A DNA stretch of 64,000 bases, taken from the NCBI GenBank assembly GCA_903851045.1, contig CAINNF010000008.1, positions 299 through 64,298 on the forward strand, written 5' to 3'. A model generated the notes under the pieces. It saw nothing but the letters and a program-made list of their open reading frames with translations. It was not told where the DNA came from and searched no databases. The stretch comes from Candidatus Adlerbacteria bacterium (GTDB lineage: Bacteria; Patescibacteriota; Minisyncoccia; Phycocordibacterales; SBAW01). The translations under genes were made by a program, and so were the position numbers. Below, in pieces: positions 1 through 64,000 of this stretch (within the stretch, counting starts at the first letter, position 1; each line of letters opens with the position of its first letter).

Positions 1-266
1 CTTGTACTAGACGGTACTTTGATATACACCACGTGGGGCGTGCGAACATCCGCACCTTCATCCGCCTCATCGATCCGTCGCTCCTTGCCAAAAAAAACAT
101 CGAGCGAGCTACGGCTCACCAACCAAGACCTGCCAGAAATAAAACCCTCGAGTTTCCCCTCTCTGCACAGACGAGTGACGTAGTCGTTCGACACTCGAAA
201 AAGTCGAGAAGCCTCCTTTGAGGAGACGTATTCATTCAAATTTTGCTGTAATCTTAGTTCGCTCAT
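1..266 (-). CDS. Partial (5' part only, runs off window) small HTH DNA-binding protein, MerR/excisionase-like
   Basis: Manual translation of the minus strand from ATG at 266-264 gives MSELRLQQNLNEYVSSKEASRLFRVSNDYVTRLCREGKLEGFISGRSWLVSRSSLDVFFGKERRIDEADEG... with no stop to window edge. A helix-turn-helix-like segment (EASRLFRVSNDYVTRLCREGKL) is present. This ORF is not in the supplied track because it is truncated. Confidence 0.35.
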   Translation of the reverse strand, partial: MSELRLQQNLNEYVSSKEASRLFRVSNDYVTRLCREGKLEGFISGRSWLVSRSSLDVFFGKERRIDEADEGADVRTPHVVYIKVPSST

Positions 267-977
267 TTCGCTTTCATTACAAGGCCAGTTCGCCGAGACG
301 ACCAGTGTTTTTTGCTATACAAAGAGTACCATTGGGTTATTTTTTTTTAAGAAAAAATTGCATTTTTTTTCTTCTACTGTGAAATATCAAAAATCGTTGG
401 TGCGTAATAGGTTCCAGAATAGCGTTTTTAAACCTTTTTTTTAAAAAACACAGTGCATGACAAGCAAAAGTAAATTGTGGCTATACTGCAGCGTGTTGGT
501 GCACATGAAAGAACCTCGTTCTATACGAGATATGTTGCTATATATTGATTTATCGCTTACTCGAGATAACGTTTTTATCTCGAAAATATAGGCTCTTCAA
601 TATCAAAAAATACTTAATAAAATCGAAAATGCCTCAATATAGTTATACACACTCAAACGGTACGTTTTGTTTGACAGGTTTTGCTTAGGACGGATTCTGA
701 ACGTTTGGGAGACCCAGTATGTCTGCACATCACAAAGATATCTGGTTTCGCTGATCGAACCTATCAGACCTTTTACGTACACTGGTGGTATTTGATTGAT
801 GATGACCCGCATCAGCGCATGGAGCTCTGATGCGGCCAAATCGGCAAGCACATCGTTACCAGTGAAGAACAGCCTGGGGGCCGCAACAACGTCGTTTTCG
901 TTCACGACTGGCATCACACCGTCCTTGAGCAGATTCTCGAAGCGGGTGTATGCAATACTCCTTGAGGGGGTGTACGC

Positions 978-1364
978 CTATGCAATAGTCGGTAAGCCCC
1001 GTATCAACTCAACCACCGCGCCGGGGGTCACTTGTACTTTCTCTAAAAATGCTTGCGCGCCAAGTTGTATCGCTTTTGCCTTATTTTCGGGTGTCGCATC
1101 GTTCGAGAAGATGATGACAGGGACTGTCGAGAGTGTGTTGTCTTGTCTGAGCTTCTCAAGAACCTCAAAGCCGTCCATGTCCGGCATGGTGATATCAAGT
1201 AGTATCACGTTCGGCCGAGTCCCCTTCGCCAGGACATCGAACGCTACACGACCGCTCGAAGCATACACGCACGACATACCCTCTTGAGTTAATTTATTAC
1301 CGATCACATCGATAAAAACACTGTCATCATCGACACATAAAACGATTGGCTGTTGGGTGCTCAT
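978..1364 (-). CDS. Response regulator, receiver domain only (CheY-like)
   Basis: 128 aa. Acidic pocket VLCVDDD, phospho-acceptor context ILLDITMPDMDGFEVL, conserved S/T (IIFSND) and K (ENKAKAIQLGA). No output domain. Confidence 0.8.
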   Translation of the reverse strand: MSTQQPIVLCVDDDSVFIDVIGNKLTQEGMSCVYASSGRVAFDVLAKGTRPNVILLDITMPDMDGFEVLEKLRQDNTLSTVPVIIFSNDATPENKAKAIQLGAQAFLEKVQVTPGAVVELIRGLPTIA

Positions 1365-1396
1365 ACGGTAAGTATTTCATAGAAATAACGGGGGCG

Positions 1397-3040
1397 CTAG
1401 ACCTGTGCCGCAGATGCGCCAAGGGCGGGGATCTCAACTATGAATGTGGAACCGGTGCCCGACCCGCGCGATTGCGCATAGACACGGCCATGGTGGGCCT
1501 CGACGATGGATTTGACTATAAACAGCCCGTATCCTGTCGAGTGAGGGTTGATCTTGAGCGAATCAGTACCCCTCCCGCCCTCAGTGAACAGCTTCTGCAT
1601 GTCTGCGGGTAGAATACCCACACCCGAATCAGCCACCACCACGCGTACGACATCCACGTCCCGCTCAAGTCGTATCGTTATAGACCCTGTCGGGGTATAC
1701 CGAACGGCGTTGTCGATTAGATTATGTATCACGTGATTACCAAGCTGTCCTGGATCGCCCATTACCATATACGAACCCTCCGGCGCGACAAGGGTGTACT
1801 GCAACCCCTTCCCTTCTGCAGATGGACGCACGTCCTCGAACACCCGTTGCACCTCCGTCTTTAGATCAAAGGGCTGCATCGTAAAATTCGTTAACCCTTT
1901 CTTAAAACTTGCAGCTCCCAAGATCTCGGTCACCGTGGTGAGGCCTGTGTGCATCTCTTCGCGCTCCTGTGTCGCCAACTTCTTGAGCGCGGGCGAGATT
2001 GGCCCGTAGTCCTCCTCCGCGATAGCGGTAAACCCGACGAGGCTTTTGCCAAAATACCCCTTCACTTCGTGCGCGATAAAGTGGATGAGATTTTCTTGGT
2101 TGCGATTGGCGTCTTGGAGATTGGTGTTCACTACCTCGAGCTCTTTTTCTTGATGCTCAATTTGTTCGCGCGAGCGTACTTCATTTTTGACACTCCTGAC
2201 CAAAAAGAATCCTATAACGAGCATCGCCAGCAAAATGCCACCGTCGACGACACGAGCGTCCATTGATTCTTCGCCGAACATCTTCGCAAACAGTATCAAC
2301 TCGATCATTACTACGAGTGCCTGCGTGAGGATCACTTTGATATTGAAGAGTTGATAGGTCGTTATTGCGTACGCGGTGAGCGCTAAAAAGACGAGCGAGT
2401 ACAGTGGCGACAGCGGGAGGAACAGCATGGAGTTGAAGAAGACAAGCGGCACTAAGATCGTCACGATAATGAGCGTTAACATGACCAACACACCTATCAA
2501 CACGAGTCGAATTTGCTTTCGCACGACACCCGTTGCGCGCCAATACGCACGCGCCAGCAAGAGGCATGCCAGCAGGCTAAAGAATGTGGACAGAACAGAG
2601 AACGGTATCATGCCGACACCCACGAGCGGCTCTGGCACGCCATCGACGATATGCACACCAACGAACGCGTAGGGGGACGCATTGATGCCAGCAACAAGAG
2701 CGGTCGACACGATGGTGCACCACAGCCACCCTCGGTGCAACCGAAGAGTGGGCGACGGTAAGGTGTGTGCGAGGAGAAAAAAGAACGCGCTCATCAGTGC
2801 CGCAACCACGATACCAAACCGATGGAACAGAAGCGCCATCCCCAACACCAGTGGCTGACGCACCACATAGATATCCACCAACCAGAGCGTCGTGCACAAC
2901 GTGAGCAAAGCAAAGATACGATTCGTCGCACTGTGCGTATCGCTGCGGTACACCGCAACAGCAAGAAATACGTTCGCAACGATTGCGATGGTCAACACTA
3001 CCGTGTACAACAACGTGTCGTGTATGAAGAGTGTCGACAT
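1397..3040 (-). CDS. Sensor histidine kinase with multi-TM (about 7-8 helices) N-terminal sensor region
   Basis: 547 aa. Long hydrophobic N-terminal half. H-box FIAHEVKGYF. HATPase_c N/G boxes HNLIDNAVRYT, DSGVGI, GYGLFIVKSIVEAHHGRV...GSGTGSTF. Immediately upstream of the receiver gene on the same strand. Confidence 0.85.
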   Translation of the reverse strand: MSTLFIHDTLLYTVVLTIAIVANVFLAVAVYRSDTHSATNRIFALLTLCTTLWLVDIYVVRQPLVLGMALLFHRFGIVVAALMSAFFFLLAHTLPSPTLRLHRGWLWCTIVSTALVAGINASPYAFVGVHIVDGVPEPLVGVGMIPFSVLSTFFSLLACLLLARAYWRATGVVRKQIRLVLIGVLVMLTLIIVTILVPLVFFNSMLFLPLSPLYSLVFLALTAYAITTYQLFNIKVILTQALVVMIELILFAKMFGEESMDARVVDGGILLAMLVIGFFLVRSVKNEVRSREQIEHQEKELEVVNTNLQDANRNQENLIHFIAHEVKGYFGKSLVGFTAIAEEDYGPISPALKKLATQEREEMHTGLTTVTEILGAASFKKGLTNFTMQPFDLKTEVQRVFEDVRPSAEGKGLQYTLVAPEGSYMVMGDPGQLGNHVIHNLIDNAVRYTPTGSITIRLERDVDVVRVVVADSGVGILPADMQKLFTEGGRGTDSLKINPHSTGYGLFIVKSIVEAHHGRVYAQSRGSGTGSTFIVEIPALGASAAQV

Positions 3041-3042
3041 GG

Positions 3043-4107
3043 TTAGTGGGTCGCGTCGCGTATCGTTGGCGGCAACTTGAAAGCGTGTGCGGATGGTGCA
3101 GCGCCATATCCCATGCGCACGATCATCGCGATATGCTCGGACGGGTGTACGGTGCCGAGCGTACGAATCTGCTCATCACACGCCAGTATCAGCTCCTGTT
3201 GCTGCGATGATAAATCTCCCGCATCATGCGCCCGCACGCGCTGCGCCAAATATGGAAGCGCGGTGACCGGCTGCATCGACACGCCCACGCTCGTCGCGGT
3301 CAGCCACAGTCGTTGGAGCGCCCTGCCCGCCTCGAGGAATTGGTCATCGGTATCCGCGGGAATCGTGAGTATTCCGATAGCCGAAGACGCTGCGTAGACT
3401 CGAGCACTTTGTGTGGCAATCGATTGTGAGAGTCCGAACCGATTTAAAAATCGTACCACCATCCAGTGACGCAACACGTACTGCAGTAACACACGTACCG
3501 GTGCCGGAAACTCCATCGTCTTCACGTACATACCCGGAGTTCGACGCTCTTGCGCACGTGTCCAGCGAATGACTCCAAACAAAAATGCATGCAGCGGACG
3601 ATACTCCATCAACAATTGTTCGTTCATACTAAACGTCCGCGCGAGTGTCTCCACCGCGTCGCTATCTTCCACGAGACGCACTGTCACTGAGGGAGTCGCG
3701 TGCACCGAATCCAGCAGTGCGTGGCGATGTGCATCATTAAGAGGCTCGGCACGGTACGACTTGCGATTGGTCGACCGGTGTTGGATCGCCTCACACAGTG
3801 GCTCCACGGTGGGCATCGCGGGCGAGAAGGTCAGCCGAGCGGTGGCGTGTGGGGCAGGAGGAAACGGTTCTATCGCGACCGCATACCCAGCCTGTGCGGC
3901 AAGCAGCCGTATGTTCTCGACGACCGCACCGTGGCCAACATACGAGCCGCGTTCCTTAAAGTTGTATAGCGTACCGTCTCGCTTAGGGACATTGTAAAGC
4001 GTCACGTCGCGGTCGGTAATGACGAATTCCCACGGCTGCGTGTTGTCCCCCGATGGGGCGTGCACTGCGCGCTGGAGTATGTTGTGCAACGTGCCATATG
4101 CAGGCAT
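3043..4107 (-). CDS. Nitroreductase-family protein, apparently two tandem nitroreductase-fold domains
   Basis: 354 aa. N-terminal motif RAVHAPSGDNTQPWEF is typical of the nitroreductase/SagB-like FMN oxidoreductase superfamily. The length is about twice a single domain. Confidence 0.65.
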   Translation of the reverse strand: MPAYGTLHNILQRAVHAPSGDNTQPWEFVITDRDVTLYNVPKRDGTLYNFKERGSYVGHGAVVENIRLLAAQAGYAVAIEPFPPAPHATARLTFSPAMPTVEPLCEAIQHRSTNRKSYRAEPLNDAHRHALLDSVHATPSVTVRLVEDSDAVETLARTFSMNEQLLMEYRPLHAFLFGVIRWTRAQERRTPGMYVKTMEFPAPVRVLLQYVLRHWMVVRFLNRFGLSQSIATQSARVYAASSAIGILTIPADTDDQFLEAGRALQRLWLTATSVGVSMQPVTALPYLAQRVRAHDAGDLSSQQQELILACDEQIRTLGTVHPSEHIAMIVRMGYGAAPSAHAFKLPPTIRDATH

Positions 4108-4136
4108 GGCTGTAGTATACTACGGGTGTAGGCGCC

Positions 4137-5600
4137 ATGGCATCACCCGCACGCACACGCACCTCGACCCACCAAACGAAGAGGGTGACAGACTCCTTCG
4201 AAAACGCTCTTTCACTATTTCATGAGACGTCGCAGCGCGTGCCAGCATACAAAGATTTTTTACGTAAAGCGAAGATACGCCCCGACCGTATCAAGACTCT
4301 ATCTGATTTCGCTCACATTCCGCCAACCGACAAGCAAAACTATATCTTGACATACGATCTGCAAGATCTCTCGTGGGACGGTACCCTCGACGGCACAAAG
4401 TACATCTCTTCAAGTTCTGGTTCGACGGGTACTCCCCTCTATTGGCCGCGAGGCGATGTGCAAGGTGACGCCGCGGGACGTATCTCACAGCGCGTCTACG
4501 AAAACATCTTCGATACGAAACATGGCACTACTCTGTGCATCAATCTGTTTGGATTGGGTACGTGGATAGCAGGTCTCGAGTTCTATAACGCGGCAAAATA
4601 TGTCGCGGATCATGGGAACCGTATCAGTATCGCAACGCCCGGCATTGAAAAAGAGGTCGCGATCGACACCATCAAGCGTCTCGCGCCGTCGTTCGACCGC
4701 ATCGTGCTGATGGGATATCCGCCGTTCATCAAAGACGTGCTCGAGACTTGTGCGGCCGAGGGCATCGAGTGGCCAACATATGATGTACGACTACTCACCG
4801 GGGGCGAATCCTTCAGCGAGCGATGGCGCGACCGCGTACTCACACTCATCGGGAAGCCACACTCGCTCACACACGTCATCAACGCCTATGGTATGGCCGA
4901 AAGTGGCATCATCGGACACGAGACACCGCTCTCGCTCCTTGCCCGACGCGCCAGCCCCTCCATCCCCACGTTGGCTGAGCGATTCGCCTACGAAGGTACC
5001 ACTGCGGCGCTCTATCAGTACGATCCGCGACTGCGCTACTTTGAAGTCGGTCACAACGACACACTGATACTGACAACTCGCGCGGGACTCCCGCTTGTCC
5101 GATACAACACGCGTGACCAAGGCGGCATCATAGCGCACGGCGACATGGCAACGCACCTCGCGTCGTTGTCGGTACCTGCACCGAACCTGTTGCGAGCCAC
5201 ACCGTGGCGGTTACCGTTCGTGTATCTCTACGGACGCCGCGATCTCTCGATCTCATTTTATGCACTCAATATATATGTCGAGAATGTGAAGTACGCCTTC
5301 GAGACGTGTGCCGCGTCGCACCAGCTGTCTGGACTCTTTGTCATGCAGATCGAACATACACGCGACCTCGACCAACGGTTCACCATTACTGCCGAACTTG
5401 GACGCGAAGCGCAGCCGCACCCAACATTGACACGCGAAGTCACCACACACCTCGTGCGCGCACTACGCTCGGTGAATACGGAGTACGCGAAGCTCCACGC
5501 GTCTATCGGCCAACGCGCGGTACCGAAGGTGCGCATGGTACGCTACGGAGAGATAGACACCTTCCCCGGCAGGAAACATCGTTGGATCAAACGGGTGTAA
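4137..5600 (+). CDS. PaaK/coenzyme-F390-synthetase/CapK-family adenylate-forming enzyme
   Basis: 487 aa. N-terminal VPAYKDFLRKAKIRP...IPPTDKQNY. P-loop-like SSSSGSTGTPLYW. Family-typical stretch NLFGLGTWIAGLEFYNAAKYV...IATPGIEKEV. Confidence 0.7.
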   Translation: MASPARTRTSTHQTKRVTDSFENALSLFHETSQRVPAYKDFLRKAKIRPDRIKTLSDFAHIPPTDKQNYILTYDLQDLSWDGTLDGTKYISSSSGSTGTPLYWPRGDVQGDAAGRISQRVYENIFDTKHGTTLCINLFGLGTWIAGLEFYNAAKYVADHGNRISIATPGIEKEVAIDTIKRLAPSFDRIVLMGYPPFIKDVLETCAAEGIEWPTYDVRLLTGGESFSERWRDRVLTLIGKPHSLTHVINAYGMAESGIIGHETPLSLLARRASPSIPTLAERFAYEGTTAALYQYDPRLRYFEVGHNDTLILTTRAGLPLVRYNTRDQGGIIAHGDMATHLASLSVPAPNLLRATPWRLPFVYLYGRRDLSISFYALNIYVENVKYAFETCAASHQLSGLFVMQIEHTRDLDQRFTITAELGREAQPHPTLTREVTTHLVRALRSVNTEYAKLHASIGQRAVPKVRMVRYGEIDTFPGRKHRWIKRV

Positions 5601-6657
5601 ACGCCGACTCCAACCCCATCACATATCGACCCGACGGCATCGGGAGGTCATTGGTGATACGACGCACCACGTATGCGACCGCTGCCCCCGCCATGACCGC
5701 GGCGGTGCCGAGCTGCGGAACACCCGAGAGCGTCTTCCCTATCTGAGTAATCGAGTCCCACTGTCGCATGGTGAAATACTTCGGGTCGATGATCTCGTTG
5801 GCCATCGCGATAAACTTCTCGCGCGTAATGTGCTCCAACTCCGCTTCGGCGAAATGTACGCGCCCATGGAAAATGGGCCGCCCGGGCTCTTGGTCAAACC
5901 GCTCGACGTCGATGATAATGCTGTCGCCGTTGTCGGTCACCATCACGACCGGTATACCCAGCTCTTGGCACACGACGCGCGAACGCAGCTTCATCTTGAT
6001 ATCGTCCATCTCGTCGACAAACACGTCGAGCCGTGGCGACCCCATAAATTGCTGCAACGTGTCGTGCGTCACGCCCGCTGGCCACTGCTCGAGAGTAATA
6101 AACGGATCCACCTCCCATGCGGCGCGCGCAGCGATAGTGACCTTACTTTCGCCGACATCAAGCAGCGTCGCGCGGATGCGATTGAGATTCGTGATTTCTA
6201 AGATGTCCGGGTCAGCGATCTTGATATGCTGTGGGCCACCGGTCGCCACCAATGCACCGAGCGCCGCCGAACCAACCGACAACCCCGCAATGCCGACCGT
6301 CGCTGCACGATAGCGCTCTTGCTCTGTTGGAGTAATCAAATTGCGATTGCGCGCGGTGCGGAGCCGGTGGTAGAGAGCATCGCTTGGCGTATGCACCGCC
6401 ACATCGCGCCACGGATAGTACACCCACACGCCCGCGTCGGTATGCTCGCGGATAAAAGATTCGACCACACTCGTGTCCGCAGCACTCTTAGATACCTCGG
6501 GATGCTCGATAAAAAATAATTCGCCCAAAGCGCTGTGCATCACATCCATACGTCGAGCACTCGCTGGCACCGCTGACTCAGTAGTAAAAAACACCGGCCT
6601 CTGCGCTGACGTTGTCTCCATGCGCACAGTATACACCGACTCCACATCGCAGAGCAC
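5587..6657 (-). CDS. ThiF/MoeB/HesA-family E1-like adenylyltransferase with about 110-aa N-terminal extension
   Basis: 356 aa. Rossmann nucleotide motif VGIAGLSVGSAALGALVATGG, then IKIADPDILEITNLNRI, which is typical of the E1-like superfamily. Confidence 0.75.
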   Translation of the reverse strand: MLCDVESVYTVRMETTSAQRPVFFTTESAVPASARRMDVMHSALGELFFIEHPEVSKSAADTSVVESFIREHTDAGVWVYYPWRDVAVHTPSDALYHRLRTARNRNLITPTEQERYRAATVGIAGLSVGSAALGALVATGGPQHIKIADPDILEITNLNRIRATLLDVGESKVTIAARAAWEVDPFITLEQWPAGVTHDTLQQFMGSPRLDVFVDEMDDIKMKLRSRVVCQELGIPVVMVTDNGDSIIIDVERFDQEPGRPIFHGRVHFAEAELEHITREKFIAMANEIIDPKYFTMRQWDSITQIGKTLSGVPQLGTAAVMAGAAVAYVVRRITNDLPMPSGRYVMGLESAFTPV

Positions 6658-6872
6658 GCTGGTGTTGGGCGCACAATCATCTCGACCAGATTACTGACAC
6701 CGTGTGGCGCGATAAGCGTAACATCTCCATCACTGGTGGTTACGGCGACGACGGTTGCTGTCTCTGGCCATGTCGAGATAGCATCTGACGAAGAGGCGAA
6801 CGGGGAGGAGCCATTGACGACATGCATCCTCGCTTCGTTTTTGCACGACCGTGCGATATCGAATTGACGAAA

Positions 6873-9392
6873 CTACCTCCCCGCCATCAGTCGCCGATGC
6901 TCTTCGGTATTCTTCATGCCGCAGTTCTTCCATTTCTTGCCTGAACCACAGAGGCAAGGGTCGTTCCTGCCCAGCGTCGCTTCAGTTGAGTTGGGGTTAC
7001 CACTGGTGGCACCCACGTCGATAACCTCTCCGTTCGAAAGTTCTATCGTGGTGCTCGGGATCGGTTGTGCTATATGCGACGGCACCTGCTCGACCACCTG
7101 TGCCGACAGCCCCATAAGGAGCGTGAAGACGCGGTCGACGAGCATCGCTTCCATCTGCTTATATATCCTTGTCCCCTCTTTGCGATACTCAGTGAGCGGG
7201 TCGCGTTGCCCATAGGCGCGCAGATTGACCGAGCCGCGCAAGTACTCCATCGACTCGAGATGCTCGACCCAGAGCAGGTCGAGCGTCTGGAGTATCGCAC
7301 CACGCATCGAAAAGAGAAGCGGTTCGCGACCAAGCTCGTCCAACTTTTTTTGCAACAACTCTTTCGCCTCTACGTGCTCACCTGCGAGCTCCCAGAGCAC
7401 ACTCTCGACATCGTCGAGCGTGCCGATGAGTATCTTGTGGCGACGATCATAGACGGCGCGGCGCTGCTTGTCGAGGATGTTGTCGTATTCCAACACGTGC
7501 TTTCGTGCGTCGAAGTTGAACCCTTCGATCTTCGTCTGAGCGCTCTCCAGTGCTCGACTGACCATCGAATTTTCTATCGGTTCGTCCTCGGGGATACCGA
7601 AGCGCCCCATAAGCCCCTTGAGCGAGTCGGGAGCGAAGACGCGCATAAGGTTGTCCTCCAGTGAGACGAAAAACTGTGTCTCGCCTGGGTCGCCTTGTCG
7701 GCCCGCGCGGCCGCGCAGCTGGTTGTCGATGCGACGCGCTTCGTGACGCTCGGTACCGAGCACGAAGAGGCCCCCGAGCGACTTTATCTCCTGCGCCTCC
7801 TCTGGCGTCGCCAGGGGCCCACCGAGCTTGATGTCGACACCACGACCTGCGATGTTCGTCGCGACCGTGACCTTGCCTCGCTTACCGGCAGCAGCGATGA
7901 TCTCGCCCTCGCGTTCGTGGTTCTTGGCATTGAGTATCTCGTGCGGGATCCCTTCGCGCTTGAGGTATGCGGACAGGAGTTCGTTCTTCTCGATCGAGAC
8001 GGTGCCGACCAGCACCGGCTGTCCCTTCTCATGCAGTGCCTTGATCTGACGAGCAAGCGCCTGGAACTTGCCCTTCTCGGTCTGAAAGATGAGGTCGTTA
8101 CGGTCGATGCGCTTCACCTCGCGGTTGGTCGGTATCTCGACGACATCGAGTTGATACACCTTGTAGAACTCCTCCGACGAGGTCTTCGCGGTACCCGTCA
8201 TGCCCGCGAGCTTGTCGTATAATCTAAAATAGTTTTGGTATGTGATGGAGGCATAGGTGCGCGATTCCTTTTGGACCGCGACCCCTTCTTTTGCCTCGAT
8301 CGCTTGATGGAGGCCCTCGGACCAGCGTCTCCCCGGCTGCATGTGGCCGGTCGCTTCGTCGACGATGATGACCTCGTTGTTCTTAACGACATACTCTTTA
8401 TCATGACGAAAGAGCGCCTTGGCACGGACCGCTGTCTCGAGGTGGTGCACGAGCTTGATGCCGTGTTCGGTGTAGATATTATCAACCCCGAGCAGCTTCT
8501 CGGCATGTTCGATACCGTGGTCGGTCAGCTGGATCGCCTTGAGCTTCTCGTCGACCGTATAGTCCTCCTCGGGAACAAGCTTGGCTGCGATGTCGGCGAA
8601 CTTTCGGTAGAGATCCTCGGACTCCGCGGTCGGTGCGGAGATGATGAGCGGTGTACGAGCCTCGTCGATAAGGATAGAGTCGATCTCGTCGACGACCGCG
8701 AAGTAGTGGCCGCGCTGGCGAAGTTCGTTGGTGTCGTACGAGATATTGTCGCGCAGGTAGTCGAAGCCGAACTCCGAGTTCGTACCGTAGGTGATATCCG
8801 CCTCGTACGCCTTGGCGCGCGAGATGGGGCGCATGAACTCATGGAAGACGCGGAAGCTCCCCTCCTCATCACGCATAGCGTCGAGTTCGGTATGCGACGG
8901 GTCATAGAGGTATGAGGCGTCGTGATTGATGATGCCGACCGACATACCGAGTGCCGCATAGACCTGGCCCATCCACACCGCATCGCGTCGCGCGAGATAG
9001 TCGTTAACGGTCACCACGTGCACTCCCTTGCCCGCAAGCGCATTGAGATAGACCGGCAGTGTCGCGACGAGCGTCTTACCCTCTCCCGTCTTCATCTCCG
9101 CTATGCCGCGGTTGTGGAGCGTTATACCGCCGATCATCTGCACATCGAAGTGGCGCAACTTCACGGTGCGGCGTGCCGATTCGCGCACCGCAGCGAACGC
9201 CTCGGGTAGGAGGTCCTCGATGGTCTCGCCTTCGGTCAGGCGATTGCGAAACCCCTGCGTCATATCGCGCAAGGCTTCATCCGAAAGCGCCTGCATGTGA
9301 GGCTCCAGCGCACTGATACCGTCTACCGTTTTAGCATGCTGGCGAAGGGTTTTTTTGCCCTCATCGCCGAAAAGGTTCGAAAGTTTGAACAT
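6873..9392 (-). CDS. secA: Preprotein translocase ATPase SecA
   Basis: Clear SecA homology throughout: DEAD-like motor, preprotein cross-linking domain, and C-terminal Zn finger CLCGSGKKWKNCG. The start is moved to the internal MFKLSNLFGDE (ATG at 9392), which matches the canonical SecA N-terminus. The longer track ORF (to 9503) would run through a 14-bp hairpin. Confidence 0.93.
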   Translation of the reverse strand: MFKLSNLFGDEGKKTLRQHAKTVDGISALEPHMQALSDEALRDMTQGFRNRLTEGETIEDLLPEAFAAVRESARRTVKLRHFDVQMIGGITLHNRGIAEMKTGEGKTLVATLPVYLNALAGKGVHVVTVNDYLARRDAVWMGQVYAALGMSVGIINHDASYLYDPSHTELDAMRDEEGSFRVFHEFMRPISRAKAYEADITYGTNSEFGFDYLRDNISYDTNELRQRGHYFAVVDEIDSILIDEARTPLIISAPTAESEDLYRKFADIAAKLVPEEDYTVDEKLKAIQLTDHGIEHAEKLLGVDNIYTEHGIKLVHHLETAVRAKALFRHDKEYVVKNNEVIIVDEATGHMQPGRRWSEGLHQAIEAKEGVAVQKESRTYASITYQNYFRLYDKLAGMTGTAKTSSEEFYKVYQLDVVEIPTNREVKRIDRNDLIFQTEKGKFQALARQIKALHEKGQPVLVGTVSIEKNELLSAYLKREGIPHEILNAKNHEREGEIIAAAGKRGKVTVATNIAGRGVDIKLGGPLATPEEAQEIKSLGGLFVLGTERHEARRIDNQLRGRAGRQGDPGETQFFVSLEDNLMRVFAPDSLKGLMGRFGIPEDEPIENSMVSRALESAQTKIEGFNFDARKHVLEYDNILDKQRRAVYDRRHKILIGTLDDVESVLWELAGEHVEAKELLQKKLDELGREPLLFSMRGAILQTLDLLWVEHLESMEYLRGSVNLRAYGQRDPLTEYRKEGTRIYKQMEAMLVDRVFTLLMGLSAQVVEQVPSHIAQPIPSTTIELSNGEVIDVGATSGNPNSTEATLGRNDPCLCGSGKKWKNCGMKNTEEHRRLMAGR

Positions 9393-9446
9393 GGAGAGAT
9401 AGTACCACACTACGCCATCCTTCGCTAAAGCTACGACGTGGTTACA

Positions 9447-9482
9447 TAAGGAAAATCCCCCTTTTGACAGGGGGATTTTCCT
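9447..9482 (-). promoter_or_regulatory. Perfect 14-bp-stem hairpin (aaggaaaatccccc / 8-nt loop / gggggattttcctt) in the secA 5' leader
   Basis: Read directly from the sequence. No strong T-tract follows on either strand, so the role is unclear (attenuator or 5'-UTR structure). Confidence 0.4.
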
Positions 9483-9827
9483 TCCGAGAGGATGCTCTGG
9501 CATAAGGCCAGAGGAAGAACTCCGCGATTTAGCGGCGTGCCTTCTTCTTTGCTGCTTTCTTTGCCTTCTTTGCTGCCATGTTAGTAGCGAAATGAATCGC
9601 CAAATTGGTTGCGCATCGTTCGACCGTACTTGCCACGAGCCCTAGGACAGGATGGCGAGCACACACTCGATGCTCTAGATATAAGTATCAAGTATTTTGC
9701 AGTAGATACAATGAAATATTTTTTATTTGTGTGGATAACTCGAAAATTATTTTTAGAAATTATTTTTTTAAAAAGTTTTTTATTTTATTTTTATATGTAA
9801 AAAATGTTTTTACGTGCGATGTGTCCA

Positions 9828-10868
9828 CTACATTTCCTGCACCTCTTGTTCGAGAGTGATGGAAAAAGTGTCCGATACTTTTTGTCTCACCGTGTTTGCG
9901 AGCGCAACCACGTCCGCACTTGATGCGCCGCGTGACACAACGAGCACCAGCGGCTGCCGCTCAAACAATCGCGCACTACCAACGCTCGTACCACGCAGCG
10001 CGAGCACCTTGTCGAGTAGCCACGCAAGCGGGATCTTCACTCCGTCCGCCTCCGGCACCGCAAAGACGGGCATAGTCGGATACTTAGCCACCAGCGCGTC
10101 AGCGTCCGCCTTTGATAGGATCGGATTCTTGAAGAACGAACCCGCGGTGCCCTCGACTAACAAGTCAGGAAATTTCTCTTTTCGTATCGCAAGCACCGCC
10201 TCGCGAATGTCCGTAAGTGTTGGGTGCTGCACGTTGGTGAATCGTACGGCAAGATCTTTGTACGAAAGGTTCGGTCGCGGCGTTCGCGCTTGCGCGAACG
10301 CCGCGCGAACAATCACATACTGTGCGGCATGCTGTTTGAAAAAACTGTCACGATACCCGAAGGCGCACGCACCGATGTCGAACTGTCGCACCTCTTCCGT
10401 CTCTTTATCATACACCTCGACCCATTGGAGCGTCTGCGACACTGACGCGCCGTAGGCGCCGATATTGCCCCATACCGCACCGCCAACCGTGCCGGGGATA
10501 CCCGACAGATTCTCAAGCCCCCACAGCCCGCGCTCGACAGCGTAAGCGACCACACCATCCCAACTCTCCCCCGCGCCCGCGGTGACCACAATTTTATCAT
10601 CTTCCGCTACAGCATGTTCCTTTTTTATATCCTTCTGTAATTCGAGTCCTCCGATCTCGATCTTGATGACCAACCCATCAAACCCCACGTCCGGCACGAG
10701 CGTATTCGACCCGCCACCCAGAACGTACGTAGCAACGTTGTCGTCCCGAGCCCAGCCGAGGGACTCTATAAGCTCCCCAATAGTATGTACCCGAACAAAA
10801 TACCGAGCCGACCCGCCAATATGGAAGGTGGTCAAAGGCGCAAGCGGCACGTTTTCCTCTATATGCAT
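9828..10868 (-). CDS. murB: UDP-N-acetylenolpyruvoylglucosamine reductase MurB
   Basis: 346 aa. N-terminal FAD-binding motif PLAPLTTFHIGGSARYFV...YVLGGGSNTLV. C-terminal MurB domain. Confidence 0.9.
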   Translation of the reverse strand: MHIEENVPLAPLTTFHIGGSARYFVRVHTIGELIESLGWARDDNVATYVLGGGSNTLVPDVGFDGLVIKIEIGGLELQKDIKKEHAVAEDDKIVVTAGAGESWDGVVAYAVERGLWGLENLSGIPGTVGGAVWGNIGAYGASVSQTLQWVEVYDKETEEVRQFDIGACAFGYRDSFFKQHAAQYVIVRAAFAQARTPRPNLSYKDLAVRFTNVQHPTLTDIREAVLAIRKEKFPDLLVEGTAGSFFKNPILSKADADALVAKYPTMPVFAVPEADGVKIPLAWLLDKVLALRGTSVGSARLFERQPLVLVVSRGASSADVVALANTVRQKVSDTFSITLEQEVQEM

Positions 10869-10933
10869 TCCATTACTCTACACGAAAAACTCCCTTGAGT
10901 GGGAGTGTTTCGTTGTGTGTCTCTGAATCTTTT

Positions 10934-13204
10934 CTACTGTTGTCCCGGTTTGAGCTTGCCGGACTGGATCTGCTCGATGAGCGACTGCGCTTGAGCGTCG
11001 ACCGTTGGGTCTGCCTTGGCTGCGGCCTGAAGCTCAGCGATCGTATTCGCGCCGTCACCGGAGGTGAAGTATGCCGACGCGAGACCAATGTGAATCTGCG
11101 CATTCTTCGGGTCGGCCGCGACGCGAGCCTTCCAGATACCGATGACGCGATCCCATTGCTTCGTGTTCGTGTAGACCTGGAGTAGGCGGGAATCGTCGAC
11201 GGAGACCGTACCAAAGCCCTGCTCGGTCGGACCCGAGAGGAGAACCTGGTCCGCGGTCGCCTTGTCCCCCGCGTACATGAGCGAAGCAGCGTAGAGAATG
11301 CGCGCATCCTTGTAGTTCGGCTCCTCGTCGAACGCGGCCTTCAAGACAGGTACGGCGTTCTTTGCTTGACCACTGTTGATGTACACGACACCGAGCTCGA
11401 ACTGGATCTGTTGTTTCTTCGGAGAATCCTTGAGCGCGCCGGAAAGATACTGTATCGCGCTCGGATACTGGCCGAACGAGTCGTAGAATGCACCAAGGAA
11501 AAGCTCGAGGCGGGCGTCCTGCGGACGCTCCGCAAGAATCGTCTTCCCTGCAGCCTCGGCGAAATCGTGCGTATCCTTTTTGACCGCTGGATCGACCGAC
11601 TGTGATGACGCCTGAGCGGAGGAGAACTGCATGAGCTGCTCGGCAGACTCCTGGTACCCCAGCCCCGTGCCCGGCCACACACCCGGGCCAAGTGCGACCT
11701 GGAATTGTGCAAGATTCATCTTTGGATCTTTCGGAGCGGCACCACCTTGGCCGTTGGACACCTGCGTGATGATCGCGGTGAGCAGATTCTGCGCACGAGT
11801 AAGACCCGGCACATTGAGCGTCCACACCACGAACACGACCGCGACGAGCACGAACGGTGCGACGACCGCCACACCCTGGTCGCTCACGGGCTTGGAGAGG
11901 AACAGTTTGCTATGCAACTTCCGACGAGTGAGGCTGTGCGCGAACGCAAGCAGCGTAAAGAAGTAAATCGAACTCATGATGTCGTCGAACACAAAGAGGT
12001 TGTTGAAGGCATACCCGGCAAGGAGGCCCAGGAACACCGCTTGCTCTGGTACGGCAAGCGCCTCGGTGTTGATGATAGCCATCGCGATGAGCACGAAGAA
12101 GAGGATGTAGAGCGTGAATGCCGGCAACCCGCCTGCGATTAACCAGTCCAGGAACTGGTTGTGCGCACGGTCGAACCACTGTTCCTGGGTATACATCCAT
12201 GGCTCGTAGTTCTTATTGAAGACATAGTTGAAGTTCTCCTGACCCCAACCTTGTATCGGACGCTCAACGAACCCCTGGAGCGCCATGTGCCAGATCGAGA
12301 AGCGTGCCGCGGTCGTTGGGTCGGCAAGCGAGATGGAAGCGACACGGCTGAGCGTCTGAGAGCGCTGAACGATTGGCGTCGAGCGAAGAGCAAAGAGCCC
12401 GACCACCAACACGACAAGTGCGCCCAAGCCCCAGAGCGAGACCTTGCGGAACCCCTGCCACTCCTTCGTCTTTGCGAACACCGCTGTATACACCGCCGCG
12501 ACGATTACGCCCACCACAAGCCCCAAGAGCGCACCGCGCGTCTGAGTGTAGTAGAGCGTCACGACCTGAAGCACTAGCGCTATCCCATAGAGCACTTGTG
12601 TCCACGGAATTTTGCGATGGCGAACCAACATGAACAGCGTGATAAAGCTGTTGAAGAGCATGAAGACGCCAAGATACGCGGCGTTACCGAACGTCGTATC
12701 GACGCGCGCACCGCTTTGGGACGATATGTGCAAGACACCCATCAACTGAAGAAGCGCGTAGCCACCCATGATGGCTGAGGCGAGTATCGAGATCTGGAAC
12801 AATCGCTCCCACCACTCCTCGGTCGCGACGACCGCGCCGACGAGCAGGAAGTACACGAAGAGGTGCAGGAGGGTGATGTACCCTTCCATACGCTCGAAGT
12901 TACTCCAGAAGCTCTTGATAGGATCGACACTAAGACCAGTAGCGAGCCCCATCCAGAGGACGAACGCGCACGCGGTCCACATGACCCACGACGCCTTCGG
13001 TCGATACTTCGGCTCGCGGAGCGCGAGGATCACATAGACACCGAGCAATACCTCGATGAGGATACGGAACGCGAAGTTCTTACCCGTAATGAACGGGAAG
13101 AACATGTTAGGAATAAAAGTACCGTCAGCGATAATAAAAGAAACAAAGAACACGAGGCCAAGCCCGATAAGTAGGACCCAGCGCAAAATCTTGGTATACG
13201 ACAT
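10934..13204 (-). CDS. Wzy_C/O-antigen-ligase-family polytopic membrane protein fused to C-terminal TPR repeats
   Basis: 756 aa with about 12 TM helices. O-antigen ligase/polymerase-type core (ERMEGYITLLHLFVYFLL...NAAYLGVFMLFNS...HNQFLDWLIAGGL). Soluble C-terminal about 250 aa with TPR-like repeats (AQIHIGLASAYFTSGD...). Confidence 0.7.
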   Translation of the reverse strand: MSYTKILRWVLLIGLGLVFFVSFIIADGTFIPNMFFPFITGKNFAFRILIEVLLGVYVILALREPKYRPKASWVMWTACAFVLWMGLATGLSVDPIKSFWSNFERMEGYITLLHLFVYFLLVGAVVATEEWWERLFQISILASAIMGGYALLQLMGVLHISSQSGARVDTTFGNAAYLGVFMLFNSFITLFMLVRHRKIPWTQVLYGIALVLQVVTLYYTQTRGALLGLVVGVIVAAVYTAVFAKTKEWQGFRKVSLWGLGALVVLVVGLFALRSTPIVQRSQTLSRVASISLADPTTAARFSIWHMALQGFVERPIQGWGQENFNYVFNKNYEPWMYTQEQWFDRAHNQFLDWLIAGGLPAFTLYILFFVLIAMAIINTEALAVPEQAVFLGLLAGYAFNNLFVFDDIMSSIYFFTLLAFAHSLTRRKLHSKLFLSKPVSDQGVAVVAPFVLVAVVFVVWTLNVPGLTRAQNLLTAIITQVSNGQGGAAPKDPKMNLAQFQVALGPGVWPGTGLGYQESAEQLMQFSSAQASSQSVDPAVKKDTHDFAEAAGKTILAERPQDARLELFLGAFYDSFGQYPSAIQYLSGALKDSPKKQQIQFELGVVYINSGQAKNAVPVLKAAFDEEPNYKDARILYAASLMYAGDKATADQVLLSGPTEQGFGTVSVDDSRLLQVYTNTKQWDRVIGIWKARVAADPKNAQIHIGLASAYFTSGDGANTIAELQAAAKADPTVDAQAQSLIEQIQSGKLKPGQQ

Positions 13205-13275
13205 ACCACAAGACTATATCACAGCTTGAAACCGAGACCAGAGCCACGTTTACGATCTTCTGATAGAGTGAGTAT

Positions 13276-13839
13276 ATGAAAAAAGCAGTCTTCTTCGACC
13301 GAGACGGCACACTTCTCACTTTGTATGAGGGCACCGGATACCTCACAAGCACAAAAGGTATGCGGCTCATGCCTGGGGCGGCGGCGGCCATCGCGGCGTG
13401 CAATATGGCCGGATTTCTTGTCTTGCTCCACACCAATCAGGCGAATATAGCTCGGGGGAGGTTGACCGAGAAAGACCTACATACCATACATACGACGATT
13501 GAAAAACGCTTACAAAAGGCCGGTGCACATATCGACGGTATATACTATTGTCCGCACCACCCTGCCGGTACGGTCGAACGATACCGTCTCGTGTGTGAGT
13601 GCCGCAAGCCGGAAGCGGGCATGTTGACAACAGCGATCAAAGAGTTCGGCATAGATGCCTCAAAAAGTTTTTTAGTCGGTGATAGCCGCAAGGATATCTT
13701 GGCGGGCAGACGTGCAGGACTCAACACACTCCTCGTCATGACCGGGAACGCTGGCAAGGAAGAGGGAGCGCCATCTATAGAACCGGACTTTTTTGTTGCA
13801 AACATAAGCGAAGCGGTACGGCATATACTCAAAAAATAA
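13276..13839 (+). CDS. gmhB: D-glycero-D-manno-heptose-1,7-bisphosphate phosphatase (HAD-IIIA)
   Basis: 187 aa. HAD motif I FFDRDGTLL. Zn-binding CPHHP...CECRKP. Motif III GDSRKDILAG. Confidence 0.8.
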   Translation: MKKAVFFDRDGTLLTLYEGTGYLTSTKGMRLMPGAAAAIAACNMAGFLVLLHTNQANIARGRLTEKDLHTIHTTIEKRLQKAGAHIDGIYYCPHHPAGTVERYRLVCECRKPEAGMLTTAIKEFGIDASKSFLVGDSRKDILAGRRAGLNTLLVMTGNAGKEEGAPSIEPDFFVANISEAVRHILKK

Positions 13840-13879
13840 AAGACGATCGACGTTGTGCCGATCGTCTTGCATCTGCGTC

Positions 13880-14332
13880 TCACTCGATCCGTATCTCACG
13901 TGGATCGACCCATATCACCACCTCATCTCCATACCTGATGTTGGGGATCATTGGAGCGATGATCTCCAAAACCGAAGCATCGTGAGGATGGGCTTGTTTG
14001 GTGGAAGGGTCCGGGTGATATATCCAACCTTCACAGATCTCGGACCCAACAGCAACACCGCACCGAGAAAAGAAGAAATTTTCCGGCGGGTAGTCAGCAT
14101 GCCACGACACCCCCGTGACCGTTGGTTCCCTCAGTCGCATCGCCCACTCATGCGGGTGAATGGACACGTTGAGGGTAGCAAGGTACGACCCACTAAGGTC
14201 GATACCGCGGGCTTGAAAAAGGGGTGCTTGGAGCTCGATAGTACCCTTGCCAAAAGGGCTCGTCCCATCGACATTCGAAGCGAGGCGGTATCCTTGCACG
14301 ACGACACCTGGAACAGATTCACGACCGCACAT
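13880..14332 (-). CDS. Hypothetical protein
   Basis: 150-aa ORF with no family recognised by eye. Codon usage is consistent with the host. Confidence 0.35.
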   Translation of the reverse strand: MCGRESVPGVVVQGYRLASNVDGTSPFGKGTIELQAPLFQARGIDLSGSYLATLNVSIHPHEWAMRLREPTVTGVSWHADYPPENFFFSRCGVAVGSEICEGWIYHPDPSTKQAHPHDASVLEIIAPMIPNIRYGDEVVIWVDPREIRIE

Positions 14333-14422
14333 ATCTCACTCCTGTTTGATCGATGCCGGAGTATTTATAGCACAGTACGTCGCTTACCGCAGCCTCGCTA
14401 GCGTGAAGTCTTAAGCTACCTT

Positions 14423-15412
14423 ATGATGTACTCATTCGCTACTGAACACATGCGTACCAAACCGAAAAAAATCCTCGTTATAGGCGACATGATCCTGGAC
14501 GTATACCATACGGGAACATACATCGGGCAGTCACTCTCTGACACGGAAACTCCGGTCGGTAAGGCCACATCAACGACCCACACCTGGGGAGGAGCGGGTT
14601 TTCTCGTTCGAAACATCTTGGCGTTGGGAGGTGCGGTCACGTTCGTTTCGTATGTCGGAACGGACGACTTTGCGAAAAAAGTGAATTTATTCAAACATGC
14701 GCATTTGACCAAAGCGTTCTCCCAGACCTCAAAGAAATCGACGACCGTAAAGGAACGATTTTGGCTTGGAGATAAGAAGCATCTTGGCTGGCATCGAACC
14801 GACGATTCCCCTCTTCCCTCCATACAAGCAAAGCAGGTACTGGGACGTATACGAACAGAAATTCCAACAGTTGAGAAGGTCATAGTCGCAGACTACCGAC
14901 ATGGCCTCCTTTCAGCATCCATGGCTCGACAGATAGTCAAGATGTGCGCCGCAGCGCACAAGCCTATATATATCGATTCACAAGTCTCATACGGCGACAG
15001 TAACCACCACTGGTACGAGGGCGCGACGCTTTTTTGTCTCAACCAAAAGGAGGCGTCACGCGTGAGCCCGCTGTTCGATCCGAACCATTTACGCGCCTCC
15101 ATGGAGCGTCTACAACAAAGCCTTCGTACCCCAAATGTCGTTATAAAACTTGGCGAACGCGGGTGCGCGGCGTTGTTCGATTCGGCATATTTCGAGACTC
15201 GAGCACATACGGTCGTGCCAGTCGATACGACCGGGGCTGGCGATGCGTTCCTAGCAAGCCTCGCGATCGGCGGTACTCCTCTTGGAGACCATGACCTAGA
15301 ACACGCTAACATTTGGGCAGGATTATCCACGACCGTACTCGGCACAGAGGTCCCCCCGATAGCAACGTACAACAAACTCGTTGCTAAAATAGCGCATAAG
15401 ACGAATCGTTGA
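14423..15412 (+). CDS. PfkB-family sugar kinase, RfaE/HldE domain I-like (D-glycero-beta-D-manno-heptose-7-phosphate kinase)
   Basis: 329 aa. Motifs KILVIGDMILDVY...GGAGFLVRNILALGG and the PfkB anion-hole motif VPVDTTGAGDAFLASLA. Confidence 0.75.
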   Translation: MMYSFATEHMRTKPKKILVIGDMILDVYHTGTYIGQSLSDTETPVGKATSTTHTWGGAGFLVRNILALGGAVTFVSYVGTDDFAKKVNLFKHAHLTKAFSQTSKKSTTVKERFWLGDKKHLGWHRTDDSPLPSIQAKQVLGRIRTEIPTVEKVIVADYRHGLLSASMARQIVKMCAAAHKPIYIDSQVSYGDSNHHWYEGATLFCLNQKEASRVSPLFDPNHLRASMERLQQSLRTPNVVIKLGERGCAALFDSAYFETRAHTVVPVDTTGAGDAFLASLAIGGTPLGDHDLEHANIWAGLSTTVLGTEVPPIATYNKLVAKIAHKTNR

Positions 15413-15473
15413 CAAAAAAGTTACGTAGTCTATTGTCGGTATAGCAGAACCTCAGAAAGCAATGGAGTGACTG

Positions 15474-16223
15474 GTGCCTCAAAGCATTTCCCAACCAAGC
15501 ATACGTGCCGTGACGCTCAATGTCGACTGTGATAGAAATACCGAAACGGTCGAGCGATACCTAGCGACACATCGACCCGAGGTGGTGTGTCTGCAAGAAG
15601 TTATGAAAGTGGACGTGCCTCGATTCGCTCGCGCGATTGGCGGACACGGGCATTTTGTCCCCATGACTCGCGTCCTGTCACATGGTGAGTGGCGTGAGGT
15701 CGGCATATGCATACTCACTTCTCTGCAGCAGACAGGAAGCGAAGCGGTCTACTATGTCGGCTCTCCAGGCATCCTGCATAATCTGGACCGACATGACCCT
15801 GCTTCCCGTCGCGAGGTTGAGCACCGTATCCTCCTCGTCAGCGATATCGTAAAAGAAAGGGTGCTGTTCACGTTCGCGACGACGCACTTCACCTGGGTAC
15901 CCGACGGTCAGCCTGACGACTTCCAGCGAAACGACGTGCGCACGCTCATCGGGATGCTCCAAGGTTTGAAAGAGGTGGTCTTCTGCGGCGACATGAACGC
16001 TGTTCGAGGCGGAGAGATATTCGACCTGTTGGCGACACATCTACACGATAATGTCCCCGCCACCTTCGCGACGAGCATCGACCCAGAACGCCACAAGGTG
16101 CGTGGCCTCCGTGCAATGGTCGACGGCATCTTTAGCACCCCAGGGATGTGCGTCGAGCACGTGGACATGACCTTTGGGGTGAGCGACCATGGCGCACTCA
16201 GCGCGACCGTTTCAAAACGATAA
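15474..16223 (+). CDS. Endonuclease/exonuclease/phosphatase (EEP) family protein
   Basis: 249 aa. VTLNVDCDRN...VVCLQEV and a C-terminal SDH motif, characteristic of the EEP fold. Confidence 0.65.
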   Translation: MPQSISQPSIRAVTLNVDCDRNTETVERYLATHRPEVVCLQEVMKVDVPRFARAIGGHGHFVPMTRVLSHGEWREVGICILTSLQQTGSEAVYYVGSPGILHNLDRHDPASRREVEHRILLVSDIVKERVLFTFATTHFTWVPDGQPDDFQRNDVRTLIGMLQGLKEVVFCGDMNAVRGGEIFDLLATHLHDNVPATFATSIDPERHKVRGLRAMVDGIFSTPGMCVEHVDMTFGVSDHGALSATVSKR

Positions 16224-16265
16224 AGAAAAAGGCGGGCAGTACCAACTGTCCGCCTCCTTTTTTAC

Positions 16266-16772
16266 TTAAGCTCCGTACCGCTGCACTATCGTCTCGATGA
16301 TATTGGTTGTCGATAGTCCCTCGCTGTAGGGAGCGAGCCGTAGTTCGCCCCCGAAGCTTTCCACCAAAGCCTTTTCGGCGGGAAACGCCGGATCCTGTGC
16401 GCTTCCCTCGCCTTTGATATGGATATCGGGTTTCAACAGAGGAAACCAACTAGGCGGATTACCATCGAAGATAAATACATAGTCAACGGCACGCAGACCG
16501 GCAAGCACGCGAGCCCGGTTTTGTGCATCGACAATCGGACGCTTCTCGCCTTTGAGAGCGCGTATGGAGTCATCGGAGTTAATCCCGACCACCAACACAT
16601 CACCTTGTGCCTGAGCCCATTCGAACGAACGGACGTGGCCCGGGTGGATGATGTCGAAACAGCCGTTCGTGGTCACTACCCGTCGACCCTCCGCGCGTAG
16701 TGCCGCGACAATGGGCACGAGCTCTGCGAGCGTTTTGATACGGTCTGCGCCAGGTAGTGGTGTCTCGCTCAT
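16266..16772 (-). CDS. D-glycero-beta-D-manno-heptose-1-phosphate adenylyltransferase (RfaE/HldE domain II-like cytidylyltransferase fold)
   Basis: Motifs VVTTNGCFDIIHPGHVRSFEWAQAQGDVLVVGINSDDSIRALKG...RARVLAGLRAVDYVFIF. The start is moved to the internal MSETPL (ATG at 16772). The track start at 16910 would overlap the upstream radical-SAM gene. Confidence 0.8.
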   Translation of the reverse strand: MSETPLPGADRIKTLAELVPIVAALRAEGRRVVTTNGCFDIIHPGHVRSFEWAQAQGDVLVVGINSDDSIRALKGEKRPIVDAQNRARVLAGLRAVDYVFIFDGNPPSWFPLLKPDIHIKGEGSAQDPAFPAEKALVESFGGELRLAPYSEGLSTTNIIETIVQRYGA

Positions 16773-16884
16773 ATACGTTCTCCTGCTGTCAGACCGTACT
16801 GTATCACACCCGTGAACCGCCGACGAGTATGGAAAAGACCGCTTCCCTTGGGAGAGAAGCGGTCGAAGTGTCGTGGTGTATTGA

Positions 16885-18672
16885 TCAGCGAGCGATCCGT
16901 GCTGGCCCACCTCGTATGCGGTAGAGCTCTACCTCAAAAAGATGGTTACGCACAATATCGTTCATTCCGATGAGCGTCTGGCCGATCGTTGGACCAAACA
17001 CATCCTGTCGCAGCATCGCCTCCGCCAGATCCCCTCCTGCCACAAAAGAACAGAAAAGGTATGGGTTCTGCGCGACCGGTGTCGGAAGCTCCTCAGGGCT
17101 GGCATATCCCAGCTCATGCGCAAGCGCATGTGTCCAACCCTCCATCGTATCCGCCGAGTGATACCTGCGCAGGTGTCTGTGCGTCTCCTGGCCGATAGTC
17201 TCCCAGCTCCACATGTCGTCAGGAACATCGACAAGCGTTGCACCCAACTCCTCTCCATATGGCACGCGAGGCAGCCAATTGAAGAGGCGGTGAAGCCGCA
17301 CGGTCCGTTCGCGATAGCGATCGTTCTCGAAGTCGGACAGGTAGGAGAGTGCACCTACCGTTGCGTCCTTGTCGCCACGCGAACGTTCTTCAGCATCGGG
17401 AAGATAGAGGATGTCGGCGGTCAACGCACCGGTTGGTACCGCCTGCATCCGAAGCAAAGATCTCTTCCTCCTACTGCTTGCGAGCCCATGCACGATACGC
17501 TCGATGTCTCGAGGTCCGCCGTCGACATGACGCAACACGCTTCGCAGAAAGAACGATTCTTCCAAATCATCCTCACCGCCGCTATGCATGCCGAACGCGG
17601 TCGCGATCCGTCCGATGTTCACGAACGGATACGGCGACAGGATCGAGGCCCAGGCGTGTGTCGGGTCGATCTCCCGATTGAGCGCCAAGGTTCCCAGATC
17701 CGTTCTCGTGTCACTGAACGGAACCGCGAGTATCTGCTCGGTCCGTAGCGACATACCGCGCGAAAGTATCTTGCGGCACCCCTCGACGATGAGTTCGTGT
17801 TGCATCGGACGAAAGAGCACCTCCTTGCGGAGGAACTCGTTGCCCGACTCGATGGCAAGCGTGATGCCTGTGCACCCCGCCTCAGCAAGGAGGTCGAGTC
17901 GTCGGTCCCCTGACGAGTGTTGCGTCATTTCCAGACGCATCTGACAGTGGAACGGGACGCCGACCTCGGCCTTCCAGCGATGTGCGAACTCTTGTAGCAA
18001 CGTAAGATTAAGCCCAAACACATCGTCTTGGAAGTAGAAGAGCTTCGTGTCCGGCCAGCTGGCCATCACGATGCGCGCTTCGCGGATCACGTCGTCAAGC
18101 GACCGGAACACTGGCTCATATCCGCCATGCATCCGGTTGAACTCGTCGACATAGCAATAGGTGCAGCGGAATGGGCACCGCAGCGACCAGAGGTGACTCT
18201 TGATCGGACTGTGAACGAATTCCGGATACGCATCGTACAACACGCGACGACTTGGAACCGGAAACTGCTCCGTGTGCCCGTGTGGGTCGAAGTGTACTCC
18301 TTTCGCCAATGTGCCGCTGAGCACTTGCCGCAGATAGCCGAAGCCGCTGCCGCGCACCACCCAGTCAGCATGCGGGACACATTGTTCGTGCGAGTATGTC
18401 GCGTGTGGGCCACCCATAACGACAGGTATGCCACGACCACGCACCCGGTCGCACGCACGAAACATCGGCTTGTGATACCCCGTCCAGATATGGCATCCGA
18501 CGAGATCAGGTTTCCATCGATCTACCTTCCGAAAAAAGGGTCCGAAATCGTTCCCTTGTACAAGCTCGATATCACATTCCCAACCCATATCGAGCACCAC
18601 TTGCGACAAGTAATGCAGGCCGAGAGGCTCGACACCACCAGGATGCCGAGCCAGGAAGAGCATCCGTGGCAT
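16885..18672 (-). CDS. B12-binding-domain radical SAM enzyme
   Basis: 595 aa. N-terminal cobalamin-binding-like domain, then the radical SAM cysteine triad CPFRCTYC. Confidence 0.75.
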   Translation of the reverse strand: MPRMLFLARHPGGVEPLGLHYLSQVVLDMGWECDIELVQGNDFGPFFRKVDRWKPDLVGCHIWTGYHKPMFRACDRVRGRGIPVVMGGPHATYSHEQCVPHADWVVRGSGFGYLRQVLSGTLAKGVHFDPHGHTEQFPVPSRRVLYDAYPEFVHSPIKSHLWSLRCPFRCTYCYVDEFNRMHGGYEPVFRSLDDVIREARIVMASWPDTKLFYFQDDVFGLNLTLLQEFAHRWKAEVGVPFHCQMRLEMTQHSSGDRRLDLLAEAGCTGITLAIESGNEFLRKEVLFRPMQHELIVEGCRKILSRGMSLRTEQILAVPFSDTRTDLGTLALNREIDPTHAWASILSPYPFVNIGRIATAFGMHSGGEDDLEESFFLRSVLRHVDGGPRDIERIVHGLASSRRKRSLLRMQAVPTGALTADILYLPDAEERSRGDKDATVGALSYLSDFENDRYRERTVRLHRLFNWLPRVPYGEELGATLVDVPDDMWSWETIGQETHRHLRRYHSADTMEGWTHALAHELGYASPEELPTPVAQNPYLFCSFVAGGDLAEAMLRQDVFGPTIGQTLIGMNDIVRNHLFEVELYRIRGGPARIAR

Positions 18673-18803
18673 GTCCGTATTCCCTTATGAAGAGGTCATG
18701 GATAGCTCACAAAGAGCTTCTGTAAAAACCTTACCACGTCACCACGCGCACTTTAAGAGCGATACAGAGGCACAACACATGTGCGGGTATAACGCAAAGG
18801 GTT

Positions 18804-20576
18804 TTAGTGACCGTTCTTGACGCGATAGAAGTAGGACGAAGGGTCCGCACCAAGGACTTTGGGAGAGCCTTGTTCGATCACGCGACCTTTCTCGAGGACT
18901 ACCACGGTGTCTGAGGATTCGATCGTGCTCAGTCGGTGCGCGATGATGAGCACGGTGATCCGGCCGCGAAGGTCGTGGATCGCCTGTTGTATGAGCTTCT
19001 CCGACTCGGTGTCGAGCGCACTGGTCGCTTCGTCCAACAAGAGGATCGAGGGGCGACGCGCGAGCGCGCGAGCGAGCACCACGCGTTGTCGCTGCCCACC
19101 CGAGAGCATGACACCGTGGTCCCCTACCACCGTCTCGAACCCGTGTTGCAGGGACATGATGAAATCGTACAGATTCGCCTGCTTCGCCGCGGCGACGATA
19201 TCCTCGTCGGACAGGTCCGGATAATAGAAGCGGATGTTCTCCTTGATTGTGTCGTTGAGCAGGAAGATGTCTTGGGCGACGTACCCGATATGGGCACGCC
19301 ACTGCGACACCGCGATCCCCGAGAGCGGCTTCCCGTCGACGAGGATGGCGCCGGTGGACGGTTCGAAGAGTCGCAGCAAGAGGTCAGCTATCGTGGTCTT
19401 CCCTGCGCCGGATGGGCCGATGAGTCCGACCGTGTCGCCATGACGGATCGTGAAGTTCACCCCCGCAAGCGCCGACACTTCGCCCTGGTACAACAGCGAA
19501 ACATCCTTGAACTCGATATTGCGCGAGAACGCGAACTCATCCTTACCCGCGTCATCCGGCACTTCGACATGGTCGGTGAGCTGCTGCTTGAACGTCAGCA
19601 CGTTCTGCGCGTACGGCACCAGTTCACTGAACGAGTTGAGCGCGCCTTGTCCCGACTCAAGGTAGGTGAATATCTTTTGAATGAGGTAGAGCGTCGCTGC
19701 GAAGGAGACGAGACTAAAGCCGGGAGAGTGGTACGAGATCGAAAACAAAATGATGACAAAAAAGATACTGAACGGCTGGAACAGGCTGGTGCTGAGCGCG
19801 CGCACGAACGCCTTCTTTACATACAAGTGTCGCAGGTACGTGAACAGCTGGTGACTGTACGCAAGCGCACTGTCTTCGGCGCCGGACGCTTTGACCGCTT
19901 TCATGCCAAGGATGTGTTCGCTGAGGAACTGCGCGACCTTCTTCTCGGTGGTCGCCATGGCGTCCGCCATCTGTTGCATACGTCGCATCAGCGGGCGCAC
20001 AATACCGAGCAACACCGCACCCGCCGCCAAGGTCGCCAATGTCATACGCGGCGATATGTTGAGTGCCACGAGCAGATACATCGCGAACCCGGTGAACGAT
20101 TGTATCACCTGCCCCACTACCTCCAGGAGACTGCTGGTCATCTGGACATCGCGCACGAGCGTGCCCTGTACGTATCCCAGTTTTTGCTTGAGCAGATAGG
20201 GCCACGACGCGTAGAACGTCTTTTGGAGCATCTGTTCGCTCTCGTTACTTTGGAAGTCCGCCGTGATGAACCCACGGGTATACCCGAAGAGGATGGCGGC
20301 TGCCGCACGCATGAGGAATAGCCCGACGATCAGCACGAGCAGCGACCGGAAGGTGAACGCGACGTGGAGGAACTTGAAGAGTGCCTCTATCGCGCGCGAT
20401 ATGAAGTCGGTCGGCGTACCATTGTTGATCAAGAACGACAGGAGCGGAATGGCTGCATTGATGCCGATACCTTCGAGTACGGCGCCGAGCAGCCCGAGCA
20501 CCATAAGCCCGACTATGTGCCAGACATAGGGGCGGAACACTCGCTTCAACAATATAAAGGTCGCCTTGATGCGCAT
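18804..20576 (-). CDS. ABC exporter, fused permease-ATPase (MsbA/ABCB-type)
   Basis: Six-TM N-terminal half. Walker A GPSGAGKTT. Signature LSGGQRQRVVLARAL. Walker B ILLLDEATSALD. The start is moved to MRIKATF (ATG 20576-20574), which overlaps the degT-like stop by 1 nt (TAATG coupling). Confidence 0.85.
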   Translation of the reverse strand: MRIKATFILLKRVFRPYVWHIVGLMVLGLLGAVLEGIGINAAIPLLSFLINNGTPTDFISRAIEALFKFLHVAFTFRSLLVLIVGLFLMRAAAAILFGYTRGFITADFQSNESEQMLQKTFYASWPYLLKQKLGYVQGTLVRDVQMTSSLLEVVGQVIQSFTGFAMYLLVALNISPRMTLATLAAGAVLLGIVRPLMRRMQQMADAMATTEKKVAQFLSEHILGMKAVKASGAEDSALAYSHQLFTYLRHLYVKKAFVRALSTSLFQPFSIFFVIILFSISYHSPGFSLVSFAATLYLIQKIFTYLESGQGALNSFSELVPYAQNVLTFKQQLTDHVEVPDDAGKDEFAFSRNIEFKDVSLLYQGEVSALAGVNFTIRHGDTVGLIGPSGAGKTTIADLLLRLFEPSTGAILVDGKPLSGIAVSQWRAHIGYVAQDIFLLNDTIKENIRFYYPDLSDEDIVAAAKQANLYDFIMSLQHGFETVVGDHGVMLSGGQRQRVVLARALARRPSILLLDEATSALDTESEKLIQQAIHDLRGRITVLIIAHRLSTIESSDTVVVLEKGRVIEQGSPKVLGADPSSYFYRVKNGH

Positions 20577-21874
20577 TAGTCTTTGAGTTCGTCCACATGT
20601 GCGACGACCTTCTTGATCGCCTCGACGAACAGGTCGATATGTTCGATGGTGCGCGGATACTGACACAGCATCGTGCTCGTGAGCTCTCGCTCGAACATGC
20701 GCTCCACGACCGGGCAGAGCCCTTTGTCATAGTTCGGCTTTCCGTCGTAGCCATCGTACTCGAACGGAAAATGTGTCTCGTTGAACGCCTTGCGCTCTTG
20801 GAACAGGCGCTGGAGATAGATCGGCTTCACATACCCCGGCGACAGGGGGAACCCTTCCGCCCCCATCGCTTCCGCGAACTTGTCGCGCGTACAACCCAAC
20901 TGCTCCGGGTCGATCTTCATCACGTACTGGTAGTAGACGTGCGTGTTCTCGGGAGGAATATAGGGCAGGGTGATACCGTCTATCGCAAGCGCGGTCAACT
21001 TCTTCGTGAGATGGTCGCACAGTGCGATCTTCTTTTCGTTCAAAAAGTCGAGCTTGAGCGTCTGTTCGTACGCGATCGCGGCCTCGATCTCGGTCATGCG
21101 ATAGTTGCTGCCGAAGATCGGTCCGTCATGATAGTCGGGCAGCGCATCCGCCACGGATTCGCCATGATTGCGCGACAATTGCGCGCGGTGCGCGTAGCGG
21201 TCGTTATTGGTCACCAATACGCCACCCTCGCCCGACTGCACCACCTTGTGGACATTAAAACTGAAGACCCCGATGTCGCCTATCGTGCCGAGCAACTTAC
21301 CTTTATAAGTCGCTCCCGGTGACTGCGCGTTGTCTTCGATCACCTTGAGGTCATGTTCCTTCGCGATAGCGAGTATCTCGTCGAGGTCGGCACCTTGACC
21401 GAAGAGGTTGACCACCACGATCGCTTTGGTGTACTTGGTGATGCGTGCACGGATCGACGCGGGACTGATACAAAATGTCCGCTCATCGATATCGGCGAAT
21501 ATCGGTACGGCGCCGTTCATGAGGACACAGGTCGCGGAGGCGGCCATGCTGTAGGGAGGTACGATGACCTCGTCTCCCGGACCGATCTCGAGCGCCACAA
21601 TCGCCGCATGCAATGCGGTCGTCGCCGAGTTGAACGCCACCGCGTGCTGTACGCCGAACTTCTCTGCAAAGAGCGTTTCGAACCGGCGAACTTCGGGGCC
21701 ACCCTTGAACCGCTCGCCCGGAGTGCCCGTGAACCCAGACAAGGGACCTCGCGTGATCACTCGCTCGACCGCTACCAATTCTTCCTTCCCGGCATTGTGG
21801 ACGACAGGGAGCGGTTCGGTCAGGACGGGAGTCCCACCAAACAATGCAAGGGCCGACTTTTTTTCAGTATCCAT
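20576..21874 (-). CDS. DegT/DnrJ/EryC1/StrS-family PLP-dependent sugar aminotransferase or dehydratase
   Basis: 432 aa. Family-typical N-terminus LALFGGTPVL. PLP-lysine region FSFNVHKVVQSGEGGVLVT. Confidence 0.85.
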   Translation of the reverse strand: MDTEKKSALALFGGTPVLTEPLPVVHNAGKEELVAVERVITRGPLSGFTGTPGERFKGGPEVRRFETLFAEKFGVQHAVAFNSATTALHAAIVALEIGPGDEVIVPPYSMAASATCVLMNGAVPIFADIDERTFCISPASIRARITKYTKAIVVVNLFGQGADLDEILAIAKEHDLKVIEDNAQSPGATYKGKLLGTIGDIGVFSFNVHKVVQSGEGGVLVTNNDRYAHRAQLSRNHGESVADALPDYHDGPIFGSNYRMTEIEAAIAYEQTLKLDFLNEKKIALCDHLTKKLTALAIDGITLPYIPPENTHVYYQYVMKIDPEQLGCTRDKFAEAMGAEGFPLSPGYVKPIYLQRLFQERKAFNETHFPFEYDGYDGKPNYDKGLCPVVERMFERELTSTMLCQYPRTIEHIDLFVEAIKKVVAHVDELKD

Positions 21875-21888
21875 AGTATCTAGTAGTA

Positions 21889-22896
21889 TTATAAAGTAAT
21901 AATCTTCTTCGAACGTGCGCTCTGTGCGAGCGCCTGGAGCACACGCATGGTGGCTAGTGCATCCGTCGCCGAGCTTTCGGTCGTACCCGTACCATCGATC
22001 CGTGTCACAACATGGTCGACCGCGTCCGCGACCATACTACGCACATCCTCGGTCGCACGGCCAGACGAAGAGAACTCTCGCACCCCTTTGAACTCGGCGG
22101 ATGTTCGTACGGGTCGATACTCGACATGATACCCGTACTTCGATATAACCACCTCTCCTGTATCGCATAACAAGTGGAAGTCGTGTATGCCGATCGTGCG
22201 TCCATCAAAACTCTGAAGCGTGGCGACCGTACCATTCATAAACCCGAGGAGACCGTCGATGTTCGCGTCACCGACGGGTGCTGTTGAGTTAACGACATTC
22301 TCGTGACCGACGGCCCACACACACTCGCTCCCAAGCAGAAAACGGAGCGCGTCGACCGTGTGTGTCCCGTTATTGTACAACCCGTTATTATAGTAGCAAG
22401 TTACTTGTTGTACACGACCGAACTTCCCCGCCGCGATGTCCTTTTGCACCTTTTTAAATAACGGGAAGAAGCGTCGCTGATGATTCACTACCAGCGCCAC
22501 GCGCGACTTCTCGACTGCTGCACGGATCGCCGCGCCGGACCTATCGCTCTGTGCGAGCGGCTTCTCGCACACGATACCTTTGACCCCTTGTTTGATCGCC
22601 AACTTGACCAACGCTTCATGTGTGCTCGGCGGCGTCGCTATGGCGACGATGTCGGGCCGTACCTCCGCAAGACACGCCTCGGCGTCCGTATAATAGGGCA
22701 CACGATAATAGTCGGCCGCTGCTCGTGCGAGCTTCTCATCCGTATCGACGACCGCGAGGAGTATGGTGCGTTTGTTGTGTTTAAATGCCGCTGCATGCGA
22801 CGCGGGCTTCGGGCGCCCAGGATCGTACTCGAACGACGCACCGATACGCCCGCATCCTATCACCACCGCCGTATATATGTGTTGTTTGATCTTCAT
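21889..22896 (-). CDS. Gfo/Idh/MocA-family NAD(P)-dependent oxidoreductase
   Basis: 335 aa. Rossmann motif VVIGCGRIG at the N-terminus. Family-typical EKPLA motif. Confidence 0.8.
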   Translation of the reverse strand: MKIKQHIYTAVVIGCGRIGASFEYDPGRPKPASHAAAFKHNKRTILLAVVDTDEKLARAAADYYRVPYYTDAEACLAEVRPDIVAIATPPSTHEALVKLAIKQGVKGIVCEKPLAQSDRSGAAIRAAVEKSRVALVVNHQRRFFPLFKKVQKDIAAGKFGRVQQVTCYYNNGLYNNGTHTVDALRFLLGSECVWAVGHENVVNSTAPVGDANIDGLLGFMNGTVATLQSFDGRTIGIHDFHLLCDTGEVVISKYGYHVEYRPVRTSAEFKGVREFSSSGRATEDVRSMVADAVDHVVTRIDGTGTTESSATDALATMRVLQALAQSARSKKIITL

Positions 22897-22903
22897 ACTT
22901 CGT

Positions 22904-23965
22904 TTATGTTCTATCGAACTCCAAGAGCAGATGCACCTCCGAACACTGCTTGTTGGTATCTATCACTCCCTGCAATCCATCGATCATTGGTACGAACATC
23001 TGCGCGAGCAACGCACCTGCCTCGCGGTTCGCGGGTTCTTGTTCGATAGTGATCGTGAGCGAGCGATAGAGGTCTATCATGTCCGCCCCGAACCACCACT
23101 CGCCCACCGAGCGCATACCGAACTCCTTCGCTAAGTATACCAGCGATGACTCGGTGTACAGGTGTGTGTGCTCCACCGCCAACAATCGTGACACCACGTG
23201 TGGGAACGCAAGTTCGATGAACACGCTCGGACTGAACACCGGCACCAACAAAAAAAGATACTGCACCCGCGGGTTCGCGCGCAGTGCGGCCACCACGTCG
23301 CGCGGATGCTGCACATGTTCGAGCACGCCGACAAGTGACACCACGTCGGCGTCGACGCTTTCGGCCAACTGCACCACATCATCGAGTCCCATGAGCCGCA
23401 TGTCCACATCCGGTCGCATCGCTTGGGACAAGGCGACCAGTGTCGGTGACACCTCGTACGCGGTCACGTGCGGCAGTTCGGCATCGACGAGTCCCGCGGC
23501 AAAATAGCCCGCGCCCGCGCCAATGTCGGCGTAGCGCAGCGTTGCCGGGTCGTGACCTCTCGCCACGAGTACATCCTTTACGAAGGCCGCTTTCGGGAGA
23601 TAGATGTCGGCAACCCGCTTCGCATATGCGGCTGCGTCGTCCGCACTATACGTCGCCCCGTACGACTCGCCACCGTCGTGCGTATAGATCGCCTGACAAA
23701 ATGCCGTGGTGTCCTCATGCAAGCCGTTCACCTGTCCACAACGAGTACAGATAGTGTACGGGACACCAAGCTTCACGAACGCGGATGCGCCGAGCTTTTG
23801 CGCACAATTCTTGCACGACTCGCGCGCAGGCTGCTGCACGTACAGCTCGGCGACCTTTTTCTCCGCCTCGAGCGCCGCGTCGTTATCCTCGAAAAAAGAC
23901 TTCTTATGTTCGAACATGACCCCGCTCGGTTTGGAGAATCTCACTATCTTTTCGAAAGTTCCCAT
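22904..23965 (-). CDS. Class I SAM-dependent methyltransferase with N-terminal Zn-ribbon (TylCIII-like sugar C-methyltransferase architecture)
   Basis: 353 aa. CKNC...CTRCG zinc ribbon, then SAM motif ADIGAGAGYFAAGL. Confidence 0.55.
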   Translation of the reverse strand: MGTFEKIVRFSKPSGVMFEHKKSFFEDNDAALEAEKKVAELYVQQPARESCKNCAQKLGASAFVKLGVPYTICTRCGQVNGLHEDTTAFCQAIYTHDGGESYGATYSADDAAAYAKRVADIYLPKAAFVKDVLVARGHDPATLRYADIGAGAGYFAAGLVDAELPHVTAYEVSPTLVALSQAMRPDVDMRLMGLDDVVQLAESVDADVVSLVGVLEHVQHPRDVVAALRANPRVQYLFLLVPVFSPSVFIELAFPHVVSRLLAVEHTHLYTESSLVYLAKEFGMRSVGEWWFGADMIDLYRSLTITIEQEPANREAGALLAQMFVPMIDGLQGVIDTNKQCSEVHLLLEFDRT

Positions 23966-24044
23966 ATCGGCCTTACAGTACTACAACATCCGCTTCTTAT
24001 CAAAAGAAACAGCCGATACCAACGAGGGTACCGGCTGTGAGGGA

Positions 24045-25163
24045 CTAGGAGTGTCCCAACAGGAACTGTGCAACGCGAGCGCCGCCATCTGCTTTGAGTC
24101 GAGGCTTTGGCCTCGCGTCACGAAGTGCTCGCGCGATCACCCGCTCGTTGCGCGCGAGCTTCACGTACTCCATATGTCGCAGCAACGCGACCTCGTGGGA
24201 GGTGAACAAGGCATCGAAGATCTGCCCCGTCGCCCGCTCACGTAGAGCCAGCACGAGTGCGAGCCGACCATAGTACGGAGCCTGCACCACGAAACTCGAC
24301 GTGGGCATGCATGCGACGACATCGGCAGCCAAGACGCATTCGTCGAAGGTGACGCTCGACGGATCCCATACTGCCCGCATATTCGGAGGCAGGTCGTGCG
24401 GGATCCGAGACCGCATGAGCGGATGCTCAGCTGCCGCGCGTGGGTGTGGACGGATCAGACAGCAGAAGTCCCGTTCCGTATACGCTTGTGCGATGGTCCG
24501 CACCCCACCCAACACCGAGTCCAACGTCGAAAGTTGGATGTCGGGATGATCGGGAAAATCGGAACTCACGAGCCCCGAGTACAGGAGGACCCGCGTATCC
24601 TTGCTGACTCCAAGCCGCTCCCGCACCTCGTGTCGCACCCGCGGCTCGGGCGGCTCGACCAGCATGCCAGATATCAGAAACTGGCCAGGATCGATAAGAT
24701 CTCGCGACCTCCACACTGGCACCACCTCGGCACTCGTCACCAATCCATGCCACCGAGGGTCACTGCCCCTGAGCACCTCGCTACCCACCGCCTGCAGACC
24801 ATCGAGATCGACCAGCAATCGGTCAGCATGCGTCTGCGCGAACTGGATACACCAGCAAGTCCATTCGCTCGTCGGCTCTATACCCACCAGTGCTGCATCG
24901 TACCAGCCGTCGAGCGTCGTCGCATCGTCGGTCTCATAGAAAGGAAGTGCCCCTCGTGCGATGAGCCGTCGGATCTCTTCGACCGCCCAACCGTACGCGA
25001 CCAACACCGCGCCCCCAAACAACGCAGACGCGATCAGCTCCGATACCACACGTCGAACCAAGTTGAGCGTCGCAGGCTGCTCTGCTTCGAACAAGATACG
25101 AACACCGCGCGGATGAAATTGAGCCGTGCGAAAAACGACCATCCCCTCGGGTGGTGCTTGCAT
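24045..25163 (-). CDS. Hypothetical protein, possibly polysaccharide-biosynthesis related
   Basis: 372-aa ORF with host-like codon usage in the glycan locus. No confident family assignment. Confidence 0.35.
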   Translation of the reverse strand: MQAPPEGMVVFRTAQFHPRGVRILFEAEQPATLNLVRRVVSELIASALFGGAVLVAYGWAVEEIRRLIARGALPFYETDDATTLDGWYDAALVGIEPTSEWTCWCIQFAQTHADRLLVDLDGLQAVGSEVLRGSDPRWHGLVTSAEVVPVWRSRDLIDPGQFLISGMLVEPPEPRVRHEVRERLGVSKDTRVLLYSGLVSSDFPDHPDIQLSTLDSVLGGVRTIAQAYTERDFCCLIRPHPRAAAEHPLMRSRIPHDLPPNMRAVWDPSSVTFDECVLAADVVACMPTSSFVVQAPYYGRLALVLALRERATGQIFDALFTSHEVALLRHMEYVKLARNERVIARALRDARPKPRLKADGGARVAQFLLGHS

Positions 25164-25298
25164 GACGGTACCCCTTCACGATAATGAACGCCAAAAGTCA
25201 CATTAGAACAAAAGATTTGTATTGTCCAGTATACAAGCAGGCACTCTCACGAAAGAAAAACCCTCCCTAGTGTGTCCTAGGGAGGGTGGCTAACATAC

Positions 25299-26180
25299 TT
25301 AGAGACTCAACGCGATCATCAGGACCGCCACGAGTCCAAGAGCAAAAAATCCGTAGTCGACCAAAGCGAGGTCTTTCTTCTCGTTAAAAAAGTATAGACC
25401 AATCAGCCCCGGCAAGGTGGTCTCCGCAATAAGGAAGATCGCCTGGGTAGCGATTATCGGTGCGAGTTGCAGCACCCACACATGGGCAGCTAATGCAGCA
25501 ACGATGACCGCACCTAACGCTACACTGAACCACACGTCGCGGAGTGTGAGAACATCAAGTCCTTTGATCATTCGTTTGCGAAGCAGGATGATGACACCAA
25601 CACTCGTGGCTCCTGGATACCAGCCGACCACGAACGAGCCGATGTCCATCACGTCTCGAAGTGCCAATGCGCGAATACTGAACACGACCACCCCATACGT
25701 TGCGGAAAATCCCGCCACCCATAGGACAAATGCCATGGTCGACTCGATCCTCTTGTCCGTCTTGCGCCGACAATCGCGTATCAGCAACGTTATGGTGACG
25801 CCGAACGCAAGCAGTATGCCGGCAACAAGCAGCCCATTGAAGAACCTGCCCTCCCCAAGGACTGCCCAACCAAGAAACATGGCGGACAGATCGTCCATCC
25901 ATGTGCAGAGTGCATAGCGCGAAAGCGACAGATGCATCGCCCGCCATTGGCAGTAAGCACCCAACGCGCTCAAGGCTCCCAGTCCAGCAGCCACGAACGT
26001 CCACTGGTTGAGCGTGGCCCCAGACCACATGCCGACACCGATCGCGATAACGGTCGCCGCGACGAATTGCAGCAGGAAGCGCTCCTCACGACCATGTGTG
26101 GCCGCCAGGATCTTTTGCAGAGTGGGCGCGACCACCTGTGCCACGACCACACGCAATAACAACGGCACTAACCACGACAT
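25299..26180 (-). CDS. Polytopic membrane protein, DMT/EamA-like transporter
   Basis: 293 aa with about 10 predicted hydrophobic helices in two repeated halves. Confidence 0.5.
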   Translation of the reverse strand: MSWLVPLLLRVVVAQVVAPTLQKILAATHGREERFLLQFVAATVIAIGVGMWSGATLNQWTFVAAGLGALSALGAYCQWRAMHLSLSRYALCTWMDDLSAMFLGWAVLGEGRFFNGLLVAGILLAFGVTITLLIRDCRRKTDKRIESTMAFVLWVAGFSATYGVVVFSIRALALRDVMDIGSFVVGWYPGATSVGVIILLRKRMIKGLDVLTLRDVWFSVALGAVIVAALAAHVWVLQLAPIIATQAIFLIAETTLPGLIGLYFFNEKKDLALVDYGFFALGLVAVLMIALSL

Positions 26181-26288
26181 GAAGGATACCTCCTTTTACT
26201 ACATCTTATGTAATTATAATACAAATATTATAAAAAGCAAGTACAAAAGAACCGCCCAGTACCACGTGAGTACTGGGCGGGAAAGGAA

Positions 26289-27341
26289 TCAGTCGAAACT
26301 GGGGAAACCCGTCACTGCGCGCTTGAGGTTCTCCAGAACAGCCGGGTCGTACGATCCCCTGATCACGTCAAGCGCAGCTCGAGCAAACGCCTGGCTCCAC
26401 TCATCGCGGATCCCGTCGACCACGCCGTCGTACAGATTCAGTGTTGCCGACAGGAAATGGTTCAGCATAAAGCATTGCTCGAGTACGACCCCTTCGGGAC
26501 CCGACGCAACTGCACCGTATCCTTCAAGGAAAGCTGCGCGTGCGGCAGCGAACTGGTTCCTCCCATACAGCCCGAAAAGCTGCATGCTGGCACACGCCAC
26601 CTCGAGTTCAGCAGGGCCTGCCTGTGCAAACTCAACATCGAAGATGCCGCTCACTTTACCCGTACTCGGGTCGACCAAGAGGCTCCGCGAATGCTGGTCA
26701 TAGACCACCAAATGAGGTGCCGCGATCCAGTGTCGCAGACCGTCGACGCTCGCGCGCACCCATGCCCGCAGTTCCACCTGTTCATCTTCCGTGAAGTAGG
26801 TGGTGAGTCGTGCATGGGACCAGTGACGCTCGAAGATGTGCGCGACACGTTCAGCGAGCGAGGTACTGCCGTTGCCGATGCCGTCCGGCTGGATATCGCC
26901 GAACCGATCGAACAATATACTGCGCGTCGCCGACAGGGTGTGACCCAAATTACGAAGTGCGTTAAAGAAGTCGGGCAGGTGATGCTGCCGTGACTTCATG
27001 TACTCGGCGAACGTCACACCGTTCAGATAGCTCAACAGAGCGTATGGCCGCGGTGCACTCTCGTCGCCTTGGTACACGTCGGGAACAGGAATGCCAGCCT
27101 CACGCAACAGACCCAGCACCGCAAGCTGTCGTCGCAACGATGACTCGCCGCCAAAGTATGCGTCAAGATGGGGAACGGGATTCTGCTGTTCACGGCAAAG
27201 CACGCCGGCACCCCCATCGGCGAACGTGAACGCATAATTCACGTGCGACCTTCCGGCAAGCACCTTAACGTCTTCGATCTCCCTTTCGGGAAAACAAGCG
27301 AGCACGGCGTTTACCACGCTCGGAGGAACCGAAGAAAGCAT
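26289..27341 (-). CDS. Phosphotransferase-family (APH/choline-kinase-like) small-molecule kinase
   Basis: 350 aa. Catalytic-loop-like LVVYDQHSRSLLVD and IFDVEFAQ resemble Brenner and DFG-equivalent motifs of the APH family. Confidence 0.55.
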   Translation of the reverse strand: MLSSVPPSVVNAVLACFPEREIEDVKVLAGRSHVNYAFTFADGGAGVLCREQQNPVPHLDAYFGGESSLRRQLAVLGLLREAGIPVPDVYQGDESAPRPYALLSYLNGVTFAEYMKSRQHHLPDFFNALRNLGHTLSATRSILFDRFGDIQPDGIGNGSTSLAERVAHIFERHWSHARLTTYFTEDEQVELRAWVRASVDGLRHWIAAPHLVVYDQHSRSLLVDPSTGKVSGIFDVEFAQAGPAELEVACASMQLFGLYGRNQFAAARAAFLEGYGAVASGPEGVVLEQCFMLNHFLSATLNLYDGVVDGIRDEWSQAFARAALDVIRGSYDPAVLENLKRAVTGFPSFD

Positions 27342-27474
27342 GTCAGTCTCCTAACTGTTTGTTGTTACTCTGAAAGTCCAGCCAGATTAGATTTTAATGT
27401 GACATGGCACATATGTCAAGATTTTATATCCTGACACGGACACAAAAAGCGGCTGGTACGATTATGGAACGCTG

Positions 27475-28233
27475 TTACGCCTTCGGGAACGTCTTTTGGA
27501 CGATGTCTTTGTTGATGGCAGCGACCTCGGGGTGGGCTTGCAGATAGTCGAGGATCTCGTTCGTGGTCGGCTGGTCCTCGGGTTGGGTAAAGCCCATGCC
27601 GGTGGCGACCGCTCGCAAGAGGTCTAGGTCTTGCTGCGTGTCGAGCGTCAGTCGCGCCTGCGGCGCGAACGGGTGCACCACGGTCGGCTCGACGATGCGC
27701 TGTCGAAAGAGTTCGGGATGGTGATAGAAGTATGGCGTCACATGCTCGTGGTCGTACGGGTCGGTCGCCTCTGCCGCGACACGGTCGAATGCGGCACGGC
27801 CGAAGACCTGGGTCCCCGTGCCGACCGGCAAGCCGCCGGGATGACTGTTCAGATAGTCGAACTGCCCTTCCTCATATATCTCGACCATGTGGTCCATGAC
27901 CGCAAGGTCGAAGAAGGGATTGTCCCCTGTCGAGTCGGCGATGATCTGTGTGTCGAACGCGTGGACCGCTTCGGCAAATCGCTGGAGCACATCGTCTTCG
28001 CTACCGCGGTACACGTCGCAGCCGACCTTCTTACACAACGCCTCGGTGGCGTCGTCCTTGGGGTTGGTGGAGGTCGCGATGATGACCCGGTCGACATAGT
28101 TCGAAAGCCGACCTCTCGCGATGATCCACTCCAGCGGAGAATACTCGCCGATGAACGGCATAAGTATCTTCCCCGGCAAACGACTCGAACCCATACGCGC
28201 CTGCACTATCAGATGTACGCCTTGTTTTTTCAT
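27475..28233 (-). CDS. Acylneuraminate/pseudaminate cytidylyltransferase (NeuA/PseF/SpsF family)
   Basis: N-terminus LIVQARMGSSRLPGKIL is the hallmark of the CTP_transf_3 family. The start is moved to the internal MKKQGV. Confidence 0.75.
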   Translation of the reverse strand: MKKQGVHLIVQARMGSSRLPGKILMPFIGEYSPLEWIIARGRLSNYVDRVIIATSTNPKDDATEALCKKVGCDVYRGSEDDVLQRFAEAVHAFDTQIIADSTGDNPFFDLAVMDHMVEIYEEGQFDYLNSHPGGLPVGTGTQVFGRAAFDRVAAEATDPYDHEHVTPYFYHHPELFRQRIVEPTVVHPFAPQARLTLDTQQDLDLLRAVATGMGFTQPEDQPTTNEILDYLQAHPEVAAINKDIVQKTFPKA

Positions 28234-28240
28234 ACCGATA

Positions 28241-29308
28241 CTATAGCACAGTGTCACTTGAGCAAACAAGAGAATCTATGACCTGCAGGATCCTTTCGGC
28301 GGCACCGCGGGGCCAGATGGTGGAGATGTCGAGGGCGGTTGGTGGACGCTGACCTGCCGCATATATGGCGAGCGCGGACTGGAGTTCGTCCTCGGTCGAA
28401 AGTTTGGTCGTGAGCCCCAGACGGTTCGTCGCAAGCGGGTCACCGCCAGTGATCCCCGGCTCATAGCTCAGTACATACTTCCCTGCCGCACGGGCTTGGA
28501 TGAGTACCGGCGAGAACATCCCGATGATACACTCCGACCGAGAGAGAGCCTCCTCGAGTGTGTCTGCTTGGGCAAGGGCGACGCGCGCATCGAGATATGA
28601 ATCGTATTTGTGCGGATCATCCTTGGGATGCAAGCGGATAGACAACCGAAACTGCTCCGGCAACTTTCGTAGTGCGCGCAGCAAATGTTCGATCACCACG
28701 TATTCATCGAACCCATACCCCATCCCGTCGACCTCTCGTACTGGCTGAGAGACGAACAGGAGCAGGTGCGGATCCTCCTGGTCGCGTGTGATCCCTTGGG
28801 TAAAGTGCTCGACGTGCGGGTTACCCGTCACACACAACAATGCGTCGTCGAGTCCGACCGCGAGCATCTCGAGACGTGCAAGTTCGTCCATCACGCACAC
28901 GACGGTCGGTAGATACCCGAGCTCGTCGCCTGCGGTCGAGAAGCGCAGACGATAGTTCGACCAAAAATCCAGCACGTATACAGAAGGTACGTGCGGTATG
29001 AGCCGAAAGATCTTCTTGTCGATCGTGTCGCCCGCGCTCGTACCCGCCAAAAAAATATCCGGCCGCGCCGCCAACACTGCCGCCTGCAGCTCCTCCGGTG
29101 TGTATGCGCTCGCATCCTGCACCTCGAACCCATGTTGGCGAGCGATCGCGAGCGCGGGACCAGTCGCGATGCCGACCACCTGGTCGTGTCGGTCCAGCAA
29201 CGCTTTGACAACCCACACGATCGCGTTCATGCCACCGGCATCGTTCGCGCTCCACAGTATCCGCTTATGCGGATCAGATACTCCGAGGGGTGTGTCCTGT
29301 GCCGACAT
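28241..29308 (-). CDS. GT-B-fold glycosyltransferase-like protein (PseG/LpxB/MurG-like)
   Basis: 355 aa. N-terminal Rossmann-like ILWSANDAGGMNAIV...IFLAGTSAGD. Positioned between the cytidylyltransferase and NeuB-like genes, as in pse/leg clusters. Confidence 0.4.
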   Translation of the reverse strand: MSAQDTPLGVSDPHKRILWSANDAGGMNAIVWVVKALLDRHDQVVGIATGPALAIARQHGFEVQDASAYTPEELQAAVLAARPDIFLAGTSAGDTIDKKIFRLIPHVPSVYVLDFWSNYRLRFSTAGDELGYLPTVVCVMDELARLEMLAVGLDDALLCVTGNPHVEHFTQGITRDQEDPHLLLFVSQPVREVDGMGYGFDEYVVIEHLLRALRKLPEQFRLSIRLHPKDDPHKYDSYLDARVALAQADTLEEALSRSECIIGMFSPVLIQARAAGKYVLSYEPGITGGDPLATNRLGLTTKLSTEDELQSALAIYAAGQRPPTALDISTIWPRGAAERILQVIDSLVCSSDTVL

Positions 29309-29310
29309 AC

Positions 29311-30003
29311 TTATCCGTTCTTACTCTTACGCGGACCAAGCGTCGCGAACATGATGGAGAACATGGCTCGTAGAATTTTTATATTGCCGTAGAAACGGCG
29401 CGAGTAGTAGCGGGAGGTGTCGTTCTGTCGTATCAAAAACGGGATCGGGACGTTCTGTGCACGAAAGCCGCGGTGGATAGCGGTGAAGGTCATCTCGGTC
29501 CCGGCCGAGCGACGGGTGTCGAAACGCTCGGACTGTTCGATCACCTTCCTTGTGTACGCCTTGAAACCGCACAGCGGGTCGATGATGCCGAATCGCAGCC
29601 GCGAGTAGAAAGAGTAGATGTATTCGGCGAGCTGCGGAAAGGAGCTACGCGCACCGACCGTTAGGTCCGCGCGCCCGGCGCGGATCGGCTCCAGCATGTT
29701 TGGTATGTCCTCGGGCCTATGCTCGCCGTCCGCATCTATCGTGATAATGATGTCGGCGTCCATTTGTTTGGCCAAGGTAAAGCCGGTGTTGAGGACGGAG
29801 TTATAGCCGCGATTGATCGGCTCTTGATACACGGTCGCGCCCGCAGTGCGCGCAACCTGTGCCGTCGCGTCGGTCGACGCGTCGTCGACCACAATCACCT
29901 TCGACACGTGTGGGAGCGTGCGCCGAATGATATCAGCAACGGTGCCCGCCTCGTTATAGGCGGGTATGATGGCGATGATGGTGCGGTGATTATCGGATGT
30001 CAT
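29311..30003 (-). CDS. GT2 glycosyltransferase (polyprenol-phosphate sugar synthase-like)
   Basis: Motifs IIAIIPAYNEAGTV...VIVVDDASTDAT and a DAD motif. The start is moved to the internal MTSDNHRT. Confidence 0.75.
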   Translation of the reverse strand: MTSDNHRTIIAIIPAYNEAGTVADIIRRTLPHVSKVIVVDDASTDATAQVARTAGATVYQEPINRGYNSVLNTGFTLAKQMDADIIITIDADGEHRPEDIPNMLEPIRAGRADLTVGARSSFPQLAEYIYSFYSRLRFGIIDPLCGFKAYTRKVIEQSERFDTRRSAGTEMTFTAIHRGFRAQNVPIPFLIRQNDTSRYYSRRFYGNIKILRAMFSIMFATLGPRKSKNG

Positions 30004-31090
30004 GAGCACGAAGCGCGCTGCCAGCCGGTATCGCACTCTTCGCTCGCTTGCCAAGTACCTTCGTGGTCTCAGCGGGGCGCAGGCCAGTCGCGGGTCGTAA
30101 GAATTCTACCATGTCGCGCGTGATCTTCTCCCCCTTCGCGATGTCGCGCATCGCGTAGATGCCGCGACGTTGGATGATGACGGTCTGCTTCTCCGACGGC
30201 ATGACGCGTTTGATACCATCGCCAAGCGCGCGCTCCATCGCGCGGACACTCTCTACCATCTTCGCGAACGCGTCCGGCTCCATGGCGAGGTGGTGGTCGG
30301 GGCCGGGTAGCGTGTGGTCGTCGGTGAAGTGCTTCTCTATCATGCAGCCGCCCATCGCTATCGAACCGATCGGGACCGTGAGCCCACCCAGCGGGTCATC
30401 GCCACCGCCGTCCGGACCAATCGTGTGGTCGGAGTAGCCAACCAGGACACCGGACGTGTCGCGTATCGAGTGCATAGCCTTGAGGTTCGCGTCGGCAACT
30501 GGCGACGGATAGTTGGTCACGCACTGGAGGATGACGATCTTCTCGTTACCCGCCTTGCGGATCGTTTTGATAGCCGCACCCACCTCCTGCATGGTCGAGG
30601 CACCGACACCGACAATAATCGGCTTCTTGGTCTTGGCGACATAGGTGAGGAACTCGTGATTGTCGATCTCGCCAGACCCAAGCTTGTGCGCCGGTACGCC
30701 GACCCGCTCGAGCATATCGACCGCCTCGCGGTCATAGGGGCTGGAGAAAAAGTCGATACCGATCTCCTTGCAGTAGTCCGCGAGCTCTTGCACCCACTCG
30801 TGCGGGAACTCGGACTTCTTGAACATGTCGAAGACGGACTCCTTCCACTTCGCGTGGTAAGAGATCTTGTCGAACGTGTTGAAGCCCTTGTCCGAGACGA
30901 TCTTTGGCGCGGAAAAATTTTGGATCTTGTACGCATCGGCACCCGACTGCTTGGCGAGCTTCGCGAGCTGCTTGGCACGTTTGAGACTCCCATCGAAGTT
31001 GGAGCCTACCTCCGCGATGATATACGCCGGATACCCCGGCCCGATGGTGCGCTTCCCTATCTTGATAGTCTTGGGTGTTTTCATAGCCAT
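29990..31090 (-). CDS. N-acetylneuraminate/pseudaminate/legionaminate synthase (NeuB/PseI family) with SAF domain
   Basis: 366 aa. Motifs IGKRTIGPGYPAYIIAEVGSNFDGSL...ADAYKIQNF. C-terminal SAF/antifreeze-like domain. Confidence 0.85.
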   Translation of the reverse strand: MAMKTPKTIKIGKRTIGPGYPAYIIAEVGSNFDGSLKRAKQLAKLAKQSGADAYKIQNFSAPKIVSDKGFNTFDKISYHAKWKESVFDMFKKSEFPHEWVQELADYCKEIGIDFFSSPYDREAVDMLERVGVPAHKLGSGEIDNHEFLTYVAKTKKPIIVGVGASTMQEVGAAIKTIRKAGNEKIVILQCVTNYPSPVADANLKAMHSIRDTSGVLVGYSDHTIGPDGGGDDPLGGLTVPIGSIAMGGCMIEKHFTDDHTLPGPDHHLAMEPDAFAKMVESVRAMERALGDGIKRVMPSEKQTVIIQRRGIYAMRDIAKGEKITRDMVEFLRPATGLRPAETTKVLGKRAKSAIPAGSALRAHDIR

Positions 31091-31165
31091 ACACTAGTAT
31101 AACTCCCCCACCGAGTCAAAAGTCGCAGAGTATTGGACACAGACCCTAAGCTGCTCAAAAAGAAG

Positions 31166-31918
31166 TTAGTCGGCAAGCACAAGATTGGTTCCTTTTTTGC
31201 CATCAAGGCGCGACTCCTCAGTCGTCGTTTTTTCGAGCGTGCCGCCTGGCACAATTTTAAAGATTGAGTGTGTTTTCGCTAATTCGTCTACAAGAGGTTT
31301 TGAATCCCACGGATTGTATTCGAACACGATAACTGGCTTTCGCTGGAGCAGTTTCGGCATCCCTTGAAAAACCAGTGTCTCCGCACCTTCGACATCAATC
31401 TTTATAAAATGGATATCCGTCGACTGAAAAAGTTTATCCAGAGTGGTACAGGGCACCACCACCTGCCGCCCTTCGTCTTTGTTCTCCAACAAAGAGTGCA
31501 TCCCCATTTTCCTCGACAGATAGAAGGTAGCGGTCCCGTCCGTATCCGAGACCGCGCTTTGCATAATATGCACATTTGTTAGATGTTTCGTATTTTTTTT
31601 CAACAAACGAAAATTGTTCGCATCCGGCTCAAACGCGTACACATTGCCCGTCGGACCGACCAACGAAGACGCGAGCCGAGTAAAGTATCCAAGGTTAGCA
31701 CCGACATCCACCACGGTCATGCCGCTCGTGATGGTGTTTTTAAAATAGTTCGTCGTATCGATCTCGTATCGATTGCGGAGATGGTTCAGTTTTGTCTGCC
31801 AGGTGCAACTACTGGGGGGGGGAATGAGTATCTCGCCAACCACGCCCACATATCGACCACAAGCACCACAGGCTGCTTGAGAATCTGTCGCACTATCGCT
31901 ACTGAACTCATGGAGCAA
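31166..31918 (-). CDS. FkbM-family methyltransferase
   Basis: Motifs VVDVGANLGYFT...YAFEP...KIDVEGAE. Confidence 0.75.
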   Translation of the reverse strand: MLHEFSSDSATDSQAACGACGRYVGVVGEILIPPPSSCTWQTKLNHLRNRYEIDTTNYFKNTITSGMTVVDVGANLGYFTRLASSLVGPTGNVYAFEPDANNFRLLKKNTKHLTNVHIMQSAVSDTDGTATFYLSRKMGMHSLLENKDEGRQVVVPCTTLDKLFQSTDIHFIKIDVEGAETLVFQGMPKLLQRKPVIVFEYNPWDSKPLVDELAKTHSIFKIVPGGTLEKTTTEESRLDGKKGTNLVLAD

Positions 31919-31979
31919 TCATAAATCCTTTAGGTAAAAAATACTACTCACTACGCACCCCATGTTTTCGAACATATCG

Positions 31980-32975
31980 TTACCAAGTCCTCACACCTCG
32001 ATACATCGGCAGGAGGGTGCCGCCGAAGAGGCGTTTGAAGCGGGCTATCGCTTGTTCTTTTGGGGTGCTGTCTTCGGGTTTTTCTTGCCACCCGATGTCG
32101 TACTGTTCGAAGCCGTTCTGTCGCAGGCGTTGCATGATCTCCCACTGCATCAAGTGGCCGAGCCCGCGGTAGGCGAAGCGGGCGTCGGGTAGGAGCGCCG
32201 ACTGGGCGTAGTAGGCAGACTTCTTGTAGGCGAACACCATCGCACACGACACATACTCTCCGCCGTTGGCTGGTGAGCCGAACACGACGAACGCGTCGCC
32301 CCGGCGCACCAGGTCGAACGTCTTCTCCCAGCGCAGTGGTGCGCCGACCTCCTTCCCTGCCGCCGCGAAGTATATCTTCGTGTACATCTGCGCCAGCTCG
32401 TGCGTGAACGATCGCGAGTCGAAACACGAGATAGCGTACCCGGCCTTTTGGGCAAAATGTACGTCGGAGCGGTGCCCTTTTGCCATCGCAGCAAGAAGTT
32501 CTTTCTCGTCCCTGCGAAGGTCGACACATGTGGTCGTGATGGATGTGTCGTCGAACCCGAATGGCACGAGCGGATTCTCGCGAAGCGATGGCGACGACGC
32601 AGCGAGCGGATCGACGAACATAGTCGCCGCATGGACCTCATTCACTTTCGCGAGCCGAGCGACCTCGTCAAAGATCACCTTGAGAATGTCCGCGCGCTCT
32701 TCGGGAGTCACGTCGTGGGCGAGCGCGGGGTACGGCACCGGCGTCCCACCCATTTTGAACTCGCGTTGTCCCTCTGAACCTTGGCACATGAGCGGCACGA
32801 TCGCGACCAGTGCGCCGTCTCGCATGACACCAAAGGAATAGTCGCGAGCGTGTGGGTCGAGCGTCAGACTCAGTGCCATGAATGCTCGCGTATGTCGCAG
32901 CCACGCATCCGGCGAGGTAGCGCAAAAAGCGTCCCAAGCCGTATCACCGATGTCCTGCTGTGCGAGAATGTTCAT
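31980..32975 (-). CDS. FemAB/GNAT-fold acyl- or aminoacyl-transferase-like protein
   Basis: 331 aa. Its size and two-lobed pattern resemble FemAB-family and PseH-like transferases found in sugar loci. Confidence 0.45.
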   Translation of the reverse strand: MNILAQQDIGDTAWDAFCATSPDAWLRHTRAFMALSLTLDPHARDYSFGVMRDGALVAIVPLMCQGSEGQREFKMGGTPVPYPALAHDVTPEERADILKVIFDEVARLAKVNEVHAATMFVDPLAASSPSLRENPLVPFGFDDTSITTTCVDLRRDEKELLAAMAKGHRSDVHFAQKAGYAISCFDSRSFTHELAQMYTKIYFAAAGKEVGAPLRWEKTFDLVRRGDAFVVFGSPANGGEYVSCAMVFAYKKSAYYAQSALLPDARFAYRGLGHLMQWEIMQRLRQNGFEQYDIGWQEKPEDSTPKEQAIARFKRLFGGTLLPMYRGVRTW

Positions 32976-34858
32976 AGTGACGTATATACGAGCAGGTCTT
33001 CTCGCAACAGTGCGGTCATCCGCTCGGACGCATGTCCGTCGAACGAATATCCGTCTCGGATAAAGGCGCTGCTGCGCGCCACCAACTCGGCCGCATACGC
33101 GGGTTCGGTGAGTATCCGCTTCGCGATTGCCGCCTGTGCCGACGGGTCGAACACGGCGGGCGCAGCGTTGGTGTAGATAGGCAGGTGCGGGTCACTGCTT
33201 CGCCACGGAAAGAGCACGAGCGGCTTGCGCGCTATCATCGTCTCGTACATCGCGGATGAGTTGTTCGAACATACCATATCGCTCATTTGGATGCGGAAGA
33301 ACAGGTCATCGCCGACGATCGCATAGTTCTCTCCATCGAACACTTCGTTGATGTACTCTCGATGAAGCGGTGTGCAACTCTGTGTGCCGCGGAACTTGAA
33401 CACGACCTGTGTGTCGGGGAGCGCGCGTTGCATCCCTGCCATCGTGGCGAACAACTGCGCGTTGTCGTACGTGTCGAACACGTGCGGTATCAACGCGGGT
33501 TGGTCCCCCGGTGTCGCGACCAGCACGACTGGTCGGGCTGGGTCGAGCCCGAGCGCACGAACCGCCGCATCACGATCCTCCCGGGGCAAGACGGGCACCT
33601 CTTTGTATCGATCGAAGCGCGGCGACCCAATCGCGCGGATACGGTCCGGCTCGTAACCGTGATTGCGCACATAGATGTCTCGCATGAGCGAGCCGTATGA
33701 GGCAAGGTAGGACGACTCGAGTCGAGACGGTACCCAGTCGGGGTCGAGCACCGCGCCCGCATGTTGGAGCTCTATGGATGGGATATCGAGCGACATCGCA
33801 ACCTTCGCCGCGAGATAAAAATGCGGTTGATGACCGCTCACGCTCGCGCGCAAGACCACCTTTTGGATCTTCTCTTTGGTGAATATCGCCGCAAGCGCAT
33901 CGATATCGTACACCAGACGCTGCGCGTACTCACCGACAAAAAAGTCGAACGCGGGCGCGACAAGCGGCCACAGGGACTCGCCTTCGAACTGGAACTCCGG
34001 CATACGCGCGACCGCCTCGCGCGCCGTGGCCCACTGTGCTTTGAACGCCTGTTGTCGTTCCCGTGCCGCATTTCGCAGCGCCGTGGTCTGTATGTCGATC
34101 GGATGGATCAGGCGTATGCGATGTTTAAGCAGTTGGAGCTTAGGTATGTGGCGCACCTCGCTGCGATCCATGAGCACCAACTCGACATCATCCATCTTTT
34201 GCATGAAGGGTGCTATGTGGTACCAGTTCTCGCTGGCGAACAACTTCAGCGGTTTGCGCGGTACGAAGAGACGCATACAAAGATTCCATACACGCAACAG
34301 CTTGACGACCTTCGACTGCGGCGGGAACGGCAACACGGCACCGGGCGGCGGCGTGCCGAGTTCTTGGAGCACGCAGGCGCCGTCGCGCGCGAGAAAACGG
34401 ACGATGTCCGTGATAGCGTACAGCTCGAACGCGGTGAACATCCCCCCCGACACGGGGATACTGCCCCGCACGTGTGGCACCACCACCCGCACGCCCGGCC
34501 CCGACTCTTGGATCATCTTCTTGAGCGGCGCGAAATAGTACAAGAGGTGCTGGAGATACCCGTCGACCGCCGGTTCGGCCGCTTCGGCAAGCTGGATACC
34601 GCGGTGGGTAAAGAACGCGAGCTCCGGTAGCCGGTACCACTGATGCGCGATATCTTCCACCTTTCGCATCCAGAACGCGCGCTCCTCGTCGGAGAGTCTC
34701 CACTTCGAGAATGACTCGTACGCGACCCCGCGCTTCGCTAACTCTCGCTCTATCCAGAACGTGCACGCGACAAGACGCGGCGGCTGTGGGGCCGCCTGCA
34801 CGAACGACACGATCTCGTCGATCTGGTCGAACTCGAACACTAGTACGATGTCCTGCAT
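32972..34858 (-). CDS. Large GT-B-like polysaccharide glycosyl- or glycerophospho-transferase (TagF/KpsS-like)
   Basis: 628 aa. C-terminal PVVLVATPGDQ...VCSNNSSAMYETMIARKPLVLF resembles the CDP-glycerol glycerophosphotransferase and capsule-synthesis family. Confidence 0.35.
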   Translation of the reverse strand: MQDIVLVFEFDQIDEIVSFVQAAPQPPRLVACTFWIERELAKRGVAYESFSKWRLSDEERAFWMRKVEDIAHQWYRLPELAFFTHRGIQLAEAAEPAVDGYLQHLLYYFAPLKKMIQESGPGVRVVVPHVRGSIPVSGGMFTAFELYAITDIVRFLARDGACVLQELGTPPPGAVLPFPPQSKVVKLLRVWNLCMRLFVPRKPLKLFASENWYHIAPFMQKMDDVELVLMDRSEVRHIPKLQLLKHRIRLIHPIDIQTTALRNAARERQQAFKAQWATAREAVARMPEFQFEGESLWPLVAPAFDFFVGEYAQRLVYDIDALAAIFTKEKIQKVVLRASVSGHQPHFYLAAKVAMSLDIPSIELQHAGAVLDPDWVPSRLESSYLASYGSLMRDIYVRNHGYEPDRIRAIGSPRFDRYKEVPVLPREDRDAAVRALGLDPARPVVLVATPGDQPALIPHVFDTYDNAQLFATMAGMQRALPDTQVVFKFRGTQSCTPLHREYINEVFDGENYAIVGDDLFFRIQMSDMVCSNNSSAMYETMIARKPLVLFPWRSSDPHLPIYTNAAPAVFDPSAQAAIAKRILTEPAYAAELVARSSAFIRDGYSFDGHASERMTALLREDLLVYTSL

Positions 34859-34969
34859 ATACTATATATACCTGTACGCGATACATAATACTACACCGCC
34901 TGCCGACAAAAAGTTGCATACAAAAAAGCCTCGCGCACGGAGCGGAGGCTTTATATCGTTCGCACTGTT

Positions 34970-35707
34970 TCATTCGGCTGCCTCCGCGTCAGGAGACCGT
35001 CGTGCACGCACGGGAACTCTCTCGGCGAGCGTCAGAGTGACCCCGATACGCCGTAGTGCTTTGACCCAGAGACGCACCATGTGCGGTGCCGCCTCTCCTC
35101 CCGCGACCCACCGGTCGATTAGACAAGCAACACGGGAGACGATCGCTTCGTGCAGGCACTGGAACTGACGAGTTCTCGCCTGCGGTGGCGCTTTGTGTGC
35201 GACCTCAAGCGACTCAAGTAGTACGTGGATCGCATACGACATCTGGCCCACATCGACCAGGATGCCGCTCCACTGGAGACTCATCCGTAGCATGTCGACC
35301 ACGTCGCACAGCATCTGCGCACCATGGTACGCTCGCCGTGCGTGGTCGGACGCCTCGGTCAAGGCATCCAGACGCGCTTGACCACGCAGGTCGCGTGCCC
35401 GTCGTTTAGCGATCATCATGTTCGAGTGGTGCACGACCGTACTCAGAATCAGTTGTGCATGATGCAGTGCCGCATCGGCCGCCGCACGGTCCCCCCGCCC
35501 TCCCGCTGTATAGGCAACAGACACGAGCGCATCGATGCTCGGTCGCATACAGGTATCTCCTTTCCATAACGACACACGTGTTCGGAACAACTGCCTCCAA
35601 CCTACCACACTCTCGCCTCTTCGCCATACGCGACACAACAACCTTTCTGTACGCCCACAAAAAGATCCCCAAGAAGCATGTCGCTCCTTGGGGATCGTTA
35701 CTTGCAC
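34970..35707 (-). CDS. Hypothetical protein
   Basis: 245-aa ORF with no recognisable motifs. Confidence 0.3.
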   Translation of the reverse strand: MQVTIPKERHASWGSFCGRTERLLCRVWRRGESVVGWRQLFRTRVSLWKGDTCMRPSIDALVSVAYTAGGRGDRAAADAALHHAQLILSTVVHHSNMMIAKRRARDLRGQARLDALTEASDHARRAYHGAQMLCDVVDMLRMSLQWSGILVDVGQMSYAIHVLLESLEVAHKAPPQARTRQFQCLHEAIVSRVACLIDRWVAGGEAAPHMVRLWVKALRRIGVTLTLAERVPVRARRSPDAEAAE

Positions 35708-35713
35708 AACGAT

Positions 35714-36544
35714 CTAGACGATGTCGCCAATCAGCATGCCGTGGTCACTGCCGGGCGAGAAGTCGAGACGAAAATTCTCGACACTGAACGGATAACCTTT
35801 GGCGCCCGAAAACACCATGATACGGTCCGGTTTGGCGCCGAATTTCGCGGCAGGATGGTGCGGTGCGAGAGTTGTTTGTATCTCTGCGGGCAAAAAGTCG
35901 CGCCCATCCCACTCCTGCAAACTTGCGATCACCTCACCACCTCGATCAGTGTTGGTGTCGGCTGCGAAGACGACGCCACCATGCTGCATGCCTTGGGTGT
36001 GCAAGAATCTCCCAAGAATGCCCGTACTTCTTCTCTGGAGATCCGTATGCACACCACCACGAGTCCAGAACCCGTGGTGAGTCGCGACTCGAATAGTGCG
36101 GCCATCATGAAGCATGACGGTCGCAGCGAGCACCACGCGACTCTCGGTCTCGAGTACGAGCTGGTCAGCCAATTCACTCGGTTCGATGCGCTGGTTGTCG
36201 TTACCGACACCCTGCAAATCTCGCAGGATCCCATCTCCATGGGTGAAACGGAGGGCTCTATCCACCAGCGGGAAGGTTGAGACGATCGCGATCCCCACCG
36301 GCTCACGCCGACCGAAGATGAGATGGTCGGTCATGGGCACAAAAATGGACTGAAACTGCCACAGGTAGCCAAGCACTGAAGCCGGCACGTCCTGGAGACA
36401 CAGGACATGCGCAGGCGGCGAAATAGCACCGCTCCCCACTCCCTTGACCCACGCGAGTGTCGGTGACACGTCGTACGGATCCTTCCCCAAACAACGACCG
36501 AGATTGAGGGTCGCTATACGCACAGGACTCTGTTGACCGAACAC
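35714..36544 (-). CDS. Endonuclease/exonuclease/phosphatase (EEP) family protein
   Basis: 276 aa. IATLNLGRCLG...HVLCLQDV and a C-terminal GSDHG motif. Confidence 0.65.
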   Translation of the reverse strand: MFGQQSPVRIATLNLGRCLGKDPYDVSPTLAWVKGVGSGAISPPAHVLCLQDVPASVLGYLWQFQSIFVPMTDHLIFGRREPVGIAIVSTFPLVDRALRFTHGDGILRDLQGVGNDNQRIEPSELADQLVLETESRVVLAATVMLHDGRTIRVATHHGFWTRGGVHTDLQRRSTGILGRFLHTQGMQHGGVVFAADTNTDRGGEVIASLQEWDGRDFLPAEIQTTLAPHHPAAKFGAKPDRIMVFSGAKGYPFSVENFRLDFSPGSDHGMLIGDIV

Positions 36545-36648
36545 TCGTTCCTCCTCAAGGTGCCGAAATACAAGATAACAAAATGAATCAACCTGTCAAC
36601 AACCCGATTTTAAATTATACGTTGTCGCCTCCGTCTCGTTGGAAACAG

Positions 36649-36904
36649 TGTTACCGCGGGCGTTGTGTTGTGGTCTTGTCTGTGGGGGCGTCTTCGATCT
36701 GTCGGGGGTGCTCTTTTTCTGGGGGCACGGTCATGAGTACGGTGCTTGGGATCGGCGAGGGTTCGATCGTTATCGTGTGATTTGGTGAGAGGTGCAACTC
36801 TTCGAACGAGAGTTTCGTCGCGAGCGGGGTCTTGCCGAACAGGCGCAGGATAGCGTTGGCGATGTCTATCTTGGTTGGGTAGTACGTCTCGGTCAGGGCG
36901 GTCG
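36649..36904. repeat. Direct repeat copy 1 (about 256 bp, about 97% identical to 46250-46506): displaced 3' end of the E1-beta gene
   Basis: Direct alignment of the two stretches, from gttaccg(c/t)gggcgttgtgttgtggtcttgtctgtgggggcg to ctcggtcagggcggtcg, shows only a handful of substitutions. Confidence 0.85.
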
Positions 36905-36968
36905 GAAATGGGAAATGGGGAGGCGTCCGTTTAATCACGATTTCTTGTGGTCTAATGTTAATCTCCAT
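36651..36968 (-). pseudogene. Truncated 3' fragment of the PDH-E1-beta-like gene. It encodes the last about 85 aa, identical to the C-terminus of 46253..47407, with a new junction-derived N-terminus
   Basis: The translation ...TALTETYYPTKIDIANAILRLFGKTPLATKLSFEELHLSPNHTITIEPSPIPSTVLMTVPPEKEHPRQIEDAPTDKTTTQRPR is identical to the tail of the 384-aa E1-beta ORF. Confidence 0.6.
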
Positions 36969-37050
36969 CCGCTATGCGAATACTGTGCAGCATAGCGGGA
37001 ACCAATTACTACACCACACAATTTTCAAATTAAACGGACGCCTCCCCATT
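36914..37050. repeat. Perfect 22-bp inverted repeat (aatggggaggcgtccgtttaat ... attaaacggacgcctccccatt) flanking an about 93-bp spacer with an internal 9-bp-stem hairpin (ccgctatgc/gcatagcgg). It sits exactly at the left island junction
   Basis: Read directly from the sequence. Also preceded by a tandem ggaaatg ggaaatg. Confidence 0.6.
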
Positions 37051-37103
37051 ATCCGCTTCCTGATTGAAGCTAATATAAAAATAATTTTTAACACTTGATA
37101 TGT

Positions 37104-37574
37104 TTATTGGTTAGAAACTAGATGCTCTGCTTTCTGATCAAGAGTAATTCTAGGATTTAATTGTGTAAGTTCTTTAAGAATTTTAGAGGTTGCTTTATTT
37201 CCATACGCTTCCAAAGTCCCAATTATACTTTCGCGTACCACACCTCTCTCATCAATATAACTAACCCTAATATCTGTGAGCATTCCAACAAATGATTTAC
37301 GAAATTTAACAGATTGAATTTTTGAAGTTTCAATAGTCTTGCTAGAAATCCATTTAATCGCTCTTAATTTGTGATCAAAAATTGTAATACGGGCAAAAGA
37401 TGACAGAACTGGAATAATTAGACAGAGAATAAGCGCAAAGGACATTCCTTTTACCATACTCTCCACCGTAGCTGTCCCGGAAGTTATTCCAAGGAGAAAA
37501 AAGGCAAGAAAGAATACTCCAAATATCGTCCAAATGCCCCTTATTAAACTTGGTTGCGGTTTGTAGGTGTTCAT
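37104..37574 (-). CDS. Small 2-TM membrane protein, candidate immunity protein for the Rhs C-terminal toxin
   Basis: 156 aa. Two N-terminal hydrophobic helices (IWTIFGVFFLAFFLLGI, MSFALILCLIIPVLSSF), then an about 90-aa soluble domain. The start codon is 2 nt downstream of the Rhs stop, and the AT-rich codon usage matches the island. Confidence 0.5.
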   Translation of the reverse strand: MNTYKPQPSLIRGIWTIFGVFFLAFFLLGITSGTATVESMVKGMSFALILCLIIPVLSSFARITIFDHKLRAIKWISSKTIETSKIQSVKFRKSFVGMLTDIRVSYIDERGVVRESIIGTLEAYGNKATSKILKELTQLNPRITLDQKAEHLVSNQ

Positions 37575-37576
37575 GA

Positions 37577-40500
37577 TTATTGTTTCTTAGTTATTATACT
37601 TGGAGTTGAGTTTGCAACACCAAATGGATTGGTCGAAGGTGTAGATGAGAACGATCCGAATGATGTACTTGATTTAGAACTATTTGAAGCAGCCACGGCA
37701 GCAACAAAACCAGTTGCTACCATTTGTGTGCCTACTCCTACAAATTCTTGTGCTCCATTCATGGTAGTGTGTGATCCTGTATAGAACGCAGTGGAGCCAA
37801 AACTTGGAAGCCTTCCTGGGGTACCCGGAACAGTACCCTTTAATACTCCTCCTGTCACTCCAGTCACTACAGATTGATAAGCAAGGGTCCCGTAGTTAGT
37901 CTGCTTATTTGTAATGTAGTTTACTCCAGCAGTGGTAACAAAGTTAGCTGCTCCTGCTGTGACACCAACAGCAACAGCTCCGGCTCCCAATATACCTGCG
38001 GTCGCAGAACTTGCACCAACCACGGCACCCGTCACAGCACTACGTGCATAATCTTGAGGCGAAGAAAGGTTTGAGTAAAAATCACTTGGCCTTAACCCAT
38101 TTTGGTTGATATTGCCTAATACATCGGAACCATATTGGCTAACGCCTCCAGCAACAAATCCTACTCCAGCTGCGATACATATAACTACAGCAGGACCTGC
38201 ACATCTCCCGTTTGGATCTGATTTATTTATTGGATTGTCATTTGCATAGGAATATGAGTTAAGACTTTGAGGATCAGAAAGATTTTGCTGAGTCTCCCAG
38301 AATACCGGGTCTTCGCTAATAAACTGACCGCGAGTTGGCGATTGATATCGGGCCTGCATGTAGTTTAAACCGCTACCCGCGTCATACTCAGTGCCAGCAT
38401 ACTTGCGCTTCTCCCCTTGGTAGGCGCCTGCCTTCGTGTCGAGTCTGGTTTGTCCATACGGATAGTAATCAAGCGTCTCGATGACATTACCCGCACTGTC
38501 AGTAATGATGTTGGAGCCAGTGAGATTGTCGGTCGCGATGTAGCGGACGGTGGTGGTTGCGGTGGTGGTGCCGCCGGTGGTTGATGTAGTAACTAGTGGC
38601 TTGAACGTCGCCATGACTGCGGCCCAGGGTCCGCTGGTTGTGGTGGTGAGTTTGGCTGCTGTTGTTGAAGCGGTGGTTATGGTCGTGTCCTCGGTCGCGA
38701 GTCGCTCGTGGGTGTCGTTGTCGTCTTGGTGTTGGCGCACGGTGTAGCTGGGGGCGGGTGTCCAGGTGTCCCCCGTAGTGGCGCTCCATGCGGCTCCTAC
38801 GTAGAGTTCACTGCCGAGTGTGGTGGTGACATTGCCGGGGTTCGGGTAGCCCGTTGCTCCCGTACTGGACGCTATTTTGTCCAGTGGTGAGGATGTCGCA
38901 ACGCCTGAGTACTCTTGGACTGCAATGGATGCGGCAGTAGCGGAGGTCACGGTGAAGGAGGAGCCTCCCGTGACGTTCTTCGCGTAGTAGAGGGCGACGT
39001 GGTCACCACCGTTGGTGGTGTTCACTGCTTCGTTGATCTTGGTATAGGTGTTGCCCTTGGAGTCGGTGATGTCGTTTGCGGGGAAGGTGGTGCCGAAGAC
39101 TGATACCGCAACAACGACGAGGTCGCCTTGGGTGACAGGGTTGGGGAAAGTGACGGAACCTATGGTGCTATCGATATTCCCTTGGACGAACGTGGGGGTG
39201 GAGGTAGCTGTGGTCGTGCCTCCCCCGCTACTGGTGGCGCTGGTATTCTCAATCGTTGCCAGGTCGAGATCGTTCGCGTAGATGTGCTTGGTGGTGGTGC
39301 CTACTCCCCCGAGTTGGACGTTGTAGAGCGTGTTAGGGGTGATGGTCGTGATGGTGCCTTCGGTGAACTTGATGCGATTGCCTTGGTAGTCGTAGGCGTA
39401 GGTGGAGGTGGCCAGGCCGTTGCCTGACTGGATGAGGCGGTTGTTGTAGTCCCAGGCGTAAGTGTTGGTGCCGTCGCTCAGGAGGTTGCCATTTTGGTCG
39501 TAGGTGAGCGTGGTGGTGGCGGTCGTGGTCGCAGTGCCTCCAGCGGCGGTTGTTGTGGCCGCCCGAAGTGCTACCAGGAGCATCGACCAGTCTTGGCTGG
39601 TTGCGCCAGTGTAAGTGTCGGAGTAAGTGCTGGTGGTGGTTGCTACCTGGTAGCTGGCGGCACCGAATATCGAGCCAGTGAGGTCTTTGTAGAGCGAAGT
39701 GCGACTGGTCGTCGCGTCGACCGTCGAGTAACGTGAAAGCGTGGCGGTCACGAGGTCTCCACCGGTAACATTGGAGAGACTGATGGTCGGGTTGCCGCTA
39801 AGGCCGGTCGCAGATGCGACCTTTTCGATCGGTGATACGGTGGCCACACCGCTGAAGGATGCGACCGCGAGCTTAAAGCCGTCGGTAGCACCCGTTACCG
39901 TCACCGACACCGTCTTAGAGCCAGTCGTTGTGGCGACAAGATACCACACCTCCGACGCTATGCCGACCATGCGAGTAGAGGTCGCTTTGGTGAACGACGC
40001 GCCGTTCCATGTGGCAGAGGTGATGGTGCCAGTGCCTCCGACATCCTGCCAGATGTCTGCATACAGGACGAGCATACTACTACTGGTCGCCACAGTCTGT
40101 GTCCACGTCTTGGTGACCGGGCCAGCGTTGTAGCCAGCGTTCGTACTGGTCGACGTAGCACCCCACACAACAGTCGAGGTCGAGACACCACCCGCCATGG
40201 TCGAGGTCGAGAAGGTCGTGAGCGCAGTCACCGCATCTGGATTCGCATAGTTGGAGCCTGTGTTGCCCGTGTAGAGATAACTACCCAAAGGGCCGCTGGT
40301 GATATTGCCCAGCGAGTCATAAGTGTAGGTTTGGTTGAAGGCTCCATTTCCAACAATAGCAGTCGATGCAGATAGAAGACGATTAAGACCATCGTAGGTA
40401 TACACAACCATTTGACCGTTCGCCAGGTCAGAGTTGTCGGTACGAGAAATGATATTACCATTTGGATCATAGACGTAATGTAGATCCTGCGTCTTTGTAT

Positions 40501-43500
40501 AATGGGTACTCGTCGCGAACGTGTTCGTTACCGTGAATGTACCGCCCATGGTATACGTGCAGATAGTATCAACACCGGAGGTGGAGGCTGTCCCGCCACA
40601 AGTATAGTCAGCGGCGTTCGCCGTAGGATATCGAATGATGACGATGCCAGACCCGCCCACGCCGCCAGGCCCATTATTCGGACTTCCGCCACCTCCGCCA
40701 CTACCGGTATTCGGAGTCCCCGCACCTCCACTGTAACTTCCACTTCCGTTGCCACCGCCTCCCACACCGCCTGTGCCTCCCACGAGCCCTCCGCCGCCTC
40801 CACCACCTCCCGCATAATATGTTGCTATACCTGTAATACTACTCTGTATACCAGTACCACCATTTGCACCATATCCACTCACGGTTGCATTATTGCCGCT
40901 TGAGCCTGCCCCTCCGCCACCGCCCGAGGCATTACCAACCCCGGTACTTGCACCACCGGAATTCCCTTCCCCATTGACAGAACTTCCTCCTACTCCACCC
41001 GTTATATACCCTGTTCCAGCTCCGCCACCAGACCCTCCGCTTCCACCAGGAAGTGAGTGACCGTACCCGTCTGTTGCGCTGCCATATCCTCCGCCAGCCG
41101 CAGAGACCAGAATGCCGATAGAGCTCGTAGCTCCTTGCGAGCCATTACCAGAAACCGTCGCGGGTCCTCCGGCTCCGCCGCTTCCGACCGTCACCGTATA
41201 GGCTCCAGGCGGGATACTTATCGAAGAACTGCTTATGACCCCGCCAGCACCTCCACCTCCGCCACCATTACCGTTATTTGCACCTGAGCCACCGCCACCA
41301 CCTGCAACCACGAGAATTTGTACTGGGTTATTCTGTGCGATCGTTGTTGTTGCAGCCGCGTATGACAGCTTTGCTGTCAAGCGATACAACTGGGTAGGAT
41401 CGTACGTGTATGTTGTAGTAGCACCAGACCCAGTGATCACTTGTGTATATTGACCTGTCGGAATATATCCAGAGTACATCGCAAGTATTTTAGACGACCC
41501 GCCGTTCTCTTTTTCCCATACTGAATCAAGTAATCCTGCGCTATTAAAATTGTATTGCGCTTGAGCACTATCTGGATAGATTATAAGCGTCTGATTACCT
41601 TGGCGATCATATGAGTACTGTGTAACGAACGTTGTGCTCGTACCCACGACAGACTCGGACTCACCACTCTTGAGTCCAATCGGATTGTAGGTATATGCAA
41701 TTCTCGATGCGGTAGTGCTCGCAACACACAGTTGCCCGATACCGTTCATACACGAGTCGTAGGTATAGGTGACTTCTGTACCCGCTTGCCCTGTGTAGTC
41801 TTCAGTCAGTGAACGGTTGAGCGCATCGTAGGTGAAGTTTACCGTCTGGCTTTTCGGGTCCACTCGTTGTATGAGATTGCCGGCGGTGTCGTAGGAGTAC
41901 GACCAACTCCCAAATGTCCCATCACCCACCATATGAAGGTCTTCGGCCGTGAGTCTTCGATTGAGGCCGTCATATGTGAAATTGCGTACGTTCCCATTAG
42001 CGTCCGTGACCTTGGTAAGGTTGTTGTTAAGATCATAGATATACGTGATGGTTGCAGACGACGTGGCAGTACTATGTTCGACCACGGTGACTAAGTTACT
42101 GAACGCGTCGTTCGACAAATCTTTTACATTCCCGTTCGCATCAGTTATCACGGTGTGCCACGGCAGGTACGCATAGCCAGTCGTGCCGACCGCATTGACC
42201 GCAGTACTTACTCTCTGGAGCGAGTCATATGTATAGGTGGTGAGGAGCGAACTACTTGCCGTCGGCGACGTGTACGCGGTACTTGAGGCGAAATATGGCA
42301 ACGACTCTTTCGACAGGAGCGAGGCGGTGTTGTACACCGTATCCTTGACCACGTAGGTATTGTTCCCTGGCGCTTGAGTCCTCGTCTGTATCGTGCGCCC
42401 AAGCCCATCAAAATATTCATACGCCGTGGTACTACTTGCCGAAGACAAACGGTTCGTGGTGAGCGTGTATGACGGGAATGTGTTGTCCGTGTACGCGATG
42501 TCGGTCTTCACTACCAATGTGCTTGATGAAGTTTGGTCTGGCTGTTTGACCTGCACCAGACGCCCCACGGGATCATACACGTTCACATTCGTGAGGCCAT
42601 TTGGGTCTGTCGTTGTTGCGACCTTCCCGCTCGCGTAGTCGTAGTACACCTGCGAAGTCTGATTGAGTGCGTTCGTTGTCGACGCTGGGTAGTAGTTGAG
42701 AGCATCATACACATACTTCGTCAGATTACCGAGCGCATCAGTCGTCGTACCCACGAGCCCAAAGCTGTTGTACGCTCTGGTGGTACTCGCGTACGAGCTA
42801 CCCGATATCCAATTCTTTTCTTGGGTACGATTACCCGCACCTACTGATCCAAAAGAGAGGTTGTCGTAGAGATACTGCGTTTCCATTATTTTTGTACTAC
42901 CCACGTCCGTAAGAGTTATATCGTCGATCACATCCAGCGTTGTGCTGGCATTCGTCGCATACGTTATGTTTTTGATTACTGTATCACTCCCTACGTCCGA
43001 ATAGGTACCGTCCGAACTTCCCGACACCTCTCCCCGGTCGATCGACTGTGTCAAATCGCCCGTCGTGGTGGAATACGTATACTCGACCGCATGATCTTTG
43101 TGAGAGGAGCCCGAGCTATCAAATTCCTGGGTCATGTGTTTCGATAGGTACACGAATGAGCGACCGTTCCCTTCGTCAGTTGTATCCCATCGACTGAAAA
43201 TACGCTTCAGAAGAGTTCCGTCTGTCTTCTTGGTGTCTTGGCGAAAAACGTGCCCAATCTGTGGGTACCCGTCAGCCTGTTCACCGTCGCCAGCGGAAAC
43301 ACTATCACCCTGGTCATAATACGTGGTCAAGAGATAGTCTGGATGTGTTTCGGTGATTGTGTAAAAACCAGCAAATTTACGGTCCTGCGGAGCAGCGACA
43401 TTGAGATACAGCTTACCGCCACTGTAAGCATAATCCGTTTCTGTACTGTTTCCATCATTATCGTTGGTAACGATTTTCGACACCAACAGAAGTGACATGG

Positions 43501-44524
43501 GCATGTGCGAATTCGTGCCTGTTTGTGGTGATGGGACATATGACACCTGCGTATTGCCACCCTTGGGATAGGTAATTTGAGTAAGAACGTCTTGGCGGGT
43601 GGTATTGTTCCTTATATTTTCATTATCTGGTATCCCATCACCATCCCAATCGACATACTCGTTATTTCTTTCTGTGTCATATTGATCGTATATAGTCGCA
43701 TACGTGGGAAGCGCTATGGTACTTGTAGCCCAGCCTGAACCGGTATTTAACAAGACCAAATTAAATCCATTTGAAATTTCGGCATTTCCGTGTGTGTTTC
43801 CAGCAATGGGGCTATAGTATGAGCGAACAAAATCCGGCAATCCATCACCGTTAACATCCATAAACCGCATGCCTCGATCAAAAAACTGATGACTCCCTGT
43901 GTTGTAGTAATAGGTTGACGTTGCAAGATTCCAAACTGAAGAGCAGGTGCCTCCTCTTCCGACCCACCCTGTACCATTATTCAGACAAAAATAGGTATTG
44001 TTATTGTCCGAATACACCCAATCATCTAGACCGTCACTATTTACATCTATGAGTTGAGAGTTAGAAATAGGTCCATTAATGTCAGGCATGGGCATAACTG
44101 TCGGGAACAGGTCACTTGTTCTCCAACCACTTCCATTCCCTAAATAGGTACCGTCATAACCCTCTTCGTAAATATTTGATGCGTAGTCTACATATCCATC
44201 TCCATTGAAGTTTCCTAGGAGGCCAGCAGTAAGTGTGGCATATGCTCCTGGAAAATATACCGCCACAGGAGGTATGTTCAAGGTCGAAGTCGCAACGGAA
44301 GTGAACGTATACGCACCTGTTGTGCTTCCTGTGCTGTAATATAAAGTGGCACCATCGTGATTAACGTAACTATGCAAAACGTCGGCATATCCATCCCCAT
44401 TAACATCTATAAATCTTGTACCACTTTCATAAGCAGTTGTAGGATTACCAAAACATGCCAGGAATATGATGGGGGTGGAGTAACGCCGACACCATCTATA
44501 CCAAACGCAGGAGACCCGCCGCAC
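37577..44524 (-). CDS. Rhs/YD-repeat polymorphic toxin (TcB/TcC- or WapA-like), C-terminal portion of a gene split by a frameshift. FG-GAP/VCBS-like repeats, glycine-rich insert, YD repeats, Rhs core, glycine-zipper C-terminal toxin domain
   Basis: 2315 aa. Motifs FIDVNGDGYADVL, IDVNSDGLDDWVY, FMDVNGDGLPDFVR. Dozens of YD repeats (YTYDALNRSLTE, YVYDPNGNIISRTD, YAYDYQGNRI...). Rhs core YYPYGQTRLD...RYQSPTRGQFISEDP...DPNGR. About 208-aa hydrophobic Gly/Ala-rich C-terminus. Confidence 0.9.
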   Translation of the reverse strand: MRRVSCVWYRWCRRYSTPIIFLACFGNPTTAYESGTRFIDVNGDGYADVLHSYVNHDGATLYYSTGSTTGAYTFTSVATSTLNIPPVAVYFPGAYATLTAGLLGNFNGDGYVDYASNIYEEGYDGTYLGNGSGWRTSDLFPTVMPMPDINGPISNSQLIDVNSDGLDDWVYSDNNNTYFCLNNGTGWVGRGGTCSSVWNLATSTYYYNTGSHQFFDRGMRFMDVNGDGLPDFVRSYYSPIAGNTHGNAEISNGFNLVLLNTGSGWATSTIALPTYATIYDQYDTERNNEYVDWDGDGIPDNENIRNNTTRQDVLTQITYPKGGNTQVSYVPSPQTGTNSHMPMSLLLVSKIVTNDNDGNSTETDYAYSGGKLYLNVAAPQDRKFAGFYTITETHPDYLLTTYYDQGDSVSAGDGEQADGYPQIGHVFRQDTKKTDGTLLKRIFSRWDTTDEGNGRSFVYLSKHMTQEFDSSGSSHKDHAVEYTYSTTTGDLTQSIDRGEVSGSSDGTYSDVGSDTVIKNITYATNASTTLDVIDDITLTDVGSTKIMETQYLYDNLSFGSVGAGNRTQEKNWISGSSYASTTRAYNSFGLVGTTTDALGNLTKYVYDALNYYPASTTNALNQTSQVYYDYASGKVATTTDPNGLTNVNVYDPVGRLVQVKQPDQTSSSTLVVKTDIAYTDNTFPSYTLTTNRLSSASSTTAYEYFDGLGRTIQTRTQAPGNNTYVVKDTVYNTASLLSKESLPYFASSTAYTSPTASSSLLTTYTYDSLQRVSTAVNAVGTTGYAYLPWHTVITDANGNVKDLSNDAFSNLVTVVEHSTATSSATITYIYDLNNNLTKVTDANGNVRNFTYDGLNRRLTAEDLHMVGDGTFGSWSYSYDTAGNLIQRVDPKSQTVNFTYDALNRSLTEDYTGQAGTEVTYTYDSCMNGIGQLCVASTTASRIAYTYNPIGLKSGESESVVGTSTTFVTQYSYDRQGNQTLIIYPDSAQAQYNFNSAGLLDSVWEKENGGSSKILAMYSGYIPTGQYTQVITGSGATTTYTYDPTQLYRLTAKLSYAAATTTIAQNNPVQILVVAGGGGGSGANNGNGGGGGGAGGVISSSSISIPPGAYTVTVGSGGAGGPATVSGNGSQGATSSIGILVSAAGGGYGSATDGYGHSLPGGSGGSGGGAGTGYITGGVGGSSVNGEGNSGGASTGVGNASGGGGGAGSSGNNATVSGYGANGGTGIQSSITGIATYYAGGGGGGGGLVGGTGGVGGGGNGSGSYSGGAGTPNTGSGGGGGSPNNGPGGVGGSGIVIIRYPTANAADYTCGGTASTSGVDTICTYTMGGTFTVTNTFATSTHYTKTQDLHYVYDPNGNIISRTDNSDLANGQMVVYTYDGLNRLLSASTAIVGNGAFNQTYTYDSLGNITSGPLGSYLYTGNTGSNYANPDAVTALTTFSTSTMAGGVSTSTVVWGATSTSTNAGYNAGPVTKTWTQTVATSSSMLVLYADIWQDVGGTGTITSATWNGASFTKATSTRMVGIASEVWYLVATTTGSKTVSVTVTGATDGFKLAVASFSGVATVSPIEKVASATGLSGNPTISLSNVTGGDLVTATLSRYSTVDATTSRTSLYKDLTGSIFGAASYQVATTTSTYSDTYTGATSQDWSMLLVALRAATTTAAGGTATTTATTTLTYDQNGNLLSDGTNTYAWDYNNRLIQSGNGLATSTYAYDYQGNRIKFTEGTITTITPNTLYNVQLGGVGTTTKHIYANDLDLATIENTSATSSGGGTTTATSTPTFVQGNIDSTIGSVTFPNPVTQGDLVVVAVSVFGTTFPANDITDSKGNTYTKINEAVNTTNGGDHVALYYAKNVTGGSSFTVTSATAASIAVQEYSGVATSSPLDKIASSTGATGYPNPGNVTTTLGSELYVGAAWSATTGDTWTPAPSYTVRQHQDDNDTHERLATEDTTITTASTTAAKLTTTTSGPWAAVMATFKPLVTTSTTGGTTTATTTVRYIATDNLTGSNIITDSAGNVIETLDYYPYGQTRLDTKAGAYQGEKRKYAGTEYDAGSGLNYMQARYQSPTRGQFISEDPVFWETQQNLSDPQSLNSYSYANDNPINKSDPNGRCAGPAVVICIAAGVGFVAGGVSQYGSDVLGNINQNGLRPSDFYSNLSSPQDYARSAVTGAVVGASSATAGILGAGAVAVGVTAGAANFVTTAGVNYITNKQTNYGTLAYQSVVTGVTGGVLKGTVPGTPGRLPSFGSTAFYTGSHTTMNGAQEFVGVGTQMVATGFVAAVAASNSSKSSTSFGSFSSTPSTNPFGVANSTPSIITKKQ

Positions 44525-45900
44525 GAAACAGAACCTGATATGGCGGTATCGTTTATACCATCCCCATTAGCGTCAGCGGAGACATTTGCTTGGTCGGCAT
44601 GATGACCAAAACCATTCACATTTGACCACGTAACTGACGTACTTGCATACTGAAAAGTCATTGCTGGTAAAGTGAGTTGGGTACCGTCGATGTTTTGACC
44701 GGTTTCCTGCACGCTTGATAAAAGTGAGCGATGATTATTATTCCCTACCGAGTATGAGAGAGCATACTTTCGAACAACATGACCGTTCATCTGAGCATCG
44801 ATCTCAGACACGCGACTATCGGTTATCACTTGAAAACCGTATTTGTAGCTTGCATACGGAACACTACTAGAAGCAAGCGAAAAACTTACACTCATCACAC
44901 CATCTGTCGAACCATGTCCTGTATATAAAATTTGTGAGGGAAATATCTGATTATTCTCCTTGGTATAGCTATATTTTATGTAATTATCGTTTACGTCTCT
45001 TACTTCTTCGAGATACCAACGCGATATGGCGGTCGAACTGGCAACGTCAAATTGTCGTGACTGCGTGGTGGTGCCATACTCGTAGCGGGTGCCATTCTTG
45101 TCATATGCGGTCCACGTATTATTTGAACAGACATATTTAACAAAACTTCCATCATCCACTCGAGCGTAATACACGCCAGGTGTCGATGTTGAAGTTGAGC
45201 TTGCAAGTTCCCCATTTATAGACGAACTAAAATAGGTGTCCGTAAAGAGTTGGTCCGATCCAATTTTATTTATTCTTTCGATGTACGGGATCGAGAGAGA
45301 CCACCCATACCCCACGATACTGTTGTCGTCCAAGTTTTGACTATTGTAGTTCAGAGACAAACTTGGCTGCATACCATTACGCCCCGGTGGGATATCCAAA
45401 GGTACCCCTTGTGTTAGAGCACCTGAAGCTGTATCTACTTTGGGTGATATGGTTTGGTATGTAAAAAGTGATGGATTAGATACGGTGGGTTGCCCATTCG
45501 TTCCCAAGGTCATTGGACTTAAGCTACTTTTTGTGTTTGTCTTACCGTTCGAGTCTTCTGTTGCGGTCGAATCAGACAAAGAAGAATTTTGAACATCAGG
45601 AGTGAGTGCTGTATTCGTATCACTCGTTGTGTCTGAAGAATTAGAGTCAGATTGTGAGGCTATACCTTGCACCGCACCTCCTGTAAATGAGCCTCCCATA
45701 TCCGATGGAGGGGTTGCGTCTGCGGCAGGTGGTGTTGGGTCGGGTATGATCGATGCGTCGGCCGCAGGCGGACTTACCACATCATCCGCAAACACAGGAG
45801 CGAGTGGCGTTACAAAAAACGTAAGAACCAGCAAAAACGCGACAACCTTTCTAAAGATGTTACAGCTTGTCGACCCAACAGCGAATGTCAGTGAATACAT
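44407..45900 (-). CDS. N-terminal portion of the same Rhs toxin gene: signal peptide plus SpvB/TcdB N-terminal domain. Joined to 37577..44524 by a 1-nt frameshift at a G5/C5 run (44471-44475)
   Basis: 497 aa. Signal peptide MYSLTF...VLTFFVTPLAPVFADDVV. SpvB-domain hallmark LSLNYNSQNLDDNSIVGYGWSLSIPYIERI. The ORF overlaps the next one by 118 nt in another frame. The upstream frame becomes nonsense after the poly-C tract and the downstream frame is nonsense before it. Confidence 0.8.
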   Translation of the reverse strand: MYSLTFAVGSTSCNIFRKVVAFLLVLTFFVTPLAPVFADDVVSPPAADASIIPDPTPPAADATPPSDMGGSFTGGAVQGIASQSDSNSSDTTSDTNTALTPDVQNSSLSDSTATEDSNGKTNTKSSLSPMTLGTNGQPTVSNPSLFTYQTISPKVDTASGALTQGVPLDIPPGRNGMQPSLSLNYNSQNLDDNSIVGYGWSLSIPYIERINKIGSDQLFTDTYFSSSINGELASSTSTSTPGVYYARVDDGSFVKYVCSNNTWTAYDKNGTRYEYGTTTQSRQFDVASSTAISRWYLEEVRDVNDNYIKYSYTKENNQIFPSQILYTGHGSTDGVMSVSFSLASSSVPYASYKYGFQVITDSRVSEIDAQMNGHVVRKYALSYSVGNNNHRSLLSSVQETGQNIDGTQLTLPAMTFQYASTSVTWSNVNGFGHHADQANVSADANGDGINDTAISGSVSCGGSPAFGIDGVGVTPPPSYSWHVLVILQLLMKVVQDL

Positions 45901-46249
45901 AAAAATAAAAAATTAGTGTCGCACCTCTACGCAAATAAACTGGGCTAACTATAAAGCACAAAATATTTTTGCAAATAAAAATTAGACGTAGGAGAAAAAT
46001 ATGCTACTTGTAAAAAATCTTCTCTTCCCGAGAAACCTTTATAAATGAATTATCGCTTATCCGAGATACTTTTGGAAAGCTCAACGTGATCAAGGCTATT
46101 TTAAAAATACACAAAATGCGAATTGGAAAAATATTTTGTCAAACAAACCAAAAAGTTATCAACAGGTACATAATCCATCTCTCTTACAGTTAATGGAGAA
46201 GACTTGGCAAACTACCACCTGTACCAAAGGTACCCTTAGCGATCCATCC

Positions 46250-46506
46250 TTGTTACCGTGGGCGTTGTGTTGTGGTCTTGTCTGTGGGGGCGTCTTCGAT
46301 CTGTCGGGGGTGCTCTTTTTCTGGGGGCACGGTCATGAGTACGGTGCTTGGGATCGGCGAGGGTTCGATCGTTATCGTGTGGTTCGGCGAGAGGTGCAAC
46401 TCTTCGAACGAGAGTTTCGTCGCGAGCGGGGTCTTGCCGAACAGGCGCAGGATAGCGTTGGCGATGTCTATCTTGGTTGGGTAGTACGTCTCGGTCAGGG
46501 CGGTCG
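46250..46506. repeat. Direct repeat copy 2 (intact 3' end of the E1-beta gene), marking the right island boundary
   Basis: See copy 1 at 36649-36904. Confidence 0.85.
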
Positions 46507-47407
46507 AGGTGGGGCACGGGACGTCGGGGCACGACAGCGACACGGGGCGGGCCTTCAGTGTGATGTTGTGGTGCTGTGCCACGCGCGCGATGATCTCTGC
46601 GCCGACGCTGAACGCGCGGTGCGTCGTATCGACCGTGATGAGTCTGCCGGTCTTCTTCACCGACGCGAACACGGTCTCGTAGTCTATCGGGTTGATACTC
46701 ACGAGGTCGATGATCTCTACACCCGCGTGCGTGCCGATCAGCTCGCGCGCCTGGAGCGTCGCAACGAGTCCGTCGCCGTAGGTCACCACCGTGACCATGT
46801 CTCCCGTGACGACCACGCGTGCCTCATCGAGCGGCACCGTGTACGACTCCTCGGGCACCGCCTGTTTGGTCCCGTACAGCCAACGAGGTTCGAGCATGAC
46901 GACCGGGTTGTTGTCCGCGATAGCGGACGCGAGCAGACCTTTCGCCAGGTAGGGTGTCGACGGGATGACGACCTTCAGTCCTGGCACACTGCCAAAGAGC
47001 GCGTGGAGCGCCTGTGTGTGTTGCGGCCCATTCCCCCACTGCCGACCAAGGGCGATACGAAAGACGATCGGTACCGGGTTGCCGCCGCCGAACATGTAGT
47101 TCCACTTCGCCGCCTGGGTAAAGATAGGATCGTACGCGAGCATCGCGAACTCGACGCGGCCATGGTGCACGATCGGTCGCAGTCCGTTGATGGCGGCACC
47201 CACCGCCATGCCCGTGAACGCGTTCTCCGAGACCGGCACGTCGAGTATGCGGTCGGGATATTTTACCTTCAGCCCCGCGGTCGTCCCATCCGCGCCGTTG
47301 GGGTAGGAGACGCCAAGGCCGATGACGAAGACCGACTGGTCCTTCTCCATCGCCTGGTCGGTCGCCTCTTTCAGCGCTTCGGTGTATTTGATGATTCGCT
47401 CAGGCAT
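46253..47407 (-). CDS. 2-oxoacid (pyruvate/acetoin) dehydrogenase E1 component beta subunit (transketolase-like) with Pro/Thr-rich about 60-aa C-terminal tail
   Basis: 384 aa. Motifs VFVIGLGV...DVPVSENAFTGMAVGAAINGLRPIV...VVMLEPRWLYG. The tail SPNHTITIEPSPIPSTVLMTVPPEKEHPRQIEDAPTDKTTTQRPR is not part of a canonical E1 beta. Confidence 0.85.
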   Translation of the reverse strand: MPERIIKYTEALKEATDQAMEKDQSVFVIGLGVSYPNGADGTTAGLKVKYPDRILDVPVSENAFTGMAVGAAINGLRPIVHHGRVEFAMLAYDPIFTQAAKWNYMFGGGNPVPIVFRIALGRQWGNGPQHTQALHALFGSVPGLKVVIPSTPYLAKGLLASAIADNNPVVMLEPRWLYGTKQAVPEESYTVPLDEARVVVTGDMVTVVTYGDGLVATLQARELIGTHAGVEIIDLVSINPIDYETVFASVKKTGRLITVDTTHRAFSVGAEIIARVAQHHNITLKARPVSLSCPDVPCPTSTALTETYYPTKIDIANAILRLFGKTPLATKLSFEELHLSPNHTITIEPSPIPSTVLMTVPPEKEHPRQIEDAPTDKTTTQRPR

Positions 47408-49391
47408 AGACGTGTGTGGTTAGTTCTTGTTCGTTCGGGTATGCGGCTTTCTGTGCATCGTCGATAGCTGCGAGCACCTGGGCGCGCACGTCAGTGTCGA
47501 TCTGTGCGAGCGTCTCTTCGGTAACACCTTGGGTAAGGAGCGTCTGTCGCAAACGCTTGATACTATCGTTCTTCGATCGAACTTCGGGCGTATCCTCTTC
47601 GCGATACCCCTGTGCATCATCGAACAGCGGGGCGCTGTGCGCCATGTGTCGGTACGTCATGCACTCCAGGACCGCGGGGGTCTTGGTCTTTCGGATCGAC
47701 GCGACCAGCTCCTTCGCCTTCGCGAGCACGTCCTCGTAGTCGTTGCCGTCCGCTTTCTTGTACTGGACGCCGAACCCCGTCACGATGTGTTCGACATCAT
47801 ACTTGGGAGAGCGACGATCCTTGAGTTTGGAGTTGACCGAATAGAGATTGTTCTCGACCACCAGCAAGAGTGGGAGTTTGAACAGTGCGGACAGATTGAG
47901 CGTCTCGTACACGCCGCCCTCCTCCGACGCCCCGTCGCCGACGAACGCGACCGAGATCCCGCGCTGGTGGTTGTACGCTTGCGCGAACGCAGACCCTGCC
48001 GCGAGCGGGACGGCACTCCCGAGTATCGGCGTCGACCCGACGAAATTGACCGACTTGTCTATCATATGCATCGAGCCACCTTTGCCGTGTGCCACACCCC
48101 CTTCCTTGCCGATCATCTCGCGCACCATGGCGCGCAGGTCGCCGCCTTTGGCGAGATAATGTCCGTGCGAACGGTGGTTGCCCATCACCTTGTCCTGCGG
48201 CTGGAGCGCATCGCACACGCCGGTCGCGACCGCCTCTTGTCCCACATAAAAATGTACGAAGCTCATGATCTTGTGCTTGAGGTACAGCTGCGCGATCTCC
48301 TCTTCGGCGGCGCGCATGTAACTCATCTTGGTGTACGCGCGCAGGAGCGGCGATGGCTGCAGGTCGATGAGGATACGGCTCGCCTCGCCCTTGCGCACCA
48401 GGTCGATCGCCTCGTTGATCTTGTGGATCGGGACACGGTGCGTGATGAGATTGTCGATATTGAGCAACCCGCTTTGGTAGAGCTTGATGTAGCGCGGGAT
48501 CTCGATGCTCGGCGAGAATTGTCCGCCTTGCGTCGCCTTGATCATCTTGCCACTGCCGCCAAAGAAGTGGTTCGCGTTCTTCAGCTCCACCGTCTCGCCG
48601 GGCTTGGGTTGGCCGACCATGATGAAGCGTCCTGTGCCAGAGAGAAGTTGGAGCGTCTCTTCGATGCTGCGCGGACTCCCCGAGGTGTCGATGATGACAT
48701 CCACTTCTTTTATGCCGAACGCCTTATGGAGAGCCTCTTTGATCGACTCGTGCTTACCGTTTATATACAGGTCCGCGCCGAGCTGCTCGGCGACCGCCTT
48801 CTTACTATCATGGATATCGACGCTGATGATGGGGTACGCGCTCACCATCTTCGCCGCTTTGATGAGGTTGACCCCAAGCCCGCCTGCGCCGACGATCATG
48901 ATCCCTTCCCCCATCTTGAGATTCGCCTCCAAGTTCACGGTGCCAAGCGCGGTCGAGAGACTGCATCCCAAGAGCGCGCACAACTCCTCCGGTGTATCCT
49001 GCGGGACGGGCGTGATGCGGTTCTCCGACACGATGGAATATTCGCTGAACGTGGTGACCTTGCCGCTTTTGATGACTTTGCCGTTGAAGATGTAGGACGG
49101 AAAATCGGATTCGATACCATCCCCTTTGCGCCAATGCATGACGACCTTATCGCCCTTTTTTACCTTCGTCACGCCAGCACCGATATCCTCGACGATACCG
49201 CACCCTTCGTGACCCATGAGATGCGGGAGGAACGCCGCGTTGCCTTTGTGGCCACCGATCTCTTGGAGCTGCGAACCGCAGATGCCGCTCACCAACACCT
49301 TCACCAATACCTGACCGAACAAGAGCTCCGTCAGACCAACATCCGCGACCGTGAGCGGCGCATTGATAGCTTCGAGGACAGCGGCTTTCAT
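47400..49391 (-). CDS. Fusion protein: N-terminal Zn-dependent medium-chain alcohol dehydrogenase plus C-terminal TPP-dependent 2-oxoacid dehydrogenase E1 alpha subunit
   Basis: ADH half has MKAAVLEA...GICGSQL...HLMGHEGCGIVEDIG and GAGGLGV. E1-alpha half has YVGQEAVATGV...HRSHGHYLAKGGD...GSMHM...GDGASEEGGVYETLNLSAL...LLVVENNLYS. Continuous frame with no internal stop. Overlaps the E1-beta gene by 8 nt. The start is set at the internal MKAAVL. Confidence 0.8.
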   Translation of the reverse strand: MKAAVLEAINAPLTVADVGLTELLFGQVLVKVLVSGICGSQLQEIGGHKGNAAFLPHLMGHEGCGIVEDIGAGVTKVKKGDKVVMHWRKGDGIESDFPSYIFNGKVIKSGKVTTFSEYSIVSENRITPVPQDTPEELCALLGCSLSTALGTVNLEANLKMGEGIMIVGAGGLGVNLIKAAKMVSAYPIISVDIHDSKKAVAEQLGADLYINGKHESIKEALHKAFGIKEVDVIIDTSGSPRSIEETLQLLSGTGRFIMVGQPKPGETVELKNANHFFGGSGKMIKATQGGQFSPSIEIPRYIKLYQSGLLNIDNLITHRVPIHKINEAIDLVRKGEASRILIDLQPSPLLRAYTKMSYMRAAEEEIAQLYLKHKIMSFVHFYVGQEAVATGVCDALQPQDKVMGNHRSHGHYLAKGGDLRAMVREMIGKEGGVAHGKGGSMHMIDKSVNFVGSTPILGSAVPLAAGSAFAQAYNHQRGISVAFVGDGASEEGGVYETLNLSALFKLPLLLVVENNLYSVNSKLKDRRSPKYDVEHIVTGFGVQYKKADGNDYEDVLAKAKELVASIRKTKTPAVLECMTYRHMAHSAPLFDDAQGYREEDTPEVRSKNDSIKRLRQTLLTQGVTEETLAQIDTDVRAQVLAAIDDAQKAAYPNEQELTTHVYA

Positions 49392-49420
49392 TGGCTTGAA
49401 GTATAGTGTAAAACTAATCA

Positions 49421-50119
49421 ATGTCCAGCATCGTCGTGTACCACCCTGTCGGTCTAGGTGACCACCTCGCATGCAGCGGTATCGTGCGCACGTACGCCAC
49501 CACCCACGACCGGGTCGGGGTCTTTTGCCTAGAGCAGAACTACCCGTCGGTCTCCGCTCTCTACCGCGACCTACCGAACGTGACCGTGCTGCGCGTGCGG
49601 TCGCACCGGGACATACAGCGCTTCCGCTTGCGCAACGCGATGCATCTCACCCGCAATCATTACGACCGGGTACTCAACGTGCGGGTGCTCGACGAAGAGT
49701 CCGGTATCCAATACGAAAAGCAATTGTATCGATCCGCGAACGTACCGATCGAGAACCTATGGGACAAATTCTTGCTCCAACGAGACGCCGCGGCGGAGCG
49801 AGCACTGATGGAGAAGCTGCATGCACCCGGCGCATACCAGTTCATCCACGAAGACGCGCGCTTCCCGCTGACACCGACCAAATTGTCGAACCTCCCCGCA
49901 CTGCGACCGGACCTCGCGCTGACGAAGAACATCTTCGACTACTGCTCGGTCATCGAGTGCGCCCAGGAGATCAACGTCATGGACTCGTCGTTCATGTTCC
50001 TCGTCGATTGTCTCGACTACACTGCGCCGAACCAGAAGCGATTCATACACCGCTACGCTCGACCGAACATGCCGTGGAACCTGCCCCTCCTACGCAAGCA
50101 ATGGACCATACTCACCTAA
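49421..50119 (+). CDS. Hypothetical protein (possibly glycosyltransferase-related)
   Basis: 232-aa ORF with plausible codon usage. No confident family. Confidence 0.35.
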   Translation: MSSIVVYHPVGLGDHLACSGIVRTYATTHDRVGVFCLEQNYPSVSALYRDLPNVTVLRVRSHRDIQRFRLRNAMHLTRNHYDRVLNVRVLDEESGIQYEKQLYRSANVPIENLWDKFLLQRDAAAERALMEKLHAPGAYQFIHEDARFPLTPTKLSNLPALRPDLALTKNIFDYCSVIECAQEINVMDSSFMFLVDCLDYTAPNQKRFIHRYARPNMPWNLPLLRKQWTILT

Positions 50120-50124
50120 CACGT

Positions 50125-51015
50125 ATGCAAGAACTCGTTATAACAAAACCGGGATGCAAAGAGTTCGCGCACGAGCTTGAAAATTATCTGCACCTCTGCG
50201 CCTATGGGATAGAGACGGGTGTGGTGGTACGCAACCCATCCTTCTTCGCACACCACCGTTTTTTTACATTGGTCGCGCGCGAGTCCCGGATGACGAGACT
50301 CTTTTCGCGTCTCGCGACATGCACACGCGCGATACCACTCCTGCGCGTCGCGCACGCTCTGTACGCTCGCTATATCTTTCGCTCATGCGCGACGTGCTGT
50401 GTCACCGCTTGGCGCGCGCCAACCTTCTTGCCACTCTCCGAAACCCTGCTGAAAAAAGTTGCCACAGGTGAGCAGGTGTATAGCTACGGATGGTTGTTTC
50501 GCCACACGAAGGGGCTCGCTCCGTATCGCAGCCAACTGCTCGAAGCGTTCAAGCCGGCACGACAGGTGCAAGACACGATCGACCAGGTCATCGCGCCTGT
50601 CGCGCGAACACACACGCTCATTGGTGTGCAGGTCAGACAGCGACCATATACCGGTTTTGCCGATGGTACATACCTCGTCCATCTCTCAAGGGTCCGTACG
50701 ATCATCGAAGAGTATCTCGACATGCGCCGTCTCGACAAAAAAGATGTCGCGCTCGTGATCGTGTCCGACGAAGGGGTACCCGCCGAACTGTTCGCCGACT
50801 ACACGACGTTCGTGTCACCCGAACCCGAGCCGACCAACCTGTTCCTGCTCGCCCACTGCAGCGTCGTCATCGGCGAGAATGGTTCGTACGCTAACCTTGC
50901 CGCCTGGTTCGGCGATGTCCCCCACATCGTGACGAGCGAGTCGTCGATCGACTGGGACCACTACAAAGACAAGCGAAGGTACTTTGCGAACGACTACCTG
51001 ACACTGGTTCGTTGA
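50125..51015 (+). CDS. Putative GT11-like (alpha-1,2-fucosyltransferase-like) glycosyltransferase
   Basis: Starts at MQELVITKPG (ATG 50125). The N-terminal 218 aa of the 49471 track ORF is Arg/Pro-rich out-of-frame noise. C-terminal CSVVIGENGSYANLAAWFG resembles the GT11 motif xSNSTFSWWAA, and GVQVRQRPY resembles the HxRRGDY motif. Confidence 0.35.
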   Translation: MQELVITKPGCKEFAHELENYLHLCAYGIETGVVVRNPSFFAHHRFFTLVARESRMTRLFSRLATCTRAIPLLRVAHALYARYIFRSCATCCVTAWRAPTFLPLSETLLKKVATGEQVYSYGWLFRHTKGLAPYRSQLLEAFKPARQVQDTIDQVIAPVARTHTLIGVQVRQRPYTGFADGTYLVHLSRVRTIIEEYLDMRRLDKKDVALVIVSDEGVPAELFADYTTFVSPEPEPTNLFLLAHCSVVIGENGSYANLAAWFGDVPHIVTSESSIDWDHYKDKRRYFANDYLTLVR

Positions 51016-52022
51016 ACGAACGAATTCTTGCAGGCATCGGCGACCGCGCGCATGTCGATCTTGTCGATGCAGTCGGGATAGTTCTTGGATACATGTGGCG
51101 TGCACAGGTCCTCGCGCGTGAACTGCTGCGCTGCACGAGCGCCATACTGCTCGGGAAACCACCAGTTGGGTCCGAGACAGGTGCGCATGACGACTAGGGG
51201 TCTGCCGATCTGCGCCGTGATGTGTGCGATGCCGGTATCGACACTCACTACGCCTATGCTCGAGTTGATCAGCTGCAGCATATCTTGCAGCGACGCACTA
51301 CCCGCCACCGTCACACTGTTCGACACACCATCGAGCATCGTCTGTGTCGTCGCCTGGTCGGCTGCGCCACCACTCAGCACGATCGTCGTCTCAGGAAAGC
51401 GCGCTCGCAGGTGTTCGATCAGCTCTCGAGCTTTCTGCGGGCTGATACTGCGCCCCGCGTTACCCGCGAAAAAGTGCGCGACGATGTAGCGACCAGACTG
51501 GAGAGAAAATCGTTCGAGCACCGCTGGCTGTGCGGTCACCCGTAGTTGCGGATATGGTACGAGCACCGATAATCCTGCGGCACGCAATGCTTCGCGCTCG
51601 TGTTCGGCGACCGCATGGTCAGGACGCACCGGCAGCAGGTGGTCATACAGAAAAGTGTTCCAACGTGAAGCGTCTTTGAAGCCGACGAGTCCACCGCGAC
51701 GAGCCAAGACACGCGCGGCGAGTTTGCTCGCCATGCCGAATCGCCCACCGTGTTTGCCTGCGTATTGCGTCACCACGAGTTCGCTCCCATGGAAGTGTCT
51801 CCAGAGTCTGAACAATCCACGGATGTCGCGACGGTTGGTCTCGATGACCTCGATGTAGGGAGCGTTCGCGAGCAGGTCGCGGATCATGCCGCCACGACTC
51901 GCTATCACGATACCGAGGCGCGCCTCGGGAAACTCGGCGTGTACATTGTCGAGCAGATACTTCGCCATCAAACAATCACCGATGGATGATGCGCGGAACG
52001 TCAGCGCTTTCGTGATCTTCAT
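50994..52022 (-). CDS. GT9 glycosyltransferase (ADP-heptose:acceptor heptosyltransferase family)
   Basis: 342 aa. Motifs ASSIGDCLMAKY...FAGNAGRSISPQKA...VDTGIAHITAQIGRPLVVM. Confidence 0.8.
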   Translation of the reverse strand: MKITKALTFRASSIGDCLMAKYLLDNVHAEFPEARLGIVIASRGGMIRDLLANAPYIEVIETNRRDIRGLFRLWRHFHGSELVVTQYAGKHGGRFGMASKLAARVLARRGGLVGFKDASRWNTFLYDHLLPVRPDHAVAEHEREALRAAGLSVLVPYPQLRVTAQPAVLERFSLQSGRYIVAHFFAGNAGRSISPQKARELIEHLRARFPETTIVLSGGAADQATTQTMLDGVSNSVTVAGSASLQDMLQLINSSIGVVSVDTGIAHITAQIGRPLVVMRTCLGPNWWFPEQYGARAAQQFTREDLCTPHVSKNYPDCIDKIDMRAVADACKNSFVQRTSVR

Positions 52023-52031
52023 ATATGTATA

Positions 52032-52637
52032 TTATCGTATGACCTCCAACTCCCATGTCAGGCACTCGGTCGGTAGCAGGAGCGAGAGGTATTGGTCATA
52101 GAACGTCGGATGCGACTCGATGAACGACTTGAGCGCGCGCTTCAGCGGATGCTTCGACGGATGCGGCCAGCCGTACCAAAAGCCCACCTTGCGAAAGAGA
52201 AAGTCGGTGTACCGATACTGCGCGAGCTTCGTACCGTCGATACAGTAGTCGAGCGTCTGTGTCGCGAAAAAATGCACATGTGTCGGATCGTTGAACGCGT
52301 CCACGCAGCGAAAGTACGGCACCTGTATGACCACGCGTCCGCCGGGCTTGGTGATACGGTGCAACTCGCCGAGCGTCGCGAGCACGTCGTCCACATGTTC
52401 CAGAACATGGTTGCCGAACGTGAGGTCGAACGAATCGTCGGCGACCGGCCACGGGCGCTGGTTCACATCGTGCACGATATCGACCGATGGGAGCGTGAGC
52501 CGGTCCATCCCCACCGCGCCGGGGAGCTTTCGGCCACCACACCCGAAGTCGAGCGCCGCAGCACCCTGCAGGATGTCCTCTCGCACGAACCCGGACAGAG
52601 TATAGATACGCGGGGCCCACAGTGTCGTGCTGTCCAT
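52032..52637 (-). CDS. Class I SAM-dependent methyltransferase
   Basis: 201 aa. Motif ALDFGCGGRKLPGAVGMD (motif I). Methyltransf_11-like size. Confidence 0.7.
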   Translation of the reverse strand: MDSTTLWAPRIYTLSGFVREDILQGAAALDFGCGGRKLPGAVGMDRLTLPSVDIVHDVNQRPWPVADDSFDLTFGNHVLEHVDDVLATLGELHRITKPGGRVVIQVPYFRCVDAFNDPTHVHFFATQTLDYCIDGTKLAQYRYTDFLFRKVGFWYGWPHPSKHPLKRALKSFIESHPTFYDQYLSLLLPTECLTWELEVIR

Positions 52638-52715
52638 ACACGCAACGGTAGCACGAAAAGTGCTTAGTAAAAATAGTGGCGACAGGGTATACTGTCATAC
52701 ATACTCGCATCACGT

Positions 52716-53453
52716 ATGGACACGACACCGGACGACGCACGATCTTTCACCATCTCGCAAGGCACCTTTTGGGCCTCACCCACCGGGGACAGCAAGATGT
52801 TCTACAATCTCGAGAAGCTGCACAAGTTCTACGATGCGGACTTTGCGACGACGATAGGGTCCTTCCTTGGTCCCGACGCGGTCGTCGCGGACATCGGAGC
52901 GAACATCGGCGAGTTCTCGGTCGCTATCGCCCCGCACGCACGAAAGGTCTATGCGTTCGAGCCGGTCGCACGCTCTCGCGCGCTCCTGACCAAGAACACG
53001 GCCGCCACCCCGAACGTCGAGATCATCGCCTGTGCGCTCGGGAACACCGAAGGTACCGTGAATCTCACGCCCGACACCGCGAACAACTCCGGCACCTATC
53101 GGGTGACCGGTGAAGGGTCCATACCACTGCGCACGCTCGACTCGTTCGCTATCGACCCGAGCTTCATCAAGATAGACGTACAAGGTCTCGACATCCGCGT
53201 GCTCCAGGGTGCAGTGAAGACCATAGAGAAGAACAAACCAACGGTGTTGTTCGAGATCTGCGACCTGACCATCAAGTACGGAGGTATCCGTTCACTGCGC
53301 ACCATACTGCCTGGGTACACACTGCGATACTTCCCCAGTCTCAAAAAAGTATCCCTGTTTTCATTAGGACTTGAGCTGACGCTGAGATACTACCTTACAC
53401 GACCACGACACTACGACATCCTCGCCACACCGCCTGAGGTCAAGAACTCGTAG
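52716..53453 (+). CDS. FkbM-family methyltransferase
   Basis: Motifs VVADIGANIGEFS...YAFEP...IKIDVQGLD. Confidence 0.7.
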   Translation: MDTTPDDARSFTISQGTFWASPTGDSKMFYNLEKLHKFYDADFATTIGSFLGPDAVVADIGANIGEFSVAIAPHARKVYAFEPVARSRALLTKNTAATPNVEIIACALGNTEGTVNLTPDTANNSGTYRVTGEGSIPLRTLDSFAIDPSFIKIDVQGLDIRVLQGAVKTIEKNKPTVLFEICDLTIKYGGIRSLRTILPGYTLRYFPSLKKVSLFSLGLELTLRYYLTRPRHYDILATPPEVKNS

Positions 53454-53457
53454 GACA

Positions 53458-54600
53458 TCACACCGGATACCGCGACTGCATGAAGGTGATGATCCGTCTC
53501 GCGCGCATCTCCCACGTGAGCGTCCGCACTTTCGCTTGCGCATGCGCTGCCCGCTCGGGTGTGTCCGACCCGACAAGCGCATCAGCTACGGCTTGCGCGA
53601 GCGAGTCGGCATCATCCGGCTCGAAGAGGTATGCTTCGCTCGGTGACAGGACATCGGTCACTGCCGGAGTCGCGCTCGCCACGATCGGTGTCTTGGATGC
53701 CATGTACTCGAACAGCTTCATCGGCGACGTATACCGACTGGAGTCCTCGTTCTTGTTCGTCCCCAGCAGCAACAGCGCATCGGACGCTCGCAACCACAGC
53801 GGTATCTCCCCCACTGGTCGCTCGCCCATGAAGACGAGGTTATGGGGGATCGCCGTCGCCCCGGTCACCTGCATGAACGACTCTTTGGTGCCACCAACGA
53901 TGTAACACTGCACGCCAGGAGGCAGTTTCTCGCACGCAGGCAGTACGATATCGAGACCTTTCCACTGATAGAACCGGCCGACGTAGAGCACGATCTTCGT
54001 GTCCTGCGGGAGAGAGAGCTTTTCGCGCGCCTCGCGTCGTGTCACCTCGAGCGCGAACGATGAGAGGTCGACGCCGTTGGGTGCCGAGATCACCTTGGTC
54101 TCGGGTAGATGATAGTCGTCGATAAGGCGTTGCCGGATAAGCCCGTTGGTAGCCACCACACCGGTCGCACGCACGAAGAAGAAACGCTGCACCCACGAAG
54201 GCGTCTTGGGCGTGTGCATCTCGGTGAACGTCTTCCCCACCAGCGGCAGCGGTGCGTACGAAAAGGAATCCATGTCTATCGTGTAGACCGTGAAGCGCTC
54301 GCCGCGCATCTTTTTGTACCACAGCAGACACTCGACGAACACGATAAAAAAGAACGAGCCGAGCGCGAACCCGAGAGGGCCAGCGCGATAGAGATCGAGC
54401 GTCGGGACCAGCACCCGCGGCACGTCATGGGACAGACCATAGAAGTCCTTCAACGACTGCTTCTGTGTCTGGCGTCGCGGCACAATGAGGGTGAGGTCTA
54501 TGCCGTGCGCCACGAAAGCCTCGCACATCTTGGCGATCTGGATGCCGTGCGCCTTTTCGTTCGGCATGCGCGCGTTCGCGACGTAGTAGAGCTTCCGCAT
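53458..54600 (-). CDS. GT4 (GT-B, retaining) glycosyltransferase
   Basis: 380 aa. C-terminal EX7E-like region SPMKLFEYMASKTPIVAS. Confidence 0.8.
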   Translation of the reverse strand: MRKLYYVANARMPNEKAHGIQIAKMCEAFVAHGIDLTLIVPRRQTQKQSLKDFYGLSHDVPRVLVPTLDLYRAGPLGFALGSFFFIVFVECLLWYKKMRGERFTVYTIDMDSFSYAPLPLVGKTFTEMHTPKTPSWVQRFFFVRATGVVATNGLIRQRLIDDYHLPETKVISAPNGVDLSSFALEVTRREAREKLSLPQDTKIVLYVGRFYQWKGLDIVLPACEKLPPGVQCYIVGGTKESFMQVTGATAIPHNLVFMGERPVGEIPLWLRASDALLLLGTNKNEDSSRYTSPMKLFEYMASKTPIVASATPAVTDVLSPSEAYLFEPDDADSLAQAVADALVGSDTPERAAHAQAKVRTLTWEMRARRIITFMQSRYPV

Positions 54601-54620
54601 ATGGTTACTCTACTATAACT

Positions 54621-55337
54621 TCATGTACGGGCGCGAGGTCTCTTCACGCCACCATGGATGATCCAGTCGGCCAACAACACTCCGATCGCCCAAAGACCGT
54701 CCCGGTATCGGATCTTCTTGCCCTCGGCGCGCGTGCGCGGACGATACGTGATAGGCACTTCAGCGAAACGATACCCAGCCCGGGACAGGGCCGCCGCGAT
54801 AAGGATGTCGGACTCGAACCCGCCCGCTTTGAACAGATGCGCCGACTCTCGGGGAAATAGTTTGTAGCAGGTGCACACATCGGTGAGCTGCAGATCGTGC
54901 AACGTGTTCACCAATATCGTGAGCACCCGCACGCCGGTACGCGGCAGGAGCGACCCCTTCACCGTGTGGGGGGAAATGGTGCGAGAGCCATACACGACCT
55001 CCGCATGACCCGCATGTATCGGCTCGAGCAGTGCCGCGATTTCTCCCGGGTCATACTCGAGATCGGCATCCTGGATGACCACGTAGTCGCCGGTCGCTTG
55101 CGCGAAACCGGTGCGTACCGCGGTCCCCTTCCCACCGTTCTTCGGTTGCCGGATAGAGGATATCCGGTCCGCATAGGTCGCCAGGATCTTCGACGAGCCG
55201 TCCGTCGACGCATCATCGACCACGATGATCTCTTTCTCCCACGGCACAGGGAGCGTTATCGCGAGCACCTTGGTCAGCAACGCATCGAGCGTCTTCTCTT
55301 CGTTATAGCACGGTATGATGATGGAGAGCTTAGGCAT
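54621..55337 (-). CDS. GT2 polyprenol-phosphate sugar synthase (DPM1/ArnC/GtrB-like)
   Basis: Motifs MPKLSIIIPCYNEEKTL...IIVVDDASTDGS...VIQDADLEYDP. The start is moved to MPKLS (ATG at 55337), which overlaps the upstream gene's stop. Confidence 0.8.
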   Translation of the reverse strand: MPKLSIIIPCYNEEKTLDALLTKVLAITLPVPWEKEIIVVDDASTDGSSKILATYADRISSIRQPKNGGKGTAVRTGFAQATGDYVVIQDADLEYDPGEIAALLEPIHAGHAEVVYGSRTISPHTVKGSLLPRTGVRVLTILVNTLHDLQLTDVCTCYKLFPRESAHLFKAGGFESDILIAAALSRAGYRFAEVPITYRPRTRAEGKKIRYRDGLWAIGVLLADWIIHGGVKRPRART

Positions 55338-56730
55338 GGTGGCGCTGTTTTTTGCGTCGTACCCGATCATACAGGACAGCGAGCGCATAGAGCGCGAACA
55401 CGAACATGAAGGCCTGTACTGGCAGACGATACCGTGCAGTGATACCAAGTCCCGCAATCAAGGTCGTGAGGGCGCTATAGAGGACCACGACGACCATAAT
55501 GCTCGCATATCGCGTCGTTTGTTCGCGTCGCAGGTACCACCACGAACCGATGAAGAACAGTATGGTCGTCACGACCCAAAAGATCCTTCCGAACAAAACG
55601 AAGATGGACGGAGTCAACGCGACCTGCGCGATGACGCTCACGAGCGTCGCCGGAGATGAGAACAGCACGAACAGTGCTGGCTTACCAAAACGCAATGAAG
55701 TAGACGCACCGATGTGGCGTAAAAAGTCGAGCACCCCATCACTGGTGAAAAAGCTGACACCTGTATTCACGCCGATGATCACCAAACCCTTCTTGTGTTC
55801 CAAGAGCAGCGGCACGGCAAGACGCGTGTACGGCTTCCCTTTGGTGATGTCTGCGTCGTTCGGACCCTGCACACCATTGCTCGTAATGGTGTCGTACTCG
55901 TGCTGCCAGCTGGTGCCGTGCTCGACACTCAGCACGGAGGGTAGCAGGACGGTGTATAGATTCACCCCAAGCTGCGGGCTTAGATCGGCGACACCGAACA
56001 CCACTTCGTTCCGACACAGCCACGGCGTGATGACCGCAACAAACATGAGTAGGTACGCGATTACCGACAAGTATACTTTTTTTGAAAGATGTTTCCGCGC
56101 ATCCCACACCATACACGCCGCGATGAACACCGGGAGATACTCGACGGCTGGCCTGGTCAAACACGCGAGTCCCAACAAACCTGCCGAAGCGAGGAGCGGC
56201 CAGAGCTGCTTCCGAGCGAAGTACCGAAACAAACACCAGAACGATAGGAAGGATAGGAATATGAATACTATCTCGCTATAGAAAAAGGTTGAATAGAGTA
56301 TGCCGCTCGGCTCAAGCGCGAGCAGTATCCCTACCGCCGCGATCATCCGACGCGACGTGAGCACATACGAGGCGAGTATCATGCCTAGGACCGGCAACAT
56401 GCTGCCGATGACCATTTGCAACAGTATCGACCCCAAAAAGCCATGGAACAACCAATAGGACCCGACGATAAAGTAGAAGTAGAGCGGTGGACGGAACGAG
56501 TACGGCAGATACGGAGCCGATGAGGAGTCAGTAAAACCGTGTCCCGCGATGATATTCTTCGCCACCGTAAAGTATCCGTCCGCCCCACTGATCGCACCGA
56601 ACAGGTCGCCGCCATAGTGCGCGATGCTCAGTTCAAGGTAAAGAAAGCGTACCGCAAAGGCGAGGATGAAGACGAGTACCTCCAGGCGATAGGTGGTGAA
56701 AAAAGTCTGTAGTTTTTGGCGTAGCGTCAT
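55330..56730 (-). CDS. GT39/GT83-like (PMT/ArnT-type) polyprenol-phosphate-sugar-dependent integral membrane glycosyltransferase
   Basis: About 12 TM helices. N-terminal loop YLELSIAHYGGDLFGAISGADGYFTVAKNIIAGHGF is typical of PMT_2/ArnT-like transferases. ATGA overlap with the upstream methyltransferase. Confidence 0.7.
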   Translation of the reverse strand: MTLRQKLQTFFTTYRLEVLVFILAFAVRFLYLELSIAHYGGDLFGAISGADGYFTVAKNIIAGHGFTDSSSAPYLPYSFRPPLYFYFIVGSYWLFHGFLGSILLQMVIGSMLPVLGMILASYVLTSRRMIAAVGILLALEPSGILYSTFFYSEIVFIFLSFLSFWCLFRYFARKQLWPLLASAGLLGLACLTRPAVEYLPVFIAACMVWDARKHLSKKVYLSVIAYLLMFVAVITPWLCRNEVVFGVADLSPQLGVNLYTVLLPSVLSVEHGTSWQHEYDTITSNGVQGPNDADITKGKPYTRLAVPLLLEHKKGLVIIGVNTGVSFFTSDGVLDFLRHIGASTSLRFGKPALFVLFSSPATLVSVIAQVALTPSIFVLFGRIFWVVTTILFFIGSWWYLRREQTTRYASIMVVVVLYSALTTLIAGLGITARYRLPVQAFMFVFALYALAVLYDRVRRKKQRHHA

Positions 56731-57398
56731 TGTGGGGTGTATTGATAGAGAGCGATATGAAAGAGGTCGAACGGCCACAGGAGCGGCACCTGTCGTCGGG
56801 CAAGTCTCCTAAAACCTTCCTTGCGGACGATTGCATCGATTTGCCGAGCGTTGTGGTAGTGCACTCCGGCTCCCGGACCGGACTCTTGCGAATAGGTCCC
56901 CTTCAACAAGAATCGCAACGATTTATACAACACCGACTCTACGGGTTCGCTCGTAATGAGGTACCCCCCAGGACGCACGACTCGGACGAACTCCAACAGC
57001 GGCGCACGCAGGTCTTGCATGTGTTCAAGCGTGTCGAGACACACGATCGCATCGATGGACGAGTCTGCCAGGTGCGTCTGTTCAAGATGCTCGACACGAA
57101 ACGTAACCCCGGGGATAGTGCGAGCAAGGTCGAGTACCGCAGGGTTGAGGTCGAGTCCATACAATTCTTGATACGGGAGGTGTGCTGCTTGTATGCACTT
57201 GATGAACGACCCATCTCCGCATCCGATGTCGGCTATCACCTGCGCGCTGGTCGCACGCACGTACTCAAGAGCGACCCTCAGACGTGACGCAAAAAGCCAA
57301 CGCACCACGGGATTTTTTGACTGATACTCCGGCACAATCATCGAAAGCGGAATATCTAACTTTTGTTTTGTATCAATAGATGCCATAGCGATAACCAC
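56727..57398 (-). CDS. Class I SAM-dependent methyltransferase
   Basis: 223 aa. Motif I VIADIGCGDGSF. Confidence 0.7.
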   Translation of the reverse strand: MVIAMASIDTKQKLDIPLSMIVPEYQSKNPVVRWLFASRLRVALEYVRATSAQVIADIGCGDGSFIKCIQAAHLPYQELYGLDLNPAVLDLARTIPGVTFRVEHLEQTHLADSSIDAIVCLDTLEHMQDLRAPLLEFVRVVRPGGYLITSEPVESVLYKSLRFLLKGTYSQESGPGAGVHYHNARQIDAIVRKEGFRRLARRQVPLLWPFDLFHIALYQYTPQ

Positions 57399-57401
57399 GA
57401 C

Positions 57402-57899
57402 TTATACATCGTCCTCACGTGAGCATAGCACATCTCGTGCGGGATGAAGCTTCGCCTCTCGTGCAAAGATACCGTAGCGGTACAGAAAAAAACTTGAACA
57501 GGCGATGAGCACGCTCGAGATCGCCTGTGCGAGAATATACCATATATGGAGACCTTCGACGAGCACGTACAGTAACGCGATATTGATACCGAAGTTGCCC
57601 ACCGTCACCGAAAAAAAAGCGAACGCCTGCAGGTGCATCCGTTCGATCGAGTGGTCCCGAAATGTCCAAAATTTTTGGAGAGCGAAACCGATCCCGGCGG
57701 CGCATACGAACGAGACACAAGCGGACGCAAGGTAGTACAACCGAGCGTACTCGGTGAGCACGTATAATAAGCCGATATTACAGCCTGCCCCAAGCGTTCC
57801 GGAGATCAAAAACCTCCCCACCGTCTTTATGATCGTGTGGTGTGCCCTGGTACGCACATAAAGCGCCGAGAGTATTCGCATAATCCAAAATACATACAT
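57402..57899 (-). CDS. GtrA-family small membrane protein
   Basis: 165 aa, 4 TM helices. Motif GRFLISGTLGAGCNIGLLYVL is typical of GtrA. Confidence 0.75.
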   Translation of the reverse strand: MYVFWIMRILSALYVRTRAHHTIIKTVGRFLISGTLGAGCNIGLLYVLTEYARLYYLASACVSFVCAAGIGFALQKFWTFRDHSIERMHLQAFAFFSVTVGNFGINIALLYVLVEGLHIWYILAQAISSVLIACSSFFLYRYGIFAREAKLHPARDVLCSREDDV

Positions 57900-58064
57900 G
57901 ACTGTACCATACCTTCATCCCACACCATGTGCGCTATGGAAACTCCATAGGAGCTATTGTCAATATGTTTTGAGTCCTCACTCGTCAGTGCCGTGTAGTT
58001 GACACCTCGCTTATTTTTAGTACTGTGTTTTTAGTTTTGTCATAACATAAGGAGTACGTCGAAC

Positions 58065-58550
58065 ATGAGCGAACCGCGGTTAGCTCCGATCGTTGGGGCA
58101 CTACCGAGCGTCCGTGATGTCGGTTTGCGGCCACTGCCTCCCGATGACCCAGCCAGTCCGAAAGGGCGCAACACCTGGAACTGGCCCTTCCCGGCCAACC
58201 CCATACCGGGACAGACCATGATTGCTCGTCGCTTCACAGGCGATGCGGTGGGCGGTCACTTCCACGTACGCCGCACCCAAGACGCGCTGCACAACAAGGA
58301 TCCCGAATATCTGCTACTCATAACAGGCAGAGCCCATTTTTGGTTCCAAGATACGTCCGGCGAAGAGGTCGAGATGGTTTTGGACGCCACGATGGGGCCG
58401 CAGGAGGTGCGCATACCGCCGTACATCCTGCACATAGTGACGGTCTTGAGCGACATGATCATATTCATCGAACAACAACCGGCCGCATATGACCCGAAGA
58501 TGACCTATAACGCGGACGAGTTCGAACTACTTGTCGCGTCGCTCAAGTAA
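58065..58550 (+). CDS. Cupin-fold protein, possibly sugar ketoisomerase/epimerase (WxcM/FdtA-like)
   Basis: 161 aa. HFH motif (GGHFHVRR) in a beta-barrel-sized protein, just upstream of the C-methyltransferase and epimerase/dehydratase genes. Confidence 0.4.
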   Translation: MSEPRLAPIVGALPSVRDVGLRPLPPDDPASPKGRNTWNWPFPANPIPGQTMIARRFTGDAVGGHFHVRRTQDALHNKDPEYLLLITGRAHFWFQDTSGEEVEMVLDATMGPQEVRIPPYILHIVTVLSDMIIFIEQQPAAYDPKMTYNADEFELLVASLK

Positions 58551-58650
58551 CGGTAACGACAACAGTGTGCGAGGCGCGACCGATCGGTCGCGCCTCTTTT
58601 TATATGGCTTGTTCATTTGCACCCGTGGTCGTTTTCCTTATACTGGACCC

Positions 58651-59832
58651 ATGACATGCCGCATCTGTGCTAAGGAGACATTAGTCGAGTTCATCGATCT
58701 AGGGCAACAGCCGCTCGCGAACAAATATCCGAAACCAGAAGAGTTCGCAACGGAGGATTTTTTCCCGCTCAAGGTGTTCTTTTGTACCTCGTGTAAGGCG
58801 GTGCAGCTCGGTACGGTCGTGTCGCGCGAACGCATGTTCGTCGACTACTACTACCTCTCATCGGTCAACCCAGGGTTGGTGCGACACTTCGAGGAGTTCG
58901 CCCGGTCGCTCGCATCCGCGAAGTTCGTGGTCGACGTCGGCTCCAATGACGGTATACTGCTGCGGCCGCTCAAGGCGCTCGGAGTCAAAGCGATCGGTAT
59001 CGAACCCTCCATCAACGTCTCGAAGATCGCGAACGACCAGGGTCTCACCACCATGACCGCGTTCCTCAACGACGAGTCCGCTGCGGCGCTGGTCGCACAG
59101 CATGGTAAGGCCGATGTCGTGGTGACCTCGAGCGTCTTCACACACCTGGAAGATCCACACCAGTTCATCGAAGCGACGAAGAAGGTCATGACCGATGACG
59201 GTTCGTTCATCATCGAGGTCGAATATATCGGGAACATGCTGAAGAACGTGCAGTTCGAACGGTTCTACTTCGACCGCGTGTTCTACTACTCGGTGACCTC
59301 GCTACGCGACCTCTTCGCCGCCCACGGTATGTACGTCTCCGACGTCGAGCATATCGAACAGCACGGCGGGTCCATCCGTGTCACCACGCATCTGGTGGGT
59401 CACGGACCCGAGCCGTCGGCACGCTTCGCCGCATATATCGAAGAGGAGCGCACGACCATGGACCAGCCATCGCTCGAACACTTCGCGAAGCTCTCCAACG
59501 AGTATGTCGCCGCGTTCAAGCACAAACTCATCGAATACAAAGAAGCGGGGCTTCGCGTGGCAGGCTACGGTGCCCCGGCGCGCGTCGCCACCATCTGCAA
59601 CTTCGGCGACATCGGCCCGTCGCTTATCGAGTTCATCATCGACGACAGTCCGCTCAAGCAGCACCGCTGCAGCCCTGGGACGCACATACCGATCGAACCG
59701 AACACCCACCTTGCCGACCACCGGCCGGACGTACTGGTCGTGTTCGCCTACGAATACTTCGATGACATCAAAAAGAAGGTCCAGGGCAACTACCGGTTCC
59801 TGATCCCGATCCCCCCTCGAGAAGTGGCGTGA
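58651..59832 (+). CDS. NDP-hexose C-methyltransferase-like (TylCIII family) with N-terminal Zn-ribbon
   Basis: Starts at MTCRICAKE (ATG 58651). Zn ribbon CRIC...CTSC. SAM motif VVDVGSNDGILL. C-terminal C-methyltransferase-like domain. Confidence 0.7.
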   Translation: MTCRICAKETLVEFIDLGQQPLANKYPKPEEFATEDFFPLKVFFCTSCKAVQLGTVVSRERMFVDYYYLSSVNPGLVRHFEEFARSLASAKFVVDVGSNDGILLRPLKALGVKAIGIEPSINVSKIANDQGLTTMTAFLNDESAAALVAQHGKADVVVTSSVFTHLEDPHQFIEATKKVMTDDGSFIIEVEYIGNMLKNVQFERFYFDRVFYYSVTSLRDLFAAHGMYVSDVEHIEQHGGSIRVTTHLVGHGPEPSARFAAYIEEERTTMDQPSLEHFAKLSNEYVAAFKHKLIEYKEAGLRVAGYGAPARVATICNFGDIGPSLIEFIIDDSPLKQHRCSPGTHIPIEPNTHLADHRPDVLVVFAYEYFDDIKKKVQGNYRFLIPIPPREVA

Positions 59833-59884
59833 CCAGCCGCCCGCAATCTGGCATCTTTCCTCCACTATGGTATAGTGGCCCGCG

Positions 59885-60973
59885 ATGCAAGAAGCAATCG
59901 TATGGGAGGACATAGCGACCATCGGCAAGAATCTCGGAGCCGAAGCGCACAAGCTCGAAGGTAAGACCGTTCTTATCAGTGGCGGTTCAGGGTTTCTTGG
60001 TAAATACCTCATCGGAGCACTGTGCTACCTTAACGACACGACGCTCGCGAAGCCGTGCCGTATCATATCCGTCGACAATTTCATCACCGGACAGCCACAC
60101 CCGGATTTTAATTTTAGATTGCGCGACGACGTCCTCGAGGTGTGGGGTGACGTCTCCCAGCCCCTCCCCGTCCGTGAGGATATCCATTACATCATCCACG
60201 CCGCCGGACTCGCCTCACCGGTGTATTACAAAAAGTATCCACTGGAAACCATCGAAAGTGCCGTCACTGGCGTGAAGAACCTCCTCGAACTCGCCCGCAA
60301 GAACAAAGGGCTGGAAGGATTCCTGTTCTTCAGCTCAAGCGAGATCTACGGCGACCCCGACGAGAAGGCGGTACCGACACCCGAGACCTACCACGGCTAC
60401 GTCTCTTCGGTCGGGCCGCGAGCATGCTACGACGAATCCAAGCGCCTGGGAGAGACGATCTCGACGATCTACAACGAACAATTCGGCATACCCGTCACCA
60501 TCGTGCGTCCGTTCAACGTCTTTGGCCCGGGCATGGGTCACGCCGACCGACGCGTGCTCCCCATGTTCGCGTACAAAGCGCTCAACAAGCAGCCGATACC
60601 CGTGCACGGCGACGGACACCAGACGCGCACGTTCTGCTATATCACCGATGCTGCCACCGGCTTTTTGAAGGTCCTCCTCATGGGCACACCCGGCGAGGCG
60701 TACAATATCGGAAGCGCGGACAACGAGATATCGATGCGCAACCTTGCGAAACTGTTCGTCGAGATCGAGGGGAACGGTGCATCGTACCAGATGATACCCT
60801 ACCCGACCAACTACCCTGCCGGTGAGCCACAACGACGTTGCCCAGACATCTCGAAAGCGAAACGAGAACTGAACTTCATACCAAAAGTAGACCTCAAGAG
60901 CGGGCTGTCTCGGTTCATCGACTGGTGCAGGACCGACCCGCGCTACTCCGAAGGAGCCTCGCAGGACGCCTAG
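59885..60973 (+). CDS. NAD-dependent sugar-nucleotide epimerase/dehydratase (extended SDR, UDP-glucuronate decarboxylase/dTDP-glucose-4,6-dehydratase-like)
   Basis: 362 aa. Motif VLISGGSGFLGKYL (GxxGxxG). Catalytic SSSEIYG...YDESKRLGE (YxxxK). Confidence 0.85.
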   Translation: MQEAIVWEDIATIGKNLGAEAHKLEGKTVLISGGSGFLGKYLIGALCYLNDTTLAKPCRIISVDNFITGQPHPDFNFRLRDDVLEVWGDVSQPLPVREDIHYIIHAAGLASPVYYKKYPLETIESAVTGVKNLLELARKNKGLEGFLFFSSSEIYGDPDEKAVPTPETYHGYVSSVGPRACYDESKRLGETISTIYNEQFGIPVTIVRPFNVFGPGMGHADRRVLPMFAYKALNKQPIPVHGDGHQTRTFCYITDAATGFLKVLLMGTPGEAYNIGSADNEISMRNLAKLFVEIEGNGASYQMIPYPTNYPAGEPQRRCPDISKAKRELNFIPKVDLKSGLSRFIDWCRTDPRYSEGASQDA

Positions 60974-62145
60974 CTACGCAGTGTGCGTTTGCGCAACTCG
61001 CGGATGATGTTCTGCATGAGCGCGTCCACTCGGAAATACCGCACGAACGCATCGCGTGCGTTCTGTTGCATCTCTTGAAACTTCGCGTCGGTGAGTCCCG
61101 CATGGAACTGCGCGACGATCTCCGGCAGACGGTGCATGTCACGAAAGTCGACGACGAGACTGAACGTGGAGTAGTCCAACGTGTCGCTGAACGGCAGGCA
61201 CCGCTCCGTATCGATGATCAGTGGGATGCGCCCAAGCGACGCGATCTCGAACAGGCGCGTCGAGGCATTCGGGTCGCCACGTGCATCGAGCCCGTAGTCG
61301 CTACTGAGCAGATTGTCGACGAGTTCTTGTTGCAGCTCCTTCGGGGGCTTCTCTGCGGTATGTGTGTGGGCAGAGTACGATGACCGCACGTTGAAGTGCG
61401 TCTCGACGAGCGGTGAGCGACGCAGGATGGCTACCGCCTCGCGCCGAAAGAAGATACCTTTCTTCATCGATCGGTATCGAGTGTCGAAGATCCCTCGTAA
61501 ACGCGCCGGGAGCTCTTTGACTATAGAGCGAACCTCTTGCTTGAGGGTCATGGACGCCCACCCGGAGAACGCGACGATCGGCCGCTCCGACTTCGCGCGC
61601 AGCGAAAGCTTCCCATCGCAAAAGACCTCCAGTAGGTCGTCCGCATACGGCGGGAGATGGATATCGTGTTCGTGCGGCAAGAACCGATACCCGGCCCAGC
61701 GCAGGACGAACGTGTTCGGCAGGTCGATCGGCACCTCGACGTCGCTCATAGCGTCGACGAGAAGTGGGATGTGGGCGCGCTGCGCCACCTCATGACACGT
61801 CTGGAGCAGCTCGGGGAAACAACGCCGTACGACGTTATGCGAGTACGGCATCAGTACCGCATCGGCCTTCGCCAGCACGTCGGTGATCGCGTAGACCGAG
61901 GTGTCGAACGAGTGCCGCTCGAACAAAGCATGCTGCAGTGGCGTGCGCGACGGGTCGAGCGTGTTGCCCCAAAACGGGTATAGGAGCGCCGTATGTTGCC
62001 CTTCTCGGCGCCATGCGGGGTCGACATAGAACGTCATGAAATCGTTGTGCATCCGCCCATTGTACCCCAAAAGCTGCGCTAGACCATTGCGTCCCTCTTG
62101 AGCCGGCATGGTAGAATGGTCGAGATCATGGCAACTGAGCCTCAC
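60970..62145 (-). CDS. Exostosin (GT47)-like glycosyltransferase, paralogue A
   Basis: 391 aa. C-terminal DYGLDARGDPNASTRLFEIASLGRIPLIIDTERCLPFSDTLDYSTFSLVVDFRDMHRLPEIV matches the exostosin pattern CxxPxG..S.R..E....GCIPV......LPF...DW..FSV.V. The true start may be the internal MHNDFMTFYVDPAW. Confidence 0.45.
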   Translation of the reverse strand: MRLSCHDLDHSTMPAQEGRNGLAQLLGYNGRMHNDFMTFYVDPAWRREGQHTALLYPFWGNTLDPSRTPLQHALFERHSFDTSVYAITDVLAKADAVLMPYSHNVVRRCFPELLQTCHEVAQRAHIPLLVDAMSDVEVPIDLPNTFVLRWAGYRFLPHEHDIHLPPYADDLLEVFCDGKLSLRAKSERPIVAFSGWASMTLKQEVRSIVKELPARLRGIFDTRYRSMKKGIFFRREAVAILRRSPLVETHFNVRSSYSAHTHTAEKPPKELQQELVDNLLSSDYGLDARGDPNASTRLFEIASLGRIPLIIDTERCLPFSDTLDYSTFSLVVDFRDMHRLPEIVAQFHAGLTDAKFQEMQQNARDAFVRYFRVDALMQNIIRELRKRTLRS

Positions 62146-63243
62146 GACCGATTACTGTTCTACGTCGACCCTGCGTGGCAGAAACTGCCCGGCCCATACT
62201 CGTTGCTGCTGTATCCGTTCTGGGGTGACCAGTCGAGCGCTTCGAGTCCTTTTCGAAAGATGGCGCTCGAGTCGTATCCACTCGACATGATGCAGTACGG
62301 TATCACCGCCGACCTCGACGCGGCTGACGCCGTGCTCATGCCGTTCTCTGACGAGATCGCAGCACGATACCACCCGACGCTTCTCGCCGAATGCCAGGAG
62401 CTATCACGCACCTCGGGTCTCCATCTGGTCATCGACGGCATGGGGCATCTCGAAACCCCCTTCCGACTCCCGAACGCGAGCATCATACGATACGGTGGAT
62501 ACCGATTCGAGACCGGTCCATCCGAGATCCATGTCACCCCGTTCGCCGATGACCTGCTCGAACGCTACAAGGGCGGCACGCTCACCGTGCGCCCCAAACA
62601 GGACCGTCCGAGCATCAGCTTCGTCGGGTGGGCGCATCTCACACCGAGCCTGCGCGCGAAGAGCATCATCAAGGAACTGCCCGACCGTCTGCACGGCTTC
62701 ATCGACAGCCGCTATCGAACCAAGAAGAAAGGACTCTTCTTTCGAGAACGAGCACTGCGAGCGCTCAACGCGTCGCCACTGGTCGACGCGAAGACCATCG
62801 CGCGGCCTACCTATTCGGGAAGCATCAAGACCGTCGTTGGCGACATAGAGACCGCGCGTCGTGAGTTCGTCGATACGATGTTCGACTGCGACTACGGCCT
62901 CGAAGTACGCGGCAATTCGAACGTCTCGACCCGACTGTCCGAGATCACCGGACTTGGACGCATACCGGTGATCATCGATACGCAGCGGAATCTCCCCTTT
63001 GGGGACGAACTCGACTACTGCGACTTCAGCCTCGTTGTCGACTTCCGTACACTCGACAAACTGCCACGCATCCTGCACGACTTCCACGCAAACCTATCCG
63101 ACGCGCAATTCGCACAAATGCAACGCAACGCGCGCGACGCATACGTGTCGCACATGCGCCCGGACGCGGTCATGTCCTACGTCGTCCGCCGCATCCGTCA
63201 GAACATGGACCGTCTGGGGAGCACTCGTCGAATAGCACGCTAG
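62098..63243 (+). CDS. Exostosin (GT47)-like glycosyltransferase, paralogue B (divergent from A)
   Basis: 381 aa, co-linear with paralogue A (FYVDPAW, LLYPFWG, DAVLMP, DYGLEVRGNSNVSTRLSEITGLGRIPVIIDTQRNLPFGDELDYCDFSLVVDF). The true start may be the internal MATEPHD. Confidence 0.45.
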   Translation: MSRHGRMVEIMATEPHDRLLFYVDPAWQKLPGPYSLLLYPFWGDQSSASSPFRKMALESYPLDMMQYGITADLDAADAVLMPFSDEIAARYHPTLLAECQELSRTSGLHLVIDGMGHLETPFRLPNASIIRYGGYRFETGPSEIHVTPFADDLLERYKGGTLTVRPKQDRPSISFVGWAHLTPSLRAKSIIKELPDRLHGFIDSRYRTKKKGLFFRERALRALNASPLVDAKTIARPTYSGSIKTVVGDIETARREFVDTMFDCDYGLEVRGNSNVSTRLSEITGLGRIPVIIDTQRNLPFGDELDYCDFSLVVDFRTLDKLPRILHDFHANLSDAQFAQMQRNARDAYVSHMRPDAVMSYVVRRIRQNMDRLGSTRRIAR

Positions 63244-63276
63244 ACAACCAACTTCACCCTGTGATAGCTTGAATGC

Positions 63277-63951
63277 ATGTCTATGATTAAAGATCTCGTC
63301 AAAACAAAAATTAAACATCTACTCGGCAAAGGTTCGTACCGCGCGTTCGGTCAGAACGGCGAGGATGCGATGATACACGCGCTCCTGCGCGGTATCGACA
63401 AAGGCACCTACGTCGATGTCGGCGCATACAACCCCATCCTCTATTCCAACACCTACGGCTTGTACCGCGAGGGTTGGAGCGGTATCACGATCGACCCGAA
63501 CCCGGCGGTCCAGCCACTGCATCGTATCCTGCGACCACGCGACACGTTCGTGCTCGGAGGTGTGTCGAACGTCGAGAAGGAGTGCGACTACTATCGATTT
63601 ACGGATGGCGCATACAACACCTTCGACCCGGAGGTCGCCGAGGACCTAAAGACGAAACGATACCCGCGCTTCATCAGAAAGGAGACCTCGCACCTTTATC
63701 CCCTGCACTCTATCCTCAAGAAGAACAACATCACCAAGGTCGATTTTCTCGACGTGGATGTCGAGGGTCTCGACGTGGAAGTGTTGGAGTCATTCGACTG
63801 GAACCTGGCACCACGCGTGGTCGCTATCGAGAGTCGTTCGTTCAAGCCGGAGACCATGACCGCCGACCCAGCATACGTGTTCCTACGCAATCACGGCTAC
63901 GTACTCGCGGGCTTTCTCAAATACACCCTTGTGTTCGTACACCAAGGCTAA
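63277..63951 (+). CDS. FkbM-family methyltransferase
   Basis: 224 aa. Motifs YVDVGAYNPILYSN...FLDVDVEGLDVEVL. Confidence 0.65.
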   Translation: MSMIKDLVKTKIKHLLGKGSYRAFGQNGEDAMIHALLRGIDKGTYVDVGAYNPILYSNTYGLYREGWSGITIDPNPAVQPLHRILRPRDTFVLGGVSNVEKECDYYRFTDGAYNTFDPEVAEDLKTKRYPRFIRKETSHLYPLHSILKKNNITKVDFLDVDVEGLDVEVLESFDWNLAPRVVAIESRSFKPETMTADPAYVFLRNHGYVLAGFLKYTLVFVHQG

Positions 63952-64000
63952 CGCTTAGTTCGTCTTGAACAGGAAGAACCGATGACCCGGGTCATCGGCG

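Follow-up and report, generated by a model that had tools for sequence, protein, structure and literature searches.

Rhs and other polymorphic toxins are a main source of new antibacterial activities, and, to our knowledge, very few Rhs tips that target membranes have been studied, with Tse5 essentially the sole well-characterized example. Tse5 (RhsP1, PA2684), which belongs to the H1-T6SS of Pseudomonas aeruginosa, consists of an Rhs shell around a C-terminal tail without a recognizable enzymatic domain. This tail is freed at a DPxG aspartyl-protease motif, is predicted to contain transmembrane (TM) and amphipathic helices, inserts in membranes and depolarizes cells through ion-selective pores, and the corresponding immunity protein, Tsi5, is small and has two TM helices (PMC9637101, PMC10684867). 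The role of DPxG-type motifs in Rhs proteins has also been described (PMC9637101). The principle of an Rhs-encapsulated pore-forming tail with a two-TM immunity protein is already established by Tse5-CT and Tsi5, and the toxin/immunity pair that we report here overturns no concept in this respect. The CdiA-CT ionophore toxins of the EC93 type dissipate the proton-motive force by means of α-helical tails, one helix of which carries a putative glycine zipper, and their CdiI partners are integral-membrane immunity proteins (PMC11630599). In the LXG toxins EsxX and TelE of the T7SSb, the C-terminal membrane-depolarizing domain carries a glycine-zipper motif, and immunity against the extracellular form is provided by polytopic membrane proteins whose genes also occur as orphans (PMC12744356). 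Lipocone domains are four-helix cones marked by a His in H2, a Glu in H3 and an Asp in H4. They occur at the tips of polymorphic toxins, where the immunity proteins are TM proteins or lipoproteins (PMC12419801).

Here we describe a cassette from the window, the whole 64,000-nucleotide stretch of DNA that we analyzed, in which an Rhs protein ends in a candidate C-terminal toxin domain (CT) and is followed by the gene for a candidate immunity protein (Table 1). We interpret CT as a membrane-inserting, probably depolarizing Rhs toxin with a membrane-anchored immunity protein, a reading to which we assign a probability of roughly 55%. The cassette defines two families, one of toxins with about 74 clusters at 50% identity and one of immunity proteins with at least 68 members. 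As judged from sequence searches, both families appear to be missing from the family libraries searched and to be concentrated in Patescibacteria, a group for which little has been learned about how hosts or competitors are attacked. Both proteins of the pair are small and have clear conserved positions.

Table 1. Positions of the features of the Rhs cassette within the window
Feature	Position	Strand	Details
PH-like soluble domain of the immunity candidate, predicted to be cytoplasmic	37107..37397	-	model, positive-inside statistics
TM hairpin of the immunity candidate	37398..37553	-	short acidic outer loop of ~5 residues; hydropathy, model, positive-inside statistics
Candidate cognate immunity protein	37104..37574	-	156 aa; TM hairpin (aa 8-31, 37-59) and PH-like domain (aa 60-156)
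Stop codon of the Rhs body ORF	37577-37579	-	
CT variable tail (CT aa 173-208)	37580..37687	-	Ser/Thr/Asn-rich, KKQ at end; unalignable across the family
CT, candidate Rhs C-terminal toxin domain	37580..38203	-	208 aa, from Cys2108 directly after DPNGR; translation
CT conserved core (CT aa 1-172)	37688..38203	-	predicted helices 4-35, 49-71, 76-97, 104-124; lower-confidence helix 144-171
Top-conserved family motif (CT aa 126-146)	37766..37828	-	PGTPGRLPSFGSTAFYTGSHT; consensus PxVPGRLPNxxTxAFFTGxHTQ
DPNGR, end of Rhs core and expected autoproteolytic cleavage motif	38204..38218	-	aa 2103-2107
Rhs repeat-associated core	38207..38467	-	aa 2020-2106; TIGR03696, E 3.3e-15, score 56 bits (cut-off 32.5)
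Rhs body ORF	37577..44524	-	2315 codons from first possible start; FG-GAP, DUF6443, RHS repeats, Gly_rich_2 insert, Rhs core, CT
Interval of the frameshift between SpvB head and Rhs body	44443..44536	-	blastx against three intact homologues changes frame there
Upstream ORF	44407..45900	-	497 aa; N-terminal hydrophobic signal-like segment and SpvB domain (PF03534 E 3.9e-18)

The C-terminal tail and its family

The first-pass annotation had placed a Gly/Ala/Val/Thr-rich tail of about 208 residues after the Rhs core and DPNGR, at 37577-38205. Both translation and the TIGR03696 match put the tail in this position, and the limits given agree to within 2 nt with those of CT and its stop codon. The peptides AAGVGFVAGGV, GASSATAGILGAGAVAVGVTAGAANFV and VTGVTGGVLKG, which had been singled out from the tail, are all found in the CT translation. 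Gly, Ala, Val, Ser and Thr make up 63% of the 208 residues, and only 12 residues (5.8%) are charged. With a GRAVY of +0.45, as against −0.32 for the remaining protein, the CT core is the most hydrophobic part of the whole chain, since no window of 172 residues in the body rises above +0.34. Segments with a hydropathy greater than 1.5 span residues ~1-25, 60-89 and 154-172, counting Cys2108 as 1. The same five residues make up 53% of the Rhs body itself, and of 190 sliding windows along it, 27 have as little charge as CT.

The annotation had further proposed that the tail forms glycine-zipper helices. In the single CT sequence, GxxxG occurs 6 times versus 4.3 ± 1.8 times in shuffles of that sequence (z = 0.9), and [GAS]xxx[GAS]xxx[GAS] occurs 20 times versus 12.4 ± 3.4 (z = 2.2, p ~0.02). 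The zipper spacing in the single sequence is therefore mostly an effect of composition, and the statistics of this one sequence do not support a glycine zipper. What weight the proposal has comes from family-wide conservation of the GxxxG positions in helices 1 and 2, where an alignment of 33 sequences keeps G15, G19 and G59 without exception and has G63 as the column consensus.

An HMM search with the residues after DPNGR against Pfam, NCBIfam, PHROGs and PADLOC gave no match, to enzymatic toxin families or to any other, and comparison of CT with PDB sequences, both by phmmer and by profile, returned chance matches only. Similarity to nucleases or deaminases is likewise undetectable. These results agree with the earlier suggestions that the tip lies outside the described families and that it is neither a nuclease nor a deaminase. 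An exhaustive HMMER search of 1.84 billion representatives recovers CT homologues in 74 clusters at E ≤ 1e-3, 26 of them at E ≤ 1e-10. The match lies at or near the C terminus in almost all 74 clusters. A DPxG[x] motif precedes the end by 112-235 residues in about 40 of the 74, a count that includes contig-end fragments, and wherever the motif is found CT follows it. Nine carriers were scanned against Pfam, and all six with any hit are Rhs proteins. The family occurs mostly in Patescibacteria, with members in several lineages of this group and in one MAG labelled Alphaproteobacteria. A word-indexed search found nothing with the single CT sequence and gave only 4 proteins with the CT profile because low-complexity words saturated the candidate list. 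The genome scan with a 7-sequence CT alignment employed one narrow pattern, and the 4 loci that it returned therefore under-represent the distribution of the family.

Within the top-conserved motif, G130, P133, G143 and H145 are invariant and R131 and F140 are present in at least 90% of sequences, and the pattern PGRLPxFG...AF(F/Y)xGxHT is strongly conserved across sequences that are only 25-43% identical. Q23, D27, Y52, T117, R131 and H145 are the polar residues that are invariant or near-invariant in the family. Helix 1 also displays a polar stripe with i+4 spacing, G15-G19-Q23-D27-N31, of which G15, G19, Q23 and D27 are kept in the 33-sequence alignment as well. The conserved polar residues and the motif together make a catalytic or target-binding mechanism possible for CT. 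Polar residues so well kept and a motif of 20 residues would be more usual in an active or binding site than in a simple pore former, an observation that counts against a pore.

The AlphaFold model of CT contains four long helices that are rich in Gly, Ala and Ser and poor in charge. The confidence of the model varies, with a pLDDT of 46-66 in the motif region and helix 5 and below 50 from residue 166 onward. Across the family, charged residues account for 5-8% of the four core helices, and Gly, Ala and Ser for 35-51%. The mean hydropathy of the CT helices is only 0.6-0.8, well under that of classical TM helices. In a Foldseek search, the nearest solved folds are the 4-TM membrane proteins NDUFA11, Tim22 and Tim17, with NDUFA11 and Tim17 at the top, although sequence identity to these folds is 12-17% and the Foldseek E is ≥0.6 for what is a predicted model. 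The earlier view of these segments as membrane-type helices is favored by their length, their composition, their low charge and the integral membrane proteins among which the nearest folds lie, and weakened by their modest hydropathy.

In our main reading, the 208-residue cargo that follows DPNGR would be released from the Rhs shell, would insert into the cytoplasmic membrane of a neighboring cell and would collapse the membrane potential there by acting as a pore, an ionophore or a leaky helical bundle. The four-helix core, in which small-xxx-small packing positions are conserved, would be followed by the conserved loop PGRLPxFG...AFFTGxHT and then by an amphipathic helix.

The conserved residues could also belong to a membrane-embedded or interfacial enzyme that attacks either a lipid or a cell-wall precursor linked to a lipid, much as TelC and other Lipocone toxins or colicin M do, with the Gly-rich helices as a scaffold and D27, Y52, R131 and H145 as the active site. 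The retention of invariant or near-invariant polar residues and of PGRLPxFG...AFFTGxHT at 25-43% identity suits such an enzyme, and the CT core has four helices as Lipocone domains do (PMC12419801). However, the Lipocone pattern is absent from CT, which has its conserved Asp in H1, its His in helix 5 and no conserved Glu, and a Pfam scan of 33 family members gave no hit, VanZ and other lipid-enzyme families included, so that we consider an enzyme of this kind unlikely. We also doubt that CT, once inserted, kills by binding and inhibiting one particular essential membrane protein or transporter, or uses one as a receptor, without forming a pore of its own. The surface motif and the polar stripe of helix 1 could serve as a protein-protein interface, and the CDI ionophore toxins depend on particular inner-membrane proteins, among them AcrB, SecY and YciB (PMC11630599). 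Nevertheless, there is no known candidate target, and any target would need to be broadly conserved given that the family spans several Patescibacteria lineages and the Alphaproteobacteria-labelled MAG; the sequence, moreover, offers nothing that separates target block from pore formation.

A bolder and rather improbable idea takes the nearest folds at face value. CT would then be a toxin-borne, Gly-rich four-helix fold like that of Tim17, Tim22 and NDUFA11, and might kill through a lipid-facing cavity or through catalysis by D27, Y52, R131 and H145. The targets of the Patescibacteria, which are episymbionts, would be the cells of hosts or rivals, and the PH-domain immunity protein would capture loops of the toxin exposed to the cytoplasm. 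If true, a Tim17-like toxin with PH-domain immunity would be new both in how the toxin acts and in the principle of immunity.

The downstream protein and its linkage to CT

The immunity ORF begins 2 nt past the Rhs stop codon (TAA-TC-ATG). The gene had been annotated as encoding a small membrane protein with two TM helices at this distance. The spacing and the helices are as described, but the protein is more than a TM hairpin in that a PH-like domain of ~95 of its 156 residues is added. Hydrophobic stretches cover approximately residues 8-38 and 35-67, and the model, with a pLDDT of 93, shows the TM hairpin followed by a PH-like β-sandwich with a C-terminal helix. The hairpin is present in all eight aligned paired immunity sequences and in the consensus of 53 homologues. 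In these 53 homologues, the N-terminal tail has 2.7 Lys and Arg residues and the loop 0.06, positive-inside counts that suggest a topology with the N terminus in, the loop out and the PH-like domain in the cytoplasm. So placed, the protein would neutralize CT in the plane of the membrane, at its cytoplasmic face or both. A PH-like domain predicted to be cytoplasmic also suits the neutralization of a toxin that acts in the cytoplasm, and in this sense counts against a pore. There are at least 68 immunity homologues, and no Pfam domain was detected in any of 68; the Pfam bPH models remained below cut-off, the best being bPH_4 with an E of 0.055 in one of eight immunity members.

The two families are tightly linked from either side. 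When loci are approached through CT hits, the next ORF always encodes a protein of 143-163 residues that combines a TM hairpin and a soluble domain. When they are approached through immunity hits, the gene upstream encodes an SpvB-FG-GAP-TcdB_midN-RHS giant whose end matches the CT family with E values of 1e-40 to 1e-48. CT and immunity families are paired in 10 of 10 loci, which represent 10 distinct pairs, and their identity matrices are correlated with r = 0.88 (Mantel p = 6e-4). Orphan CT/immunity cassettes are found in L001, L018, L021 and L023, and a lone immunity gene also occurs in Rhs arrays. The partnership between CT and the downstream ORF, which the first-pass annotation had proposed for this one locus, is thus conserved in every locus examined, with co-divergence of the two proteins, and CT and its neighbor constitute a conserved pair of putative toxin and immunity protein.

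The properties of the pair also bear on the idea that CT is a soluble helical bundle, a cytoplasmic toxin of unspecified enzymatic activity whose hydrophobic look merely reflects the Gly/Ala/Ser/Thr-rich composition of the lineage. The composition and charge-poor windows of the Rhs body, the modest hydropathy of the CT helices and the predicted cytoplasmic position of the PH-like domain would all fit such a toxin. The CT core, however, has the highest GRAVY in the protein, the low charge of its helices is kept throughout the family and hence beyond this organism, and the nearest folds are those of membrane proteins. In addition, no enzymatic toxin family was matched, and the immunity proteins combine the lack of any detected Pfam domain in 68 of 68 homologues with a TM hairpin in all aligned pairs and in the homologue consensus. 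We therefore regard a soluble toxin as very unlikely.

The Rhs carrier and the frameshift

The cassette is best read as part of a polymorphic Rhs toxin of the "cocoon" type, similar to TcB/TcC, with a Sec signal, an SpvB domain, an FG-GAP/β-propeller and an Rhs shell, that would be exported in a Sec-dependent manner. RHS repeats are detected in six stretches of the body by PF05593 (E 2.6e-22) and also by TIGR01643 (E 1e-12). An internal repeat in the body is absent with composition-corrected BLAST and appears only with the correction off. We found no PAAR domain in Pfam scans of head or body, no gene for a TcA-like translocator adjoining this Rhs gene or at those related loci that were examined, and no tRNA or Rfam matches within the window. 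The GC content is 34-50% in the island, against about 60% in the host.

In intact homologues, SpvB and Rhs lie within one ORF. By comparison with these, the upstream ORF appears to be the head of the same Rhs protein, now in another reading frame, and a C5 run within the CCACCCCC stretch at 44471-44478 falls inside the frameshift interval. The N-terminal trafficking region is consequently out of frame with the Rhs shell here while the homologues are intact, and with such a frameshift between head and body there may be no export of the toxin in this genome. This copy of Rhs and CT may accordingly be a pseudogene.

It is quite possible, if short of an even chance, that the cassette in this genome is a decaying relic, in which the Rhs body and toxin have been uncoupled from the signal peptide and SpvB head, the toxin goes undelivered and only the immunity gene is of use. 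The change of frame relative to three intact homologues points in this direction, as do the split gene calls, which are identical in the ENA, NCBI and Logan assemblies, although the three assemblies may come from the same or related samples. Related loci with a frameshifted Rhs gene (L002), a CT remnant or a lone immunity gene are also consistent with decay. Against a relic, both ORFs, of 497 and 2315 codons, are otherwise free of internal stops, so any inactivation would be recent, and the change of frame could also stem from a homopolymer error or from slippage of the ribosome at the C5 run.

Comparison with known systems

Like Tse5 and Tsi5, the cassette combines an Rhs-borne tail after a DPxG motif with a two-TM immunity candidate. 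It differs in the tail, which has 208 residues and 12 charges whereas Tse5-CT has 149 residues, 32 of them charged; in the head, which is a signal-like peptide with SpvB and a β-propeller and no T6SS evidence rather than the PAAR-like head of a T6SS effector; and in the immunity candidate, which has a PH-like domain in addition to what is found in Tsi5. A comparison of the CT profile with PDB sequences at E ≤ 10, in a set that holds a Tse5 chain but not necessarily Tse5-CT, yielded only two chance hits. The CdiA-CT ionophores are similar, by description only, in being helical polymorphic-toxin tails with a membrane immunity protein, and the group among them most like CT has no Pfam family. They differ in their CdiB/CdiA two-partner secretion, their Gram-negative setting and their entry by way of a separate domain that relies on AcrB, SecY and the like. 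EsxX and TelE, again by description only, differ in having an LXG domain with a T7SS carrier and a single short zipper, while CT has a conserved four-helix core of ~165 residues and PGRLPxFG...HT. Glycine-zipper membrane toxins of the EsxX, TelE and CdzC/D type are defined by tandem (G/A/S)xxx(G/A/S) repeats along one face of a helix, which are conserved and needed for toxicity. Membership of CT in the Lipocone superfamily (TelC, Min-Wnt, CapCone, VanZ) was rejected on the pattern of conserved residues.

TcB-TcC is the BC cocoon of the Tc toxins, and WapA of Bacillus subtilis is a Sec-exported Rhs/YD toxin. The carrier described here is of this type in its order of SpvB N-domain, FG-GAP/TcdB_midN propeller and RHS shell with core, and in its signal-like N terminus in place of PAAR or VgrG. 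Its cargo is unlike that of TcB-TcC in being a hydrophobic helical domain and not an ADP-ribosyltransferase or nuclease. The likeness of CT to the PRAT fold (Tim17/Tim22/Tim23-NDUFA11-OEP16) is the resemblance of a predicted model and not demonstrated homology, and Pfam Tim17 (PF02466) gave no hit at E ≤ 0.1 in the 33 CT members.

For the immunity candidate, we take the closest bacterial counterparts to be PH-domain membrane proteins of the bPH_2/bPH_4, YdbS/YdbT type. We know of no established immunity role for bacterial PH-domain membrane proteins, and if the PH-like domain is needed for protection, the cassette would provide a function for an uncharacterized type of such protein. Like these proteins and eukaryotic EROS, the immunity model has a TM hairpin and then a PH-like β-sandwich capped by a C-terminal helix, and EROS (8kei_D) aligns with it over 126 residues, compared with 74-99 in the other PH-like hits.

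The carrier gene and its hydrophobic tail

By Pfam, the Rhs body combines FG-GAP, DUF6443, six RHS-repeat stretches, and a Gly_rich_2 insert. The first-pass annotation delimited the tail after its DPNGR motif correctly (hereafter CT, numbered from Cys2108), and every peptide quoted from it lies within. As also described there, CT is hydrophobic and rich in Gly, Ala, Val, and Thr: 63% of its residues are G/A/V/S/T and 5.8% are charged, and the GRAVY of its core (+0.45) exceeds that of every 172-residue window of the body (+0.34 or less). The reported GxxxG/AxxxG spacing is present, but GxxxG occurs near the level of shuffled sequence (6 versus 4.3 ± 1.8); with 20 triple small-xxx-small motifs against 12.4 ± 3.4 in shuffles (p ~0.02), the "zipper" spacing of this single sequence follows mostly from composition.

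Features of the Rhs toxin locus and predicted helices of the CT core
Feature	Window position	Strand	Residues	Remarks
Head ORF	44407..45900	-		Hydrophobic signal-like N terminus and SpvB domain
Rhs body ORF	37577..44524	-	2315 codons
Rhs-associated core			Rhs aa 2020-2106	TIGR03696 (NCBIfam)
DPNGR motif	38204-38218	-	Rhs aa 2103-2107
CT	37580-38203	-	208 aa	After DPNGR
CT-core predicted helices			CT 4-35, 49-71, 76-97, 104-124
Putative immunity ORF	37104..37574	-	156 aa	Starts 2 nt after the CT stop codon

The Gly_rich_2 domain (PF21722, E 1.4e-19) sits amid the Rhs repeats (window 40628-41353, Rhs aa 1058-1299); GC skew swings strongly around it and the flanking Rhs sequence, with the sign change ~600 nt away, near 40000-40250. 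Before the Rhs core lie two copies of an unannotated ~225-residue domain (window 39500-40189 and 38555-39244; Rhs aa ~1446-1675 and ~1761-1990), which are 29% identical and share the motif SGVATxSP(I/L)(E/D)K(V/I)AS, a duplication detectable only with composition correction off. An Rhs fragment at a related locus, L002, also has this domain.

Homologues carry SpvB, propeller, Rhs, and CT in a single ORF. Blastx against three intact homologues places a frame change between window 44443 and 44536, and the gene calls are split identically in the ENA, NCBI (GCA_903951275.1), and Logan assemblies; the toxin gene of this genome thus carries a frameshift, barring slippage or a homopolymer error that recurs. 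Our chief reservation is that, with this frameshift, the copy in the window is probably not exported. A C5 run within CCACCCCC at 44471-44478 falls inside the interval.

The GC content of the cassette (window ~36.75-46 kb, Gly-rich inserts excepted) is 0.34-0.50, lowest around the immunity gene (0.34-0.37), against ~0.6 in the flanks, which suggests that the Rhs and immunity genes were acquired horizontally. The two ORFs after the immunity gene, 36651-36968 (-, 105 aa) and 35714-36544 (-, 276 aa), match nothing in any library; the former spans the point where GC content changes at the edge of the island. Neither the surroundings of the window gene nor the related loci examined showed a T6SS, PAAR, or TcA-like gene. 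On the other side, window 47400-49472 (-) encodes an unusual fusion of a zinc-type alcohol dehydrogenase (ADH_N and ADH_zinc_N) with a thiamine-dependent E1 dehydrogenase alpha domain, adjoining a transketolase-like E1 beta gene (46253-47407).

The CT family and its membrane partner

The tip had not been recognised as a described family, and profile searches agree: CT matches nothing in Pfam, NCBIfam, PHROGs, PADLOC, or PDB sequences (phmmer and profile), nor does a Pfam scan of 33 family members give any match. Searched exhaustively with HMMER, 1.84 billion cluster representatives yielded 74 proteins at E ≤ 1e-3 (26 at E ≤ 1e-10), almost all with the match at or near the C terminus. In about 40 of them, a DPxG[x] motif (NPITKSDPNGR followed by C in one case) precedes the end by 112-235 residues. 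Six of nine Pfam-scanned carriers gave any match; all six are Rhs proteins, three also with SpvB. Judged by sequence, CT belongs to a real family missing from the libraries searched. Named carriers are Ca. Sungbacteria, Ca. Saccharibacteria, and Patescibacteria MAGs, and orphan cassettes occur in one MAG labelled Alphaproteobacteria.

Over the ~170 residues alignable among 33 sequences, G15, G19, Y52, G59, G130, P133, G143, and H145 are invariant; Q23, D27, T117, G119, R131, and F140 are at least 90% conserved. The consensus includes PxVPGRLPNxxTxAFFTGxHTQ, and the sequence past residue ~172 is variable and of low complexity. Many members carry a Cys pair directly after the cleavage motif (C..C at CT 1 and 9, window 38177-38203; or CPQC; or CxEDGC), which could form a disulfide fitting the extracellular life of a released tail.

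The small membrane protein proposed as the partner is encoded as described, with two N-terminal hydrophobic stretches, and is conserved beside CT. At the loci reached from toxin matches, L001 (two cassettes), L002, L006, L010, L012, and L014, the ORF directly after CT encodes 143-163 residues that align with the window protein: a pair of hydrophobic helices at the N terminus, then a soluble part. A partner profile retrieved 68 further proteins, all unannotated and none with a Pfam domain, whose named sources are Patescibacteria, Parcubacteria, and Sungbacteria. At each of three loci reached from these immunity matches (L016, L018, and L020), the upstream gene encodes an SpvB-FG-GAP-TcdB_midN-RHS protein of 2,300-3,100 aa ending in the CT family (E 1e-40 to 1e-48, local hmmsearch). 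Together these loci yield ten distinct toxin/immunity pairs without exception, and the pairwise identities of the two partners are correlated (r = 0.88, Mantel p = 6e-4). L002 holds both the toxin (47%) and the immunity protein (24%) closest to those of the window, and the window protein is recovered end to end by an HMM of the other immunity subtype alone (28 bits; E 7e-5, assuming a nominal database of 1e6). Among 53 immunity homologues, the N-terminal tail averages 2.7 K+R versus 0.06 in the 5-residue inter-helix loop; by the positive-inside rule, the N terminus and the predicted PH-like domain would be cytoplasmic. NCBI and ENA call the gene as a 59-aa fragment (P0080, from Met98) despite the open 156-codon ORF, so the family is under-annotated in public records; the Logan record calls it whole (P0079).

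Orphan cassettes lie beside transposases at L001, where two in tandem lack an Rhs body (4201-7400 of contig_14525, the Alphaproteobacteria-labelled MAG) and the surrounding 13 kb holds three transposase genes; either they were transferred horizontally out of Patescibacteria, or the contig was misbinned. L018 has tandem immunity genes and then further orphan Rhs tips, and at L021 and L023 there is a CT remnant accompanied by an immunity gene, as well as an immunity gene that stands alone within another Rhs array. Such pieces are typical polymorphic-toxin debris. The long orphan-tip arrays with small downstream genes (L018 9001-14634, L021 2549-9322), containing tandem immunity paralogues, an HNH-type tip, and a DUF2750 protein, are typical immunity/toxin reservoirs. 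Computation thus shows a cargo after an Rhs cleavage motif, a conserved, co-diverging adjacent membrane protein, and polymorphic-toxin cassette behaviour.

Predicted structure and proposed action

The CT-core model, built from the 33-sequence alignment, is all helical (pLDDT 77, pTM 0.66), with block-mean pLDDT of 79-92 up to residue 110 and of 76 for 111-120. Confidence is low (pLDDT 46-66) in the conserved loop beyond and in the helix at 144-171. Family-wide, charged residues make up 5-8% and G/A/S 35-51% of the four core helices, whose mean hydropathy is 0.6-0.8. In a seven-sequence sub-alignment, G15, G19, Q23, D27, and N31 are invariant at i+4 spacing, which would place them on the same side of helix 1; across all 33, conservation of N31 drops to about half. 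Of the 60 top-ranked solved structures, 11 belong to the four-TM Tim17/Tim22/NDUFA11 family, and membrane proteins, ECF S-components and TRIC among them, account for many of the rest. Foldseek returned nothing significant for the model (best E 0.63) but ranked NDUFA11 and Tim17 first. Pfam Tim17 matched none of the 33 members, and we regard the modelled likeness as fold resemblance, not homology. CT lacks the residue signature of the Lipocone superfamily (PMC12419801), to which we do not assign it.

Computation thus predicts a charge-poor, four-helix, membrane-protein-like core, and we consider a soluble cytoplasmic toxin very improbable. We propose that CT, freed from the Rhs shell, would enter the target's cytoplasmic membrane and collapse its potential, and that the immunity protein would block it within the membrane and/or through the cytoplasmic PH-like domain; we give this reading a probability of about 0.55. 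The conserved D27, Y52, R131, and H145 and the 20-residue motif would also fit a membrane-embedded enzyme, which we think unlikely, or a binder of a specific membrane protein, which we doubt to the same degree.

Relation to known systems

Rhs polymorphic toxins that pair a membrane-active tip with a membrane immunity protein are already a known kind of system. New here are the CT toxin family, the immunity family, with its TM hairpin and PH-like domain, and the concentration of both in Patescibacteria; the pair is directly testable and of moderate interest. The direct precedent for our proposed membrane-inserting toxin and its partner is Tse5: its Rhs-encapsulated 149-aa tail contains TM segments, partitions into lipid, and opens pores selective for cations, and Tsi5, a 2-TM protein, neutralises it (PMC9637101, PMC10684867). 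CDI ionophore toxins (PMC11630599) and the LXG toxins EsxX and TelE (PMC12744356) follow the same logic as that proposed for CT.

Follow-up and report, generated by a model that had tools for sequence, protein, structure and literature searches.

E2-independent E1-alpha/beta pairs of the alpha-KADH2 class (AviB1/AviB2, Pau11/Pau12, the aldgamycin pair and KbDH-alpha/beta) attach pyruvate-derived acetyl C2 branches to keto sugars, and an oxidoreductase dedicated to the task, such as Pau7, frequently goes on to reduce the branch ketone (PMC4753412, PMC4425429, PMC12247030). For KbDH-alpha/beta, keto-sugar branching with pyruvate has been demonstrated in vitro (PMC12247030). YerE/YerF combine a ThDP carboligase with an adjacent NAD(P)H reductase on a keto-sugar nucleotide (PMC9306805). 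In miharamycin biosynthesis, a split transketolase is proposed to introduce a hydroxyacetyl branch once an oxidoreductase has acted (PMC12247030). According to a review, E1-type (alpha-KADH2) branching has been shown for sugars of antibiotics and other secondary metabolites, and the branched sugars of LPS are credited to YerE-type enzymes.

The window, a 64-kb stretch of DNA from a Paceibacterota-like (CPR) bacterium, encodes an E1 pair whose alpha part is fused to an alcohol dehydrogenase (ADH). The fusion gene (47400-49391, minus strand) is an uninterrupted ORF of 663 aa joining a Zn-type ADH to a ThDP-dependent E1-alpha. In full, the ORF spans 47400..49472(-), and the start at 49391 (MKAAVLE...) is backed by homologues. 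Pfam matches ADH_N (aa 26-131), ADH_zinc_N (aa 171-279) and E1_dh (aa 355-653, E = 7e-66) in a single, stop-free frame, and we found no missed stop or frameshift between the domains. Identical copies of the protein occur on eight contigs (NCBI, Logan, ENA), and the same fusion was found in 17 further full-length protein clusters at 61-84% identity, giving 18 database clusters (61-100% identity) from independent assemblies. Because of the eight identical copies and the 17 other clusters, the translational fusion that had been proposed from the sequence alone is genuine and recurrent, and not an assembly or frameshift artefact. In unfused close relatives, the ADH ends with '...ASRILIEM' and a stop codon, and E1-alpha ('MxxxLLxAYKKM') starts 1-8 nt downstream. 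The window junction reads '...ASRILIDLQPSPLLRAYTKM', joining ADH end-to-end to E1-alpha without a linker. ADH, E1-alpha and E1-beta are contiguous in every related case, either fused or 1-8 nt apart, and fused forms are spread over at least three to four clades of the ADH tree. The arrangement indicates that ADH and E1 are tightly coupled in function.

The ADH domain (aa 1-343; 48363..49391, minus strand; Pfam ADH_N and ADH_zinc_N) is a Zn-dependent medium-chain enzyme, with class I/III ADHs as its best PDB matches (E~1e-37). Its catalytic zinc ligands are Cys38/His61(Glu62)/Cys143. Across 17 ADH-family sequences, Cys38, His61 and Cys143 do not vary, and they align to Cys46, His67 and Cys174 of HLADH. 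The domain thus has the Cys/His/Cys ligands and GxGxxG NAD fold of Zn-dependent MDR enzymes but not their structural zinc site: the four-Cys lobe is absent (zero Cys in aa 86-111), and a conserved HWRKGxGIE takes its place. GAGGLG and the Asp of 'VDI' are kept, pointing to NAD(H). The sequence-only reading had proposed that the ADH fusion would couple reduction of the ketone. An NAD-type Asp also fits the making of an acceptor carbonyl, so the ADH could do this instead of reducing the product.

The E1-alpha domain (aa 344-663 plus stop codon; 47400..48362, minus strand; Pfam E1_dh, 7e-66) matches human PDH E1-alpha (E = 2e-48) and retains the ThDP motif GDG...NN together with the active-site His ('MAHS'). 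The E1-beta gene (384 aa; 46253..47407, minus strand; Pfam Transket_pyr and Transketolase_C) shares 8 nt with the fusion gene (ATGCCTGA), an overlap that had been noted before. Its product matches human PDH E1-beta (E = 2e-60), retains the cofactor-activating Glu (PVSENAF) and a His (GPQHTQ), and is found identically on six contigs from independent samples. The canonical fold, Transket_pyr and Transketolase_C, occupies aa 1-323 (46439..47407, minus strand). What had been described as one unusual Pro/Thr-rich tail consists of two parts by homologue comparison. The first, aa 324-347 (46367..46438, minus strand; GKTPLATKLSFEELHLSPNHTITI, with '...KLSFEELHLSP...'), is a 24-aa extension (LSFEELHLxP) conserved in 18/18 compared E1-betas that follow this ADH family; PDB PDH/BCKDH E1-beta chains lack it, as the alignments stop at query aa ~311-321. 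Only aa 348-384 with the stop codon (46253..46366, minus strand), a stretch of 37 aa with 8 Pro and 6 Thr, are lineage-specific, as relatives at 59-75% identity terminate after the conserved extension. Elsewhere in the window, the 3' end of the E1-beta gene recurs as a displaced copy (36649..36904, minus strand; blastn, 256 bp, 98.4% identical to 46251-46506), complete with the Pro/Thr tail and stop codon, and this copy makes up the far edge of the SpvB/Rhs block.

The absence of E2 and E3 held up on closer analysis. No Biotin_lipoyl, 2-oxoacid_dh or Pyr_redox domain was detected in the scanned ORFs of the window, the gene tables of about 30 related loci list no E2/E3, and acoC (E2) and acoL (E3) of the acetoin dehydrogenase system AcoABCL were found in neither. 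By curated score the pair falls short of the E1 of a PDH complex: E1-alpha scores 306.9 bits against NCBIfam PDH_E1_alph_y (TIGR03182; equivalog cut-off 393.85) and E1-beta 267.4 bits against PRK09212 (cut-off 321). The pair resembles the PDH and acetoin dehydrogenase E1s (PdhA/PdhB, AcoA/AcoB) in its fold, its ThDP motif, the activating Glu and the active-site His residues, but differs from them in these sub-cut-off scores, the lack of E2/E3, a minimal E1-alpha N-terminus, the conserved ~24-aa C-terminal extension of E1-beta and its glycan-locus setting. Since both active-site His of lipoyl-dependent E1s are kept, an E2 partner encoded elsewhere is still compatible with the sequence. Central or fermentative metabolism could then be served by an acetoin/2,3-butanediol or PDH E1 with E2/E3 elsewhere, or by an acetaldehyde-releasing E1 from which the ADH would form ethanol. 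Butanediol dehydrogenases are MDR ADHs, the top curated matches of the pair are PDH E1 models, and one homologue is labelled acetoin:DCPIP oxidoreductase alpha by JGI, all consistent with such a role, as are the retained lipoyl-related His residues. We nevertheless regard it as very improbable, given the low scores, the missing E2/E3, an E1-beta extension not seen in complex-forming E1s, and glycan-gene surroundings kept across CPR, Rheinheimera, Prochlorococcus and Chthoniobacteraceae. Transketolase as a swapped partner in related loci is also hard to square with acetaldehyde release. Most likely, the E1 pair builds a two-carbon-modified sugar and does not burn pyruvate.

As anticipated by the sequence-only reading, Pfam identifies glycosyltransferases and methyltransferases around the fusion and E1-beta genes, and the glycan setting is certain here and kept across many relatives. 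Divergent from the fusion gene lies a gene (cluster c14; 49421..50119, plus strand) whose product has no match in Pfam or NCBIfam. Its AlphaFold2 model (pLDDT 95, pTM 0.91) finds WaaF (1psw), TibC (4rap), a GT9 protein (3tov) and WaaC as top Foldseek matches in the PDB, and on the strength of this model it is a newly recognised compact GT9-like (heptosyltransferase-fold) protein of predicted function. It is present in 13/25 E1-type loci, mostly immediately upstream of the ADH. Next to it is a GT11/GT23-like (fucosyltransferase-type) protein (cluster c19; 50125..51015, plus strand; in 7/25 E1-type loci). The window copy has no Pfam match, but its homologues match Glyco_transf_11 (2/10, best E = 1e-5) and NodZ (1/10, 6.5e-4) and share the motifs HxRQxPY and GxNSSFSxLAAWFG. 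A heptosyltransferase-like GT9 glycosyltransferase follows (50994..52022, minus strand; Pfam Glyco_transf_9, 3.4e-10), with NCBIfam matches to heptosyltransferase II/I under the cut-off; GT9 genes occur in 9/25 E1-type loci. At 9-13 kb from the E1 module, a sugar C-methyltransferase (58531-59832, plus strand; Pfam Methyltransf_13/14) and a 4,6-dehydratase-like SDR (59885-60973, plus strand; Pfam Epimerase/GDP_Man_Dehyd; 109 bits, below cut-off, for NCBIfam dTDP-glucose 4,6-dehydratase) may mark a keto-sugar nucleotide intermediate. Genes of ADP-heptose-type activation are dispersed in the window (13276..16910). They encode a GmhB-like phosphatase (13276-13839, plus strand; NCBIfam PRK08942, 155 bits, cut-off 178), an HldE-kinase-like PfkB protein (14423-15412, plus strand; rfaE_dom_I, 152 bits) and an HldE-adenylyltransferase-like protein (16266-16910, minus strand; rfaE_dom_II, 150 bits, cut-off 181.5). 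The kinase and adenylyltransferase lie 30 kb from the E1 module.

The ADH family adjoins a ThDP enzyme in more than 500 loci from many phyla. The partner is E1-alpha/beta in some of them, a split transketolase in others and a single-chain ThDP enzyme of ~400 aa in the rest. Carriers include CPR, Prochlorococcus/Synechococcus, Pelagibacteraceae, Legionellaceae, Nitrospirota, Verrucomicrobiota, Acidobacteriota and methanogens. A split transketolase lies directly beside the ADH-family gene in loci L028, L056 and L072, and a ~400-aa E1_dh+Transket_pyr enzyme in L007, L012, L022, L032 and L045. Judged from these gene neighbourhoods, the common theme of the cassettes is an ADH with a predicted C2-transferring ThDP enzyme. 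As locus L027 holds both a split transketolase and E1-alpha/beta, these two may not be simple equivalents. Within the E1-type loci, an HldE-like kinase is found in 16/25 and an adenylyltransferase in 10/25 (rfaE_dom_II, 164-175 bits), one or both directly 3' of E1-beta in relatives. SDRs and methyltransferases also belong to the conserved synteny, although the SDRs are mixed (HldD-like, GMD, FnlA, generic 4,6-dehydratase-like) and sometimes missing. The partners in the operon are of the ADP-heptose type, GT9-like transferases among them, and not of the dTDP-deoxyhexose type.

With the alpha-KADH2 systems (AviB1 AAK83190/AviB2 AAK83191, Pau11/Pau12, the aldgamycin pair and KbDH-alpha/beta), the window pair shares separate E1-alpha-like and E1-beta-like parts with intact ThDP and activating residues in a sugar cluster devoid of E2/E3. 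The cited examples all come from secondary-metabolite clusters, whereas the window pair sits among surface-glycan genes in a CPR bacterium. Its oxidoreductase is a Zn-MDR ADH fused to E1-alpha, while Pau7 is a separate aldo-keto reductase, and its partners are of the ADP-heptose type with GT9-like transferases, where alpha-KADH2 pairs are accompanied by dTDP-deoxyhexose enzymes. YerE/YerF and ErwE/ErwF, which act in LPS yersiniose and erwiniose, resemble it in combining a ThDP carboligase with an adjoining reductase for a cell-surface polysaccharide, but YerE-type enzymes are of the single-chain decarboxylase (acetolactate-synthase-like) superfamily and the window catalyst is a two-subunit E1. 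A YerE-type flavoenzyme (TPP_enzyme_N/M/C) was rejected, as only a sub-threshold TPP_enzyme_C overlap (17.5 bits) was found against E1_dh and a separate beta part. The split transketolases of miharamycin and amipurimycin are likewise two-gene ThDP enzymes of the transketolase/E1 fold, preceded by an oxidoreductase thought to make the keto acceptor, and a split transketolase also stands in the place of E1 in sister cassettes of the window's ADH family. These Streptomyces secondary-metabolite enzymes are transketolase-type, with a role that is proposed only, while the window enzyme is E1-type; its alpha part scores 222 bits with E1_dh and only ~24 bits with transketolase models, which led us to reject a split-gene transketolase.

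The sequence-only reading had suggested C2 branching in sugar tailoring, citing E2-less pairs of the AviB1/AviB2 type that branch antibiotic sugars, a precedent confirmed by the literature (PMC4753412, PMC4425429, PMC12247030). We find this role plausible, since the ADH/ThDP pairing in more than 500 loci matches AviB1/B2, Pau11/12 with Pau7, KbDH and the miharamycin split transketolase. The fusion, the lack of E2/E3 and the conserved glycan setting also fit. The heptose-type partners, in place of dTDP-deoxyhexose ones, and the replacement of E1 by a split transketolase or mini ThDP enzyme in sister cassettes shift this picture, and extending the chain of a heptose-pathway intermediate is just as much in play as branching. 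Classical transketolases, the kind of enzyme that stands in for E1 in sister cassettes, take aldehyde acceptors, which favours such extension. In a chain-building pathway, E1-alpha/beta would work on an aldose phosphate or ADH-made aldehyde in the manner of DXS or transketolase, giving a C2-extended ketose or higher-carbon sugar without a tertiary-alcohol branch. HldE-like enzymes would phosphorylate and adenylylate this product, and GT9-type enzymes would transfer it. HldE-like kinase/adenylyltransferase genes right after E1-beta, in some cases with overlapping reading frames (L002, L091, L008, L013), and the order ADH, ThDP enzyme, kinase, HldD-like, adenylyltransferase in L007 are as such a pathway would have them, and an NAD-type ADH suits oxidation to an aldehyde. 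GmhA, moreover, is rare in E1-type loci (4/25), common in transketolase-type loci (17/28) and absent from the window by tblastn. Yet a pyruvate-derived C2 unit would yield a 1-deoxy-ketose, which cannot isomerise to the aldose that activation at the anomeric carbon requires; the order of the genes does not dictate that of the reactions; and E1-alpha/beta has no precedent in this role, whereas C2 branching has one. We rate chain building as rather unlikely.

The nucleotidyltransferases also bear on a CDP-alditol pathway, in which the ThDP enzyme would form a ketose phosphate, the ADH would reduce it to an alditol phosphate and a cytidylyltransferase would activate this for a teichoic-acid-like decoration. 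Reduction of ketose phosphates ahead of nucleotide activation is known from MDR Zn-ADHs such as TarJ, and CTP_transf_like genes do come after E1-beta. The products of these genes, however, fit the heptose-1-phosphate adenylyltransferase model (164-175 bits) better than that of glycerol-3-phosphate cytidylyltransferase (41-48 bits), a PfkB kinase would be superfluous, and the neighbours are GT9-like glycosyltransferases and not phosphotransferases, making this pathway improbable. The window and locus L001 further contain genes for NeuB (29990-31090 in the window) and a CMP-transferase (27475-28269), and in formal terms ulosonic acids count as 2-oxo acids. An acid of the nonulosonic or Kdo type, made by the NeuB homologue, might be decarboxylated by E1 and the aldehyde reduced by the ADH. 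This is highly improbable, as NeuB lies ~16 kb away and is not a recurrent neighbour of the module, and PDH-type E1 pockets suit small 2-oxo acids.

We give roughly even chances to our preferred reading, that ADH::E1-alpha and E1-beta form an E2-independent alpha-KADH2-type ThDP carboligase coupled to an NAD(H)-dependent Zn-ADH, carrying out consecutive steps towards an unusual nucleotide-activated sugar for a surface glycan. Weighing against this reading are the 30 kb that separate kinase and adenylyltransferase from the module in the window, the mixed and sometimes missing SDRs, the retained lipoyl-related His residues and locus L027 with both catalyst types. We infer donor, acceptor, product and the order of the two steps as follows. 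E1 would decarboxylate pyruvate to hydroxyethylidene-ThDP and join the C2 unit to a carbonyl carbon in a sugar intermediate, which most likely comes from the ADP-heptose-type pathway of the same locus, creating an acetyl-carbinol branch or extension. The ADH would either turn the new ketone into a 1-hydroxyethyl group by reduction, as in YerE/YerF and Pau11/12 with Pau7, or oxidise a hydroxyl to the acceptor carbonyl, as proposed before the miharamycin split transketolase. The adjoining GT9-like and GT11-like transferases would then install the finished sugar. More tentatively, the ADH + ThDP pair may mark a so far uncharacterised but widespread pathway to heptose-type surface-glycan sugars with a C2 branch or extension, served by three interchangeable catalyst architectures: E1-alpha/beta, split transketolase and a single-chain E1_dh+Transket_pyr enzyme of ~400 aa that had not been described before. 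The fusion seen in CPR would then represent the most integrated form of this pathway.

In CPR genomes, a gene annotated as E1 does not necessarily mean pyruvate oxidation. The ADH + ThDP module provides a concrete marker gene set to mine such pathways, and the ADH::E1 fusion would be a naturally fused two-step biocatalyst, combining C-C bond formation with stereoselective redox, for chiral alpha-hydroxy-ketone/diol chemistry. Given ADH-fused E1 pairs in surface-glycan loci of CPR bacteria, and relatives of these pairs in abundant lineages of marine and fresh waters, uncultured and ecologically dominant microbes may bear unknown branched or higher-carbon sugars on their surfaces.

The Zn-type alcohol dehydrogenase (ADH) and the ThDP-dependent E1-alpha are encoded in a single frame on the minus strand (ORF 47400-49472). 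Homologues support a start at 49391 (MKAAVLE...), resulting in a 663-aa protein with the Pfam domains ADH_N (aa 26-131), ADH_zinc_N (aa 171-279) and E1_dh (aa 355-653, E = 7e-66). This exact protein is present on 8 contigs in NCBI, Logan and ENA, and 17 more full-length fusion clusters are known at 61-84% identity. The translational fusion proposed in the sequence-only reading is thus real and recurs in relatives. The fusion gene overlaps the E1-beta gene by 8 nt, as had also been claimed, with the stop codon of the former and the ATG of the latter inside ATGCCTGA. The E1-beta (46253-47407, minus strand, 384 aa) contains Transket_pyr and Transketolase_C Pfam domains, and was found in exact form on 6 contigs from independent samples. 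In close unfused relatives, the ADH ends in '...ASRILIEM*' and the E1-alpha ('MxxxLLxAYKKM') begins 1-8 nt downstream. The junction in the window reads '...ASRILIDLQPSPLLRAYTKM', so that, compared with these relatives, loss of the stop codon has fused ADH and E1-alpha directly, with no linker. Fused forms occur in at least 3-4 clades of a neighbour-joining tree of ADH domains, mixed among unfused ones. Fusion or fission has therefore occurred more than once, which is the signature of cooperating enzymes. Two long plus-strand ORFs lie antisense to E1-beta (46136-47467, 443 aa) and the fusion (47427-49406, 659 aa); these are artefacts of base composition, the coding strand being GC-rich.

In E1-alpha, the ThDP motif (GDG...NN) and active-site His are retained, as are, in E1-beta, the Glu that activates the cofactor (PVSENAF) and the QHTQ His. 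Both score below the NCBI equivalog thresholds for pyruvate dehydrogenase (PDH) E1, with 307 bits against a cut-off of 394 for E1-alpha and 267 against 321 for E1-beta. We tried the catalytic His residues of the two subunits as a discriminator of lipoyl dependence, but as both are conserved this test does not discriminate. The ADH has kept the catalytic Zn ligands Cys38, His61 and Cys143, as well as an Asp favouring NAD(H) over NADP(H). A family-conserved HWRKGxGIE takes the place of the four-Cys structural Zn lobe.

The E1-beta tail, previously described as non-canonical, consists of two parts. Residues 324-347 (...KLSFEELHLSP...) form an extension that is missing from PDB E1-beta chains but kept in all E1-betas accompanying this ADH family (18/18). 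Only the Pro/Thr-rich residues 348-384 are peculiar to the lineage. Next to the tail is a block of ~9.6 kb with lower GC (36649-46506), encoding an SpvB-domain protein (44407-45900), a Gly-rich Rhs/YD-repeat protein of 2315 aa (37577-44524) and a 156-aa ORF. The block is flanked by 256-bp direct repeats of the E1-beta 3' end (46251-46506 and 36649-36904, 98.4% identical). It is absent from contig L090, where a 276-aa neighbour directly follows the same E1-beta, indicating that the toxin-like SpvB/Rhs cassette is an insertion polymorphism. An origin of the Pro/Thr-rich tail in this insertion was rejected, as the flanking repeat already includes the tail and L090 encodes the same 384-aa E1-beta with no insertion.

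None of the plausible ORFs in the 64-kb window contains an E2 or E3 domain, in agreement with the sequence-only reading, and the glycan surroundings that it described are also present. The fusion gene is divergent from two genes for Pfam-unmatched proteins across a 29-bp gap. These 29 AT-rich bases (49392-49420) separate the two start codons, and the promoters of both genes would have to overlap coding regions. The first protein (49421-50119) has a confident AlphaFold2 model (pLDDT 95) that matches heptosyltransferases of family GT9 best in the PDB, namely WaaF, TibC and WaaC. Homologues of the second (50125-51015) weakly match GT11 and NodZ fucosyltransferase models. Beyond these two are a canonical GT9, several methyltransferases, GT1, GT2, a PMT_2 protein and GtrA, followed farther away by a sugar C-methyltransferase and a 4,6-dehydratase-like SDR. 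Elsewhere in the window are GmhB-like, HldE-kinase-like and HldE-adenylyltransferase-like proteins and a nonulosonic-acid set; a tblastn search of the 64 kb found no GmhA homologue. The three ADP-heptose-type proteins are encoded by separate genes in 13276-31090, and between these genes lie those for a B12-binding radical SAM enzyme (16885-18672), an ABC exporter, a DegT aminotransferase and a GFO_IDH_MocA oxidoreductase. The same region carries the APH-type kinase, CMP-transferase and NeuB of the nonulosonic-acid set. At 3043-6657, nitroreductase-like, 487-aa Pfam-less and ThiF-family proteins are adjacent to each other, adjoined by a 7TM histidine kinase.

Scanning one genome per species with the ADH-family alignment identified at least 534 loci. 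ORF clustering, which covered 87 loci, revealed two cassette types. In the E1 type, the ADH is 53-76% identical to that of the window, and the order is a GT9-like protein, ADH, E1-alpha and E1-beta, then usually an HldE-like kinase (16/25 loci) and/or an adenylyltransferase (10/25). In loci L091 and L002, the kinase/adenylyltransferase genes follow E1-beta with overlapping reading frames. The hosts are chiefly Paceibacterota and other CPR MAGs, as well as one Rheinheimera and one Chthoniobacteraceae MAG, while a Prochlorococcus SAG (L032) has a ~400-aa single-chain variant in place of E1-alpha/beta. The E1-type adenylyltransferases score 164-175 bits with the heptose-1-phosphate adenylyltransferase model versus 41-48 with the glycerol-3-phosphate cytidylyltransferase model, which weakens the case for a CDP-alditol-type product. 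Decarboxylation of a nonulosonic acid was set aside, as NeuB is not among the recurrent neighbours. A cyclitol (C7N) pathway was rejected because its candidate gene encodes a radical-SAM/SPASM protein rather than a sugar-phosphate cyclase.

In the transketolase type, the ADH shares 43-50% identity with that of the window and is preceded by GmhA, an SDR, a split transketolase, a HAD protein, an APH-type kinase and a methyltransferase. After the ADH comes an HldE-like protein, C-methyltransferase or WbuC cupin. Cultured carriers of this sister cassette include Pseudoduganella ginsengisoli KCTC 42409 (L039) and Oceanidesulfovibrio marinus (L006). Hosts in the scan include Legionellaceae, Prochlorococcus/Synechococcus, Methanoregula, Nitrospirota, Verrucomicrobiota, Acidobacteriota and others. 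The cassette of loci L034-L087 (e.g., L060:1904-13250) is highly conserved and encodes a GmhA-like protein, a 4,6-dehydratase-like SDR, a split transketolase, an SDR, a HAD-like protein, an APH-type kinase, a methyltransferase, the Zn-ADH, a C-methyltransferase, a WbuC cupin and a reversed-order HldE-like protein. Literature searches gave no match to this type of cassette.

The ThDP catalyst adjoining the ADH is one of three: E1-alpha/beta, a split transketolase (L028, whose ADH is 62% identical to that of the window; L056, from Pelagibacteraceae; and L072) or the ~400-aa single chain (L007:3033-4250, L012:11041-12243, L022, L032:2630-3829 and L045:8690-9961). The single chain combines a shortened E1_dh (PP) with Transket_pyr and is without the transketolase C-terminal domain; to our knowledge, no ThDP enzyme with so minimal a domain set has been described. 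Since locus L027 contains a split transketolase as well as E1-alpha/beta, these two may not be strict equivalents. What stays constant is an ADH beside a C2-transferring ThDP enzyme, in a glycan locus that also has activation genes of the heptose type. The E1 pair and ADH are unlikely to serve catabolism or fermentation, considering that E2/E3 are missing, that the glycan synteny is conserved across phyla and that the ThDP partner of the ADH swaps with transketolase.

The best-supported reading is that ADH::E1-alpha and E1-beta form a ThDP carboligase that needs no E2 and is fused to the oxidoreductase acting in the adjoining step. The pair would provide a surface glycan with a C2-modified sugar, with either a ketone (yielding a branch) or an aldehyde (yielding a chain extension) as the acceptor, and the ADH step might precede or succeed ligation. 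The AviB-type sugar tailoring proposed in the sequence-only reading agrees in kind. Judging by the operon partners, the scaffold is more probably an intermediate of the ADP-heptose type than a dTDP-deoxyhexose.

E1-alpha/beta pairs without E2, termed alpha-KADH2, are recognised as a class of enzymes that add C2 branches to sugars, with about 120 predicted clusters. The evidence is genetic for AviB1/B2 and Pau11/Pau12, and comes from feeding and knockout experiments for the aldgamycin pair; the branch ketone is frequently reduced, e.g., by the aldo-keto reductase Pau7 (PMC12247030, PMC4753412, PMC4425429). KbDH-alpha/beta uses pyruvate and keto-sugar analogues in vitro, and split transketolases were proposed for the hydroxyacetyl branches of miharamycin and amipurimycin, where an oxidoreductase makes the keto group first (PMC12247030). 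For LPS sugars, the same kind of pairing is seen in YerE/YerF and ErwE/ErwF, where a reductase accompanies a ThDP enzyme of a different fold (PMC9306805). The legend of a review figure assigns alpha-KADH2 and transketolase branchers to secondary metabolites and YerE-like enzymes to LPS. Literature searches for transketolase with gmhA, hldE and C-methyltransferase, and for O-antigen clusters with a PDH E1, returned nothing relevant, and the aldgamycin paper gives no details of E1. The Coxiella O-antigen region, which we took to contain E1 genes, was dropped as a precedent, as the text of the phase-variation paper does not contain the terms transketolase, pyruvate dehydrogenase or thiamine. The above results confirm the observation and partly support its interpretation, with the module as a CPR form of alpha-KADH2 sugar tailoring that is fused to an ADH and set in a glycan locus. 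The cassette family to which ADH::E1-alpha/E1-beta belongs is large and uncharacterised, and merits biochemical study.

Follow-up and report, generated by a model that had tools for sequence, protein, structure and literature searches.

A head-to-head pair of exostosin-like (GT47) glycosyltransferase genes in a Patescibacteria surface-glycan island

GT47 enzymes make heparan sulfate in animals, and xylan, xyloglucan, and pectin side chains in plants. To our knowledge, all characterised members are eukaryotic membrane proteins, hard to produce. What, then, are two exostosin-like genes doing head to head in Candidatus Adlerbacteria, and how did they come to lie there? We address these questions for the window (the whole 64,000-nucleotide stretch of contig CAINNF010000008.1 that was analysed).

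The gene pair and its fold

Open reading frames occupy 60970..62145 (minus strand) and 62098..63243 (plus strand), exactly as given in an initial annotation made from the sequence alone. Their products, here termed A and B, are a divergently transcribed paralogous pair, as that annotation proposed: BLASTP gives 47% identity and 64% positives with 2 gaps over 354 residues (E 4e-118), far beyond chance, and the homology still shows in the DNA, where inverted repeats align over 182 nt at 72%. The motifs originally quoted (FYVDPAW, LLYPFWG, DAVLMP, CDYGLEVRGNSNVSTRL, GLGRIPVIIDT, and FSLVVDF) all occur in B, the plus-strand protein, and have co-linear equivalents in A. The quoted length of about 385 residues holds for the maximal reading frames; the likely proteins, with starts set by alignment with 40 homologues, are shorter:

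60970..62052, minus strand: gene A, canonical Patescibacteria GT47-like glycosyltransferase (ATG at 62052, MHNDFMTFYVDPAW, 360 aa; maximal reading frame to 62145), assigned by N-terminal alignment, PF03016, tree, synteny, and model
62128..63243, plus strand: gene B (P0001), divergent B-type GT47-like paralogue (ATG at 62128, MATEPHDRLLFYVDPAW, 371 aa; maximal reading frame from TTG at 62098), assigned by PF03016, model, and tree
62053..62127, no strand: intergenic region (75 bp, GC 0.57) separating the likely, divergently oriented starts of A and B

The sister protein P0002 begins at the same position as B's likely start (ATG 62128). Public gene calls begin A at 62109 (379 aa) and B at 62116 (375 aa, protein P0001), leaving the two only 6 bp apart. 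A sigma-70 scan of 60700-63500 placed no −35/−10 promoter-like site within 62053-62127, a scan of 60700-63500 likewise returned no terminator-like site, and Rfam and tRNA scans of the whole window were empty. Because maximum Kyte-Doolittle hydropathy (19-residue window) reaches just 0.94 and 0.74 for the two proteins, neither is predicted to contain a membrane segment, and both would be soluble.

Are these proteins exostosin relatives, as first proposed? Three approaches agree that they are: a PF03016 profile search, a PDB profile search, and Foldseek comparison of structure models. PF03016 scores A at 44.9 bits and B at 34.9 bits (gathering score, 33.4), and is matched by 40 of 40 homologues at E<=1e-3. 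The PDB profile search matches only EXT2 (2.8e-7), EXTL3 (1.2e-6), and EXT1 (2e-5). The AlphaFold models (A: pLDDT 93.9, pTM 0.91; B: pLDDT 90.9, pTM 0.90) bear out the GT-B fold that had been suggested, with exostosin GT47 domains (EXTL3, EXT2, EXT1) as the top 16 Foldseek matches of both. These alignments extend over about 360-397 columns (query-normalised TM ~0.52-0.58, rmsd 6-10 A). For B, ranks 1-16 span E 7e-12 to 2e-7, and the next GT-B family follows at 1.6e-6; for A, they span 4e-11 to 5e-8, and the next match is GlgM at 8e-8. At the sequence level only the C-terminal ~80-100 residues align, roughly a third of the exostosin domain: Pfam, the PDB profile search, and hhalign against EXT1 residues 101-451 all find no similarity to the exostosin N-terminal subdomain, which the models of A and B resemble at the fold level only. 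NCBIfam offers no meaningful match for either protein, and Pfam no GT64 match. Polysaccharide pyruvyl transferase, named in the initial annotation as an alternative, was also sought; neither Pfam nor NCBIfam gives PF04230 or a related match, even at E<=10.

One might still suppose that some other GT-B family (pyruvyl transferase, GT4, or TagF-like) matches the exostosin profile by chance, or that the genes were recently acquired from a eukaryote. The Pfam match is indeed partial (profile positions ~200-292 of 293, with B just 1.5 bits above threshold), and generic GT-B enzymes (GT4, GT90) also figure in the Foldseek lists of both models. However, at the top of those lists exostosin structures stand above all other GT-B families, by ~10^5 in E-value for B and ~10^3 for A; the GT47-specific motif RG...R..E...P.......LPF aligns residue for residue; and the sole other Pfam or NCBIfam family matched, weakly, is RXYLT1_C, the C-terminal domain of the eukaryotic xylosyltransferase RXYLT1. 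As for a eukaryotic source, bacteria hold hundreds of deeply diverged clusters, and human exostosins are only 10-17% identical to A and B. Both suppositions are therefore highly improbable. Judged by sequence and by predicted structure, A and B have the GT47 fold together with the GT47 nucleotide-binding motif.

The accompanying idea that the family is rare in bacteria does not hold. Matches to a family profile, grouped at 50% identity, amount to 4,015 clusters, 633 of them at E<=1e-30, and GT47-like proteins are carried by species-representative genomes of many Patescibacteria lineages and of at least five other phyla. In these bacteria the family is common and already auto-annotated, NCBI naming its members 'exostosin family protein'. 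GT47 has been termed a 'eukaryotic' family (PMC9178029), and literature searches found no characterised bacterial or CPR exostosin. Nor is there evidence for the eukaryote-like glycan linkage once suggested for the pair, identity to eukaryotic GT47 proteins being only 10-17%.

A standard gene and an old neighbour

A and B are part of a very large cell-surface-glycan island in this Patescibacteria (Parcubacteria/Paceibacteria-type) genome, with at least three sugar-modification subsystems and more than 10 transferases. The genes flanking the pair are:

59885..60973, plus strand: extended-SDR NDP-sugar dehydratase/decarboxylase-like gene (PF01370, PF16363), convergent with A, the two ends overlapping by 4 bp
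63283..63951, plus strand: FkbM-family methyltransferase, directly downstream of B (PF05050, 58 bits; gene call; alternative ATG at 63277)

The SDR gene is the last of a cupin, C-methyltransferase, and SDR trio (58065-60973). Against NCBIfam the SDR protein reaches no family's cut-off; the 161-aa protein is WbuC-cupin-like. Counterparts of the SDR and of the C-methyltransferase, 62-84% identical, are found again at other Patescibacteria loci. Further genes of the window code for an ABC exporter; a Wzy_C/O-antigen-ligase-like protein with TPR repeats; a GT2/GtrA/GT-C trio; NeuB; and a CMP-sugar synthetase.

A is the syntenic orthologue of a near-universal gene, found as a single copy per locus in ~50 other Patescibacteria genomes, within the block GT4-GT4-methyltransferase-GT47-GT4. 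It is 46-60% identical to these single-copy orthologues (B, 41-51%), and the tree places it among them. Of 53 loci, 36, 45, 22, and 30 have the conserved neighbour families c1, c0, c3, and c2, respectively, and on the source contig these surround A in the same order. Gene order is co-linear, too, at the locus of A's closest relative, which holds a single copy.

B represents a rare, old, and faster-evolving lineage, always beside an FkbM gene in its three known organisms. Its closest relatives elsewhere are 59-63% identical, A only 47%. Three B-type genes are known (B, P0002, and P0035), two of them on short contigs; searches of metagenome contigs with B alone, and then with an alignment of B and P0002, added no further loci within the reach of the patterns used. 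The FkbM gene adjoins the B-type gene at 3 of 3 loci, and is 66-100% identical to that of the window (66% and 68% at the two other loci). Upstream of the two other B-type genes lies a GT4 gene or a small ORF, with no A-type gene adjacent. At L082 and L086, the B-type and FkbM pair adjoins a GT4 (of the type at L001 17347-18609) different from the GT4s that flank A.

In the window, the methyltransferase and A are separated by B and FkbM, which are encoded on the opposite strand, within the c1-c0-c3-GT47-c2 block and not at its edge; the head-to-head geometry follows from this placement. Gene-order comparison thus presents B and FkbM as an opposite-strand cassette set next to A. A repeat search returned only the A/B homology, with no insertion scars around the cassette, and GC3 is 0.74 for B and 0.77 for A, counted as the same. 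Any transfer of the cassette would therefore be old.

The initial annotation had proposed a different origin: recent local (inverted) duplication, followed by sub-functionalisation. Adjacency, homology along the whole length, and shared GC3 are what such an event would leave. The tree contradicts it: A and B are sisters in 0 of 100 bootstraps, whereas B and P0002, which come from different organisms, are sisters in 100 of 100. The smallest clade that holds both A and B has at least four tips, and at least 78 in 85 of 100 replicates. Moreover, the B lineage occurs in two other organisms of different GC (P0002 gene, 0.49 versus 0.60), at 59-63% identity versus 47% for A, and synteny favours cassette placement. 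Synonymous sites between A and B are near saturation (pS 0.64, dS ~1.4), which also argues against a recent event. (For B versus P0002, dS is saturated outright. Of the pairwise alignment and dN/dS comparison once suggested as a check, the alignment is sound, at 47% identity; dN/dS is uninformative because synonymous sites are at or near saturation.) Recent local duplication is already contradicted, and we give it almost no credence. From the comparisons above, the pair arose by an old divergent copy being placed beside the standard copy.

Donor-site and acceptor-side residues

UDP-binding residues of EXT1 include Y324, R338-G339, R346, and E349 (PMC9675754; PMC9178029). With an EXT1 sequence checked to be identical to 7sch_A, hhalign aligns these with F251, R265-G266, R273, and E276 (P0001 numbering). 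EXT1 R346 is the pyrophosphate-binding Arg, and E349 is the conserved Asp/Glu of helix C-alpha-4, represented by E453 in EXTL3 and E293 in IRX10 (PMC9178029, PMC9675754). A and B carry both: the E349-equivalent Glu is present in 254 of 254 homologues, and the R346-equivalent Arg in 252. The segments concerned, and a position at which the two proteins differ, are as follows:

62908..62943, plus strand: B donor-site segment RGNSNVSTRLSE (by hhalign, R261-G262 corresponds to EXT1 R338-G339, N263 to R340, R269 to R346, and E272 to E349)
61246..61281, minus strand: A donor-site segment RGDPNASTRLFE (same motif, with the family-typical Asp at the EXT1 R340 position)
62446..62448, plus strand: B codon for His107, in the motif VIDGMGHLETP (249 of 254 family members have Asp at this N-subdomain position)
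61741..61743, minus strand: A Asp104 codon, motif LVDAMSDVEVP (conserved Asp present)

In B numbering, G262 and E272 are invariant among the 254 homologues and R269 is found in 252. The Asp replaced by His107 is kept even in distant phyla. His is found at this position also in P0002 and L086/P0035; among the 254 sequences, the change is confined to the B type. Highly conserved Asp residues occur at positions 104 and 139 of A, of which B has the second and His at the first. The donor-sugar loop is altered as well, from RGD-A-NAS to RGN-S-NVS. Across 108 conserved columns B departs at 20 (most of them common to P0002) and A at 6; B retains the other highly conserved residues D142, K157, R206, R226, G262, and N265. 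The His substitution and altered loop suggest a changed specificity or, less likely, an EXT2-like pseudo-enzyme. If the Asp replaced in B is the catalytic base, B could be inactive.

Taken as a whole, the evidence is best explained if A and B are soluble, cytoplasmic, single-domain GT-B enzymes of the GT47 family, with A catalysing the standard step and B and FkbM forming an added module; from the sequences and models, we consider this probable. Each enzyme would move one sugar from a nucleotide sugar with inversion, creating a beta linkage; we infer donor, acceptor, and stereochemistry alike. (All characterised GT47 enzymes known to us are inverting and form beta linkages.) The acceptor would be a lipid-linked oligosaccharide that the flanking GT4 enzymes assemble at the cytoplasmic face. 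A would carry out the standard step on it. B, whose donor-sugar loop is altered and whose acceptor-side Asp has become His, probably attaches another sugar or acts at another acceptor position; FkbM would then O-methylate the product, so that B and FkbM would serve as a decoration or chain-capping module. A and B presumably act in succession or in parallel on the same glycan, not as an obligate complex.

Do the two genes serve the same glycan at all? Their adjacency might be incidental, B and FkbM acting, for example, on a GT2/GtrA/GT-C or nonulosonic-acid branch. The number of sugar-modification subsystems and transferases in the island leaves room for this, and the unlike GT4 beside the L082 and L086 pairs is in keeping with it. 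Against it, the cassette sits inside the conserved block, and separate products have no independent evidence; we consider incidental adjacency unlikely. Somewhat less likely again is an arrangement like EXT1 and EXT2, in which B, as a pseudo-enzyme with impaired or rewired catalysis, would pair with active A in a heterodimer and modulate or scaffold it. The B-type His invites the comparison, as does the 75-bp divergent control region that A and B have in common, EXT2 being a GT47 paralogue that lacks acceptor-side Asp residues and is inactive yet required (PMC9675754). But B has the equivalents of both Arg346 and Glu349, whereas EXT2 lacks Arg346, and the six other conserved residues listed above are intact. 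Moreover, His can act as the general base in inverting GT-B enzymes of other families (GT1, for instance), and the parts by which EXT1 and EXT2 dimerise (coiled coil, GT64) are absent from A and B. A heterodimer is also less likely because the locus holds just one copy in ~50 genomes and the two other B-type genes have no A-type neighbour. More doubtful still is a proposal for the B-type lineage in general (B, P0002, and P0035): that it is a rewired GT47, with acceptor-side Asp changed to His and a changed donor loop, acting as an EXT2-like non-catalytic partner of A or through a different catalytic dyad. If this is true, prokaryotes would have their first example of an active/pseudo-GT47 pair, and exostosin biochemistry would gain a soluble bacterial model.

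The favoured reading, two soluble enzymes with B and FkbM as an added module, does not overturn current knowledge, and relatives are already auto-annotated as exostosin family proteins. Its interest lies in a compact, soluble, single-domain GT47 relative that is a standard part of a surface-glycan operon in many ultra-small Patescibacteria. Such a protein could serve as a tractable system in which to study GT47 catalysis, and could mark an uncharacterised, heavily methylated envelope glycan in bacteria living attached to host cells. What the pair itself adds is modest: a divergent copy of old origin, in which Asp has changed to His, is accompanied by a methyltransferase of its own.

Comparison with known GT47 proteins

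Among the closest counterparts are the NCBI 'exostosin family protein' entries of Patescibacteria MAGs (for example P0015, P0029, P0058, and P0091). Their identity is 45-47% with B and 46-60% with A, and length, motifs, and operon context are the same. They differ in being single copy per locus, with neither the B-type His/N-loop signature nor the head-to-head arrangement, and none is experimentally characterised.

The GT47 (GlcA-transferase) domain of human EXT1 (7sch_A, 7uqy_A) has the GT-B fold in common with A and B and is among the best structural matches of both models. R338-G339, R346, E349, an aromatic or hydrophobic residue at the Y324 position, and the subsequent 'PV....LPF' segment are all matched; inverting transfer from a UDP-sugar is presumed. 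However, identity is only 10-13%, and the N-terminal subdomain cannot be aligned by sequence, including the region of the EXT1 candidate bases D162 and D164. The R340 position is Asp in the family and Asn in B. The type-II signal anchor, coiled-coil stem, and fused GT64 domain of EXT1 and EXTL proteins are likewise absent from the bacterial proteins, which are ~360 aa, soluble, single-domain, and operon-encoded.

EXT1 and EXT2 together offer a second parallel: two paralogous GT47 modules per genome, one of which (B, in this case) lacks a highly conserved acceptor-side acidic residue. Yet in EXT2 Arg346 is missing and the donor pocket is occluded (PMC9675754), whereas the donor motif of B is full; and B-type genes occur without an adjacent A-type gene, just as A-type enzymes work alone in most genomes.

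The single-domain GT47 enzymes of plants (the xylan xylosyltransferase IRX10, MUR3, and others) are Golgi type-II membrane proteins, and no plant GT47 structure is among the matches to A or B. They nevertheless resemble the bacterial proteins in consisting of a stand-alone catalytic domain that attaches, or in A and B would attach, a single beta-linked sugar to a polysaccharide, and the helix C-alpha-4 Glu of IRX10, E293, corresponds to the family-invariant Glu of A and B (PMC9178029).

The divergent pair and its family

Two overlapping ORFs lie head to head near the end of the window. The initial annotation had read them as a divergent pair of paralogues, and the pair is real: both ORFs lie exactly where it placed them, all the motifs it quoted are present and co-linear, and the products share 47% identity and 64% similarity over 354 aligned residues, with two gaps (E 4e-118). 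The homology is visible in the DNA too, as inverted repeats (182 nt, 72%).

60970..62145, minus strand: gene A (ORF call)
62098..63243, plus strand: gene B (ORF call)
62053-62127: divergent A/B spacer, 75 bp, from the preferred starts
62112-62117, plus strand: -10-like hexamer TAGAAT (by eye)
complement of 62059-62064, minus strand: -10-like hexamer TACAAT (by eye)

Alignment with 40 homologues places their starts 5-10 residues ahead of the FYVDPAW strand, which favors ATG 62052 as the likely start of A (360 aa) and ATG 62128 as that of B (371 aa). P0002, the sister of the B protein, starts at the Met homologous to ATG 62128. In the public record of the contig (CAJBBF010000002.1, assembly GCA_903951275.1), the annotated starts are 62109 for A and 62116 for B, only 6 bp apart; judged by the homologues, these are probably over-extensions. 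From each hexamer to the preferred start codon is a distance of 7-12 nt, a hint that leaders may be very short or the transcripts leaderless. A two-hexamer promoter scan called neither.

The family was rightly named. Both proteins exceed the curated threshold for PF03016, Exostosin_GT47 (A, 44.9 bits; B, 34.9; threshold, 33.4), and the profile matches 40/40 homologues at E<=1e-3. Among Pfam and NCBIfam profiles, nothing else matches A or B except, weakly, RXYLT1_C. The family's own profile, run against all PDB sequences, finds only EXT2, EXTL3, and EXT1 (2.8e-7 to 2e-5). AlphaFold models are confident (A: pLDDT 93.9, pTM 0.91; B: 90.9, 0.90), and in Foldseek searches of the PDB with either model, the first 16 ranks all go to GT47 domains of exostosins, with alignments of 363-397 columns. 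With B, these hits span E 7e-12 to 2e-7, ahead of the next-ranked GT-B family at 1.6e-6; with A, they span 4e-11 to 5e-8, followed by GlgM at 8e-8.

Critical residues also correspond. An hhalign comparison with EXT1 residues 101-451 (100% identical in sequence to 7sch_A) aligns EXT1 Y324, R338-G339, R346, and E349 with F251, R265-G266, R273, and E276 of P0001, the publicly called form of B. UDP is bound in EXT1 by R346 and E349, and the R346A mutant is inactive (PMC9675754); the hallmark of the GT47 family is the acidic residue of C-alpha-4 (PMC9178029). The Glu equivalent to E349 is present in 254/254 diverse homologues and the Arg equivalent to R346 in 252/254; A and B carry both.

Distribution and origin of the two genes

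The family is neither rare in bacteria, as the initial annotation had supposed, nor unannotated. A word-indexed search with B returned 324 relatives, the named ones being "exostosin family protein" from MAGs of Minisyncoccia, Kaiserbacteria, Parcubacteria, and Patescibacteria. When 1.84 billion cluster representatives were searched exhaustively with the profile, 4,015 clusters matched at E<=1e-3, 1,484 at <=1e-10, and 633 at <=1e-30. Genomes scanned at one per species yielded 78 loci, about 55 of them in Patescibacteria (34-51% identity); distant relatives (24-36%) occur in Cyanobacteria, Bacteroidota, Acidimicrobiia, Acidobacteriota, Nitrospinota, and one gammaproteobacterium. A literature search found no characterized bacterial member, and no mention of exostosins in Patescibacteria. 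The pair is thus of a kind already known and automatically annotated; of modest interest is that in Patescibacteria the family is conserved as a core part of glycan operons.

That core emerged when the four genes flanking the GT47 gene in either direction were clustered at 53 Patescibacteria loci. The block order is c1, c0, c3, GT47 gene, c2, and the source contig (locus L001) retains it on the minus strand, with A in the GT47 position:

L001 13504-15699, minus strand: c1, GT4 (36/53 loci)
L001 12466-13500, minus strand: c0, short GT4-like protein (45/53 loci, upstream every time)
L001 11843-12472, minus strand: c3, class-I methyltransferase ahead of the GT47 gene (22/53 loci), followed by A
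window 53461-54609, minus strand: c2, GT4 after the GT47 gene (30/53 loci, mostly at +1)

GT2 (Dpm1-like), GtrA, RmlB-like, and B12-radical-SAM genes also are frequent neighbors. The nearest relative of A, P0032, occupies a co-linear, single-copy locus (GT4, methyltransferase, GT47, GT2::GT-C fusion, GtrA). On the source contig, two opposite-strand insertions interrupt the block: B with an FkbM methyltransferase gene, between c3 and A; and a cupin, C-methyltransferase, and SDR trio between A and c2, followed by minus-strand GtrA, methyltransferase, GT-C, and GT2 genes before c2.

In tblastn searches of all fetched loci with A and B, nearly every Patescibacteria locus had a single copy within +-10 kb, and the head-to-head pair appeared only on the window's own contigs. 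Single-copy Patescibacteria genes are nearer to A (46-60%) than to B (41-51%). A neighbor-joining tree built from 124 sequences, with distant homologues as the root, places A inside the group of single-copy orthologues (P0032, P0045, and others). B and P0002 are sisters in 100/100 bootstraps, A and B in none of the 100. A third gene of the B type, P0035 at locus L086, is broken by an assembly gap; a frameshift was considered for this split and rejected. The B-type genes of the other two organisms are 59-63% identical to B, as against 47% between A and B, so the A/B split is older than the divergence of the organisms carrying the B type. The P0002 gene has a GC content of 0.49, versus 0.60 here. 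The recent duplication initially proposed is therefore contradicted. The dN/dS test is unreadable because synonymous sites are saturated (dS about 1.4 for A versus B, and not calculable for B versus P0002).

An FkbM gene follows all three B-type genes, the other two being 66-68% identical to the window's FkbM. Neither of those B-type genes adjoins an A-type gene; a GT4 gene lies upstream of both. Together, block synteny and this linkage mean that the head-to-head geometry is best read as a B plus FkbM module placed beside resident gene A. The placement is old, since third-position GC is alike (GC3: B, 0.74; A, 0.77) and a repeat search found no flanking insertion scars around the module.

Several other Patescibacteria MAGs contain two GT47-like copies. 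Those of locus L039 share a strand and one contig, 8.5 kb apart (4007-5062 and 13596-14708); those of L042/L049 and L016/L030 lie on different contigs within one MAG. A third subfamily seems to be formed by these second copies, which align over about 374 aa at 41-44% identity. Paralogy is thus common in this family; the head-to-head layout is not.

Distinctive residues of gene B

In an alignment of 116 close homologues, 108 columns reach 90% conservation or more; A deviates from the consensus at 6 of them and B at 20, and P0002 shares the majority of B's departures. Two are conspicuous. One concerns the Asp of "LIDGxGD-IE", a motif in the loop that follows the fourth N-subdomain strand. All 116 of these homologues have this residue, as do A and five more distant members found in other phyla; B, P0002, and P0035 have His instead. 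Beyond the B type, it is altered in just two of 254 sequences, to Phe and Ser.

61741-61743, minus strand: A Asp104 codon, conserved Asp kept
62446-62448, plus strand: B His107 codon, His replacing the conserved Asp

The other is in the donor loop, changed from RGDANAS to RGNSNVS in the B type. The residue aligned with EXT1 R340 is Asp in 217/254 sequences and Asn in B-type proteins; the EXT1 loop G339-F345, which holds R340, has been proposed to read the sugar (PMC9675754).

These changes read as altered specificity rather than loss of function. The near-universal Asp is a candidate catalytic base, and its replacement could mark B as an EXT2-like pseudo-enzyme. We consider this improbable: D142, K157, R206, R226, G262, N265, R269, and E272, all highly conserved, are intact in B, and inverting enzymes of other GT-B families can use His as the general base. 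The rare B-type lineage, FkbM-linked throughout and with His at a near-universal Asp position, is of modest interest.

The glycan island and the eukaryotic enzymes

The surrounding island encodes many GT4 proteins, one GT9, and several O- and C-methyltransferases. Other features of the window are the following:

10934-13204 and 18804-20666, minus strand: Wzy_C (O-antigen-ligase-like) protein, 756 aa, with C-terminal TPR repeats; fused-type ABC exporter
16885-18672, minus strand: B12-binding radical-SAM enzymes
25299-32975, minus strand: NeuB-type nonulosonic-acid synthase (29990-31090), CMP-sugar cytidylyltransferase (27475-28269), APH-like kinase, GT2, FkbM, GNAT
37577-45900, minus strand: SpvB-domain protein (497 aa), then RHS-repeat protein (2,315 aa; RHS_repeat, Gly_rich_2, DUF6443, FG-GAP domain matches)
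46253-49472, minus strand: Zn-alcohol-dehydrogenase::pyruvate-dehydrogenase E1-alpha fusion (690 aa) and E1-beta/transketolase-like gene
54621-57899, minus strand: GT2 (Dpm1/AglJ-like), GT-C (PMT_2), GtrA
58065-60973, plus strand: WbuC-like cupin (161 aa), TylC3-type sugar C-methyltransferase (Methyltransf_13/14), extended SDR (below all NCBIfam cut-offs)

The transferases, the methyltransferases, the NeuB segment, the cupin trio, the GT2/GtrA/GT-C set, the exporter, and the Wzy_C protein fit a lipid-linked, heavily methylated oligosaccharide that would be assembled at the cytoplasmic face, exported, and ligated to a surface acceptor. The ABC exporter and Wzy_C protein are candidates for flippase and ligase/O-oligosaccharyltransferase, and the predicted GT2, GT-C, and GtrA set is typical of extracytoplasmic glycosylation via a polyprenyl-phosphate sugar. 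In L083, the locus of A's closest relative, the corresponding set spans 11110-13904, and its GT2 and GT-C are one fused protein (790 aa) directly after the GT47 gene. As to precursors, the NeuB segment is predicted to provide this CPR genome with a pathway to a sialic-acid-like sugar. The probable product of the cupin trio is a nucleotide sugar with a C-methyl branch; the trio's C-methyltransferase and SDR pair recurs at many Patescibacteria loci (62-84% identity). Where E1 alpha/beta pairs occur in sugar clusters, their products are sugars with a two-carbon branch (avilamycin AviB1/B2, aldgarose). The pair here would fit a branched or methylated sugar theme; it recurs (68%, 63% identity) beside a distant GT47-like gene in a Paceibacteria genome (L065). 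B12-binding radical-SAM enzymes, another of which (cluster c7) lies at +1 of the GT47-like gene at 9/53 loci (L023 and eight more), may be sugar C-methylases or epimerases. Within such a pathway, the standard beta-linked residue of the conserved block would come from A. B would differ from it in the residue added or in the acceptor position used, and its product would next be methylated by FkbM, so that the two together would decorate or cap the glycan.

The RHS and SpvB genes occupy the window's lowest-GC part (0.44-0.49 at 42-46 kb, versus about 0.57 elsewhere) and look like a Tc/RHS-type toxin locus breaking the island, notable in an ultra-small, episymbiont-type genome. Separately, a lamin-tail-domain protein lies beside glycan clusters in three organisms (L001 19360-21128, L083 87-926, L086 1519-4792), accompanied in L001 and L086 by a TraG/VirD4-like coupling ATPase.

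The rarity and recent duplication initially claimed do not hold, and the suggested heterodimer and eukaryote-like chemistry are unsupported. Sequence likeness to eukaryotic GT47 enzymes does not extend beyond the C-terminal subdomain; in the N-terminal half, only the fold is alike. Hydropathy analysis finds no hydrophobic segment in either A or B, and both are predicted to be soluble cytoplasmic proteins, in which they differ from the eukaryotic GT47 enzymes.
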